Shown here: positions 1 through 28,956 of the stretch, piece by piece
How the letters are laid out: every line of letters starts with the position of its first letter
Numbering within the stretch: the first letter of the stretch is position 1
NCBI GenBank assembly: GCA_012511375.1
Contig: JAAZGF010000017.1
Span: forward strand, 1-28,956
DNA from: Candidatus Dojkabacteria bacterium
GTDB lineage: Bacteria; Patescibacteriota; Dojkabacteria; SC72
Length of the DNA stretch: 28,956 nt
Direction: 5' to 3'
The notes under the pieces: generated by a model
What the model was told of the DNA's origin: nothing
Seen by the model: only the letters and a program-made list of their open reading frames with translations
Database searches by the model: none
Made by a program: the position numbers and the translations under genes

Positions 1-2
1 AT

Positions 3-962
3 GGTGATAATGCTAAAGGAAAAAGCTCTATCTTAGAAGCCATATACTTAATTACAAATGGAATATCTCCATGGGCATTTTCTAATGAATTCATATCATA
101 CAACCAGAAGGGTGAAAATAGATACTGCAGAGTTGAGATGGTTTTTAATGAAAAAATATACTCTCTCTTTAAAGATGAAAACAAAAAAATCCTCCAAATA
201 GACAAGAAGAAAACTACTCCGAAGAGATTCTTTGAGAAGAGTGCTTCTACTATCTTTAATCCAGAGCAAATAGAGATACTGATGATATCACCAAGCAAAC
301 GAAGAGATTTTTTGGATGAAACTATATCAATAATGGAATATGAATACTCTGCTAAGCTTAAAAATTTTAGAAAGATACTTAGACAAAGGAATGCCTATTT
401 AAAAAAATTGTCAAAAGATTTTTATGAAAAAGGTATAATCGCGAGAAATGATACTCAGTTAAACTTTTGGACTAACGAATTTGTAAATATATCAAAAGAT
501 ATACAAAAGAAAAGAGAACAACTCTCTAAAGAACTCTATTTTGACAAACTTAAAATGATCTATATTAAATCTAATAATAACGAGGACCTATCTGATGCAT
601 TAGAAGATTCAAAAAAGAGAGATATTGCAACAGGATATACAAACATCGGTCCACATAGAGATGATTGGATTCTCACTAACGGAAATGATATTAAAAAATT
701 TGGCTCAAGAGGAGAAAAAAGACTAGCTATTGGACAAATGATATTTAAAAAACAAGAAGTAATTGCAGAAAAACTTGGATTTCACCCCATTCTCCTACTT
801 GATGATATTGCATCTGAATTAGATGAAAAAAACACCGAAAAAATATTTGATAAAAAACTACTAAAAAGACAACAAACCTTTTTAACAATAATAAATCCTA
901 ATGATTTGCCAAAGGATGTCGTCAAGAATGCTCAACTTGTAGACTTAAATTCTTTTGAATAA
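3..962 (+). CDS. recF: DNA replication/repair protein RecF (5'-truncated by the window edge)
   Basis: The frame is open from nt 3 and reads GDNAKGKSSILEAIY (RecF Walker A), so the listed ATG at 138 is internal. It also contains SPSKRRDFLD, LRQRNAYLK, GPHRDD, FGSRGEKR and ILLLDDIASELD. Confidence 0.95.
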   Translation, partial: GDNAKGKSSILEAIYLITNGISPWAFSNEFISYNQKGENRYCRVEMVFNEKIYSLFKDENKKILQIDKKKTTPKRFFEKSASTIFNPEQIEILMISPSKRRDFLDETISIMEYEYSAKLKNFRKILRQRNAYLKKLSKDFYEKGIIARNDTQLNFWTNEFVNISKDIQKKREQLSKELYFDKLKMIYIKSNNNEDLSDALEDSKKRDIATGYTNIGPHRDDWILTNGNDIKKFGSRGEKRLAIGQMIFKKQEVIAEKLGFHPILLLDDIASELDEKNTEKIFDKKLLKRQQTFLTIINPNDLPKDVVKNAQLVDLNSFE

Positions 963-1726
963 TCACTTAGTCTTTTCTTTCTGTAATCATGTTCAAAAAA
1001 CTCTATTCTGCCTTTTTTTGAATTTTCAACTAATCTCTTCTTATCTGGATTATGCTTAGCCACTTCCATAAAAAGTAATTGAGCCCAAAAAGAAAGAGTA
1101 TTAATTACTCTTACAGGAAAGATTGTTTTTTTTGCATGAACTAGTTTGTTTCTTAATAATTCTTTCTTTACTCCATAATCTGTTATTAACCATTTGTTTT
1201 TAAAGTATATATTATTAATATATCCTTTTTTGTAAATAGGAATTAAGAACATAAGTTCATGGAAATTAAAAATATCATTTTCAAACTCTACTCCTCTTTC
1301 TTCACATATTAGGTTAAGACAAAGTTTGTTTTTAACCTGCTTATGTTTTTTAACCCTTATCTTCTTATGATAAATATTTCGGAACATTACAATAGCCCTA
1401 TATATCCACATAGTTCCATCCTTTACCACTACAAAAATATCTATATCATCTTCGTCTTTTACAAACCCAGCAGCTACAGATCCAGAGATACCTACGAATT
1501 TAACCCAATCAAAAAGCATTAGTTTTGAAATACCTTTTTTTGCAATATCTATTTTTACTTCTACATTTTGATTTTTCTCTTCTTTAAGTTTCTCTAATAT
1601 CTCTTTATCTAAACTTTTAAGAAACTTCTTTCCCCATATATATTTAACCTTATCTTTAGACAAAGAAACATTCATTAAAGATCTAAATTTGATTAGCTCT
1701 AAAAGCATTATTGTTCTTGGTTGCAT
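932..1726 (-). CDS. Pol-beta-superfamily nucleotidyltransferase-domain protein
   Basis: Motif FVGISGSVAAG-x5-DDIDIFVV (GS...DxD). The start is placed at ATG 1726 because a TATAAT (1733-1738) lies inside the longer ORF, 6 nt upstream of it. Confidence 0.75.
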   Translation of the reverse strand: MQPRTIMLLELIKFRSLMNVSLSKDKVKYIWGKKFLKSLDKEILEKLKEEKNQNVEVKIDIAKKGISKLMLFDWVKFVGISGSVAAGFVKDEDDIDIFVVVKDGTMWIYRAIVMFRNIYHKKIRVKKHKQVKNKLCLNLICEERGVEFENDIFNFHELMFLIPIYKKGYINNIYFKNKWLITDYGVKKELLRNKLVHAKKTIFPVRVINTLSFWAQLLFMEVAKHNPDKKRLVENSKKGRIEFFEHDYRKKRLSDYSKEFKSTS

Positions 1727-1797
1727 ACGTATATTATAGAGCATATATTAAGCATCTAAAACTTTTTCCAATATTCTGCTAAACTTTAGATAGAAAA

Positions 1798-1818
1798 TAT
1801 AATAGAATCTGCCTATAT
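1798..1818 (+). promoter_or_regulatory. -10 box and leader motif of the prgI operon (TATAAT-AG-AATCTGCCTA-TAT-ATG)
   Basis: TATAAT at 1798-1803 with an overlapping TAGAAT at 1803-1808. The same 10-mer sits at the same offset upstream of the Lon-like gene. Confidence 0.6.
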
Positions 1819-2661
1819 ATGAGACAGCATGCGATTCCTCACAATATATTAGATATAGAGTTTAAAATTTTTACAAAATTTACTCTAAAAGAATTTGCTT
1901 ATCTAGCAATTGGGATTGGTTTTGGAGCATTAATGATTTACTTAACAGCAAGAGGAGACGTTCCTGGTATTATTGGAATCCCTGTTTTTATCTTTTCCTC
2001 TATCTTAGGAATTATTTTAGGACTAGTACCTATCAACGAACAAGATGCAGATGTATTTATTAAAAACTTTATCACTGCTATAACTAATCCTACTCAGAGA
2101 GTTTGGTTAAACAAAGAAATGAATGATAAGAGGTCAAAACCAGAGATAAAACCAACAAAAGAAGGAGAAATAGTACACAAAGACGTTAAGATAAAAAGAA
2201 AGAAAATAATTGGAGCAACCTTACCTTCTCAGAAAAAGGATGATGATATTGCAGATCCCTTAGATGAGAAAAATTTACAAGTAGATCAGGAATTACTTGA
2301 ATCAAATATCAAAACAGTATCAGCAATTACTCCTAACAAGATAATAATAACAGATGAAAACAGGAGTGCTTATCAATTCCAGATAAAGAGTACTGATAAA
2401 TTACCTGGAAATATTAATATTTGGTTATGTACAAAAGAATTTAAACCCGTTCCCAATGTAGTTACATATCTTAAATCTTCCAATGGAACAGTGTTGTATG
2501 CAAATAAAGCTGGAAAGAATGGATACTTTCTTACAAGTAAGTTATGGGATCCTGGAATATATGTGTTAGAATTTGATCACCCTGTATACAAATTCCCTGA
2601 AGTACAGATAGAATTAACAGAGAAGGAGAACAAATTACCTATTAAAATAAGTAGTTTATAG
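1819..2661 (+). CDS. prgI: PrgI-family membrane protein (T4SS VirB3-like) with a C-terminal beta-sandwich domain
   Basis: N-terminus MRQHAIPHNILDIEFKIFTKFTLKEF followed by two TM helices and PINEQDADVFIKNF. The C-terminal domain resembles a carboxypeptidase-regulatory/Ig-like fold. It lies directly upstream of the TraC-like gene and virB4. Confidence 0.8.
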   Translation: MRQHAIPHNILDIEFKIFTKFTLKEFAYLAIGIGFGALMIYLTARGDVPGIIGIPVFIFSSILGIILGLVPINEQDADVFIKNFITAITNPTQRVWLNKEMNDKRSKPEIKPTKEGEIVHKDVKIKRKKIIGATLPSQKKDDDIADPLDEKNLQVDQELLESNIKTVSAITPNKIIITDENRSAYQFQIKSTDKLPGNINIWLCTKEFKPVPNVVTYLKSSNGTVLYANKAGKNGYFLTSKLWDPGIYVLEFDHPVYKFPEVQIELTEKENKLPIKISSL

Positions 2662-2662
2662 A

Positions 2663-3298
2663 ATGGATAAAAAAGCAAGAGCAAGAGCAACAGCATCAAC
2701 TCAAGAGCATCTCTCTGTAAGAGAGGTGATGGATGACTTAATACTTAATAAAAACGGAAGTGTTGCTATGGTAATACAAACATCCTCTATAAACTTTGAT
2801 TTATTAGCAGAGTATGAACAAGATAATAAAATATATGCCTTTGCGGGACTACTTAACTCTTTGAATTTTAGGATTCAAATCCTTATAAGAACACGTAGGA
2901 TTGATATTACTAATTATGTAGATTATCTCAAATCTCAGAAGAATAAGGCGATGAGTGAAGGCTTAAAAAGACAACTAGAAATCTACACTCAATTTATAGG
3001 TACACTCATATCTGAAAATGATGTTCTAGATAAAAGTTTCTTTTTGATAATACCATATAGCCCTGGAGTTCCATTACCTGGAACTAGTATATTGGATGCA
3101 AAGAAAAACAAAGAAGAGAGAGATAAATATAAAGATATGAAAAAAGAACAACTTGTAGAAAAAGCAAAGATGTACCTCTATCCTAAGCGAGATCATCTTC
3201 TCAAGCTATTAGGAAGAATGGGGTTGTTTGGTCATCAATTAACAAACAAAGAGTTAATTTCAGAATTCTATACATTATATAATCCAGAAGAGGAGTAA
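2663..3298 (+). CDS. TraC/TcpE-like VirB4-associated protein (resembles the N-terminal region of conjugative ATPases)
   Basis: STQEHLSVREVMDDLILNKNG...SSINFDLL..EQ...FAGLLNSLNFRIQILIRTRRIDI. It starts 1 nt after the prgI stop and ends 4 nt before virB4. Confidence 0.7.
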   Translation: MDKKARARATASTQEHLSVREVMDDLILNKNGSVAMVIQTSSINFDLLAEYEQDNKIYAFAGLLNSLNFRIQILIRTRRIDITNYVDYLKSQKNKAMSEGLKRQLEIYTQFIGTLISENDVLDKSFFLIIPYSPGVPLPGTSILDAKKNKEERDKYKDMKKEQLVEKAKMYLYPKRDHLLKLLGRMGLFGHQLTNKELISEFYTLYNPEEE

Positions 3299-3302
3299 AA
3301 TC

Positions 3303-5717
3303 ATGAATGAAAGAGATCAAAGTAGAACATATCAAAGTAAAGCCTCAAAGATGTTGGAAGATAGGGCTGAAAAAATTAAATCTCCTGCGGAAAAAACTTC
3401 TGAGTTCCAAGAATTGCTTAAAAAAGATGAAACAAGAAGAGATTCTTTTGATAGAAGATATGACGAACCAAAACCTATTGAAAAAGAAGATAAAAATCCA
3501 ATATTTAAATTGCTGGATAAATTAAGAAAGAATTATGAAAAGAAACAGAAAGATGAAGATGAAAAAGAACCTTCTACAAGAGAGGAAGAAGAAAACAGAG
3601 ATCTAAAAGAGAATCTTCCCACAGATATGTCTATTCAGGACATAATAGCTCCTATTGATCTAGAAGTAGACTTCAATCATCTCCAAATGGGAGATTACTA
3701 TTTTAAAACACTATTCATTAGTGGTTATCCTAGATTTGTAGGACCAAACTGGCTATCACCTATTATCAATTTTGAGCACTCTCTTAGAATTAGTACTTTT
3801 TACTACCCTGTTGAATCAAAAGTTATTTTAGAAAAGCTAAAAAAGAAAATAGGAGAGATGGAAGCTACTCTTTACACACAAATGGAGGAAAGGAAAGTTG
3901 TAGATCCTTCCCTTAAAGTAGCTCTGTCTGATGCTCAACAATTACAAGACTCAATAGCAGAAGGAACAGAAAAGTTTTTCCATTTCTCTATGTATATAAC
4001 CCTATATGCTAATGATAAAGAGGAACTAGAAAGAATAGGAAGAAATGTAACCTCTACCCTAGCTGCTATTAATGTCTCTGCTAAACCCGCTACATTACAA
4101 CAAGAGCAAGGCTTTATTAGTACACAACCATTGGGCTTGGACAATCTTTACATAACACGAAATATGGATACTACTTCTCTTGCAACTACATTTCCGTTTG
4201 TAACATCAGAATTAACAATGGATCATGGAATTATGTATGGTATAAACCTTCATAACAAGAGTTTGGTTATATTCGATAGATTTGATTTAGAAAATGCTAA
4301 TACTGTTATTTTTGCAAAATCTGGTGCTGGAAAAAGCTATTTCGTCAAATTAGAAGCAGTTAGAAGTTTAATGCTTGGAACTGAAATAATAATAATAGAT
4401 CCTGAAAGTGAATATCAAAGTTTATCAAAGGCAGTAAATGGAGCATACATCTCTTTCTCACAGGATAAAGGAAACAAGATGAATCCGTTTGAACTCTCGG
4501 GAGTAACAGATGAAGGAGATGATGAATTAAGAATGAAGTTATTAGCTCTTCAGGGATTCTTCAAAATAATGTTTGATGGAATAACAAACATTGAAGGTTC
4601 TATACTAGATAGAGCTCTAATTTTAACATACAGAGAAAAAGGAATTAACTTTGATCCTAGCACTCAAACAAATCCTCCTCCGATGCTAGAAGATCTTTAC
4701 AAAGTTCTAAAAGGAATGGCAGAGACAGAGGCTCATGCATTGGCCAAGAGACTAGAAAAATATATTATTGGTAGTGGTGCTGGTGTATTCAATGAGGCAA
4801 GTAACTTTGAAATAGTTAATCCATTTACAGTCTTTAGTATTAGAGATTTACAAGAAGAACTGAAACCTATGGCCATGTACCTAATGCTTGATTTTATATG
4901 GACTAGAATTAGAAAAAATAAAAAAAGAAGATTGCTCATAGTAGATGAGGCTTGGTATATGATGCAGTCAGAAGATTCAGCAAAATTTCTTTACTCTATT
5001 GCTAAAAGAGCAAGAAAGTATTACCTAGGCCTCTCTACTATAACACAAGATGTTGCAGACTTTCTTAATACAGATATGGGGAAAGCTATAATTTCAAACT
5101 CCTCTATACAATTACTTATGATGCAAAGTCCAACTGCTGTAGAAAAGCTTCAAGAGGTATTTAAACTCTCTGATGGAGAAAAGAATTTTCTACTTAGCTG
5201 CGAACAAGGACAGGGACTATTCTTTGCAGGAACAAATCATGTTGGTATACATGTGCTCTCTAGTGTCTCAGAACATGAGTTAATAACCTCAGATCCTAGA
5301 GACTTGGAAAGGATGAAGAAGAGAGAAGGAGAAACAGATACAAGAACGATAGAAGAACTCTCGCAAGTTTATGAGACTCCTGCAGAACAGAGAACCGTAC
5401 AAAGAACCGTAAACATAACCAGGCAGGAACAAATAATAGAGGATGCTATTAAAAAGACAGAGGATCGAAGAGGCATCTTACAGCAAGAGAGAAGTCAATA
5501 CCAAAAAGAATTAGAGGAAAGACTTAAACAAAAGGAGGAGGAATTATATCCTGAGAAAATGAACCTTCAAAAAACATATAAAGATCATCTTGAAGAAAGT
5601 ACTCTCTCTGGACAAATAATAAAATCTAGAGAAAATATACAGAAAGGTAGAAAACATTTAACACCACAAGGGACTGTAGAAAGCTATCCCTCAAAAGATA
5701 ATAACCCATATGAATAA
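3303..5717 (+). CDS. virB4: VirB4/TraC-like type IV secretion ATPase
   Basis: Walker A AKSGAGKS, IIIDPESEY, Walker B LLIVDEAWY, KRARKY, TITQDVADF, GQGLFFAG, and RNMDTTSLATTFPF. Confidence 0.92.
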   Translation: MNERDQSRTYQSKASKMLEDRAEKIKSPAEKTSEFQELLKKDETRRDSFDRRYDEPKPIEKEDKNPIFKLLDKLRKNYEKKQKDEDEKEPSTREEEENRDLKENLPTDMSIQDIIAPIDLEVDFNHLQMGDYYFKTLFISGYPRFVGPNWLSPIINFEHSLRISTFYYPVESKVILEKLKKKIGEMEATLYTQMEERKVVDPSLKVALSDAQQLQDSIAEGTEKFFHFSMYITLYANDKEELERIGRNVTSTLAAINVSAKPATLQQEQGFISTQPLGLDNLYITRNMDTTSLATTFPFVTSELTMDHGIMYGINLHNKSLVIFDRFDLENANTVIFAKSGAGKSYFVKLEAVRSLMLGTEIIIIDPESEYQSLSKAVNGAYISFSQDKGNKMNPFELSGVTDEGDDELRMKLLALQGFFKIMFDGITNIEGSILDRALILTYREKGINFDPSTQTNPPPMLEDLYKVLKGMAETEAHALAKRLEKYIIGSGAGVFNEASNFEIVNPFTVFSIRDLQEELKPMAMYLMLDFIWTRIRKNKKRRLLIVDEAWYMMQSEDSAKFLYSIAKRARKYYLGLSTITQDVADFLNTDMGKAIISNSSIQLLMMQSPTAVEKLQEVFKLSDGEKNFLLSCEQGQGLFFAGTNHVGIHVLSSVSEHELITSDPRDLERMKKREGETDTRTIEELSQVYETPAEQRTVQRTVNITRQEQIIEDAIKKTEDRRGILQQERSQYQKELEERLKQKEEELYPEKMNLQKTYKDHLEESTLSGQIIKSRENIQKGRKHLTPQGTVESYPSKDNNPYE

Positions 5718-5931
5718 TAAGCAAAATCTAAATATATCTAACTACCTTGTAACAGAGGCTATTGATCCTAAAACAATCCTTCCTGATAAAGTGAATTCAG
5801 ATTTGGAAGCCTTAAATAAGGCTGAAAGTAAAAGCACATATAAAACAAACATTGCAAGAAGTATAAAAAACCCTAAAGTACAAAGAGCTGTCTCTGCATT
5901 AAAATTAAGCAATCCATTCAAAGGATACTAA
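5710..5931 (+). CDS. Small hypothetical protein (73 aa) coupled to virB4
   Basis: The ATG overlaps the virB4 3' end by 8 nt and the stop overlaps the convergent Lon-like stop. The ORF fills the gap exactly. Confidence 0.55.
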   Translation: MNNKQNLNISNYLVTEAIDPKTILPDKVNSDLEALNKAESKSTYKTNIARSIKNPKVQRAVSALKLSNPFKGY

Positions 5932-7118
5932 CTCAGTGGACCTTGATCAGCAAGAACATACTCTCTCAAATTAGAACTATCTATTACAATTGGAAGTCTT
6001 TCTCCTTCTATTATCTTTCTTGCTGCACTTCTAACTATTGTAGTTATATTTCTCTCCAACTGCCTTATACCTGCATCAAAGCCTACCGGTCTAATAATTA
6101 AGGGCCATACATCTTCCTGTATCTGAATATATTCTGTTGATATGTTTAAATTCTTTAATACTTTAGGAAGGAGATACTGTTTCCCTATAACTTCCTTCTC
6201 CTGATCTGAATAACTCGTAAATCTAATAACTTCAACACGGTCAAGTAGAGCAGCAGATAATCCTCCTAGGTTATTTGCTGTACAAACAAAAAACACATTA
6301 GATAAATCAATAGGATAATCAATATAGTGATCTGTAAAAGCATGATTCTGTTCCGGATCTAATATCTCTAGAAGAGCTGCCATAACATCATTCAAAAGAC
6401 CCGAATTCCCACTAGATTTCTCTATTTCATCAAGAAGTATAACTGGATTCATAGTACCACAGTTAATTAAAGCCTTAACAATCTGCCCTGGTTCTGCATC
6501 TATAGAGTATCTTGGAGTACCTCTTATAGTTCTAACGTCCCCTATCGCTCCCAAAGAGACTCTTGCAAACTTTCTTCCCATTGAAATAGCTATGGACTTT
6601 GCAATAGAAGTTTTTCCAACACCTTGTAAACCAACAAAAAGAAAAACTGGAGCATTCGAAGATGACCCTTTTAATACCCCTATCTCTTGAATTCTGTTAA
6701 TTTCTCCATTAGAAGAAATAGGAACTTGACTAGGAAGGTTTCTACCCCTAACCCCACCCTCGCTTTCTAGCTGCATTGTTGCTAAGTAATCTAGAATTAA
6801 CTCTTTTATCACATCCATCCCATAATGCGTTCCATCCATTATTTTTTTAGCATTACTTATATCCAATCGATCTTCAGATAACACCCCCCAAGGAATTCTT
6901 GTAACCCAATCTATATACTTATTAACATTTTCAAACTCAGCACTGTATGCCCCCATTTGAAACATCCTTTTAAGTCTATTTATACTTCTCATACTTTCTT
7001 CCTTCAAAGCATCTGGAACTCTGGATGAAACAAGCTTGTTTTCGAGCTGTAAAACCTCTTTTAAGCCTTCATCCGTTACTATATTAGTATTGTTTCTATT
7101 TTGATTAGAATAATCCAT
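5928..7118 (-). CDS. lon: Lon-like AAA+ ATPase lacking the N-terminal domain and the Ser-Lys protease domain
   Basis: YIDWVTRIPW, THYGMDVIKELILDYL, Walker A GLQGVGKTS, Walker B ILLDEIEK, ALLEILDPEQNHAFTDHY, DLSNVFFVCTAN, LLDRVEVI, GIRQLER. The protein ends at SNLREYV, where the protease domain would begin. Confidence 0.88.
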   Translation of the reverse strand: MDYSNQNRNNTNIVTDEGLKEVLQLENKLVSSRVPDALKEESMRSINRLKRMFQMGAYSAEFENVNKYIDWVTRIPWGVLSEDRLDISNAKKIMDGTHYGMDVIKELILDYLATMQLESEGGVRGRNLPSQVPISSNGEINRIQEIGVLKGSSSNAPVFLFVGLQGVGKTSIAKSIAISMGRKFARVSLGAIGDVRTIRGTPRYSIDAEPGQIVKALINCGTMNPVILLDEIEKSSGNSGLLNDVMAALLEILDPEQNHAFTDHYIDYPIDLSNVFFVCTANNLGGLSAALLDRVEVIRFTSYSDQEKEVIGKQYLLPKVLKNLNISTEYIQIQEDVWPLIIRPVGFDAGIRQLERNITTIVRSAARKIIEGERLPIVIDSSNLREYVLADQGPLS

Positions 7119-7138
7119 ACTAGGCAGATTTAATTATA
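7119..7138 (-). promoter_or_regulatory. -10 box and leader motif of the Lon-like gene (TATAAT-TA-AATCTGCCTA-GT-ATG)
   Basis: Minus-strand TATAAT at 7133-7138 and AATCTGCCTA at 7121-7130. Confidence 0.6.
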
Positions 7139-7184
7139 TCTAAAGTGTATATTTACAAATTGATTAAGTCAACTATTAAAAGTA

Positions 7185-7213
7185 TTGATATTGTTACTCC
7201 CTCATGATAACCT
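7185..7213 (+). promoter_or_regulatory. Sigma70-type promoter of the surface-protein gene
   Basis: TTGATA (7185-7190)-N17-TAACCT (7208-7213), with an extended TGn. Confidence 0.45.
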
Positions 7214-7245
7214 TAACATAGATATAAAATAAACTGTCCATAAAG

Positions 7246-8520
7246 ATGAAAAAATTATATGTATTTTTCGCTTTTTTGTTTACCTTTTTACTTCCACTTT
7301 CTGCAATGGCAGCTGTAAATATTGCCTTAGATGATACATCTTCTAGCGAAGAATATAGTGTTTCCGTTTCCATTGATACGGGGATCGAAATGCTTGATAC
7401 TCTTGTTCTCCCAATAGAATTTTCTGACAATGTTGTAATCACAGATGTGCTTACAGGTAGTGTAATTTGTAGCAAGTTTGACTTTGTAGAAAATAATAAT
7501 ATTTTAACTATAACTTGTGAATTAGATACCCCATCATCCTTAAATGCTGTTTTAGCAAATATAGAATTTACATCTACTTCTGATGAGTATTCCTTTAAAG
7601 TTTTAGATGATAATTCTAGTTTAGATATAGGAGGTTTAGGTTTAGGGGCAATTACTAATATAGGTTCAACAGAAACTACTACTAACAGAATAGCAACAGA
7701 AGAGATTGATGCTATCCCTATAAATGAAGAAACTGAGGATGATTTTCTTGTAACATCTGACCAACCAGTAGAGGAAACAGCTTCTAGTACAGAAGGAATT
7801 ATGACTTTCCTGCCGTATATTTTAATAGGAGGATCAGTTGTTCTTTTGATTACCATCTTAGCTATTATATTCAGCAAGAAAGGAACATCAAAGAAGTCTG
7901 AATATATTCCTGTCGAAAATCCAACTCCTCAAGACAGTACTGTTCCTGTACAAAATGAAGAAAACACTTTAAAAGACATGGTTAATAATACTGCTACTCC
8001 TATTGAAGAGACACCTATACCTACTCCACCTGTACAAGATACTCCTGCTCCTGTTATGCCTACAATACAAGAGACACCAGCTCCTACTATGCCTCCAATG
8101 GAAGAGATTCCAATAAGTTCTGAACCTCTACAACAAGCACAACCAACAACAGAGGAACAAGATTTAGAGGAGATATTGAGAAGTGAAAATAGTACTCCTG
8201 TAGAACCAATGGGAATGCCTTCAAATACTCCTCCAGTACAACCAATGGATCAACCTGTTATCCATCCTGAAGCAATGCAACCTCAAACAATGGAGACAGT
8301 AGATGTTTCCTCACAACCACAACCATCTCCTGAAGATATGTTGTCTAATAATGTCGCAAGGGAATTAAATCAAATGCAAGATACAGGTAGTGGAATTGAT
8401 TTACAAGGGGGAATGCAAGAACCAGTTGAACCGCAGCCCACACAAGGATTTGATACTCCACAAGGAGGAGAAGTTGACCAACAAGAAGAGAGTATGCCCC
8501 CCATACCACCAACTATGTAG
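7246..8520 (+). CDS. Single-pass surface protein: signal peptide, cohesin-like beta-sandwich, TM helix, Pro/Gln/Thr/Glu-rich disordered tail
   Basis: Signal peptide MKKLYVFFAFLFTFLLPLSAMA, a beta-rich domain (YSVSVSIDTG...LANIEF), TM ILIGGSVVLLITILAIIF followed by KK, then a low-complexity C-terminus. The cohesin fold is inferred. Confidence 0.7.
   Translation: MKKLYVFFAFLFTFLLPLSAMAAVNIALDDTSSSEEYSVSVSIDTGIEMLDTLVLPIEFSDNVVITDVLTGSVICSKFDFVENNNILTITCELDTPSSLNAVLANIEFTSTSDEYSFKVLDDNSSLDIGGLGLGAITNIGSTETTTNRIATEEIDAIPINEETEDDFLVTSDQPVEETASSTEGIMTFLPYILIGGSVVLLITILAIIFSKKGTSKKSEYIPVENPTPQDSTVPVQNEENTLKDMVNNTATPIEETPIPTPPVQDTPAPVMPTIQETPAPTMPPMEEIPISSEPLQQAQPTTEEQDLEEILRSENSTPVEPMGMPSNTPPVQPMDQPVIHPEAMQPQTMETVDVSSQPQPSPEDMLSNNVARELNQMQDTGSGIDLQGGMQEPVEPQPTQGFDTPQGGEVDQQEESMPPIPPTM
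8002..8097 (+). repeat. Imperfect in-frame tandem repeat (30/33/33 bp; IEETPIPTPP / VQDTPAPVMPT / IQETPAPTMPP)
   Basis: gtacaagatactcctgctcctgttatgcctaca (8032-8064) versus atacaagagacaccagctcctactatgcctcca (8065-8097). Confidence 0.6.
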
Positions 8521-8526
8521 GAAAGG

Positions 8527-9093
8527 CTATTTAAAATTTTTCCACATATTACTGCCTTTTACCTTAAGGTCTCCTTTGTATTTGCTACCTAATCCTTTAC
8601 TCCCATAAGGCTTACTACAATCATCATCTAGCTCTTCAAAAGCAATTTGTGCTATCTTCATACCTGGATATATCTTTATAGGCAAAGGAGAAAGGTTTAC
8701 TAATTCCAAAGTTAATCTCAATTTATTCCCCGGATCTAAAAACCCAGCTGTTACATGAACAATTAAACCTAACCTAGCCAATGAACTTTTACCTTCTAAT
8801 CTTCCTACATGTCTAGAATTAACACCTGTTATCTCCTTAACATTGGCCAAAACAAGCTCATGAGGATGGATTATAATACCATCTGATGCCTTCTTAACAA
8901 CTATCTCTCTCATCAATCCCTTAGTTTTTTCTTTAACATCTATCATCCCTATACTCTCCTTGTTAAAAACCAAAAAATATTTATCTAAATGCAAATCATA
9001 AGATGCAGGTTGGAGGAACTCTTCAGAGAATGGTTCTATACATATCTCTCCTTTCTCCCTTTTCTCTTTAATACTTTTATCTGATAGTATCAT
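8527..9093 (-). CDS. dcd: dCTP deaminase (probably the dUMP-forming bifunctional type)
   Basis: MILSD, LQPASYDLHL, EGKSSLARLG, HVTAGFLDPG, TLELVN, GMKIAQI, PYGSK...KY. Confidence 0.93.
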   Translation of the reverse strand: MILSDKSIKEKREKGEICIEPFSEEFLQPASYDLHLDKYFLVFNKESIGMIDVKEKTKGLMREIVVKKASDGIIIHPHELVLANVKEITGVNSRHVGRLEGKSSLARLGLIVHVTAGFLDPGNKLRLTLELVNLSPLPIKIYPGMKIAQIAFEELDDDCSKPYGSKGLGSKYKGDLKVKGSNMWKNFK

Positions 9094-9114
9094 TTTCTAT
9101 ATTTAATAATCTAA

Positions 9115-10710
9115 TTAACCCCTATCTACAAATTGATGTTTATCATCTATTTTAGGCTCTATGATTTTCTTTAAAAGAGGAACCCATATCGAATCCATAT
9201 ATGTTAAGCTCCTTAACCATTCATATACTAATTTCCTGTAAGATATGTGCCCACCATTCCTAGTTCTTAGATTAACCACATACTGTAAATCATCAAAAGA
9301 ACCGTAATATATATATCTTGTATTGTGAGCATAAGGAAGCATATATTTCGTAAACTCATCACAAACTTCTTTAGATACTACTTCTTTGGCCATTTCTCTC
9401 CACCCCCTAATTTGGGTATAGGTGTCTTCTAATCTACTCTCATACTCTTTCCTTAGTTTAGAAAATACAGGAATTTCTAGATAATTACATAAGTAATAGC
9501 ATTGATCATTTCTCCTCCCTAACTCCTGATCCATATCTATCTGATCATGTAGTAGAGGCATAAACCTCTCCATACTCCTATGCCTATTTAAATCTTTTAG
9601 AGTACCTAAGGATGCAAAACCTTCTATCTTAATTGCCCCTGACTGCCCAATATTGCCTAATTGATTGTGATGATCATGCTTATCAAATATTATCTCCCCT
9701 ATCTTCTCTTGATCACTCTCTGAGAATTCAAATTCTCTTTTTGAGCCCAAAGGATTTATCAAAGCCTCATAATGAGAGAGTAATGCCTCCATACAGTCAG
9801 GTGAATATGATATTTTTATAGCCTCTTGTTCACTTTCAGGAAGATTTGTAATCTGTTCTTTAGAAAGCTCTTTCTCTAACAAAGAAATTATCTCTTTGGT
9901 AGAATCCCTTCTACAACAATTTGGATCAGTATGCCTTATTAACCCATCCGCTTCTTTAATGTATCCTCTCACATCTAAATTAGAATCTCCCAATATATTT
10001 AACAACATATTGGATATCTCATTATCTGCAACAGAATCACTTGCACACATAAAGCTAATTCGTTCAGACCATGCCCTAGCTGACATTAGAAAAGCAGAAC
10101 TTGAATTATGTCCATAAGGAAGTAAGTATCTAGCAGTATCAAATGCTCTAGCAGTTAAAGCAGAATTTTCCTGTGCACTATCTTCGTTTATTTTAAAAAA
10201 CTTTTTTAATTGTTCTTTTGTTGGTTTAAGTAGCTCCTTGTAATCTTTGAACTGTTTAAGCATTATCCTCTCATATTCTTTACTTACCTCTCTATCATTA
10301 CAAACCTCCTTTGGAATTTTGATAAATTCAGGATATTGAAAATCTTGAAACCTGGTAGACCTTTCTTGTCCTGATATCACGGGCGATGAATAGAAGATTT
10401 TCATTACTACTGCCATTGGGATATTCTCTATACACACAAAAAGATCTGCCATATCTCCTACCGATTTATGTCCATACCCTGCGAATATCTTTTCTAATCT
10501 TTCTGCTGCATCCGTATTGTTTTTAATAATCTCAGATGCAATATCTACTATGGAATCTGCAGATCTACTGTATCTTGCCCCTAGATATGCATTAATAGAA
10601 GGCTGTTTAGATTCACAGTTCTGCAAGAGAGTATGGACTTTGAAATTATTCCACTCAGACTCTGCTCTTAAGGATGCTATGTGCAAATCTTTCCTGAAAC
10701 TTAATTTCAT
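9115..10710 (-). CDS. thyX: Tandem-domain FAD-dependent thymidylate synthase ThyX
   Basis: YGHKSVGD, SGQERSTRF, FDTARYLLP, and a second domain with DLNRHR and GGHISYR. It is 531 aa, about twice the size of a single-domain ThyX. Confidence 0.87.
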   Translation of the reverse strand: MKLSFRKDLHIASLRAESEWNNFKVHTLLQNCESKQPSINAYLGARYSRSADSIVDIASEIIKNNTDAAERLEKIFAGYGHKSVGDMADLFVCIENIPMAVVMKIFYSSPVISGQERSTRFQDFQYPEFIKIPKEVCNDREVSKEYERIMLKQFKDYKELLKPTKEQLKKFFKINEDSAQENSALTARAFDTARYLLPYGHNSSSAFLMSARAWSERISFMCASDSVADNEISNMLLNILGDSNLDVRGYIKEADGLIRHTDPNCCRRDSTKEIISLLEKELSKEQITNLPESEQEAIKISYSPDCMEALLSHYEALINPLGSKREFEFSESDQEKIGEIIFDKHDHHNQLGNIGQSGAIKIEGFASLGTLKDLNRHRSMERFMPLLHDQIDMDQELGRRNDQCYYLCNYLEIPVFSKLRKEYESRLEDTYTQIRGWREMAKEVVSKEVCDEFTKYMLPYAHNTRYIYYGSFDDLQYVVNLRTRNGGHISYRKLVYEWLRSLTYMDSIWVPLLKKIIEPKIDDKHQFVDRG

Positions 10711-10723
10711 ATATTTTGTACTT

Positions 10724-11947
10724 TTAATTTATACCTGGAATAGGAAATCGTAGAGCGAAGTTTTTAATATCTTCTCTTTTTTGTTTAAGATATTCTTCAT
10801 TATCCATATTCTTTAAGACATCATCTATATATTCTGCTACCTTAATCATTTCCTCTTCTTTCATTCCTCTTGTTGTTAATGCTGGAGTTCCTACCCTTAT
10901 ACCAGAGGGATCCCAAGGTTTTCTAGTATCATTAGGTATAGTATTCTTGTTCACAGTAATATTTGCTCTCTCCAATATAGTAGATACCTCTTCTCCTCCT
11001 ACTTCTCGTAGACCTTTAGAACCTTCTAAATCCAAAAGAAAGAGATGGTTATCTGTTCCTCCGGAAACTATCTTGTATCCTTTTCTAGATAGCTCTTTAG
11101 AAAGGATTTTAGCGTTTTTAATAACTTGTTGAGAATACTTTTTAAATTCTTTTGTACCTGCTTCTCTCAATGCTACTGCTATTGCTGCTGTAATATGATT
11201 GTGTGGGCCTCCCTGTAGACCAGGAAATACAGCCTTATCTATTACTTCTCCATATTCACTTTTACACATAATCATAGCCCCCCTAGGCCCTCTAAGAGTC
11301 TTGTGCGTTGTTGTAGTAACTACGTCTGCATACTCTACTGGAGATGGATACTCTCCTGCTGCAATTAACCCTGCAACATGCGCTATATCAGCAACAAGAT
11401 ATGCACCTACTTCATCTGCTATTTTCCTAAACTGTTTCCAATCAATAATTCTAGAATATGCTGAAAAACCTGCCCAAATTAATTTAGGAGAGTGTTCTTT
11501 GGCTAGTTTTAATACTTCATCATAGTTAATATATCCATCATCATCCACACCATAACTTCTAGAATCAAAATAACTACCTGATATTGACACTTTAAATCCA
11601 TGAGTCAAATGCCCTCCTGAATCTAAAGACATCCCTAAAGTCCTATCACCTGGTTTAAGTAACGCAAAATGTACCGCTAGGTTTGCAGGAGATCCAGAAT
11701 ATGGCTGTACATTAACATGCTCCACACCAAAAAGATCCTTTGCTAATTGAATCGCCTCCCTTTCTATTTCATCAACATACTCATTCCCCTTGTAATATCT
11801 TTTACCAGGATATCCCTCTGAATACTTGTTCGTAAGAATAGAGCCCATACATTGCAATACTGATTCAGATACATAATTCTCTGATGCTATTAACTCCAAG
11901 CCTTCTAGTTGTCTTTGAGATTCCTTTTGAATTAACTCTTCTATCAT
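10724..11947 (-). CDS. glyA: Serine hydroxymethyltransferase
   Basis: ELIASEN, NKYSEGYPGKRYY, VQPYSGSPAN, GGHLTHG, PLP-lysine motif TTTTHKTLRGPRG, SGIRVGTPALTTRG. Confidence 0.98.
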   Translation of the reverse strand: MIEELIQKESQRQLEGLELIASENYVSESVLQCMGSILTNKYSEGYPGKRYYKGNEYVDEIEREAIQLAKDLFGVEHVNVQPYSGSPANLAVHFALLKPGDRTLGMSLDSGGHLTHGFKVSISGSYFDSRSYGVDDDGYINYDEVLKLAKEHSPKLIWAGFSAYSRIIDWKQFRKIADEVGAYLVADIAHVAGLIAAGEYPSPVEYADVVTTTTHKTLRGPRGAMIMCKSEYGEVIDKAVFPGLQGGPHNHITAAIAVALREAGTKEFKKYSQQVIKNAKILSKELSRKGYKIVSGGTDNHLFLLDLEGSKGLREVGGEEVSTILERANITVNKNTIPNDTRKPWDPSGIRVGTPALTTRGMKEEEMIKVAEYIDDVLKNMDNEEYLKQKREDIKNFALRFPIPGIN

Positions 11948-12014
11948 CTCAAAGCATTTTACATTAAAACAAGAACCCTTTAAAGGCCCATAGTGAAAGT
12001 TGTAGTGGTTTTGA

Positions 12015-12869
12015 TTAGCTTAATCTTTTGGAAGCAATGCTAACAACATTTTCCATTAAACAAGCAACTGTCATTGGTCCAACTCCACCTGGAACAGGAG
12101 TTATATATGAAGGGATACCTGATACCTCTTCTATATCTACATCTCCTACTACTTTACCTGTTTTAGGATGCCTGTTTGAACCAACATCTATTAAAACAAC
12201 CTCATGAGTTAAAAAACTCGAATCAACAAAAAGAGGTATTCCTGTAGCTGACACTAATATTTCTGCTTGTTTAGATATTTCTTTAATATTAGGGGTTTTA
12301 GAATTACAAATAGTGACTGTAGCATCTCTTCTTAACAAAAGAGCACTAAGAGGAATACCTACAATATTACTAGAACCTAATATCACAACCCTTTTTCCAG
12401 AAACTTCAATATTATACTCTTCTAAAAGCCTTAGTATCCCTAAGGGAGTTGCTGGAGGGATAGCTCTTGGATCATTAAGAAAAAGTCTTCCTAGATTTAC
12501 AGAAGTTAATCCATCAACATCTTTTTTGGGATCTATACTTTCTAGAACCAAATTACTATCTATATGATCAGGCAAAGGTAGTTGAACCATGAAAGCATCA
12601 GTATGTTGGAACTCATTTAATGCTTTTACTAGATTTACAACCTCTTTTGTAGAAATATCCTCCTGTAAATGATGTGTTTGACAAGTAATTCCTAACTCTC
12701 TTGCTGTTTTCTCTTTCATCTTTACATACTTAATACTACCAAAATCATCTCCTACTAAGATTAAATCCAATCTAGGAGCTCTTTCACCTCTCATTGTTGA
12801 TTTTTCTACTTTCGTAGAAATTTCATCAAATATTTTTTGCGATAGTAATTTACCATCTAAGATTTTCAT
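12015..12869 (-). CDS. folD: Methylene-THF dehydrogenase/cyclohydrolase FolD
   Basis: YVKMK, VQLPLP, KDVDG, PATPLGI, GSSNIVGIP, IDVG, ITPVPGGVGPMTVACL. Confidence 0.97.
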   Translation of the reverse strand: MKILDGKLLSQKIFDEISTKVEKSTMRGERAPRLDLILVGDDFGSIKYVKMKEKTARELGITCQTHHLQEDISTKEVVNLVKALNEFQHTDAFMVQLPLPDHIDSNLVLESIDPKKDVDGLTSVNLGRLFLNDPRAIPPATPLGILRLLEEYNIEVSGKRVVILGSSNIVGIPLSALLLRRDATVTICNSKTPNIKEISKQAEILVSATGIPLFVDSSFLTHEVVLIDVGSNRHPKTGKVVGDVDIEEVSGIPSYITPVPGGVGPMTVACLMENVVSIASKRLS

Positions 12870-12891
12870 ACTCTGAATATTCTATCACAAG

Positions 12892-14700
12892 TTAAGATCT
12901 TCTTTTTGTCTCTTTGTACAGCTTCCCTTTCTCCTTCATTAATTCATCCCATGATCCTGATTCTACTATTTTACCTTTATCAAAATAGTAGATTCTATCA
13001 AAATCCTTAAGATAATTAATACTTCTTGTAATATATATTACTGACCGAGTCTCTCCTGCAAATTCAAAGATATTACTAAGTATCTCTCTTGCCGAAATAT
13101 CATCTATGAATGTAAATGGCTCATCCATTATAAATATGTTTCTGTTTCTGTAGAGCATTCTGGCTATTGAAAGTCTCTGCCAATATCCTGGAGAGAGTTC
13201 CTTTCCAGAAGGAAATGTTTTTCCTAATATATTACTATTTTTAAAATTCATCTGTTTCTTAAATTTAGTAACTTGGGCTATTTTACTTACCTTTTCAAAA
13301 AGTTTTCTGTCTACATTCTTCCGTTGCCCTGCAATAACGATATTTTCTTCTAAGCTAAAATGATAATTAACAAAATCTTGGAATATTACAGAGAGCTTTT
13401 TCTTTAACTGACCTCTATCCAAATCTTGAATATCATGTCCATCTATTAGATACTCTCCTTCATTTACCCTGTATAGTCCAGCTAGAATCTTTACAACACT
13501 AGTTCTCCCTGAACCATCTCCTCCAAAGAAAGCTATCTTTTCTCCAGGCTTTACCTCTAAATTCAAATTACTCAATATTTTAGTCCCTGGATCATCTGGA
13601 TATTCAAAATTAAGGTTTTTAAACTCAAGAGTAGGAGTTTCTTCTCCAAGTTTAATACTACCATGCTTAGAATCACCAAAACCTTGATATTCAATTAAAT
13701 CAAAAAACTCCTCAACATATTCTAAATTATTAGACATCAAAGATATAGCATTTATTATTTCATAAATACTCGCATATACTACTCCTACATAATCAAAGAG
13801 AGCTTTAAATGTACCAAAAGTTAACCCTTTTGCTATAGATACAGCTAAAACATATATTATATATCCATATTTAAGTGTTTCCCCTATTACAGAGTATGCT
13901 GTTTGATCTTTAGTGAAATTGAAGTGTTTTTTTAACAAACCTTTTACATATTGTTCATACTCTTCACTATATTTCCTTTTTAAATGGGAATATATATTAT
14001 TTACTCTTAGTTCTGCAAAATTTGCTATCCTTATACCTAAATTCTGTATATAGTTAAGAAACTTAATCTTGCCTGTCTGTTCGTCTTGATAAATCCTTAT
14101 CTGCTTCCTTCTATAATGGGTTGCTACTGTCTCAGGAAGAACAAAAATCAAGAAGAGGAATACACTCCAACGCATAGTTCCAAAAAGAATAATTCCAGCA
14201 CTAAACAATCTGATTGTATTACTAAGTACAGTAGAGAAATTTTCATATGTGGATACTATTCTTTCTACAGAAAACGAAGGTACAAACACAAGCATATCCT
14301 GGAAATCTTCTGTCTCAATATCCTCCAAGTTTGTATCTGATATCTTTTGTAAAATATCCTCTTGAGAGTCCTTCTTTATATTTTCATTAATGCAGTGATG
14401 TAGATATTCACGAATACGTTTACATATCTGTGCAACAATCCAAAGAAGAAGAATTAAGAGAAGATAAAAGAACGAATCAGTACTTAAATATTCTTTTAAT
14501 TGGAAAGAGTTCCAGCTAAGTAAAATATTTGTAGTTTCATCAATAAATTTCCCAAGAATGGTAATTCCATATATTTCAGCAGCAGTAGAAATCACAAACA
14601 AAATATCCCTTAATACTGTTACAGCTGGGTACTTGGAATATATGAACTTAAGAGTCCTTGTTAATGCAAAGATTTTTCTTTTAGTTTTCTGTACAATCAT
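12892..14700 (-). CDS. ABC exporter-type fused permease/ATPase with a degenerate nucleotide-binding domain
   Basis: N-terminal multi-TM domain. The NBD has GGDGSGRTS, VIFQDF, LSPGYWQRLSIAR and MDEP. The start is placed at ATG 14700, 6 nt below a minus-strand TGcTATTAT box, rather than at 14745. Confidence 0.88.
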   Translation of the reverse strand: MIVQKTKRKIFALTRTLKFIYSKYPAVTVLRDILFVISTAAEIYGITILGKFIDETTNILLSWNSFQLKEYLSTDSFFYLLLILLLWIVAQICKRIREYLHHCINENIKKDSQEDILQKISDTNLEDIETEDFQDMLVFVPSFSVERIVSTYENFSTVLSNTIRLFSAGIILFGTMRWSVFLFLIFVLPETVATHYRRKQIRIYQDEQTGKIKFLNYIQNLGIRIANFAELRVNNIYSHLKRKYSEEYEQYVKGLLKKHFNFTKDQTAYSVIGETLKYGYIIYVLAVSIAKGLTFGTFKALFDYVGVVYASIYEIINAISLMSNNLEYVEEFFDLIEYQGFGDSKHGSIKLGEETPTLEFKNLNFEYPDDPGTKILSNLNLEVKPGEKIAFFGGDGSGRTSVVKILAGLYRVNEGEYLIDGHDIQDLDRGQLKKKLSVIFQDFVNYHFSLEENIVIAGQRKNVDRKLFEKVSKIAQVTKFKKQMNFKNSNILGKTFPSGKELSPGYWQRLSIARMLYRNRNIFIMDEPFTFIDDISAREILSNIFEFAGETRSVIYITRSINYLKDFDRIYYFDKGKIVESGSWDELMKEKGKLYKETKRRS

Positions 14701-14705
14701 TAAGA

Positions 14706-14712
14706 TATAATA
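14706..14712. promoter_or_regulatory. Overlapping bidirectional -10 boxes
   Basis: TATAAT on the plus strand (14706-14711) overlaps TATTAT on the minus strand (14707-14712) within the 34-bp gap between divergent genes. Confidence 0.5.
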
Positions 14713-14734
14713 GCATGAGAATGAAAGAGAGAAA

Positions 14735-15196
14735 ATGAGGGACACAGAATTTTTAGAAAATATTCTTTATGATTTATGGGAAAATCATTTTTGTGATGTA
14801 CCCAGACATAATCTTGTTATTATAAAATATGGTAAGTTCTCTAAAAGACAGCTAGGGTCCATTAAAATAGCAAATAGTAAAACAAAAATTAAAAAAATGT
14901 TAAAAGAGAAATGGAATGATCTTTTAGCTCAGGATGATAAAAGTATTACCGTTATTACTATTTCCAGATATTTCCAAAACGAGATTATCCCTGAATTTGT
15001 TCTAAGAGCAGTAGTTGCTCATGAACTTTGTCATTATACTCATGGTTTCAGTTCTCCACTAGAAAAAAGATTTAATAATCCACACCAAGGGAGTGTTGTA
15101 AAGAAAGAACTTAAAAAAAGAGGTCTTTGGGAAGAACAAGAGAAAGCAGATGAGTGGATTGAAAAGCATTGGAGAAGGATAGTATCAGGAAAGTAA
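14735..15196 (+). CDS. SprT-like zinc metallopeptidase-domain protein (HExxH)
   Basis: VVAHELCHYTHG, KRQLGSI, upstream beta-strand ITVITISR, and downstream PHQG. Confidence 0.7.
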   Translation: MRDTEFLENILYDLWENHFCDVPRHNLVIIKYGKFSKRQLGSIKIANSKTKIKKMLKEKWNDLLAQDDKSITVITISRYFQNEIIPEFVLRAVVAHELCHYTHGFSSPLEKRFNNPHQGSVVKKELKKRGLWEEQEKADEWIEKHWRRIVSGK

Positions 15197-15325
15197 TTTC
15201 TTTATTTCTGCAATTTTATAGAGAATTTCCTGTATGTCTTTTTTGTTAATATATACCTGATTTTCCAGTTTAAAGAACAGGATATGTAAATCTTCTAATA
15301 ATAGTTCTAAATGTTTTCTATTCAT
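15185..15325 (-). CDS. Unannotated 46-aa ORF (MNRKHLELLLEDLHILFFKLENQVYINKKDIQEILYKIAEIKKLLS)
   Basis: Hand-translated ATG to TGA. A TATTAT lies 5 nt upstream of the ATG, the same geometry as other genes here. It fills otherwise empty space divergent from the XRE gene. Confidence 0.45.
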   Translation of the reverse strand: MNRKHLELLLEDLHILFFKLENQVYINKKDIQEILYKIAEIKKLLS

Positions 15326-15440
15326 ATTTCATAATATCTCTTCTTTCTTACATTTTTCTTACTTATTCAACACATCCTTTCTCTTTTAAGAAATACCCTT
15401 CTATTCCATAATATTTAATATGTAAATAGAATCTATATAT

Positions 15441-15983
15441 ATGAACAATACTCATATTGGAGAAAATATTAGGATATACAGAAAAAGGAAGAATATTACA
15501 CAGAGGGAGTTAGGAGACAAGATAGGAAAGACATGGGAAATGGTTTCTAGATACGAAAGAGGTGTTAGTTCTCCTTCTAAACAAATAAATTCTTTAGCTG
15601 ATGCCTTAGATGTAGATATTAAAGACCTCTTTAGGGATCCAGCAGAGAAAGATACAGAAAAACATTATTTTAATAGAGTTCCTCTTTTTACTTACATCCC
15701 TGAAAATGCCGACTTTAAAAAAGAGAGAAGTTTTGTTTACTATACAGCACCTGACTGGATATTAGATATTGATAACAAATGTTTTGTAATAACAACTGAT
15801 TTAGCAACAATTCAAACAGATAGAATTACTAAAGGGAAACTCTTTGTTTCTCCAAATAGTGAATGTTTTAAAGGAGATCTTGTTCTTAAAAAAGAGAATG
15901 AGAAGTTGGTTGCAGAAGAACTAAAAGAGGAAAGAAGAGAAGAAATAGTAGGGAAAATTTTAGCTGAAGAGATAGCTTTTTAA
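15441..15983 (+). CDS. XRE-family HTH regulator with a degenerate S24/LexA-like C-terminal domain
   Basis: IGENIRIYRKRKNITQRELGDKIG...VSRYERG, then RVPLF and GDLVL, but no Ala-Gly cleavage site or GDSM catalytic serine. Confidence 0.85.
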   Translation: MNNTHIGENIRIYRKRKNITQRELGDKIGKTWEMVSRYERGVSSPSKQINSLADALDVDIKDLFRDPAEKDTEKHYFNRVPLFTYIPENADFKKERSFVYYTAPDWILDIDNKCFVITTDLATIQTDRITKGKLFVSPNSECFKGDLVLKKENEKLVAEELKEERREEIVGKILAEEIAF

Positions 15984-15995
15984 AAGTAATAATAC

Positions 15996-16027
15996 AAAAA
16001 AAAAAGAGGAGCTTTTAAACTCCTCTT
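15996..16027 (-). terminator. Rho-independent terminator of groES-groEL (possibly bidirectional)
   Basis: Stem AAGAGGAG / CTCCTCTT (16004-16027) with an 8-nt loop, followed on the minus strand by a T10 tract. Confidence 0.85.
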
Positions 16028-16046
16028 CTTCCATTCCATTAAACGA

Positions 16047-17675
16047 TTACATCATTCCTCCCATGCCTCCCATATCAGGTGCTACAGGAATATTATCTTT
16101 TTCTTCAGGAATATCTGCGACTACAGCCTCTGTAGTTATTAACATTGAACCTACAGATACTGCACTTGTTAGCACTAACCTCGTAACTTTGACTGGATCT
16201 ATGATTCCTGCTTCTATCATATTTACATATTCTCCTGTTTTAGCATCAAAACCTATTTTCTCCTTACAGTTTGCTGCTACTACTGCACCATCTTCTCCTG
16301 CATTTTCTGCTATTTGTTTTAATGGTTCACTTAGAATATTTTGCAAGATTTCTATTCCTAATTGTTCATCTCTATCTTCCAATTTAACATCTGAAAGAAT
16401 TTTCTTGGCATTATGAAAAGCTAACCCCCCTCCTGCAACAACTCCTTCTTCTAAAGCAGCTCTAGTTGCATTTATAGCATCATCTATCCTCATCTTCTTC
16501 TCTTTTGCTTCTACTTCTGAAGCTGCCCCTACTTTTATAACAGCAACTCCACCAGAGAGTTTTGCCAATCTCTCTTGTAATTTTTCTCTATCATAATCGG
16601 AGGTTGTAGCATCTATTTGAGCTTTTATTTCATTCACCCTATTTGCTATCTCCTTTTTGGTTCCTTTGCCCTCTACTATTATAGTTTTTTCTTTTGTTAC
16701 TATAACTTTTTTAGCAGAACCTAGATGAGTAAGCTCTACTCCTTCTAATGTTTTTCCTAAATCTTCTGAAACAAACTCTGCTCCTGTTAAAATAGAGATG
16801 TCTTGTAACATCTCCTTCTTTCTATCTCCAAAGCCAGGAGCTTTTACAGCTACAACATCTAAAGTCCCTCTAAGCTTGTTTACCACTAAAGTAGCTAATG
16901 CTTGATTTTCAATATCATCAGCAATAATTACAAGAGGTCTGTCTGCAGAACCAAGAACTTTTTCTGCAATTGCTTGTATATCTTGTAAATTAGACAATTT
17001 TTTATCTGTAACAAATATATATGGGTTATCCATTTCTGCTTCCAGTGTCTCTGCATTTGTTACAAAATATGGACTAACATAGCCATTATCAAACTCCATT
17101 CCTTCTGTATATTCAACTTCATCCTTAAAACCTTTTGCCTCTTCTACAGTTATTACTCCATCTCTTCCTACTTTCTCAAAAACACCTCCTATCATATCTC
17201 CTAAATCTCTGTCATTGTTTGTAGAAATTGTAGCAACTTGTACAATTTCTTCTTTATCATCAGTTATTTTCTTTGCCATCTTTTGGAGCTCTTTTACAAC
17301 CAGTCCTGTTCCATAATCTAAACCTCTCTTAAGAGATATTGGGTTTGATCCTGCTGCCACATTCTTAAATCCTGCAGCTGCCACCGCTTGAGCTAAAACT
17401 GTAACCGTTGTAGTTCCATCCCCAGCAGCATCATTAACTTGGTTTGCTGCCTCTTTTATCATCTCTACTCCTACATTTCTAAATGGATCTTTATCCTCTA
17501 TTTCCTTTGCTACTGTTACACCATCTTTTGTGACAAGTTGTGATCCAAAGCTTTTTGCTAAAGCAATATTTCTTCCCTTTGGACCAAGAGTTGTTTTAAC
17601 TGCATTAGCTATTGTATCTACACCTGCTTTAAGCTCTCTTCTTGCTTCCTCATTATATATTATAGATTTTGCCAT
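16047..17675 (-). CDS. groEL: Chaperonin GroEL
   Basis: TLGPKGRN, TKDGVTVAKEI, AGDGTTT, KAPGFGDRK, ERLAKLSGGVAV, C-terminal GGMGGMM. Confidence 0.99.
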   Translation of the reverse strand: MAKSIIYNEEARRELKAGVDTIANAVKTTLGPKGRNIALAKSFGSQLVTKDGVTVAKEIEDKDPFRNVGVEMIKEAANQVNDAAGDGTTTVTVLAQAVAAAGFKNVAAGSNPISLKRGLDYGTGLVVKELQKMAKKITDDKEEIVQVATISTNNDRDLGDMIGGVFEKVGRDGVITVEEAKGFKDEVEYTEGMEFDNGYVSPYFVTNAETLEAEMDNPYIFVTDKKLSNLQDIQAIAEKVLGSADRPLVIIADDIENQALATLVVNKLRGTLDVVAVKAPGFGDRKKEMLQDISILTGAEFVSEDLGKTLEGVELTHLGSAKKVIVTKEKTIIVEGKGTKKEIANRVNEIKAQIDATTSDYDREKLQERLAKLSGGVAVIKVGAASEVEAKEKKMRIDDAINATRAALEEGVVAGGGLAFHNAKKILSDVKLEDRDEQLGIEILQNILSEPLKQIAENAGEDGAVVAANCKEKIGFDAKTGEYVNMIEAGIIDPVKVTRLVLTSAVSVGSMLITTEAVVADIPEEKDNIPVAPDMGGMGGMM

Positions 17676-17697
17676 TTTGGTAATATTAAAAATTTAA

Positions 17698-17997
17698 CTA
17701 TTTAATAATTGCTAATATATCTTCTACATCAATTAAAAGATATGTGTCTTTCTCTACTTCAATTTCGTCAGGGGAGTATTTTTTAAAATAAACTCTATCT
17801 CCTACAGAAACTTCAAATGTTATCTCTTTACCTTTCTCTTTACCTTTTCCTAATTTAACTACAGTACCAGTCTCTGGTTTCTGATCCTCATTAGCACTTG
17901 GGGGAAGTACTAAACCTCCCTTTGTTACCTCTTCAATCTTATCAGGCTGTATTAAGACCCTTTTGCCTAACGGCTCTAGTTTTATAGTTTTTGCCAT
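17698..17997 (-). CDS. groES: Co-chaperonin GroES
   Basis: PLGKRVLI, TKGGLVLP, VSVGDRVYF, DILAII; immediately upstream of groEL. Confidence 0.97.
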   Translation of the reverse strand: MAKTIKLEPLGKRVLIQPDKIEEVTKGGLVLPPSANEDQKPETGTVVKLGKGKEKGKEITFEVSVGDRVYFKKYSPDEIEVEKDTYLLIDVEDILAIIK

Positions 17998-18002
17998 CTT
18001 GT

Positions 18003-18029
18003 TTAGCAGATTAATTTAATGATTGCCAA
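18003..18029. promoter_or_regulatory. Variant CIRCE (HrcA operator) at groES
   Basis: TTAGCAGAT-N9-GATTGCCAA versus the consensus TTAGCACTC-N9-GAGTGCTAA. It lies between the -10 box and the ATG, and hrcA is present in the window. Confidence 0.75.
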
Positions 18030-18032
18030 AGA

Positions 18033-18062
18033 ATTGTATCACAGAGTGTGGGGTTTATTCAA
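18033..18062 (-). promoter_or_regulatory. groESL sigma70 promoter
   Basis: TTGAAT (18057-18062)-N18-TACAAT (18033-18038), with an extended TGn. Confidence 0.65.
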
Positions 18063-18096
18063 GCTCCTAAAGACTTAACTTAGAAACTCTCTTTTA

Positions 18097-18675
18097 TTAC
18101 CTAATTACTACCTTTTCTTCGATTAATTCTATATTTTTTATCTCTCTTCCAAGAAATTCGTTTTCATTTAAAAGAGTTATAGCCTCCCTTATCCCTTTAT
18201 TAATATTTCTCTCTGTCTTCTTGCCTACTCCAAAGTAGAGAGGAGTGTTTCCAATACTTAAGTTTTTTACATATATCTCAGAGGTCTCTCTATCATCTTT
18301 CACAATATCTAGGACCAACCAAGGCATTGTAACAGCTTTTACCTCATACTTAACTAATATCGTCCATTCCCCCTTTGAACTTAATATACAAAGGTCTTTT
18401 AAGTGAACTTCTTCTCCTTTTTGCATACTTCCTTCTAAAATGTATATGATTTCATCAGTATCAAGTACTACAAATTCAGTTTTGTTGTTAGAAAGAACAA
18501 ATTTCTTAAACTTTTCCTCTACTTTTTCTTGATCTACTTGAACGCTTTGTAAACACCTCAATCCTTTTTTTTGGAAAAACTCTTTTTCCCATCCTTTGTA
18601 CTTAAGAACATTAAAAGAAATTAAGAAGATGAAAAGTAAAAAAATTGTTAAAAAAAATGTTCTAAGCAATTTCAT
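18097..18675 (-). CDS. Hypothetical single-pass membrane protein
   Basis: N-terminal TM anchor FFLTIFLLFIFLISF followed by a soluble domain; overlaps the murJ 3' end by 14 nt. Confidence 0.7.
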   Translation of the reverse strand: MKLLRTFFLTIFLLFIFLISFNVLKYKGWEKEFFQKKGLRCLQSVQVDQEKVEEKFKKFVLSNNKTEFVVLDTDEIIYILEGSMQKGEEVHLKDLCILSSKGEWTILVKYEVKAVTMPWLVLDIVKDDRETSEIYVKNLSIGNTPLYFGVGKKTERNINKGIREAITLLNENEFLGREIKNIELIEEKVVIR

Positions 18676-20449
18676 CTACTTTCTTTCTTCTCAGCAAGTT
18701 ATTTTTAATACTTTGTATGAAGTTATCTATTATGGATATTTCCTCTATTCCAAAAACTTTTGATCCTAACCAATATGAAAGGAACCCGTACGCAGAAGTG
18801 ATAATAGAGAGAATGATGATAGATACTGTTCTTGTAGTATCCAACTGAAAATCAAAAAGTTTAAATACAAAATACATTCCAAGGGCCATTAAACCAGCAT
18901 TAAACAATTTTTTAACTGCAGGAGTTATTGTTTTAGTCCATGTAACTATTTTCTCTTTCCTGTTTAACAAAAGCATAAGAGAAATTGTTTGTACTATATA
19001 TGAAATGCTAAAACTCAATGAAAGTCCTCCTACTGCTAAATCAGAATCACCTCTATTTGTGGACCATCTAGCTATATCTTTAATAAAGGAAAGTAATACT
19101 TCAAGAAAACCTTGTCCATTTGTCTCCCTTATTTGTAAAAACATTTGTTCTAGTATAGGTCTCCAATCATAATAATGGCTAAAGAAGTTAGTAAGCAAGA
19201 AAGCTAATGATACATTGACTAATATTCCTATTGCTATTCCTACTAATGGCAACCAGGTCTCTTTTAGAGCATAGAATGCCCTTAGTAAAATTTGGACTAC
19301 TGTTTGCCCTATAATTGAAAAACTTAAAAGCAGTAAGGTCCAAGAGGTTAGAATTGTCGCCCTCCAATCAAATGCTCCTGTTCCATAGGCTAACCTAACC
19401 AAAGGTAATCTTAGCACCGCCATTATGCTTACTACCGGCAATACTAAGAAAAGAGAGGTTTGTATAGCTTTGTTAAATGTTTTAGAAAATTCTTTTTTAC
19501 AATCACATTGCTCCGTAAGATTAGGTAAAGCTACCTGAGCTATTGATCCCCCTATTATGTTTATCGGAAAGAAATGTAAGCTTAAAGCAAATTTGTAAGC
19601 ACTGAGAGCACCTGTAGCCAAAGAGAAGCTTATTAATGTATTAATTAAAGTATTAATCTCTTCCCCAAAAATCCCTATTGTTCTTGGGATAGCTAGTTTT
19701 AATGCTAGTCTTGTCTTTTTATGCTTGAAAGCTTTAAACAGGGTTTTAAAACCAATTTTAAATTTAGTGTCATAATATGTTTTAAACTTAGGAAGTTGGA
19801 CTAAGAGATGAAGTAAAGACCCTATAACTGCAGAAATCGCAATACCTTCAACACCCATGTCAAACAGAGAGACTAGTACCCACGATCCTACAATCATAGA
19901 TAAATTGTAAAAAAGAGGAGCTAGGGATGTTACAAAGAACTGCTTCCTTACCTGTAAATATGCAGTGACAAGAGTACTGGCCCCTAAAAGAATAGGAGAC
20001 AACATCATCAATCTAGTTAGATTAACAAAAAGATCAAAATCTCCTGGTTCTATCCTTTGAGCAAAATTTAATACTTTTTGTAATCCATCTGATTTAATCA
20101 AAAAGTTTGTTAGTTGCGGTGTAAAGATGAAAAACAGGAGAGCTATTAAGGTAGAAACAAAAACAATAATTAAGGTCAAATAATTGAAAAATTTGTTAAG
20201 AGCATCTTTCCCATCCTTCCTAAATATATCAGAGAAGATAGGGATTACTGCCGCATTTATAGAGCCCGCTACCAGTATCATGAAGAGCATATCGGGAATT
20301 GTAAATGCAGCCCAAAAGATATCCAACTCATGAGAGACACCGAAAAGTTGTGCTATTGTCCTTAGTTTTAAAAAACCTAGAATCTTTGTAAGAAAGAGTA
20401 AGACCATAACAAAAAAGACACTGTTTTTCTTTTTAAAAACTTTTAGCAT
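18662..20449 (-). CDS. murJ: Lipid II flippase MurJ/MviN
   Basis: KILGFLK...FGVSHELDIFWAAFTIPD, GSINAAVIPIFS, LAPLFYNL, VLPVV, LLRAFYALKETWLP; MOP-family multi-TM topology. Confidence 0.9.
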   Translation of the reverse strand: MLKVFKKKNSVFFVMVLLFLTKILGFLKLRTIAQLFGVSHELDIFWAAFTIPDMLFMILVAGSINAAVIPIFSDIFRKDGKDALNKFFNYLTLIIVFVSTLIALLFFIFTPQLTNFLIKSDGLQKVLNFAQRIEPGDFDLFVNLTRLMMLSPILLGASTLVTAYLQVRKQFFVTSLAPLFYNLSMIVGSWVLVSLFDMGVEGIAISAVIGSLLHLLVQLPKFKTYYDTKFKIGFKTLFKAFKHKKTRLALKLAIPRTIGIFGEEINTLINTLISFSLATGALSAYKFALSLHFFPINIIGGSIAQVALPNLTEQCDCKKEFSKTFNKAIQTSLFLVLPVVSIMAVLRLPLVRLAYGTGAFDWRATILTSWTLLLLSFSIIGQTVVQILLRAFYALKETWLPLVGIAIGILVNVSLAFLLTNFFSHYYDWRPILEQMFLQIRETNGQGFLEVLLSFIKDIARWSTNRGDSDLAVGGLSLSFSISYIVQTISLMLLLNRKEKIVTWTKTITPAVKKLFNAGLMALGMYFVFKLFDFQLDTTRTVSIIILSIITSAYGFLSYWLGSKVFGIEEISIIDNFIQSIKNNLLRRKKVDEIA

Positions 20450-20545
20450 ATTTGATTCGTATGAGGTATACGATTACTATAATAATTTAATCTAAGATTT
20501 TTATCAATTAATCTGATTTTAATAATTGCTTGAGATAATATAGTT

Positions 20546-21253
20546 GTGGATATTCTAGACGTTTTTTTCCCTAAAAGTTGTACCATATGTAAAAGAAAAG
20601 GGGAATATTTATGTGATAAATGTAAAAAATTGTTTAAAAGAAATTTACCCGAATGTTATCTCTGTAGAAGAATTTCTTCTAATTACAAGACGCACGATAC
20701 TTGTAAAAAGGGTAATTCTCTAAATTATGTTTTTGTTGCTTGGAAATATGACTCCTTCTCATCCAATATTATAAAGAAGTATAAATACAAAAGTGTATAT
20801 ACTGTTTCTGATGTTTTGGTGGAATTTTTAATAGAAAGTCTCTCTAATTCCTCTTTTAAAGATATTATGAAGGATAGTTTAATCACAAATGTCCCTATCT
20901 CATCAGTTAGGTTGCATGATAGAGGTTTTAACCAAACAGAAGAATTTGCAAAAGAAATAGCAAAGTTTTTAAATCTTAGATACTCAGGAGACCTTATAAT
21001 GAGAAAAGTAGAATTTGGACATCAGTCTCTCAGAGATAAAGAAGAAAGAAAAGAAAATTTAGAGAAAGAGTTTTATATTAAAAAAAAGATAGATTTAGAA
21101 AAGGAGAAGAGTATTACTATCGTTGACGATGTACTTACAACAGGAGCAACGCTAGAAGCAATTGTCGATACTATAAGGGAAAGCTACAATACAGACATCG
21201 ATATAAATGCTATATGTATGTTTAGAGGAAGACCTTATTACTCTATAAACTGA
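20546..21253 (+). CDS. comF: ComF-family protein (double zinc ribbon plus phosphoribosyltransferase-like domain)
   Basis: FFPKSCTIC...LCDKC...CYLC, RGFNQ, IVDDVLTTGATL; GTG start. Confidence 0.9.
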   Translation: MDILDVFFPKSCTICKRKGEYLCDKCKKLFKRNLPECYLCRRISSNYKTHDTCKKGNSLNYVFVAWKYDSFSSNIIKKYKYKSVYTVSDVLVEFLIESLSNSSFKDIMKDSLITNVPISSVRLHDRGFNQTEEFAKEIAKFLNLRYSGDLIMRKVEFGHQSLRDKEERKENLEKEFYIKKKIDLEKEKSITIVDDVLTTGATLEAIVDTIRESYNTDIDINAICMFRGRPYYSIN

Positions 21254-23622
21254 GTGCCGTCTTTCTCTAATCCATCTAAACCTAAATCTATTTGGTCATC
21301 TTCTTCATGTTTTGGGATTTCTATAGCCTCTGGTTCTTTTGTAGTATCTCCTGTAAGTTCCCTCTTTGTTGACATGTCATTTAGCTCTGAAGCTATCTCT
21401 TGGTATATTTCTAGTTCTATTAGCCCTTCATCTTCAAGTATCTTTTTTGCTGCTTTAAGATAGGCTTCGTACATATCCATATCTCCCATTTCTTTGTTAA
21501 TATTGGCAACTAATACTATGGACGGGATATGGTAAGGATTTATTGTTAAAACATTGCTTAAAGACTCTAGGGAGCTCTGCATATCTTCTTTCACCAAGAA
21601 TACCTGTGCTCTATAGAAGTGTAGGTTATAATTAATAGGATTTAACTGTAGAGCATTCTCTATTGATGTCAGAACTTCTCCTTCGTTATCAGATATACCA
21701 AGCTCTATCAAAAGCATATATAAACTCGTATTTACATCTCTATTAGCATAAATATATGGTGCTGCTGTTATACTTTTTTTACTTAATTCCAAAGTATTAT
21801 TTTTCCAAAATATTATATCGCTTAACATAGTATCACTCTCTTCTGTTTCTGGATCTCCTTCTGTTTTCTGTATTAATTCACTGTATGCCTCAACCTCCAA
21901 AACTAACCTTTCTGCATATGCTAAAGATAGTTTTCTAAGGAACAATGGATTGTTTTTATCATAATCAACACTCTTTGAGCGAAGCTCCATTAACTTTTGT
22001 ACAATTGCTGCTCTTTCCTCTTCTGTAGGATCCTGCTCCTGATATCTTAATGATTCTTCTGTTGTATAAGCTTCTGCTTTTAGAGTATATATACTTGCGA
22101 TACCCTTTGAAAACCAGAATGTCGTCAATCCTCCAAAAACAATTACTGCAACAACACTTAACAAAATACTAAGGTTAGAAACATAGGGTTTTGTGCTATT
22201 CCTAACGCCTAAATCTACTGTCCAAAACTTAATTATATACCTATCATCACTATCTTTATTCAACAAATTCTTGATTACAGCTTTTAGTGATATTAAAAGA
22301 AGAAGTGTGAAAAGAATAATGGTTGAATATGTTACAAAGAGAGAAGAAAGATATATCAACACTATAGCCATATTAACTACAACTAACCTCCAGTTATTAA
22401 CCGCATCTTTACTTAATTTAATCTGTTTTAAATCATTCCAAAAAGTTCTTCCAATCAAATAGCCAAAGAACAACCAAATCAGGAACCACACAAGACCTCC
22501 ATTAGTCAATAGGGTGAATATTTCCGCTCCTGCTTTATAGAATGTTATATCGTTAAATGTTAATAGACTTACATCCATGGGCCTGTACAGATTGTATGCT
22601 ATTGAAAATGTATCTATCCCAAGTCCTACAATGGCTCTACCAAAAGAGGAAACCAAAACAGAAGATGAGACTATCCAAGAAATCTGACTTCCCAAATTTA
22701 TCTCTGTCAAAAGATTAAAATTTTCTGGAAGAATATTTTCTCTAACCGTTGGAATCTGAAGAAGAGAGAATGGTATTAAGATTAGTAATGCTGTAACAAG
22801 GCAGAATATTAAAATCTCTTTTGATGTTCCTTTCTCTAAGCTAACTTTCTTAGTAAGGAAAACAGAGAACAAGATTAAAAGAGCTATAGATAGTAATACT
22901 ATGTATAAACCTTGACTGAGAGAGAAGATAACAATATTAAATATTATTAGAATACCTGAGATAGCTGCAAATACTAATTGTCCTACTTTCTCTTTCTTAA
23001 TAAAATATTCTCCTATCAAACTAACACAGAGAAACAGATTCACAAAATTGAGAATGAGATGAATTCCTGCTGACCTGATTAAAGGAACTCCCCCTAAGTA
23101 CAAAGATTTGTATATAGGTATGAAACTCCAAATATTTACACCGAAAAAGGAAATTGCACTTAAAATATTATTGATAAGAAGCCCTGCTGCAAAAGAAAAT
23201 ATTACATATTTTAAATCTCGTTCTGTTTCTAAAAACGTCCTAGAACTTATTGTTACCAACAAAATGGAAAGAAATGATACAAGCCCACCACCCAATCTAG
23301 CATCTACTCCCCATAAACTTGTATTTATATCTACAGAAAAGATAGTAGAGAGAAGCATAGCAAATAACAAAAGGAAGAGCCCTACATCTAAAGCACTCTT
23401 TAAAATATTTGTTTTTCCTTCCCATATCAATTTCAAAAACTCTATCGCTGTTATTACTGTTGCAAAGACTAAGATGAGTATAGACATACTCCTTTCAGTC
23501 CAGTCCCAAGGAAAGGGGAATATTGCAAGAGGGAGAAGAAATAGTAAAGCCCTAAAGAGGTAATTTTGCACTTTAGAAAAGGTTAGTGCTCCTCTTTGAT
23601 TTTGAATTTGATCTTGCAACAT
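21238..23622 (-). CDS. Polytopic O-antigen-ligase-like membrane protein with C-terminal TPR repeats
   Basis: About 13 TM helices, GLGIDTFSIAY periplasmic-loop motif, and TPR-like C-terminal helices (NALQLNPINYNLHF, NVLTINPYHIPS). Confidence 0.7.
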   Translation of the reverse strand: MLQDQIQNQRGALTFSKVQNYLFRALLFLLPLAIFPFPWDWTERSMSILILVFATVITAIEFLKLIWEGKTNILKSALDVGLFLLLFAMLLSTIFSVDINTSLWGVDARLGGGLVSFLSILLVTISSRTFLETERDLKYVIFSFAAGLLINNILSAISFFGVNIWSFIPIYKSLYLGGVPLIRSAGIHLILNFVNLFLCVSLIGEYFIKKEKVGQLVFAAISGILIIFNIVIFSLSQGLYIVLLSIALLILFSVFLTKKVSLEKGTSKEILIFCLVTALLILIPFSLLQIPTVRENILPENFNLLTEINLGSQISWIVSSSVLVSSFGRAIVGLGIDTFSIAYNLYRPMDVSLLTFNDITFYKAGAEIFTLLTNGGLVWFLIWLFFGYLIGRTFWNDLKQIKLSKDAVNNWRLVVVNMAIVLIYLSSLFVTYSTIILFTLLLLISLKAVIKNLLNKDSDDRYIIKFWTVDLGVRNSTKPYVSNLSILLSVVAVIVFGGLTTFWFSKGIASIYTLKAEAYTTEESLRYQEQDPTEEERAAIVQKLMELRSKSVDYDKNNPLFLRKLSLAYAERLVLEVEAYSELIQKTEGDPETEESDTMLSDIIFWKNNTLELSKKSITAAPYIYANRDVNTSLYMLLIELGISDNEGEVLTSIENALQLNPINYNLHFYRAQVFLVKEDMQSSLESLSNVLTINPYHIPSIVLVANINKEMGDMDMYEAYLKAAKKILEDEGLIELEIYQEIASELNDMSTKRELTGDTTKEPEAIEIPKHEEDDQIDLGLDGLEKDGTQFIE

Positions 23623-23663
23623 TAGTGGCAGTTATAAAATATTAGTCGAATAAATACTAACAT

Positions 23664-23722
23664 AAAAAAAGGAGAAGTCCAATAGACCGCTTGTTCAAGC
23701 CAGACCTAGGCTAGGCCCTAAC
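23664..23722 (-). ncRNA. Candidate small structured RNA or leader element of unknown family
   Basis: A 56%-GC core (27/48 nt, 23671-23718) in AT-rich intergenic DNA. It is preceded by TTGAAA-N18-TACTAT, can form small hairpins, and ends in T7. Confidence 0.3.
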
Positions 23723-23768
23723 ATTTAAATAGTACTGTTTTTATATAAATATTTTCAAAAGTATAGAG

Positions 23769-23806
23769 AATCAAAAGAACAAGGGTCAGAGCTTACCCTG
23801 ACCCTT
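23769..23806 (-). terminator. Rho-independent terminator of hrcA-grpE-dnaK
   Basis: Perfect 9-bp stem AAGGGTCAG (23781-23789) / CTGACCCTT (23798-23806), followed on the minus strand by GTTCTTTTGATT. Confidence 0.8.
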
Positions 23807-23826
23807 AAGAGAAGAAGAGTAGAAGA

Positions 23827-25749
23827 TTATTCTTCCACTACTTCTCCTTCTTTGACCTCTTCTTCACTTTTATCCTTTTCGTCTTTCTTATCCTCTTCCT
23901 TGTTTTCTTTCCCTTTTTCTTCCTCCTCATTCTCCTTGGAGACCTGTTCATACATCTTCTTCCCTATTTCCTGCATCTTCTCAGAGAGTTGTTCTGTTTT
24001 CTTTTCGACCTCTTCTTCATCAAAGTCTTCCTTTTCTATTAGTTTCTTCAATTCATCTATGTCTTTTTCTAAATCTTCTTTCTCTTTTTTATCAATCTTA
24101 TCCTTGTTCTCTTTAAGAAGTTTTTCAGCACTAAAACAGAGAGTATCTGCATTGTTTTTCTTCTCTACCCTTGCTTTCTTCTTTTTATCTTCCTCTGCAT
24201 GTTTTTTAGCTTCTTCAACCATCTCTTCTATTTCCTCTTCTTTAAGGCTTGTACTTGCAGTAATAGTAATCTTTTGTTCTTTCTTAGTTGCAAGATCAAC
24301 AGCTTTAACATTTAAGATCCCATTTGCATCAATTGAAAATGTCACCTCTATCTGAGGAACTCCCCTAGGAGCAGGTGGAATACCATCTAAGATAAATCTA
24401 CCTAGTGTTTTGTTGTCTCCTGCCATCTCTCTTTCTCCTTGAAGCACATGAATATCAACAGCTGGTTGGTTATCTGCAGCGGTTGAAAATATCTGTTTCT
24501 TCTCTACAGGAATTGTTGTATTCCTATCTATTAACTTAGTCATTACCCCTCCTAAAGTTTCTAACCCAAGAGATAATGGAGTAACATCTAGTAATGTTAT
24601 ATCTTTAACATCACCTCCTAATACTCCTGCTTGAATTGCTGCTCCAATACCAACTATCTCATCTGGATTTACACCTTTATTTGGTTCTTTACCAAATATT
24701 TCTTTTACCTTCTTTACAATAGCTGGCATTCTCGTCATACCACCAACTAAGAGAACTTGATCCACATCTTCCTTTTTCAACTTTGCATCTTTGAGGGCCT
24801 TTTGACATGGAGCAACTGTTTTTTCTATTAAATCAGATGTTAGTTTCTCTAATTCTGCTTTAGTTAGTTTCTCTTTTAGATGTTTAGGCCCCTTGTCTGT
24901 TGCAGTTATGTAAGGGACATTAATGTCTGTTTCTTCTGAGGTAGAAAGTGCAATTTTGGCTTCCTCTGCTGCCTCTCTTAATCTCTGTAAAGCATTCCTG
25001 TCTTCTCTTAGGTCAAAGTCTTCCTTTGATTTAAATGCATCTGCAAGATAGTCTATTATTACCTGGTCAAAATCATCTCCTCCTAGATGTGTATCTCCAT
25101 TTGTAGAAAGTACTTCAAACACACCATCCCCTATTTCCAATATCGAGACATCAAATGTCCCCCCTCCTAAGTCGAATATTACAATCTTTTCGTCTTTTGA
25201 TTCATCTACTCCGTATGCTAATGCAGCTGCTGTAGGCTCATTTACAATTCTTTTTACAGTTAATCCTGCTATTTTACCTGCATCTTTTGTCGCTTGTCTT
25301 TGAGAGTCATCAAAGTAGGCAGGAACCGTTATTACAGCCTCATTAACCTCTTCTCCTATGAACTCTTCTGCATCCTTTTTCATTTTCGCAAGGATCTTTG
25401 CAGAAATTTCTTGAGGAGAATACCATTCACTCCCCATTTCAACCTCTATACCACCACTATCAGATTTTCTCATAGAGAATGGTAAAAGCTCTTTATCTTT
25501 TTTGACTTCGGGATCATCCCAAGACCTACCAATTAACCTCTTAACAGAGTATATGGTTCCCTCCGGATTTGTAACAGCTTGGTTTTTAGCTGCTGTTCCG
25601 ACCAACACCTCTCCTTTTTCATTTGCTGCTACAACAGAAGGAGTTAATCTTCCTCCCTGCGTATTTGGAATGATGTTGGGCTTTCCCCCCTCCATGTAGG
25701 CCATAACAGAGTTTGTTGTTCCTAAGTCTATTCCTATTATTTTTGACAT
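23827..25749 (-). CDS. dnaK: Hsp70 chaperone DnaK
   Basis: [78 protein letters not shown]. Confidence 0.99.
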
Positions 25750-25774
25750 ATTATTAATTATAAAAAATTAAATC

Positions 25775-26314
25775 TTATTCAGATACTACAACCCTAGCTG
25801 GGCGTATAACTGTTTCATCTAAAATATATCCTGGTTGTACCACATCATATATTTCTCCCTTTTTCCCTTCTTTCACTGTAGCAATAGCTTCATGTAGATT
25901 ACTATCAAAGGCTTCTCCCTTTTGAGGAACATATTGCCCCAACCCTATATCTTCCATGCTCTTATTTATCTTTTCTAATACCGCTACTATCCCTTCTTTC
26001 CAAGATTTACTTTTCTCTTCGAATTCCAATTCTTTCCCTGCTTCAATTGCCATCATTATCGAATCCAAAGAGGGAATAAGGGATTCAAAAAGTTTCTTCC
26101 TTGTTTGAAAAAACCTTACTTCATCCCTTTTTTCTAAATTGTTAAGTAGGTTATGATAATCTGCGAGAGCCTTCTTTAGCTGATTTTCTACCTCCAATTT
26201 TTCATCCTCAACCTCATCTACTGTTAATGCTAACTCCCTTATCTTTTCTTCTAGCTCCCTCTCTCTGTCTTTTTGCAAAATAGTATCTTGTTTCTTTTTA
26301 GTTTTTTCTTTCAT
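25775..26314 (-). CDS. grpE: Nucleotide exchange factor GrpE
   Basis: LADYHN, FDSNLHEAI, VVQPGY.LDETVIRPARVVVS; lies between hrcA and dnaK. Confidence 0.93.
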   Translation of the reverse strand: MKEKTKKKQDTILQKDRERELEEKIRELALTVDEVEDEKLEVENQLKKALADYHNLLNNLEKRDEVRFFQTRKKLFESLIPSLDSIMMAIEAGKELEFEEKSKSWKEGIVAVLEKINKSMEDIGLGQYVPQKGEAFDSNLHEAIATVKEGKKGEIYDVVQPGYILDETVIRPARVVVSE

Positions 26315-26331
26315 GAATACTTACAGTTAAT

Positions 26332-27060
26332 TTATCTCCATCCCAACATAGATTTCTCTAATGCGCTTTTTACTTCTTTTAATGCAGAAAGTACTTTTGA
26401 ATATTCCATTCTTTTGGTCCCAATAACTCCTACATATGTTTTTCTTTCATCCCAAAAAGGAACATTAACAAAAGCTAATGCACAATTGGCCAAATTATCT
26501 ATTCCTGATTCCCCCCCTATTAATAGGGAAACTCCTGAACCAGAATACTGTTCTACCAAATCCCTCAGGAATGTATCATCTTCCAAGATATTAACTACTG
26601 TTCTCGTTCTCTCTACATTATCTACAAACTCTTCACACTTAAGTAAATTGGATAACCCATATGATCTTACATCTTCATCCAACACCATAAATGCTAAAGT
26701 TGATGTTTCTTTTGCCATAATTCTAAGAATTGCTTTGATTACTGTTTCTTTTGAAAACCTTTCTCTAAAAATCTCCTGCCTAATCTCTACAGATACTAGT
26801 GGGTTTAACCCGTTATCATCTATGAACTTAGAAACATACAATCTAAGTGCTTGGTCCGTAGGAAACCTTCCAGAAGATATATGGCTTTTCTCTAAAAGAC
26901 CTAATTGCATTAATTTAACCATCTCGTTTCTAATAGTGGCTGAACTTACACCAAGATCATATTTTTCTAAAAGAGATAGTGAACCAACTTCACATGCTTC
27001 TTCCATAAACTCATTTATAACGGCAAGAAGTATTTCTTTTTGTCTTTCTGTTAAATCCAT
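26332..27060 (-). CDS. hrcA: Heat-inducible transcription repressor HrcA (compact, 242 aa)
   Basis: LTERQKEIL, VSSATIRNEMVKL..LGLLEKSHISSGRFPTD, VGVIGTKRMEY. Confidence 0.93.
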   Translation of the reverse strand: MDLTERQKEILLAVINEFMEEACEVGSLSLLEKYDLGVSSATIRNEMVKLMQLGLLEKSHISSGRFPTDQALRLYVSKFIDDNGLNPLVSVEIRQEIFRERFSKETVIKAILRIMAKETSTLAFMVLDEDVRSYGLSNLLKCEEFVDNVERTRTVVNILEDDTFLRDLVEQYSGSGVSLLIGGESGIDNLANCALAFVNVPFWDERKTYVGVIGTKRMEYSKVLSALKEVKSALEKSMLGWR

Positions 27061-27061
27061 A

Positions 27062-27088
27062 TTAGCAAATCTAAAGGTTAACTGCTAG
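27062..27088. promoter_or_regulatory. Variant CIRCE at the hrcA start
   Basis: TTAGCAAAT-N9-AACTGCTAG, 1 nt from the ATG and directly downstream of the -10 box. Confidence 0.75.
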
Positions 27089-27117
27089 AGTATAAAGCAA
27101 GCAAGTATCTCTGTCAA
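27089..27117 (-). promoter_or_regulatory. hrcA-grpE-dnaK sigma70 promoter
   Basis: TTGACA (27112-27117)-N17-TATACT (27089-27094). Confidence 0.85.
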
Positions 27118-27126
27118 GCGCTAATA

Positions 27127-27155
27127 TTGACGACTCGGAAAAGTAATGTTAAACT
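27127..27155 (+). promoter_or_regulatory. Sigma70 promoter of the divergent orphan gene
   Basis: TTGACG (27127-27132)-N17-TAAACT (27150-27155), with an extended TGn. Confidence 0.65.
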
Positions 27156-27185
27156 CTTGTTATATAAATTTTACTGCTTATTTCT

Positions 27186-27953
27186 ATGACAGAAGGAGAT
27201 ATTTATTCTGACCAACCTAATACTGATACAACACCTGAAGTAACAAATACTCCCATTGTTGATGCTCAGCCGCAAGAACCTCAAGTGCAAGGCTTTTATG
27301 GTACTGGTATAGATGAAGGAAGAATTGTCGACCCAAATGTAGCAGAAGATATTGCCTATGTAGCAAAAGACCAAGGAATGGATGCTGCAACTGCAAGAGA
27401 AAATGCATTAAGAAACGAATATGAAACTGGATTAACGGAGGAGCAGAGAGTTAACAGGGAGATAAAAGAGGGATTATTAAAAGTCTACCCCTATGCTTAC
27501 GAAAAGGTCGTCCTCCCAGATGGAAACACAGTTTTAGTTGAAAAGAATTTACCTACTGGTGAATATGCGTCACTTATTATTAGAGGAAGATATACTGAAG
27601 AGCAAATAAAGAGGATGGATTTGACAGGAAAGAACATTATAACAGATGATGGCCTCTTACGACTTCCCCTTTCAATGGAAAAAGGACATAGATATACTCC
27701 TCAAGAAATCCAAGAAAACCTTTTAAACACAAAAAAATTTCCTCGCCTGTCTAATAGCCATCGTGGCTTTTTCCCTAATTTTCTTTTAACTATGAACACA
27801 ACGCAGATGGATGGGTTTAGACTTCGCAACGAACTCCTAAATGAAGAATACGAAAGAGTAGAGAAGCAAAAAGGAATAGAGCAGGCAAAGAGAATAACAA
27901 ATGCTGCTGATTTCTTATCTCAACTAACAAACAATAGTTCTTCTGAAATATAA
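27186..27953 (+). CDS. Hypothetical protein (255 aa) with an acidic disordered N-terminus
   Basis: Long ORF with its own promoter and typical codon usage; no recognisable domain. Confidence 0.7.
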   Translation: MTEGDIYSDQPNTDTTPEVTNTPIVDAQPQEPQVQGFYGTGIDEGRIVDPNVAEDIAYVAKDQGMDAATARENALRNEYETGLTEEQRVNREIKEGLLKVYPYAYEKVVLPDGNTVLVEKNLPTGEYASLIIRGRYTEEQIKRMDLTGKNIITDDGLLRLPLSMEKGHRYTPQEIQENLLNTKKFPRLSNSHRGFFPNFLLTMNTTQMDGFRLRNELLNEEYERVEKQKGIEQAKRITNAADFLSQLTNNSSSEI

Positions 27954-27970
27954 AGCCTTCGAAATAACTA

Positions 27971-27999
27971 TTGCCACTTTACTCTTAGTCTGATATACT
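27971..27999 (+). promoter_or_regulatory. rplY sigma70 promoter
   Basis: TTGCCA (27971-27976)-N17-TATACT (27994-27999) with an extended TGn; the ATG is 10 nt downstream. Confidence 0.75.
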
Positions 28000-28009
28000 C
28001 CTATTCGTT

Positions 28010-28666
28010 ATGGACACAATAAAACTTAGCAAAAGAGAGCTTGTTGGTAAAAAATCTAAAAGATTATTACTAGAGAACTTTGTTCCAGCAGTAGTATATA
28101 ACTCAAAAGGAGATTCTACTAACGTTAAGATATCAAGATCAGATTCTACAAAAATTCTTAAAAATGTAACTTCTACAACTATTCTTGATGCAGAATTTGA
28201 CAAAAAGAAACTAAAAGTACTTGTAAAAGAGGTAGATATTAATCCTTTTACAAGTAAAATAAGGCATATTGCATTTTTCGAAATAGATGAAACAGAAGAG
28301 ATGACATTTACAATTCCATTCAATATGATTGGTATCTCTCCTGCTGTTAAGAACAATTTAGGAGTTTTGGTAGAAGTTTTGCCCTCTATTGATGTTAAGA
28401 GTAAGCTTTCAAACCTCGTGCCTTTCATAGAGATAGATATAACAAAGCTGGAACATCCAGGACAATCCATATCAGTAGATGAGATAGAAATGCCTAAAGG
28501 AATCTCCTTGGTTAACGACGATCTTGCAAACGCTACAATTGTAACTATTACAGAATTACAAAAAGAAGAGGTATTTGAATCTAAAGTAGTTGAAGAGGGC
28601 GAAGAGGCGGACGAAACTGCTGAAGAAGAAGGAGATGAAAAAGCAGAAGAGATAGCAGAGGAGTAA
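28010..28666 (+). CDS. rplY: 50S ribosomal protein bL25 (Ctc-type long form)
   Basis: RELVGKKSKRL...VPAVVY, VKEVDINPFT..IRHIAF, beta domain GISPAVK..GVL, acidic tail. Confidence 0.92.
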   Translation: MDTIKLSKRELVGKKSKRLLLENFVPAVVYNSKGDSTNVKISRSDSTKILKNVTSTTILDAEFDKKKLKVLVKEVDINPFTSKIRHIAFFEIDETEEMTFTIPFNMIGISPAVKNNLGVLVEVLPSIDVKSKLSNLVPFIEIDITKLEHPGQSISVDEIEMPKGISLVNDDLANATIVTITELQKEEVFESKVVEEGEEADETAEEEGDEKAEEIAEE

Positions 28667-28703
28667 TTCTTCCATATTTTACTATATGTATATATAATTG
28701 GAT

Positions 28704-28956
28704 ATGATATCTGTAATTATTACCTCTTTTAAAGAACCTAAAACTATAAGGAAGTGCATATCATCAATAGCTGACAAGACATATTCAAAAATACCAACCC
28801 CTTTTGAAATAATCCAAGTTTCTCCAGACACCCCAACTTTAAACCAGGGCAAAAAGGAAGCAAACAGGTTAATGCTATCTAAAAAACAGTATATTCAGAT
28901 AAAGGATCCTAGGAAAGGAAAGCCTTTTGCATTAAAAATGGCTCTCAAAAGAGCAA
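28704..28956 (+). CDS. Family 2 glycosyltransferase (3'-truncated by the window edge; absent from the ORF track)
   Basis: Hand translation MISVIITSFKEPKTIRKCISSI...EIIQV...GKPFALKMALKRA stays open to the window end. TATAAT lies 5 nt upstream. Confidence 0.8.
   Translation, partial: MISVIITSFKEPKTIRKCISSIADKTYSKIPTPFEIIQVSPDTPTLNQGKKEANRLMLSKKQYIQIKDPRKGKPFALKMALKRA

Follow-up and report, generated by a model that had tools for sequence, protein, structure and literature searches.

A start-proximal AA(T)CTGCC motif looks like a gene-control signal common to a few dozen genes of Dojkabacteria

The locus and its two leaders

The stretch of DNA studied here (hereafter the window; 28,956 nt, contig JAAZGF010000017.1, from the 588-kb Dojkabacteria genome G000) carries a T4SS-like operon (1819–5931, + strand; Pfam and NCBIfam matches) that is headed by a short leader motif and is convergent with a gene for a Lon-type AAA+ ATPase. 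The operon comprises a PrgI-like gene (1819–2661), a 211-aa ORF (2663–3298), a VirB4-type ATPase gene (3303–5717) and a 73-aa ORF (5710–5931), all on the + strand. The convergent gene (5928–7118, − strand) encodes 396 aa that cover positions 255–567 of the Lon model, and is without the protease domain. The Lon-type gene is present in 58 of 61 related genomes; gene order within the T4SS-like operon is conserved across the class, in 57–58 of the 61 relatives, and the neighbors are syntenic in the related genome G002.

An identical 10-mer lies directly upstream of both units, as the initial annotation had reported and as we confirm in the sequence. On the + strand, AATCTGCCTA spans 1806–1815 (core CTGCC, 1809–1813) and ends 3 nt 5′ of the PrgI-like ATG at 1819; on the − strand, it spans 7121–7130 (core 7127–7123) and ends 2 nt 5′ of the ATPase ATG at 7118. 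The + strand leader thus reads ACTTTAGATA (1783–1792), gaaaa, TATAAT (1798–1803), ag, AATCTGCCTA, tat, ATG, and the − strand leader reads ACTTTAGATA (7146–7137, overlapping TATAAT at 7138–7133), ta, AATCTGCCTA, gt, ATG; the two can be aligned with a single 7-nt indel. The presence of the upstream ACTTTAGATA had also been described; it stands, with the + strand position corrected from 1784–1793 to 1783–1792 and with the − strand copy overlapping the TATAAT that it had been said to abut.

By count alone, the exact 10-mer AATCTGCCTA is unremarkable (three copies genome-wide against ~1.3 expected from base composition, the third without an adjoining start codon; four matches in the window with at most one mismatch, against 3.3 expected). 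The pair rises above chance because of position, both copies abutting real start codons, and because of conservation. Footprinting upstream of orthologues, as had been suggested, reveals that, within the genus, the core is kept before PrgI at 12 of 13 loci and, in exact form, before the ATPase gene at 10 of 13, the remaining three being C-to-T variants (reading CTGTC, CTGCT or CTGTCC). Beyond the genus, it also precedes PrgI in three further genera and the ATPase gene in several others. In the closest relative (G013), the motif has been lost before PrgI and retained before the ATPase gene.

That the two copies are inverted and flank the module, with arms of 19 nt that are 89% complementary, raises the idea of terminal inverted repeats bounding a mobile or invertible 5.3-kb T4SS cassette. 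We regard this as vanishingly unlikely and as refuted by synteny: the module and its neighbors retain a syntenic arrangement throughout the class (58 and 57 of 61 genomes), the arms are short, the motif also precedes many unlinked genes, and Pfam matches identify no recombinase among the ~30 window ORFs, including those of 1819–7118.

Promoters and predicted transcript starts

The conserved promoter of the PrgI operon is TGCTAAACT (1777–1785, + strand), an extended −10 box of the form TGnTAAACT recognized by orthologue conservation; TTCTGGTAAACT is kept in 28 of 30 orthologous loci, and in distant genera this box sits 9–11 nt from the ATG, a near-leaderless arrangement. For the ATPase gene, a promoter scan together with conservation identifies TTGACT (7172–7167), a 17-nt spacer and TACACT (7149–7144) on the − strand, with TTGACTTAAT ... 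ATACACTTTA conserved across the genus and in four other genera. Transcripts are predicted from these boxes to start near 1792 (leader of ~27 nt) and near 7137 (leader of ~19 nt), respectively. At both promoters, ACTTTAGATA comprises the last three bases of the −10 box and the bases up to the predicted start site (1783–1792, + strand; 7137–7146, − strand). Conservation covers this second shared 10-mer in part only: TA[A/C]ACTTTA persists, but upstream of PrgI orthologues the GATA tail is missing and, of ACTTTAGATA itself, only ACTTTA is conserved.

The TATAAT hexamers had been taken as the −10 boxes of the two units, and this assignment does not hold. The + strand copy (1798–1803) is not conserved, orthologues mostly reading TAGTAA, and the − strand copy (7133–7138) is conserved only loosely, as an A/T-rich stretch; replacements include TAGTAA, TGTAAT, CAAAAT and others, while TGnTAAACT and TTGACT-17-TACACT further upstream are maintained. 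Low-depth, unstranded metatranscriptome contigs (1768–2204 and 6574–7169) run through the TATAAT boxes and both motifs into the ORFs; in this material there is no contig over 1300–1767 and no pile-up of 5′ ends is seen. A second promoter at TATAAT was rejected on these two grounds, lack of conservation of the box and contigs that run through it, a caution that not every TATAAT in an A/T-rich leader is a promoter.

Genome-wide distribution and conservation of the motif

Gene starts were taken from crude calls (longest ATG ORFs of at least 80 aa). Among 1205 upstream regions pooled from G000 and G002, CTGCC is the only 5-mer (A/T-only words aside) enriched next to starts, with 30 occurrences at −14 to −1 against 23 at −60 to −15 (5.4-fold per position, p = 2e-9). 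The enrichment is strand-specific; the reverse complement GGCAG occurs 3 times in the proximal interval and 14 times in the distal one. A sequence logo of 29 sites contains AA/T-CTGCC alone within G/C-poor flanks (with mild enrichment of T and A at positions −6 and −12 from CTGCC, respectively), and has no dyad, direct repeat or second conserved block around CTGCC. The core of the 10-mer is AA(T)CTGCC; in G000, at least 13 genes have wAA(T)CTGCC 0–6 nt upstream of their ATG. The window holds a third instance, ATAACTGCC-acta-ATG (23627–23631, − strand), before a 794-aa ORF (21238–23622) whose G002 orthologue has CTGCC at the same offset, −9, and a degenerate instance, AAACTGTCC (7231–7239, + strand), 6 nt before the ATG of ORF 7246–8520, whose G002 orthologue carries AAACTGCC.

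The motif follows particular genes. For 388 reciprocal-best G000–G002 pairs, it is present in both members of 10, in G000 only for none and in G002 only for 7; the shared count compares with ~0.4 expected (Fisher p = 1e-15), and offsets in these pairs are usually identical where flanks have diverged. Among 30 pilB loci from ~20 genera, 27 have it just 5′ of the start codon (ATG, GTG or TTG). Five relatives contain 92 matches to AWCTGCC-N1-6-ATG against 23 for a reversed control, and the phylum-wide pattern count gives 41 against 8 for family f1; several other Patescibacteria families have an excess of at least 5:1 (for instance G112, 25:4; G083, 11:0; G099, 12:1), while the majority of families are near 1:1. 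Some 3–5% of genes carry the motif, with roles in type IV pili, secretion, glycolysis, RNase J and the envelope. The variants observed (CTGTC, CTGCT, TTGCC) are all C-to-T, which would keep G-U pairing yet is also the commonest mutation in an A/T-rich genome. AA(T)CTGCC therefore looks like a gene-control signal of these ultra-small bacteria, common to the same few dozen genes and placed no more than about 15 bases from the start codon.

This distribution changes the scope of the initial proposal, that one factor co-regulates the two convergent units. Co-regulation is still the best reading, and the element appears functional and conserved; it is not private to the two units. Occurrence before many unrelated genes, which had been equated with a generic promoter feature, is indeed what we find (at least 13 such genes), and conservation upstream of orthologues holds alongside it. 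An operator placed after a TATAAT −10 box and serving the two convergent units only, with the XRE protein or a half-CIRCE-bound HrcA as its regulator, is largely refuted and, to us, scarcely credible. It would account for the full 10-mer and ACTTTAGATA occurring together, genome-wide, only at the PrgI and ATPase sites, and HrcA is encoded in the window (ORF 26332–27060, − strand; PF01628, PF03444, TIGR00331); but the core also precedes those unrelated genes and their orthologues, neither TATAAT nor the GATA tail is conserved, and G013 has kept one of the two sites without the other.

The resemblance to CIRCE was examined on its own terms. A groES dyad, TTGGCAATC-N9-ATCTGCTAA (18003–18029, − strand), is conserved in G002 and is not of the motif family; a second CIRCE-like dyad lies before hrcA (27087–27063, − strand), and both fit a T[A/G]GCA-N15-TGCTA geometry. 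The likeness of the 10-mer to the groES right arm ATCTGCTAA, as first noted, is real; membership fails, as the left arm is absent at both sites. The initial observation that no left arm occurs at N9 spacing is borne out at PrgI and the ATPase gene alike: no conserved left arm is found in either leader, their TTAGA words, at distances of 14 and 11 nt from TGCC, are not maintained among orthologues, and the 7-nt indel between the two sites falls in exactly that region. A half-CIRCE was rejected on this geometry (no left arm, no fixed N9 or N15 spacing) and on conservation. Nor are the motif genes chaperones; they belong to pilus, secretion, glycolysis, RNase J and envelope functions, against groESL and hrcA-grpE-dnaK for CIRCE, and nothing ties the XRE protein or HrcA to the motif.

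Shine-Dalgarno (SD) sites are few in G000, with SD-like 4-mers before only 44 of 491 starts. Hexamers resembling −10 boxes peak at −13/−12 relative to the start, and approximately a fifth of genes look leaderless, with a −10-type hexamer 6–7 nt 5′ of the ATG. In a minority of genes, the leader is short (~8–27 nt), A/U-rich and ends in CUGCC, 0–6 nt before the AUG. We observe, in addition, a second pile-up of CTGCC within ORFs, 16 times at +5 to +14 against ~4 expected, forming a class at +4 to +18 in leaderless-type genes. The ATPase gene that follows pilB has ATGGATnnnAATACTGCC in 24 of 26 loci, always encoded as Thr ACT plus Ala GCC, against frequencies of 9% for GCC among Ala codons and 4.6% for ACTGCC among Thr-Ala pairs; rare synonymous codons hence preserve the in-ORF motif, a constraint at the nucleotide level. 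One orthologue pair differs in this respect, G000 having the motif in-ORF and G002 having it 5′ of the start.

These positions bear on two further explanations. The motif could be part of a promoter, as a −10, discriminator or start-site element of a second, ATG-near promoter, with the mRNA starting inside or just after CTGCC. Leaderless promoters are common in the genome, both convergent window sites have TATAAT 5 nt before CTGCC, and the mild T (−6) and A (−12) enrichment would suit this; we nevertheless consider it very unlikely, as most sites are without a T-A-n-n-n-T hexamer at the required place, RNA contigs reach upstream of the motif, and leaderless-type promoters are also followed by copies of it within ORFs. 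Alternatively, it could be a DNA operator at which a transcription factor, bound just 3′ of the start site, halts RNA polymerase or makes it pause. The genes resemble a regulon, and the motif falls ~+3 to +20 from predicted start sites in leadered and leaderless genes; against this, it has no dyad, direct repeat or second block, conservation is limited to 7–8 bp and strand specificity is strict. It is anchored to the AUG (0–6 nt away, against 8–26 nt from the conserved −10 box), always at the leader 3′ end regardless of −10 distance, and one instance lies within the 18-nt gap between co-directional genes. An RfaH-like NusG paralogue could read a non-template-strand element, but none was found, G000, G002 and G014 each having one PF02357 match. 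A DNA operator seems distinctly unlikely.

An RNA-level reading and known systems

We sought a partner for CUGCC in 16S rRNA, using sequences from relatives (the window's own genome has no assembled 16S). These have a canonical anti-SD tail (...GCGGCUGAAUUACCUCCUUU) without GGCAG; the tail of G002 and G014 is ...CUGCGGCUGAAUUACCUCCUUU, in which the best CUGCC match has a central U-U mismatch. The sole GGCAG of the G002 16S is the universal GGAGGCAGCAG near position 371, which we take to lie away from the mRNA exit in the 30S structure. Pairing with 16S was rejected on this basis, the tail being canonical and no accessible GGCAG being present in the relatives. Separately, the helix 45 loop and 3′ strand (AAUCUGCGG) resemble the motif in the same sense, and are unable to pair with it for that reason.

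The ribosome might still contact CUGCC directly, through rRNA or a ribosomal protein, so that the motif substitutes for an SD site in recruiting or positioning ribosomes on SD-less leadered mRNAs. The genome is SD-poor, the motif occupies the usual SD place (−13 to −5), and E. coli ribosomes are able to initiate in vitro on messages with C-rich sequence ahead of the AUG (Barendt et al. 2012, PMC3310771). Besides the 16S evidence, what weighs against such a substitute is that just ~3–5% of genes carry the motif and that its codon-constrained form lies 4–18 nt 3′ of the AUG, beyond reach of an upstream docking contact; we rate it as rather unlikely.

The element is stranded, anchored to AUG, conserved gene by gene and held at the nucleotide level within an ORF; we infer that it acts as RNA and is read by a dedicated factor. 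In the reading we favor, at roughly even odds (probability ~0.5), the 10-mer would represent one longer, local instance of an RNA element found throughout the lineage, AA(U)CUGCC, through which a trans-acting factor sets translation initiation of a regulon. The word would sit in the ribosome-docking window (~−13 to +18 around the AUG) of a conserved mRNA set, and the factor would bind it single-stranded, setting the initiation rate on all these mRNAs together. The PrgI–VirB4 operon and the Lon-type gene would thereby share one control with the genes for type IV pili, envelope proteins, RNase J and the enzymes of lower glycolysis. The factor is more probably a protein, for which the encoded KhpA/KhpB-like KH proteins are candidates only; no cold-shock-domain protein was found encoded. 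The alternative would be a small RNA with a GGCAG seed, and a crude comparison of G000 with G002 (ORF-based intergenic regions, blastn, all non-coding GGCAG sites listed) gave no conserved intergenic GGCAG RNA. Two GGCAG/CTGCC hairpins (C3/C21 of G000; C2:206711 of G002) are local structures. In predicted folds, the motif is no more unpaired than control positions (0.52 vs 0.51), and its location, no more than ~20 nt from the mRNA 5′ end, is also compatible with action at the DNA level or in early transcription.

A bolder version, which we hold to be unlikely, makes AA(U)CUGCC a dedicated initiation code of Dojkabacteria (possibly of other Patescibacteria), placed on either side of the AUG and read by a lineage-specific factor or a specialized ribosome state, switching a fixed mRNA set (pili, T4SS-like machine, envelope, PEP–pyruvate node) on or off together. 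If true, it would be a second SD- and leader-independent route of mRNA selection in bacteria whose default is leaderless initiation.

Patescibacteria (CPR) are not culturable alone and, to our knowledge, almost nothing is known of their gene control; our full-text literature searches gave no paper on a CUGCC motif or on Dojkabacteria translation signals. The motif, seven to eight bases long, offers a testable handle: in many genera it tags the same few dozen genes, among them those for pili and a T4SS-like machine (both presumed to act in host contact and DNA uptake) and for the last steps of glycolysis. If read as RNA, it would show how an SD-poor genome with many leaderless mRNAs singles out a regulon for translational control. 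It could also aid start-codon placement (including the GTG and TTG starts of pilB) and regulon prediction in metagenome-assembled genomes.

Several known systems invite comparison. In the ops/RfaH system, a specialized NusG paralogue acts with a short, strand-specific leader element before SD-poor pilus, conjugation and surface operons. Our motif is likewise a short, strand-specific leader element of pilus and surface genes, but its sequence is unrelated, it is anchored to the AUG rather than to a pause site, and each of three genomes has one NusG-family gene; an ops/RfaH-like element was rejected on the single NusG. The SD/anti-SD pair is similar in being a short, purine- or pyrimidine-biased word a few bases 5′ of the start codon, strand-specific and AUG-anchored. 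It differs in that SD sites lie ~5–10 nt away and upstream only, whereas the motif lies at 0–6 nt (shorter than the SD optimum) with an in-ORF class at +4 to +18, is not complementary to the relatives' 16S tail, and occurs in a few per cent of genes. The sequences selected in vitro (PMC3310771) likewise place C-containing words directly 5′ of the AUG and need no SD site; they differ in being long tracts rich in C, with broad specificity and a proposed pairing to G-rich rRNA, whereas the motif is a single fixed pentamer in A/U-rich context that is found in ORFs as well.

Compared with the CIRCE/HrcA operator (TTAGCACTC-N9-GAGTGCTAA), AATCTGCCTA resembles the lineage's groES right arm and lies in a leader, in a genome that encodes HrcA, but has an extra C and lacks both the left arm and a set N9 or N15 spacing. 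Global translational regulators provide the remaining parallel: CsrA/RsmA binds GGA sites, and sRNA seed matches range from about −20 to the fifth codon. Although the motif differs from these in sequence, and the crude G000–G002 search found no complementary sRNA, it shares with their targets a 5–8-nt single-stranded word over the docking window, on either side of the AUG, in a mixed and conserved regulon.

The two leaders and their promoters

The identical 10-mer AATCTGCCTA stands before the starts of both the PrgI-like and the Lon-AAA gene, in the sequences that the initial annotation gave. The plus-strand leader runs ACTTTAGATA (1783–1792), gaaaa, TATAAT (1798–1803), ag, AATCTGCCTA (1806–1815), tat and ATG (1819) into the PrgI-family ORF (1819–2661, +), which is followed by a 211-aa ORF, a VirB4-type ATPase and a 73-aa ORF. 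The minus-strand leader runs ACTTTAGATA (7146–7137), overlapping TATAAT (7138–7133), then ta, AATCTGCCTA (7130–7121), gt and ATG (7118), into the ORF (5928–7118, −) for a Lon ATPase module without a protease domain. The second shared word, ACTTTAGATA, is present before both genes as annotated, its plus-strand place being shifted by one base from 1784–1793. The 10-mer occurs three times in this 588-kb, 34% G+C genome versus ~1.3 copies expected from composition, so the count alone says little, and placement and conservation carry the weight.

Orthologues turned up in 58 (Lon-AAA) and 57 (PrgI-like) of 61 related genomes, usually with both genes on one contig and in the same convergent layout; this wide occurrence and kept arrangement indicate that the T4SS-like module is core, not mobile. 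Conservation of the motif before orthologues of both genes holds. The genus consensus upstream of AAA is TTGACTTAAT, ~10 nt, ATATACACTTTAGA, ~7 nt, TTAAATCTGCCT, 3–4 nt and ATG, with exact CTGCC at 10 of 13 genus loci (CTGTC, CTGCT or CTGTCC at the remaining three). That upstream of PrgI is AATATTCTGGTAAACTTTA, ~20 nt, AAAATCTGCCTATAT and ATG, with the motif at 12 of 13 genus loci and in three more genera; genera further away have TTCTGGTAAACT just 9–11 nt from the ATG and no CTGCC.

TATAAT, which had been taken as the −10 box of both leaders, is not conserved in orthologues of either gene. An extended −10 box, TGnTAAACT (1777–1785, +), before PrgI and TTGACT-17-TACACT (7172–7144, −) before AAA, the latter also found by a promoter scan, are so conserved, and we therefore regard these as the promoters of the two genes. 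The shared ACTTTAGATA combines the last part of the −10 hexamer with the nucleotides leading to the predicted start site, conservation in this region being limited to TA[A/C]ACTTTA; predicted leader lengths are about 27 nt (PrgI) and about 19 nt (AAA). RNA contigs from four metatranscriptomes (low depth, unstranded and without exact 5′ ends) span 1768–2204 and 6574–7169, crossing the motifs and TATAAT boxes into the ORFs, so that both motifs are transcribed as leader; no RNA contig from these samples covers 1300–1767.

Around these promoters, about half of the genus has a second conserved word, CATCTAAAACTTT (window 1757–1763; loci L034–L047), ~23 nt ahead of the TGnTAAACT of PrgI, and the RNA contig of run X15 starts at 1768, directly downstream of it; an extra upstream PrgI promoter may exist there. 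The genus-conserved AATATCAATAG (7182–7192, L004–L016) lies ~55 nt ahead of the AAA start. Read on the other strand it is TATTGATATT, oriented towards the divergent 424-aa gene (7246–8520) and probably that gene's −10 region; before the ATG of this gene the relative G002 has AAACTGCC and the window AAACTGTCC. Within one family, both genes are near-leaderless in some genera and leadered in others (PrgI loci L050–L061 versus L034–L049; AAA loci L020 and L022–L027); the leadered forms are those with CTGCC before the ATG, and some leaderless AAA forms have ACTGCC at codons 4–6.

The 10-mer had also been likened to the right arm of CIRCE, the HrcA operator. HrcA, GrpE and DnaK are encoded by hrcA-grpE-dnaK (27060–23827, −), headed by a short hrcA (26332–27060, 242 aa); groES-groEL lies at 17997–16047 (−) and an XRE protein is encoded at 15441–15983. 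The variant CIRCE annotated at groES was recovered as the dyad TTGGCAATC-N9-ATCTGCTAA (18003–18029, −), and upstream of hrcA (27063–27117, −) TTGACA-17-TATACT is followed by TAGCA-N15-TGCTA. Both dyads are conserved in G002 and represent a lineage-specific CIRCE variant. The PrgI and AAA leaders have no left arm at a fixed spacing, and we rejected them as CIRCE.

Distribution of the motif

Crude gene calls gave 521 ORFs in the window's own genome (G000; 115 contigs, about 93% complete, rated 3.5% contaminated), and the 5-mers most enriched at −20 to −1 of these come from TATAAT, and CTGCC ranks next. CTGCC piles up at −11 to −6 before 13 genes, so the motif is not private to the two units bracketing the T4SS module. 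Besides PrgI-like, AAA and a 794-aa ORF (21238–23622) in the window, the motif genes encode PilN-like, PilB, pyruvate kinase, phosphoglycerate mutase, RNase J, a transglutaminase-like 617-aa protein, an ABC ATPase and several membrane proteins. The consensus is wAA(T)CTGCCy, 0–5 nt, ATG; a logo of 29 sites contains no second conserved block or dyad, the flanks being merely poor in G and C.

Across 1205 upstream regions pooled from G000 and G002, CTGCC occurs 30 times at −14 to −1 versus 23 times at −60 to −15 (5.4-fold per position, p = 2e-9), and its reverse complement GGCAG 3 versus 14 times. AWCTGCC-N1-6-ATG occurs 92 times in five relatives, versus 23 for the reversed control. Gene by gene, G000 and G002 share 388 reciprocal-best pairs. 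The motif stands in both members of 10 of these (~0.4 expected; Fisher p = 1e-15) and in the G002 member alone of 7, some of which are one-base variants in G000 (e.g. CTGTCC before ORF 7246, or TTGCC); no pair has it in G000 alone. Offsets in the shared pairs are mostly identical, despite divergence of the leader around them. For pilB, 27 of 30 loci from about 20 genera have the motif before the start, GTG or TTG starts among them. The word in the two leaders is one instance of a lineage-wide, start-codon-adjacent signal.

Outside the class, AACTGCC-N1-5-ATG is far commoner than the reversed control in a number of Patescibacteria families (G112, 25:4; G083, 11:0; G099, 12:1; G082, 12:2; G165, 14:2), and most genomes of the phylum sample have ratios close to 1:1. 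The range of the signal may therefore extend beyond Dojkabacteria, or it may have had several origins. In two places in G000 (C3:1740–1770 and C21:1748–1778), a perfect 9-bp hairpin (AAGGCAGAT-N6-ATCTGCCTT, then TCTTT and ATG) stands before a 151/156-aa ORF, with the motif as its 3′ arm; this cis-encoded anti-motif could mask the element or serve to terminate transcription. In G002 the probable orthologue seemingly has the motif without the 5′ arm. Contig C75 of G000 is visibly G+C-rich (e.g. ...ccgcgcagattgaaaccggtgtgattaacg...) against the 34% G+C genome and is probably bin contamination. DNA near-identical to the window is present in digester, wastewater and sludge metagenomes.

Translation setting and proposed mode of action

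SD-like 4-mers precede just 44 of 491 G000 starts. Hexamers resembling TATAAT peak sharply at −13/−12 (TAnnnT there in 99 of 491 upstream regions; window starts 14735, 15441, 25749 and 28010 are examples of this setting), indicating that leaderless mRNAs are common; judged from sequence, no other single mode seems as frequent in G000.

The motif also occurs within ORFs, with CTGCC at +5 to +14 in 16 cases versus about 4 expected; these genes have a −10 box 6–7 nt before the ATG and are thus of leaderless type. The clearest example is the T2SSE ATPase that comes immediately after pilB, the second of its kind, which carries ATGGATnnnAATACTGCC at 24 of 26 loci, always as Thr ACT plus Ala GCC (GCC makes up 9% of Ala codons, ACTGCC 4.6% of Thr-Ala dicodons), and synonymous sites adjoining the motif vary. 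AAA orthologues from four distant genera share the inside-ORF layout TGATATATT-N6-7-ATGGATnnnACTGCC, and a PPDK-like gene has the motif within the reading frame in G000 and ahead of the start codon in G002.

Short, strand-specific and without symmetry, the motif is anchored to the AUG, 0–6 nt upstream or 4–18 nt downstream, and not to the −10 box, from which it lies 8–26 nt; one site falls within the 18-nt gap between co-directional genes. A DNA operator is quite improbable given the lack of symmetry, the AUG anchoring, and a genome with one NusG and no RfaH-like reader. Direct recruitment of the ribosome by the motif is unlikely, since it lacks rRNA complementarity and sites downstream of the AUG exist; the canonical anti-SD tail is retained in 16S rRNA of relatives. 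Bound proteins or small RNAs govern the access of ribosomes in just this window around the AUG; we therefore favour an RNA element, and put the probability that the motif is single-stranded RNA read by a putative trans factor at roughly one half.

In this RNA-element model, a putative trans factor on the CUGCC word would control ribosome access at the marked mRNAs. The regulon would comprise type IV pilus functions (PilB, the second ATPase, PilM/FtsA-like, PilN-like) and the PrgI-VirB4 operon, together with Lon-AAA, RNase J, envelope proteins and the PEP-pyruvate node (pyk, gpmI, PPDK-like). Candidate readers are the KhpA/KhpB-like KH proteins encoded at C94:4201–4428 and C55:7596–7772 of G000; a genome search found no cold-shock proteins, a crude search for a conserved sRNA bearing a GGCAG seed was negative, and predicted accessibility of the motif is no different from that of controls.

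At the 16S 3′ end of G002 and G014 (L076/L077), the helix 45 loop and 3′ strand read GGAAUCUGCGG, which has AAUCUGC in common with the motif and in the same orientation, so no pairing between them is possible; the likeness may be coincidence, or mimicry of the site of a helix-45-binding protein.

Co-regulation, as first proposed for the two genes, is partly supported. A literature search found nothing on the CTGCC motif; new here are the inside-ORF class of sites, the constraint at codon level, the statistics on orthologue pairs, the reassigned promoters and the separation from CIRCE. The nearest concept is that of C-rich sequences before the AUG obtained by in vitro selection (PMC3310771).

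What the first reader, a model, noticed from the sequence alone, without database searches (positions are those of the whole stretch)
1819..8520. Domesticated minimal T4SS-like module: prgI-traC-virB4-small ORF, convergent protease-less Lon, and a cohesin-like surface protein
Seen: a tightly coupled operon (gaps of 1 and 4 nt, overlap of 8 nt) encodes conjugation-type PrgI and VirB4. It is flanked by housekeeping genes (recF, dcd) with no relaxase, VirD4, integrase, att repeat or obvious composition shift. Established: Patescibacteria carry conserved T4SS-like genes thought to act in host interaction. Inference: the AAA+-only Lon and the anchored surface protein are accessory parts of the same apparatus, for example an unfoldase or remodeller and an adhesin. 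The shared leader motif reported separately supports this.
Basis: partly seen in the sequence, partly recalled or inferred. Interest (0 to 1): 0.75.

Follow-up and report, generated by a model that had tools for sequence, protein, structure and literature searches.

The report
Known Patescibacteria secretion operon with unrelated neighbours
The four-gene PrgI–TrsD–VirB4–small-ORF operon is the already described chromosomal type IV secretion core of Patescibacteria, while the protease-less Lon and the cohesin-like membrane protein beside it look like neighbours by local rearrangement rather than parts of the machine.

Summary
ORFs, spacings (1 nt, 4 nt, 8-nt overlap), domains and housekeeping flanks are as described, and a model of the surface protein's ectodomain matches cohesin modules.

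The core operon is a single-copy, vertically inherited gene set. The VirB4 ortholog is in 120 of 121 genomes of the class and 191 of 201 of the phylum. PrgI and TrsD lie upstream throughout. This relaxase-less, origin-proximal T4SS of Patescibacteria was published in 2025 (PMC12102498).

The accessory idea is not supported:
- The Lon-like AAA+ belongs to an old short paralog family that coexists with full-length Lon in other classes.
- It is next to VirB4 only in the window's order, in 22 of 30 loci.
- Elsewhere it lies directly downstream of pnp, in 21 of 32 phylum genomes.
- 128 of 201 phylum genomes have VirB4 but no Lon-like match.
- The surface protein is detectable only in the window's genus.
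- The shared leader motif also precedes many unrelated genes.

New here: an order-wide small ORF after VirB4 ending in NPF(K/R)G, and a divergent pore loop in the short Lon family.

The parts
932..1744 (-). Nucleotidyltransferase-like ORF (270 aa), divergent from PrgI. It is a conserved neighbour and is not shown to be part of the machine.
   Evidence: Weak Polbeta and NTP_transf_2 hits under their cut-offs. Found next to PrgI in 28 of 30 order loci and in 3 of 20 class loci (L159, L170, L171) by tblastn.
1806..1815 (+). Leader motif AATCTGCCTA, ending 3 nt before the PrgI start codon.
   Evidence: Exact 10-mer at 1806-1815. There are 3 exact copies in the 588-kb genome, and 2 of them stand just before the PrgI and Lon starts. 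Kept before PrgI in 9 of 10 other loci of the genus with at most one change, but not in other genera.
1819..2661 (+). PrgI/VirB3-like membrane protein (280 aa) with a C-terminal extension.
   Evidence: PF12666 30.7 bits over residues 6-95. Two hydrophobic segments at 26-44 and 51-69. Ortholog upstream of TrsD-VirB4 in 29 of 30 order loci and 17 of 20 class loci.
2663..3298 (+). TrsD/TraD-like protein (211 aa), resembling the N-terminal part of long VirB4 proteins.
   Evidence: NF041427 32.5 bits and NF045975 positions 99-233, both far under their cut-offs. Found directly upstream of VirB4 in 30 of 30 order loci and 19 of 20 class loci at 39-90% identity. PMC12102498 names TrsD as the most abundant VirB4-linked component.
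3303..5717 (+). VirB4-type T4SS ATPase (804 aa).
   Evidence: NF045971 391 bits (cut-off 325) and PF19044 99 bits. A-K-S-G-A-G-K-S P-loop and LLIVDE Walker B read from the sequence. Single copy in the genome. Present in 120 of 121 class and 191 of 201 phylum genomes.
5710..5931 (+). Small hydrophilic ORF (73 aa) that overlaps the VirB4 stop by 8 nt. It belongs to an order-wide family ending in NPF(K/R)G.
   Evidence: Homologous small ORF directly after VirB4 in 27 of 30 order loci and 0 of 20 class loci (jackhmmer on 71 candidate ORFs). In the alignment of 19 sequences, D31, L32, N68, P69 and F70 are invariant. No Pfam or NCBIfam hit. No hydrophobic segment.
5928..7118 (-). Short Lon-like AAA+ ATPase (396 aa) with no N-terminal LON domain and no S16 protease domain. 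It is a neighbour, not a part of the operon.
   Evidence: AAA and Lon_lid hits; TIGR00763 positions 255-567 of 795. Best solved relative is B. subtilis LonA, 3m6a. GLQGVGKT and VILLDE motifs. Pore-loop-1 Tyr is not conserved in the short family. Present in 120 of 121 class genomes in frames of about 350-510 aa. Directly downstream of pnp in other classes.
7121..7130 (-). Second exact copy of AATCTGCCTA, ending 2 nt before the Lon start codon.
   Evidence: Related forms stand before Lon in all 10 other loci of the genus.
7246..8520 (+). Genus-specific type-I membrane protein (424 aa): signal peptide, cohesin-fold ectodomain, TM helix, and a Pro/Gln/Glu/Thr-rich tail that ends in PPIPPTM.
   Evidence: Hydrophobic segments at 6-24 and 192-210; tail is 18% P, 11% Q, 12% E. 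AF2 model and cohesin matches. 22 database relatives, none with a Pfam domain. Homologs only in the genus. Conserved TM and C-terminal motif seen in the printed sequences.

Best explanation
The interval holds three things of different age and kind.

(1) A four-gene operon, PrgI(VirB3)-TrsD-VirB4-small ORF. This is the inner-membrane ATPase core of the chromosomal, relaxase-less type IV secretion system that nearly all Patescibacteria inherit vertically.
- Shown: gene content, order, tight coupling and near-universal orthology.
- Inferred: PrgI anchors a VirB4 hexamer in the membrane, and TrsD supplies a VirB4-N-terminal-like module.
- Inferred: the core works with the VirB2-like pilins encoded elsewhere (six in tandem on contig C112) as a pilus or translocon for host interaction, not for conjugation.
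- This follows the Southlakia epibionticum system, which is essential for epibiotic growth.

(2) A short Lon-derived AAA+ ATPase. It belongs to an old Patescibacteria paralog family and is not a local truncation. Its conserved home is directly downstream of rpsO-pnp and upstream of rnj. In the window's order it was moved to a convergent position beside VirB4. It has intact ATPase motifs but a non-conserved pore-loop-1 aromatic residue. I therefore read it as a housekeeping remodeller rather than a Lon-type processive unfoldase or a T4SS part.

(3) A fast-evolving, genus-restricted, membrane-anchored cohesin-fold protein. It is most likely a surface anchor or adhesin of its own.
For: T4SS core:
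- Domains and spacing.
- Single VirB4 in the genome.
- VirB4 in 39 of 41 relatives, 120 of 121 class genomes and 191 of 201 phylum genomes.
- recF-NTase-PrgI-TrsD-VirB4 order across all five families of the order.
- PrgI in 17 and TrsD in 19 of 20 class loci.
- No composition shift.
- T4SS_pilin array on C112 plus one on C82, and a VirD4-like ORF far away on C40 beside smpB and a Xer-type recombinase.
- Contrast: a same-genus genome carries a second VirB4 (31% identity) inside a complete element with a DUF11/SdrD adhesin, TrbL/VirB6, an M23 peptidase, a Rep-like HTH, a T4CP-like ATPase and Replic_Relax.
- Literature: PMC12102498 sections 13 and 14; passages of PMC10633639 and PMC12857230 on essentiality in S. 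epibionticum.

Lon:
- Short frames in 120 of 121 class genomes.
- A strong Lon_C hit in only 1 of 121 (G072, 8% contamination). The other hits score 17-45 bits in frames of mostly about 430-550 aa.
- In other classes, short (349-417 aa) and full-length (about 780-880 aa) forms occur in the same genome, for example G213, G189, G156 and G154.
- pnp lies directly upstream and co-directional in 21 of the 32 non-class genomes where both rows were listed.
- infB-rpsO-pnp-Lon-(udg)-rnj was confirmed by Pfam, including in family f2 of the window's own order (L188).
- Pore-loop alignment.
- 128 of 201 phylum genomes have VirB4 but no Lon-like match at 1e-30.

Surface protein.
Against: - Within the window's family the VirB4/small-ORF/Lon arrangement is very stable. 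All 25 family genomes in the class sample have Lon within 2.3 kb of VirB4.
- A convergent VirB4/Lon pair 3.2 kb apart recurs in a family of another order (G044, G091).
- 12 further same-contig cases lie 5-30 kb apart, more than chance would give in genomes of 0.6-1.1 Mb.
- PrgI and Lon share an exact 10-mer immediately before their start codons, plus an upstream CTTTAGATA block, conserved across the genus. Lineage-specific co-regulation is therefore not excluded.
- Conserved synteny with pnp is itself only a neighbourhood argument.
- VirB6 was not found with PF04610, so the apparatus described is incomplete. The genome is 92.9% complete and lies in 115 contigs.
- No experiment bears on this organism.
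Confidence: 0.8

Rival explanations
1. One reading: the AAA+-only Lon acts as an unfoldase or remodeller and the anchored cohesin-like protein as an adhesin of the same T4SS-like apparatus.
For: - Immediate adjacency in the window and in all 25 family genomes of the class sample.
- Lon lies within the flank in 22 of 30 order loci.
- Exact shared 10-mer before the PrgI and Lon starts; a looser form (AAACTGTCC) stands before the surface-protein start.
- Contigs from RNA libraries of 3 studies cover parts of all six genes. This is compatible with expression only and gives no strand or level.
Against: - Lon is convergent and the surface protein is separately oriented, so neither is in the operon.
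- Families f2 and f5 of the same order lack Lon near VirB4. In f2 Lon sits in rpsO-pnp-Lon-udg-rnj, and dnaK follows VirB4.
- In closed or near-closed class genomes the two genes are 290-640 kb apart. Outside the class they are never adjacent.
- 128 of 201 phylum genomes have the VirB4 ortholog without any Lon-like match.
- The pore-loop aromatic residue needed for Lon-type unfolding is not conserved.
- The surface protein is confined to one genus and is replaced by an aminotransferase elsewhere.
- The leader motif precedes many unrelated genes.
Confidence: 0.08
2. Regulon reading: in this genus only, the short Lon and the surface protein have been drawn into a common envelope regulon with the T4SS core and type IV pilus genes. 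The link is the TATAAT-N-AA(T/A)CTGCC leader, with no physical membership of the apparatus.
For: - AATCTGCCTA occurs 3 times in 588 kb, twice directly before the PrgI and Lon starts, and is conserved across the genus.
- The looser motif lies within 0-9 nt of a start codon at 32 of 293 sites, against the one or two that my rough estimate would expect.
- The 23 first-ATG ORFs include PrgI, Lon, the surface protein, two prepilin-like ORFs, a 601-aa ORF that I read from its N-terminus as PilB-like, and several ORFs with N-terminal hydrophobic segments.
Against: - The same list holds ORFs that look like an ABC ATPase, a metallo-beta-lactamase RNase and a phosphoglycerate mutase (read from N-termini; only the last was Pfam-tested, as L200 21-1319).
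- The motif may simply be a common short leader or start-site context.
- It is not seen before PrgI or Lon in the other genera of the family.
- The promoter scan is at chance level (34 found against 29.3 +/- 5.7).
Confidence: 0.1
3. The block is part of an ordinary integrative conjugative element.
For: VirB4, PrgI and TrsD are conjugation-type families. The genome does hold a VirD4-like ORF and a tyrosine recombinase on another contig.
Against: - No relaxase, T4CP or integrase in the 28.9-kb contig.
- No tRNA and no convincing flanking repeat. Same GC as the flanks.
- Orthologs are near-universal, in fixed synteny with recF.
- The recombinase scores best as Xer-type.
- PF03432 and PF13814 found nothing in the genome. 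The PF13814 control also rang nowhere, so that one is uninformative.
- A true element of the same genus looks quite different.
Confidence: 0.02

Closest known systems
Chromosomal T4SS of Patescibacteria ('Patescibacteria clade' of VirB4; Quinonero-Coronel et al. 2025, PMC12102498; the essential T4SS of Southlakia epibionticum, Wang et al. 2023, PMC10633639)
   Same: - VirB4 with PrgI/VirB3 and TrsD directly upstream.
- No relaxase nearby, and the T4CP homolog encoded far away.
- Tandem VirB2-like pilin genes.
- Location beside replication genes (here recF).
- Near-universal, vertical distribution (paper sections read).
   Different: - The pilin array is not next to virB4 in this fragmented assembly (C112).
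- No VirB6 was found by PF04610.
- There is an order-specific small ORF ending in NPF(K/R)G after VirB4. It is not mentioned in the parts of the paper I read.
- The paper's supplementary tables (S3, S4) could not be opened and may list it, or AAA/Lon families near virB4.
MPF-FATA conjugative T4SS of Gram-positive plasmids (pGO1/pSK41 TrsC-TrsD-TrsE; pCF10 PrgI-PrgJ). These system names are recalled and are also as given in PMC12102498.
   Same: The VirB3-like, TrsD and VirB4 gene order and families. The best NCBIfam model is the clostridial CD1110 VirB4 family.
   Different: No relaxase, no adjacent coupling protein, no PrgB-type adhesin and no mobile-element borders. It is a core chromosomal gene set.
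LonA protease (B. subtilis LonA, PDB 3m6a)
   Same: The helical pre-AAA segment and the AAA+ module with the Lon lid align over residues 21-117 and 153-388. Walker A and B, the sensor and the arginine finger are kept.
   Different: - No N-terminal LON substrate-binding domain and no S16 protease domain.
- Pore-loop 1 reads TPRYSID, QSKAFLD, QSKVNAD and similar, where the two full-length Lons in the alignment have RRTY(V/I)G.
- It is a separate paralog that coexists with full-length Lon in other classes.
- No curated NCBIfam model reaches its cut-off.
Cohesin modules of cellulosomal and non-cellulosomal scaffoldins (e.g. 6kgd_A, 2xdh, 1g1k_A)
   Same: The predicted beta-sandwich of residues about 23-140 matches cohesins as the top Foldseek hits (E 5e-6 to 1e-4; TM-score on the target 0.58-0.65).
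   Different: - 10-19% identity and no Pfam Cohesin hit for this protein.
- A single module on a type-I membrane anchor with a long Pro/Gln-rich cytoplasmic tail.
- Dockerin binding is untested. The genome holds only one borderline dockerin ORF.

Membership tests
Patescibacteria-clade chromosomal T4SS | VirB4-family ATPase with P-loop and Walker B | tested here: met
   NF045971 391 bits against a cut-off of 325. AKSGAGKS and LLIVDE motifs in the sequence.
Patescibacteria-clade chromosomal T4SS | VirB3/PrgI and TrsD encoded directly upstream of virB4 | tested here: met
   PF12666 is over its cut-off. The TrsD model matches weakly, under its cut-off. Order is conserved: TrsD in 30 of 30 and PrgI in 29 of 30 order loci; TrsD in 19 and PrgI in 17 of 20 class loci.
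Patescibacteria-clade chromosomal T4SS | Vertical, near-universal, chromosomal; no relaxase in the cluster | tested here: met
   120 of 121 class and 191 of 201 phylum genomes. No relaxase family in the window. PF03432 finds nothing in the genome. PF13814 finds nothing either, but its control was silent.
Patescibacteria-clade chromosomal T4SS | VirB2-like pilin genes, often in arrays | tested here: met
   Seven PF18895 matches over the cut-off: six in tandem on C112 and one on C82. Linkage to virB4 cannot be judged in this assembly.
Patescibacteria-clade chromosomal T4SS | VirB6-like polytopic membrane protein | tested here: not met
   PF04610 gave no match in the 92.9%-complete genome. The paper reports that VirB6 is scarce or undetectable in some classes.
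Integrative conjugative element | Relaxase, coupling protein, integrase and att borders around the T4SS genes | tested here: not met
   The VirD4-like and Xer-type genes lie on another contig.
LonA protease (S16) | C-terminal S16 protease domain | tested here: not met
   No Lon_C hit in the protein or anywhere in the genome. The ORF ends after the lid, and the DNA downstream is occupied by the 73-aa ORF and VirB4.
LonA protease (S16) | N-terminal LON substrate-binding domain | tested here: not met
   No PF02190 hit at E<=0.01. The TIGR00763 match starts at model position 255.
LonA protease (S16) | AAA+ module with Lon lid and conserved ATPase motifs | tested here: met
   PF00004 67.7 bits and PF22667 35.9 bits. 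Alignment to 3m6a. Motifs conserved in 20 aligned sequences.
LonA protease (S16) | Pore-loop-1 aromatic-hydrophobic pair (the Tyr of RRTY(V/I)G) | tested here: not met
   Variable in the short family (TPRYSID, TPRHEID, QSKAFLD, QSKVNAD, QSRMHPE). It is kept in the two full-length Lons aligned. The name of the motif and its role are recalled.
T4SS accessory component (claimed for the short Lon and the cohesin-fold protein) | Linkage to virB4 conserved beyond close relatives | tested here: not met
   Lon: 22 of 30 order loci; 2 of 25 same-contig cases outside the order lie within 5 kb; none are adjacent outside the class. Surface protein: 10 of 30 order loci, one genus only.
T4SS accessory component (claimed for the short Lon and the cohesin-fold protein) | Co-occurrence with virB4 across genomes | tested here: not met
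   Within the class both are near-universal, so that comparison is uninformative. Across the phylum, 128 of 201 genomes have VirB4 without a Lon-like match at 1e-30.
Cohesin module | Cohesin beta-sandwich fold | tested here: met
   AF2 model with pLDDT 87-97 over residues 21-140. Cohesins are the top Foldseek PDB hits.
Cohesin module | Sequence membership (Pfam PF00963) and dockerin binding | tested here: inconclusive
   No PF00963 hit for this protein at E<=0.01. Another ORF of the genome does hit it (C102, 25.1 bits). One borderline Dockerin_1 ORF with RCC1 repeats lies on C58 (24.7 bits; 21.7 bits, under the cut-off). Binding is not testable here.

The most novel reading that the evidence does not exclude
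The short, protease-less Lon-like AAA+ is not debris. It is a distinct Patescibacteria-wide paralog with intact ATPase motifs and a divergent substrate pore loop, and its ancestral place is between pnp (PNPase) and rnj (RNase J). It may therefore work with the RNA-decay machinery, or as a protease-independent remodeller. In the window's whole class it is the only Lon-type protein left. In the window's genus it has in addition acquired the same start-proximal leader as the T4SS operon.
Probability: 0.3. Interest if true: 0.6.

Novelty: new member of a known kind. Interest (0 to 1): 0.3.

Why it matters
- The T4SS core of Patescibacteria is one of the few machines shown to be essential for their epibiotic life. 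Knowing which neighbours truly belong to it keeps later work from chasing false partners.
- This analysis removes two proposed partners, the short Lon and the cohesin-fold protein.
- It adds one candidate: the small ORF coupled to VirB4 that ends in NPF(K/R)G.
- It also points to an uncharacterised, widely conserved AAA+ family whose steady partner is pnp, not virB4.

Tried and rejected
- Complex prediction of VirB4 (alignment A3) with the 73-aa ORF (alignment A2) gave 'no answer' (best score 0.28, mark 0.32). It is neither support nor evidence against binding.
- The promoter and terminator scan of 1600-8700 was at chance level (34 against 29.3 +/- 5.7; 5 against 4.0 +/- 1.9).
- The search for att-like direct repeats gave only short, imperfect two-copy families.
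- The search for related loci with the Lon-like protein returned five short forms and then mostly full-length Lon genes of other phyla. I used it only for record names ('Candidatus Dojkabacteria' at 73% identity, a record labelled 'Candidatus Saccharibacteria' at 65%) and for frame lengths.
- PF13814 (Replic_Relax) found nothing in the own genome, but its control rang in no genome, so it is uninformative.
- PF04610 (TrbL/VirB6) found nothing.
- Literature: 'Candidate Phyla Radiation' + 'Lon protease' gave 0 papers. 'Patescibacteria' + 'Lon' + 'AAA+' gave 0 papers. Whole-word searches for Lon, AAA, recF, protease, cohesin and nucleotidyltransferase inside PMC12102498 gave 0. Lon, AAA and cohesin inside PMC10633639 gave 0.
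- RNA-library contigs (X3-X6) cover scattered pieces of all six genes. Bins without cover, contig ends and depths were not interpreted. DNA carry-over cannot be excluded, and contigs show no strand.
- The Atlas search only showed that short AAA+Lon_lid clusters with generic automatic names exist in other candidate phyla. It is a lead, not evidence.
- I considered that the Lon gene is a recent truncation. I rejected this because the short form occurs in 120 of 121 class genomes and coexists with full-length Lon elsewhere.
- I considered that the 73-aa ORF is a VirB2-like pilin. I rejected this because it has no hydrophobic segment.

Distances between genes were read and subtracted by me from the printed rows. 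Rows beyond the 150 listed per call could not be seen. As a result, pnp could not be placed for six phylum genomes with a short Lon (G152, G291, G340, G243, G220, G264).

Full report
WHAT IS THERE

The window is one whole contig (C86, 28,956 bp) of a 588-kb genome in 115 contigs, 92.9% complete. The closest named public records are labelled Candidatus Dojkabacteria.

- 1819-2661 (+): PrgI-like. PF12666 is over its cut-off, and there are two hydrophobic segments.
- 2663-3298 (+): a 211-aa protein.
- 3303-5717 (+): VirB4. NF045971 scores 391 bits against a cut-off of 325.
- 5710-5931 (+): a 73-aa ORF.
- 5928-7118 (-): a convergent 396-aa AAA+ protein with a Lon lid and no protease domain.
- 7246-8520 (+): a 424-aa protein with no family hit.

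The 211-aa protein hits only TrsD/TraD and the N-terminal part of a long VirB4 model, both weakly. It is TrsD-like rather than TraC-like. The gaps of 1 nt and 4 nt and the 8-nt overlap are as stated.

The flanks, and the whole rest of the contig, are housekeeping genes: recF, dcd, thyX, glyA, folD, an ABC exporter, groES/EL, murJ, dnaK-grpE-hrcA and L25. There is no tRNA, no convincing flanking repeat and no GC shift (0.339 against 0.330).

THE OPERON IS THE KNOWN PATESCIBACTERIA T4SS CORE

- VirB4 is single copy in this genome.
- Its ortholog is found in 39 of 41 relatives, in 120 of 121 genomes sampled from the class at 48-87% identity, and in 191 of 201 genomes sampled from the phylum at E<=1e-30.
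- In 30 loci of the order, TrsD precedes VirB4 in 30 and PrgI in 29. The divergent nucleotidyltransferase-like gene and recF lie upstream in all five families.
- In 20 loci from other orders of the class, TrsD is there in 19 and PrgI in 17.

The rest of the apparatus is elsewhere in the genome:
- Six tandem VirB2-like pilin genes on C112 and one on C82.
- A weak VirD4-like ORF on C40 beside smpB and a Xer-type recombinase.
- No relaxase by PF03432 and no VirB6 by PF04610.

All of this matches the description by Quinonero-Coronel et al. 2025 (PMC12102498; sections 13 and 14 read):
- TrsD and PrgI/VirB3 next to virB4.
- T4CP far away.
- Pilin arrays.
- Almost no relaxases.
- Location near replication genes.

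Passages of Wang et al. 2023 and of a 2025 review say that the Southlakia epibionticum system is essential for epibiotic growth and probably does not conjugate.

A useful contrast comes from a genome of the same genus. It has a second VirB4 (31% identity) inside a complete element with an adhesin, VirB6/TrbL, an M23 peptidase, a replication-type HTH protein, a T4CP-like ATPase and a Replic_Relax protein. The window's operon has none of these.

A FOURTH MEMBER OF THE OPERON

- A small ORF homologous to the 73-aa ORF follows VirB4 directly in 27 of 30 order loci and in none of 20 loci from other orders. The E-values hold only for that small set of 71 candidate ORFs.
- In an alignment of 19 sequences the invariant positions are D31, L32, N68, P69 and F70, and the C-terminus reads NPF(K/R)G or NPFRDE.
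- The protein is hydrophilic and has no family.
- It travels with VirB4 in families f2 and f5, where Lon is not nearby. It therefore belongs to the operon, not to Lon.
- A fold of VirB4 with this protein gave no answer (reported under Tried and rejected only).

THE SHORT LON

The genome has no Lon protease domain anywhere. This is not a local accident.

- A Lon-like gene in a frame of about 350-510 aa is present in 120 of 121 class genomes.
- A strong Lon_C match occurs in only one of them, a 2.3-Mb bin with 8% contamination. The other matches score 17-45 bits in frames of mostly about 430-550 aa, which I take to be other families. I did not test this.
- Across the phylum, 64 of 201 genomes have a Lon-like match at 1e-30.
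- Many genomes of other classes carry both a short form (349-417 aa) and a full-length Lon (about 780-880 aa).

So the short form is a separate, old paralog. Its ATPase motifs are conserved. The pore-loop-1 sequence, RRTY(V/I)G in the two full-length Lons aligned, is replaced by variable sequences, several without an aromatic residue.

Its link to VirB4 is local:
- In the order, Lon lies in the fetched flank of VirB4 in 22 of 30 loci.
  - It is immediate in the genus and in most of the family.
  - An ABC transporter, an M23 peptidase or a uracil-DNA glycosylase lies between them in some loci.
  - It is missing from the flank in families f2 and f5, and in one f4 locus with a short flank.
- Outside the order there are 25 genomes where both best matches are on one contig. 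Two have them 3.2 kb apart, 12 have them 5-30 kb apart, and 11 have them more than 30 kb apart. In closed or near-closed genomes the distance reaches 290-640 kb.
- Outside the class the same-contig distances are 27-157 kb.
- 128 of 201 phylum genomes have the VirB4 ortholog and no Lon-like match at all.

By contrast, the short Lon has a steady partner elsewhere.
- In 20 loci where it is not next to VirB4, clustering of neighbours and Pfam gave infB-rpsO-pnp-Lon-(udg)-rnj, co-directional, in 7 of them. These include other classes and family f2 of the window's own order. Another 7 had L25-Lon.
- In the phylum sample, pnp lies directly upstream and co-directional, 32-2,632 nt between match ends, in 21 of the 32 non-class genomes for which both rows were listed. 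Ten have the two genes on different contigs and one has them 15 kb apart.
- In the window's genome, rpsO-pnp, rnj and udg are on other contigs.

The simplest history is that the gene moved from the pnp neighbourhood to a convergent position beside VirB4 within this order.

THE SURFACE PROTEIN

- It has a signal peptide, an ectodomain of about 120 aa, an acidic/Thr-rich linker, one TM helix and a 212-aa tail (18% Pro, 11% Gln, 12% Glu) that ends in PP(V/I)PPTM in most relatives.
- The ectodomain model is confident (pLDDT 87-97), and its best PDB matches are cohesins.
- The family is tiny: 22 database proteins without Pfam domains.
- It is detectable only in the genus, at 31-48% identity. Other genera of the family have a class-V aminotransferase in that slot.
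- The genome also has a second cohesin ORF and one borderline dockerin/RCC1 ORF. This suggests an independent cohesin-dockerin anchoring role, which is untested.

THE LEADER MOTIF

- AATCTGCCTA occurs three times in the genome, and two copies end 2-3 nt before the PrgI and Lon start codons.
- Both copies are preceded by TATAAT-like and CTTTAGATA blocks and are conserved across the genus.
- This is the best point in favour of co-regulation.
- However, the looser form A[ACT]CTG[CT]C stands within 0-9 nt of a start codon at 32 of 293 sites. It precedes 23 first-ATG ORFs of mixed kind, and it is not seen before PrgI or Lon in other genera of the family.
- I read it as a common short-leader context, possibly an envelope-biased regulon, and not as a T4SS signature.

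EXPRESSION

Contigs assembled from four RNA libraries of three studies match pieces of all six genes at 95-100% identity. One contig bridges the TrsD/VirB4 junction, and two bridge VirB4 and the 73-aa ORF. Contigs show neither strand nor level, and DNA carry-over is possible. This only says that the locus is compatible with being transcribed.

VERDICT

- The 'domesticated T4SS-like module' is right but already in print.
- What is new is modest: an order-specific small operon member, and the recognition that the short Lon is a distinct, pnp-linked paralog with a divergent pore loop.

Noticed in passing
window 5928-7118 (-); loci L184, L188, L190, L195, L196: The short protease-less Lon paralog sits co-directionally between pnp (PNPase) and rnj (RNase J), often with a uracil-DNA glycosylase between Lon and rnj. 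This holds in several classes of the phylum: 21 of 32 phylum genomes have pnp directly upstream.
   Followed up: partly
window 1806-1815 (+), 7121-7130 (-), 7229-7237 (+), about 23627-23634 (-): A start-proximal motif, AA(T/A)CTG(C/T)C, 2-6 nt before ATG and usually a few bases after a TATAAT-like box. Across the genome it precedes PrgI, Lon, the surface protein, the 794-aa ORF, prepilin-like ORFs and others. 32 of 293 sites are start-proximal.
   Followed up: partly
window 932-1744 (-): A nucleotidyltransferase-like ORF lies divergent from PrgI in all five families of the order and in two further families of the class (3 of 20 class loci). It is a more persistent neighbour of the T4SS operon than Lon.
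   Followed up: partly
G000 contigs C58 (L199 3-995, -) and C102 (L200 1435-2046, +): The genome encodes a borderline Dockerin_1 plus RCC1-repeat protein, cut by the contig end, and a second small cohesin-domain protein. These are possible partners in a minimal cohesin-dockerin surface system with the window's cohesin-fold protein.
   Followed up: partly
L064 (G002:C1): A genome of the same genus carries a complete conjugative-element-like T4SS cluster with a second VirB4 (31% identity), a TrbL/VirB6, an M23 peptidase, a T4CP-like ATPase, a Replic_Relax protein and a 1,134-aa DUF11/SdrD adhesin.
   Followed up: partly
L051 9774-10580 (-), L052 5874-6536 (+): In family f4 an M23 peptidase with an N-terminal hydrophobic segment lies between the VirB4/small-ORF pair and Lon. 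It is a possible VirB1-like cell-wall hydrolase, as the literature describes downstream of virB4 in S. epibionticum.
   Followed up: no
window 21238-23622 (-), 27186-27953 (+), 18097-18675 (-), 14735-15196 (+): Four ORFs without a Pfam family. The 794-aa one has weak TPR-type NCBIfam hits only and carries the start-proximal motif.
   Followed up: no
window 3303-3600 and 5300-5717 (+): The VirB4 of this family has a charged, low-complexity N-terminal extension of about 100 aa and a C-terminal extension of about 130 aa. VirB4 frames in other orders are shorter, mostly about 600-700 aa.
   Followed up: no

Follow-up and report, generated by a model that had tools for sequence, protein, structure and literature searches.

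A stand-alone Lon-type ATPase without protease domain, conserved across CPR bacteria

The window, i.e. the whole 28,956-nt stretch of DNA that was analysed, comes from a Dojkabacterium (CPR/Patescibacteria) and carries on its minus strand a gene for a short Lon-type AAA+ ATPase. Judging from its sequence, this short Lon is an old, monophyletic and CPR-wide paralogue of LonA, reduced to the helical bundle that precedes the AAA+ domain, that domain itself and the Lon lid. Few ATP-dependent proteases have been studied as closely as Lon, in which a single polypeptide normally carries both ATPase and protease. In the short Lon the motor alone has been strongly selected over a very long time, across a large radiation of bacteria with minimal genomes, which makes it a natural experiment on a Lon motor deprived of both proteolysis and the canonical substrate grip. 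We put at about 60% the probability that the protein forms a ring and, driven by ATP, remodels its clients or acts on them as a chaperone-like switch, without proteolysis.

The features of the gene are listed below, from its upstream region to its stop codon; residue numbers are those of the protein itself unless given for E. coli Lon or LonA, and the E. coli numbering was verified on the E. coli gene itself (K362, Y398, S679).

5928..7118, minus strand: short Lon-type AAA+ ATPase, complete CDS (396 aa, 44 kDa, pI 5.3)
7144..7172, minus strand: candidate promoter (TTGACT, 17 nt, TACACT), 26 nt upstream of the ATG
7089..7118, minus strand: N-terminal tail, aa 1-10; modelled with low confidence, length and composition vary across the clade
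6762..7088, minus strand: helical bundle before the AAA+ domain, aa 11-119, equivalent to LonA residues ~240-340
6654..6761, minus strand: insertion between bundle and beta-1, aa 120-155; low-confidence in the model, length hypervariable across the clade
6216..6653, minus strand: AAA+ large (alpha/beta) subdomain, aa 156-301, with Walker A, Walker B, sensor 1 and Arg finger
6609-6632, minus strand: Walker A GLQGVGKT, aa 163-170 (GPPGVGKT in LonA)
6486..6524, minus strand: pore loop 1, aa 199-211, RGTPRYSIDAEPG (E. coli: RGHRRTYIGSMPG)
6426-6443, minus strand: Walker B VILLDE, aa 226-231
6387..6419, minus strand: pore loop 2 region, aa 234-244; LonA aromatic-R-G-D-P lost, loop two residues longer
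within 6270-6284, minus strand: sensor 1 CTANN, N282
within 6231-6248, minus strand: Arg finger LLDR, R294, trans-acting
5949..6215, minus strand: Lon-type lid (alpha) subdomain, aa 302-390, including sensor 2 R352
5931..5948, minus strand: C-terminal tail DQGPLS, aa 391-396; last four residues low-confidence in the model

The protein is collinear with residues ~240-585 of E. coli Lon (helical bundle, AAA+ domain and Lon lid): its start falls at about residue 229-240 and its stop in the linker between the AAA+ and protease domains, at ~585-590. Pfam recognized AAA (PF00004, residues 160-301, 1.8e-18) and Lon_lid (PF22667, residues 325-373, 5.7e-09) and no other domain; neither the S16 protease domain with its Ser-Lys dyad (Lon_C, PF05362) nor the N-terminal LAN substrate-binding domain (PF02190) was found by this search. 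The lon model TIGR00763 matched with 329.8 bits over positions 255-567 of its 795, below the curated cut-off of 608. The top PDB matches were LonA chains (E 1e-73), aligned at their residues ~240-580, and the AF2 model (pLDDT 82.5) gave query-normalised TM values of 0.70-0.79 against LonA and LONP1 chains with Foldseek. The bundle has its equivalent in the three-helix bundle of LonA together with the last part of the long helix, and its conserved Y68 and W71 are the counterparts of E. coli Y294 and W297. As to the signals around the gene, promoter-like sites in the region were not above the count of a shuffled control, and no terminator was predicted at the gene.

The first-pass annotation had stated that the frame ends where the protease domain should start and that no separate protease-domain ORF follows. 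Both points were borne out, since the frame ends in the interdomain linker and a profile search of the same genome (92.9% complete) found neither Lon_C nor LAN domains. Directly downstream, a convergent ORF of 73 aa is followed by a VirB4 gene, which leaves no room for a protease domain. In 40 relatives Lon_C gave weak matches only, at profile positions ~90-170 and mostly in frames of ~450 aa; two such frames were scanned and rejected as separate proteases, being RadA/Sms. Further weak matches lay in frames of 541 and 654 aa in two order-level relatives. The short form is the sole Lon-type gene found in Dojkabacteria.

The gene is intact and under strong purifying selection. Orthologues with open frames of 380-440 aa and 56-85% identity were present in 40 of 41 relatives, from genus to order level. 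The identical protein is found on many contigs, the longest of 706 kb, and near-identical DNA was recovered in at least 20 independent metagenome runs from several studies. Four RNA libraries yielded matching contigs (at least 99%), whose depth falls to zero in the upstream intergenic region; one RNA-library contig ends at 7169, within the candidate promoter. The dN/dS ratio was ~0.08 overall, 0.046 for the AAA module and 0.35 for the insertion, so that selection on the ORF is not relaxed. No full-length Lon was found at the same locus in any of the relatives.

In a tree of 33 short and 42 full-length sequences the two forms were split by a single branch (SH-aLRT 100), with our protein nested in the Dojkabacteria subclade of the short form; the dichotomy was repeated on 79 independent loci. 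Full-length LonA accompanied the short form in 25 of the 48 sampled CPR genomes that carry the latter, and in about two thirds of the CPR genomes sampled no Lon-type gene was seen at all. Three traits characterize the short clade: an end 224-234 residues past Walker A, a Walker A of the form GL[QVAP]G (rarely GV/GI-QG) and a pore loop 1 of the form [LI]RG-x-x-[RK]-x-x-x-[DE]-[AS]-E-P-G. The set was found at 38/38 short loci and 0/41 full-length ones; our protein has it too (end 234 residues past Walker A, GLQG, RGTPRYSIDAEPG). The altered Walker A and pore loop, and the presence of an insertion at this site, are not peculiar to the gene of the window; they mark the whole family, an old paralogue spread across CPR.

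Walker A, Walker B, sensor 1 and the Arg finger, named at first reading, are all present, and across the clade the ATPase residues are invariant: K362, T363, D423, E424, N473, R484 and R542 were found in 33/33 short sequences. As aligned, the short form retains every residue of ATP binding and hydrolysis, the trans-acting Arg finger included. The sites that are fixed in LonA yet free in the short clade cluster in pore loops 1 and 2. Pore loop 1 has lost the H-R-R-T-Y-[IV]-G of LonA and turned acidic at E. coli positions 400 and 402, with a gain of D/E at 400 in 26/33 and of E at 402 in 29/33 short sequences. T397 and Y398, present in 42/42 full-length LonA sequences, are unconserved in the short clade; position 398 is occupied by S (8), H (6), E (4), Q (3), F (3) and others among the 33 sequences, and by Ser in ours. 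In LonA, Y398 and I399 of this loop grip the substrate (PMC7239648). Grip and threading in LonA depend on these two residues and on the aromatic-R-G-D-P of pore loop 2; with all of them unconserved throughout the clade, processive threading is doubtful. The altered pore loop 1 and the GLQG Walker A were correctly read at the outset, and the proposal that accompanied them, a repurposed unfoldase or remodeller rather than a decayed gene, is supported in part: the gene is not decayed, given its dN/dS and its orthologues across genus, family and order, and a remodeller is a reasonable guess, but with the grip residues unconserved an unfoldase is not supported. In most Dojkabacteria sequences a Tyr is placed one position ahead of the canonical one (R-Y-S-I-D), and with it these proteins may do some substrate gripping.

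Three other segments depart from LonA. The segment joining the bundle to beta-1 counts 66 residues versus 33 in E. coli Lon, which agrees with the insertion of ~35 aa first reported ahead of Walker A (~33-35 aa by this count). Within the insertion, 87 of 120 Dojkabacteria homologues have a mini-motif, [ILMV]-P-[ST]-Q-[IVM], which reads LPSQV in our protein (nt 6723-6737). In the lid, a clade-specific [LV]-G-[FYW]-D-A-G-I-R takes the place of LonA Y-T-R-E-A-G-V-R (nt 6051-6083); the V-G-F tripeptide of our protein (aa 345-347), a clade trait, is located in the model in a short lid turn beside sensor 2, not in a long loop. Finally, the DQGPLS tail is identical in 115 of the 120 Dojkabacteria homologues, and no other ORF of the same genome has a DQGPLS-like ending; such near-invariance hints at a partner.

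The closest known relatives are the LonA proteases (endopeptidase La; MEROPS S16; TIGR00763), among them E. coli Lon, the LonA of B. subtilis (3m6a) and of Meiothermus taiwanensis (7fd4), and human LONP1. The short form shares with them the pre-AAA bundle, an AAA+ domain with pre-sensor-1 hairpin, a Lon-type lid, 37-45% identity over the span, all ATPase residues and the Y294/W297 pair of the bundle. It differs from them by the absence of a LAN/PUA-like N-domain and of the S16 Ser-Lys protease domain, by unconserved and acidic pore loops 1 and 2, by GLQG for GPPG, by [LV]-G-[FYW]-D for Y-T-R-E before sensor 2, by the variable bundle/beta-1 insertion and, in Dojkabacteria, by the DQGPLS tail. 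PDB entry 6n2i ('Lon protease AAA+ domain', 338 residues) has nearly the same span and fold (target-normalised TM 0.89), but it is a laboratory truncation of a protease, whereas the short Lon is encoded in nature by a gene of its own, which is under selection, and its pore has been rebuilt. The ClpB/Hsp104 disaggregases and ClpX without ClpP are ring ATPases able to work peptidase-free, as we would expect of the short form if it builds the predicted ring; however, they thread substrates through conserved aromatic pore loops, unlike the short Lon, and the sequence similarity is confined to the generic AAA+ core. The LonC proteins, i.e. Lon-like proteases with a degenerate ATPase, have kept the protease and lost ATPase activity. 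They are the mirror image of the short Lon, which kept the ATPase and lost the protease; both gave up one activity.

From this set of kept and lost parts a remodeller role is a reasonable guess. The short Lon would assemble into a Lon-like ring and consume ATP, and most likely neither threads nor degrades proteins, since it has no protease chamber and its pore loops, which have become acidic and variable, are without the aromatic or hydrophobic grip. On the entry face, clients or partners would be contacted through the insertion and the variable N-terminal tail; on the face where LonA bears its protease, they would be contacted through the DQGPLS tail. LonA hexamers are stabilised by their own protease domains; a Lon devoid of them might assemble otherwise or require a partner. 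The client of such a remodeller would fill a gap in CPR proteostasis, and possibly in RNA metabolism.

The gene neighbourhood raises other readings. Outside Dojkabacteria the short Lon gene usually has pnp on one side and rnj on the other. At 18 CPR loci outside the order of the window, the arrangement is nusA-infB-rpsO-pnp-[short Lon]-(udg)-rnj-ftsK, all genes sharing one strand, with gaps of -4 to ~120 nt. Of the 37 genomes outside Dojkabacteria that have the short Lon gene, 25 have rnj within 2.5 kb of it. Among the 36 loci of an independent sample (WWE3, Shapiro-, Ames-, Davies- and Woesebacteria), 19 had rnj downstream and 17 had pnp upstream, and in two families where the block is broken the gene remains with udg-rnj. 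All this would suit an accessory ATPase of RNA decay or processing that works with PNPase and/or RNase J, in a role like that of a degradosome helicase. We nevertheless hold this to be rather unlikely. In control genomes, i.e. many CPR genomes without short Lon, pnp and rnj are also 0.3-5 kb apart on one strand; their proximity is thus weak functional evidence, and the adjacency may be the historical trace of an old backbone. Moreover, the block includes unrelated genes (udg, ftsK), acidic pore loops are unfavourable to RNA binding, and in Dojkabacteria the short Lon gene is ~28 kb from pnp and ~48 kb from rnj. No partner gene is conserved beside it across the whole family, the dcd/virB4 and pnp/udg/rnj contexts being different, and no protease domain was found in the extra genes of the pnp-rnj block.

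Rather unlikely too, to about the same degree, is a wider proposal in which the short Lon is the ATPase subunit of a CPR-specific machine: a PNPase/RNase J RNA-decay or ribosome-turnover complex in most CPR, or a partner docked by DQGPLS in Dojkabacteria. Docking via C-terminal motifs is known for proteasomal ATPases. If this proposal were true, a textbook protease motor would have been re-used non-proteolytically in organisms where ClpX is lacking and Lon often lacking.

A further reading makes the short Lon the unfoldase of a separate peptidase (ClpP or other), docked by the C-terminal tail or by [LV]-G-[FYW]. ClpP is present in the same genome (tig-clpP) and ClpX was not found there; the invariant, flexible tail sits at the position of LonA's protease, and the hydrophobic-Gly-aromatic tripeptide ahead of sensor 2 is specific to the clade. 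We consider it improbable all the same. The genome also has a gene for a ClpC-type Hsp100, which bears an LGF tripeptide (residue 688) in the place expected for the ClpP-docking loop, so ClpP probably has its partner already. ClpX was found in only 3 of the 201 CPR genomes sampled, irrespective of the presence of short Lon. The tripeptide of the short Lon is by the nucleotide site in a turn with no long protruding loop, the pore loops are missing a conserved grip and, in the loci compared, no peptidase gene is a conserved neighbour.

That the protein could be an accessory ATPase of the adjoining T4SS-like PrgI/TraC-like/VirB4 module is very improbable: the order dcd-(variable gene)-short Lon, convergent with small ORF-virB4, was kept at 15/15 Dojkabacteria-type loci checked, but convergent genes are not co-transcribed, the arrangement is limited to one order and explicable by shared descent, and VirB4 is not near class-level or more distant homologues. 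Lastly, a recently truncated or decaying lon, or an assembly error, is refuted to near certainty: although the protein covers no more than the central third of LonA and scores under the TIGR00763 cut-off, its boundaries recur both in the 40 relatives and in the further CPR lineages of the sample, the short sequences form a single deep clade, dN/dS of the gene is low, the lost domains would not fit between the flanking genes, and the sequence was assembled independently in the metagenome runs cited above.

A defence or phage origin was considered and rejected, PADLOC having returned only generic AAA matches (DolB, 36.5 bits; PDC-M37B, 21 bits), with no specific match to Lon-like proteins of anti-phage defence such as BrxL. 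A full-text search of the literature found no description of a protease-less Lon in CPR or Dojkabacteria, and the family is apparently undescribed. In public annotation the short Lon appears as 'AAA family ATPase' or, wrongly, as 'ATP-dependent Lon protease'.

Short Lon, the protease-less Lon-type AAA+ ATPase, and the genes discussed with it lie as follows:

5928-7118, minus strand: short Lon, one open frame of 396 aa
5710-5931, plus strand: 73-aa ORF without Pfam match, last gene of the prgI/traC-like/virB4 operon
1819-5717, plus strand: T4SS-like module, with a PrgI-family protein, a 211-aa TraC-like protein and an 804-aa VirB4/TraG-P-loop ATPase
7246-8520, plus strand: 424-aa protein without Pfam match, the variable gene beside short Lon
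9115-10710, minus strand: ThyX homologue, 531 aa (roughly double the usual size), containing two Thy1 stretches

Pfam found only the AAA domain (residues 160-301) and the Lon-specific lid (325-373), and TIGR00763 (NCBIfam lon, cut-off 608 bits) matched over model positions 255-567 of 795 with 329.8 bits. The top solved structures were LonA proteases, each aligned at its own residues ~240-580: B. subtilis 3m6a (E 1.5e-73), then Meiothermus 7fd4, E. coli 6u5z and human LONP1. The alignment with E. coli Lon, whose residue numbering was verified on the E. coli gene itself, starts around residue 229-240, and the C-terminal end of short Lon falls in the AAA-protease linker. The AlphaFold2 model, built from 70 homologues, had a mean pLDDT of 82.5 and a pTM of 0.78, the only low-confidence parts being residues 1-10 and 121-158 and the final four; with it, Foldseek returned LonA/LONP1 chains (query-normalised TM 0.70-0.79) and 6n2i, 'Lon protease AAA+ domain' (target-normalised TM 0.89). 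The motif readings of the first-pass annotation (intact Walker A/B, sensor 1 and Arg finger, altered pore loop and GPPG) were all correct when checked on the sequence. Public records name the protein 'AAA family ATPase' (NCBI) or 'ATP-dependent Lon protease' (JGI), and a full-text literature search found no description of the family.

Across 201 Patescibacteria genomes, the own genome of the window and 200 others sampled evenly (counted by hand from the match table), Lon-type matches split into two classes. Short frames (~350-450 aa) were present in 48 genomes, own genome included, full-length frames (~620-1080 aa) in 43 and both together in 25; about two thirds of the 201 had neither type at E <= 1e-30. 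A maximum-likelihood tree built from 33 short and 42 full-length sequences on the module they share (335 columns) has a single branch (SH-aLRT 100, length ~0.6) that parts all the short sequences from the full-length ones, and CPR full-length LonAs lie among the other sampled full-length LonAs. A second, separate scan, over species-representative genomes, yielded 38 short loci, 41 full-length loci and zero intermediates: the short ones end 224-234 residues past Walker A and carry GL[QVAP]G (GVQG in two) together with a degenerate pore loop, the full-length ones GPPG (one GAPG) and RGHRRTY[IV]G. Short Lon belongs to an old, CPR-wide paralogue of LonA. Named short-type records were from WWE3, Shapiro-, Ames-, Roizman-, Davies- and Woesebacteria and 'Patescibacteria group'. 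A few more, titled 'uncultured Gammaproteobacteria' or 'Candidatus Methanoperedens' (loci L090 and L109 among them), carry the CPR-type block rpsO-pnp-short Lon-udg-rnj, and these titles are probably wrong. A 140-aa fragment of short Lon adjoins rnj in a genome with full-length LonA (G097:C1:555265-555669), and short-Lon matches with in-frame stops were seen in three other genomes (G059:C1:33307-34053, G211:C22:6240-6950 and G110:C87:3700-4434); these are possibly copies in decay, in lineages that have retained full-length Lon.

The ATPase motor and the pore loops of the short clade have fared differently. Seven ATPase residues (Walker A Lys/Thr, Walker B Asp-Glu, sensor 1 Asn, trans Arg finger and sensor 2 Arg) are invariant in 33/33 short sequences, whereas the pore-loop-1 signature H394-R-R-T-Y398-[IV]-G400, held by 40-42 of the 42 full-length LonAs, is unconserved there. 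Among the 33, position 398 is S (8), H (6), E (4), Q (3), F (3) or others, Asp/Glu was gained at position 400 in 26 and Glu at 402 in 29. Pore loop 2 has lost the aromatic residue at 432, G434 and P436, and the LonA-conserved sites that are free in the short clade concentrate in these two loops. In LonA, Y398 and I399 form the substrate grip, and the I399A change impaired degradation while ATP hydrolysis was hardly affected (PMC7239648). The short clade retains the bundle residues Y294/W297 and the pre-sensor-1 hairpin, and before sensor 2 a clade-specific [LV]-G-[FYW]-D-A-G-I-R replaces the LonA Y-T-R-E-A-G-V-R. Walker A reads GLQGVGKT in all 120 Dojkabacteria homologues; their pore loop 1 varies (TPRYSID, SPRYSPD, TPRHEID, TPKQVID and others), in most with a Tyr one position ahead of the canonical site.

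Short Lon is an AAA+ protein derived from LonA; its gene is intact, conserved and present in RNA libraries, and the product has a complete ATPase site but lacks the protease. It is predicted from its residues to hydrolyse ATP, and the conserved trans Arg finger suggests that it would assemble into a ring. Given an acidic, unconserved pore and the lack of a degradation chamber, we favour, with a probability of about 0.6, a non-threading, non-proteolytic role, in which the protein would act as a remodeller or an ATP-dependent switch.

Nearly all short-clade members have extra residues between the helical bundle and beta-1, a segment of 34-169 residues versus 33 in E. coli and most CPR LonAs. The insertion (residues 120-155 here), modelled with low confidence, is a fast-evolving trait of the whole clade; within it, 87 of the 120 Dojkabacteria sequences have an [ILMV]-P-[ST]-Q-[IVM] motif. 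The N-terminal tail is likewise variable. The C-terminus reads DQGPLS in 115/120 Dojkabacteria sequences and DQGTLS or DQGPMS in the other five, with related tails in class-level relatives (EDIGVYS, EQIGIVS, LDIGVFS) and no such ending on any other ORF of the own genome. Most other CPR short Lons are about six residues shorter, typically ending in [FY]-L-P plus one or two residues, the last often Trp or Tyr. Invariant, flexible and on the face that bears the protease in LonA, the Dojkabacteria C-terminus could be a docking or regulatory peptide.

A role as an RNA-decay accessory, which the gene neighbourhood would suggest, is unlikely. The usual order in other CPR lineages is nusA-infB-(DHH-like)-rpsO-pnp-[short Lon]-(udg)-rnj-ftsK, all genes pointing the same way and closely spaced; rnj lies within 2.5 kb of short Lon in 25 of 37 sampled non-Dojkabacteria short-form genomes, and an independent named sample of 36 loci gave rnj in 19, pnp in 17 and udg in 22. 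However, PNPase and RNase J are near-universal (196 and 197 of the 201 CPR genomes), and many CPR genomes without short Lon have pnp and rnj on the same strand at a distance of 0.3-5 kb. The gene therefore fills a slot in an old conserved backbone, so that adjacency alone says little on function. Short Lon was relocated in Dojkabacteria, where in complete genomes it lies ~28 kb from pnp and ~48 kb from rnj.

That short Lon serves as unfoldase for a separate peptidase is rather improbable. Neither Lon_C, LAN nor a proteasome/HslV-type subunit was found in the own genome (588 kb, 115 contigs, 92.9% complete). It has tig-clpP (G000, C87:12761-14417) without the usual clpX-lon continuation, and two Hsp100-type ATPases. 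One of these, of 835 aa, has an LGF tripeptide at residue 688, where the ClpP-docking loop is expected, so ClpP probably has a partner already. ClpX was not found, and the search for an FtsH protease domain (PF01434) gave no match either; as the assembly is 92.9% complete, the FtsH gene may lie in a contig gap. ClpX was found in only 3/201 CPR genomes, with or without short Lon, and its absence thus does not point to short Lon specifically; in at least two of these three genomes (1.4-2.0 Mb) clpX adjoins full-length lon.

An accessory function for the neighbouring T4SS-like module is very unlikely. The order folD-glyA-thyX-dcd-(variable gene)-short Lon, convergent with small ORF-virB4-traC-like-prgI, was found at 15/15 Dojkabacteria loci checked, and the 73-aa ORF is position-conserved (41-69% identity) in 15/15 Dojkabacteria-type loci with virB4. 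The module genes are tightly packed, with housekeeping genes on the flanks. The 424-aa protein is hydrophobic at its N-terminus and in one internal stretch, and its long tail is rich in Pro, Gln and Thr; its within-genus identity is only 31-48%, and in one family-level relative the slot is taken by a class-V aminotransferase gene. The 531-aa ThyX length recurs in two relatives.

There is next to no chance that short Lon is a decaying gene or an artefact. The convergent 73-aa ORF overlaps the short Lon stop codon (4 nt shared by the 3' ends) and is followed by VirB4, and a 127-nt spacer separates the 5' end of short Lon from a divergent gene, which leaves no room for the missing Lon domains. 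Orthologues with open frames of 380-440 aa and 56-85% identity were present in 40 of 41 relatives (genus to order level). Weak Lon_C matches in relatives were mostly in ~450-aa frames, the two scanned being RadA/Sms; in two order-level relatives such matches fell in longer frames, of 541 and 654 aa, which is not the size of RadA (G037:C18:2611-3003 and G039:C17:23420-23677). Pairwise dN/dS among 12 genus-level orthologues was 0.08 overall, 0.046 for the AAA module and 0.35 for the insertion, values that are rough, dS being near saturation, yet far below 1. The identical protein is found on dozens of contigs of up to 706 kb, and near-identical DNA in at least 20 sludge, bioreactor and digester metagenome runs from several studies. 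Contigs from four RNA libraries span the gene with at least 99% identity, and their depth falls to zero in the upstream spacer, which is consistent with transcription and possibly also with DNA carry-over. Short Lon is a real gene under selection rather than a broken lon.

Protease-less Lon-like ATPases may also exist outside the CPR: ESM Atlas clusters of ~390-410-aa proteins with AAA and Lon_lid are listed for Nucleocytoviricota (giant viruses), and clusters of 345-397-aa AAA proteins for Bacillota and Dormibacterota.
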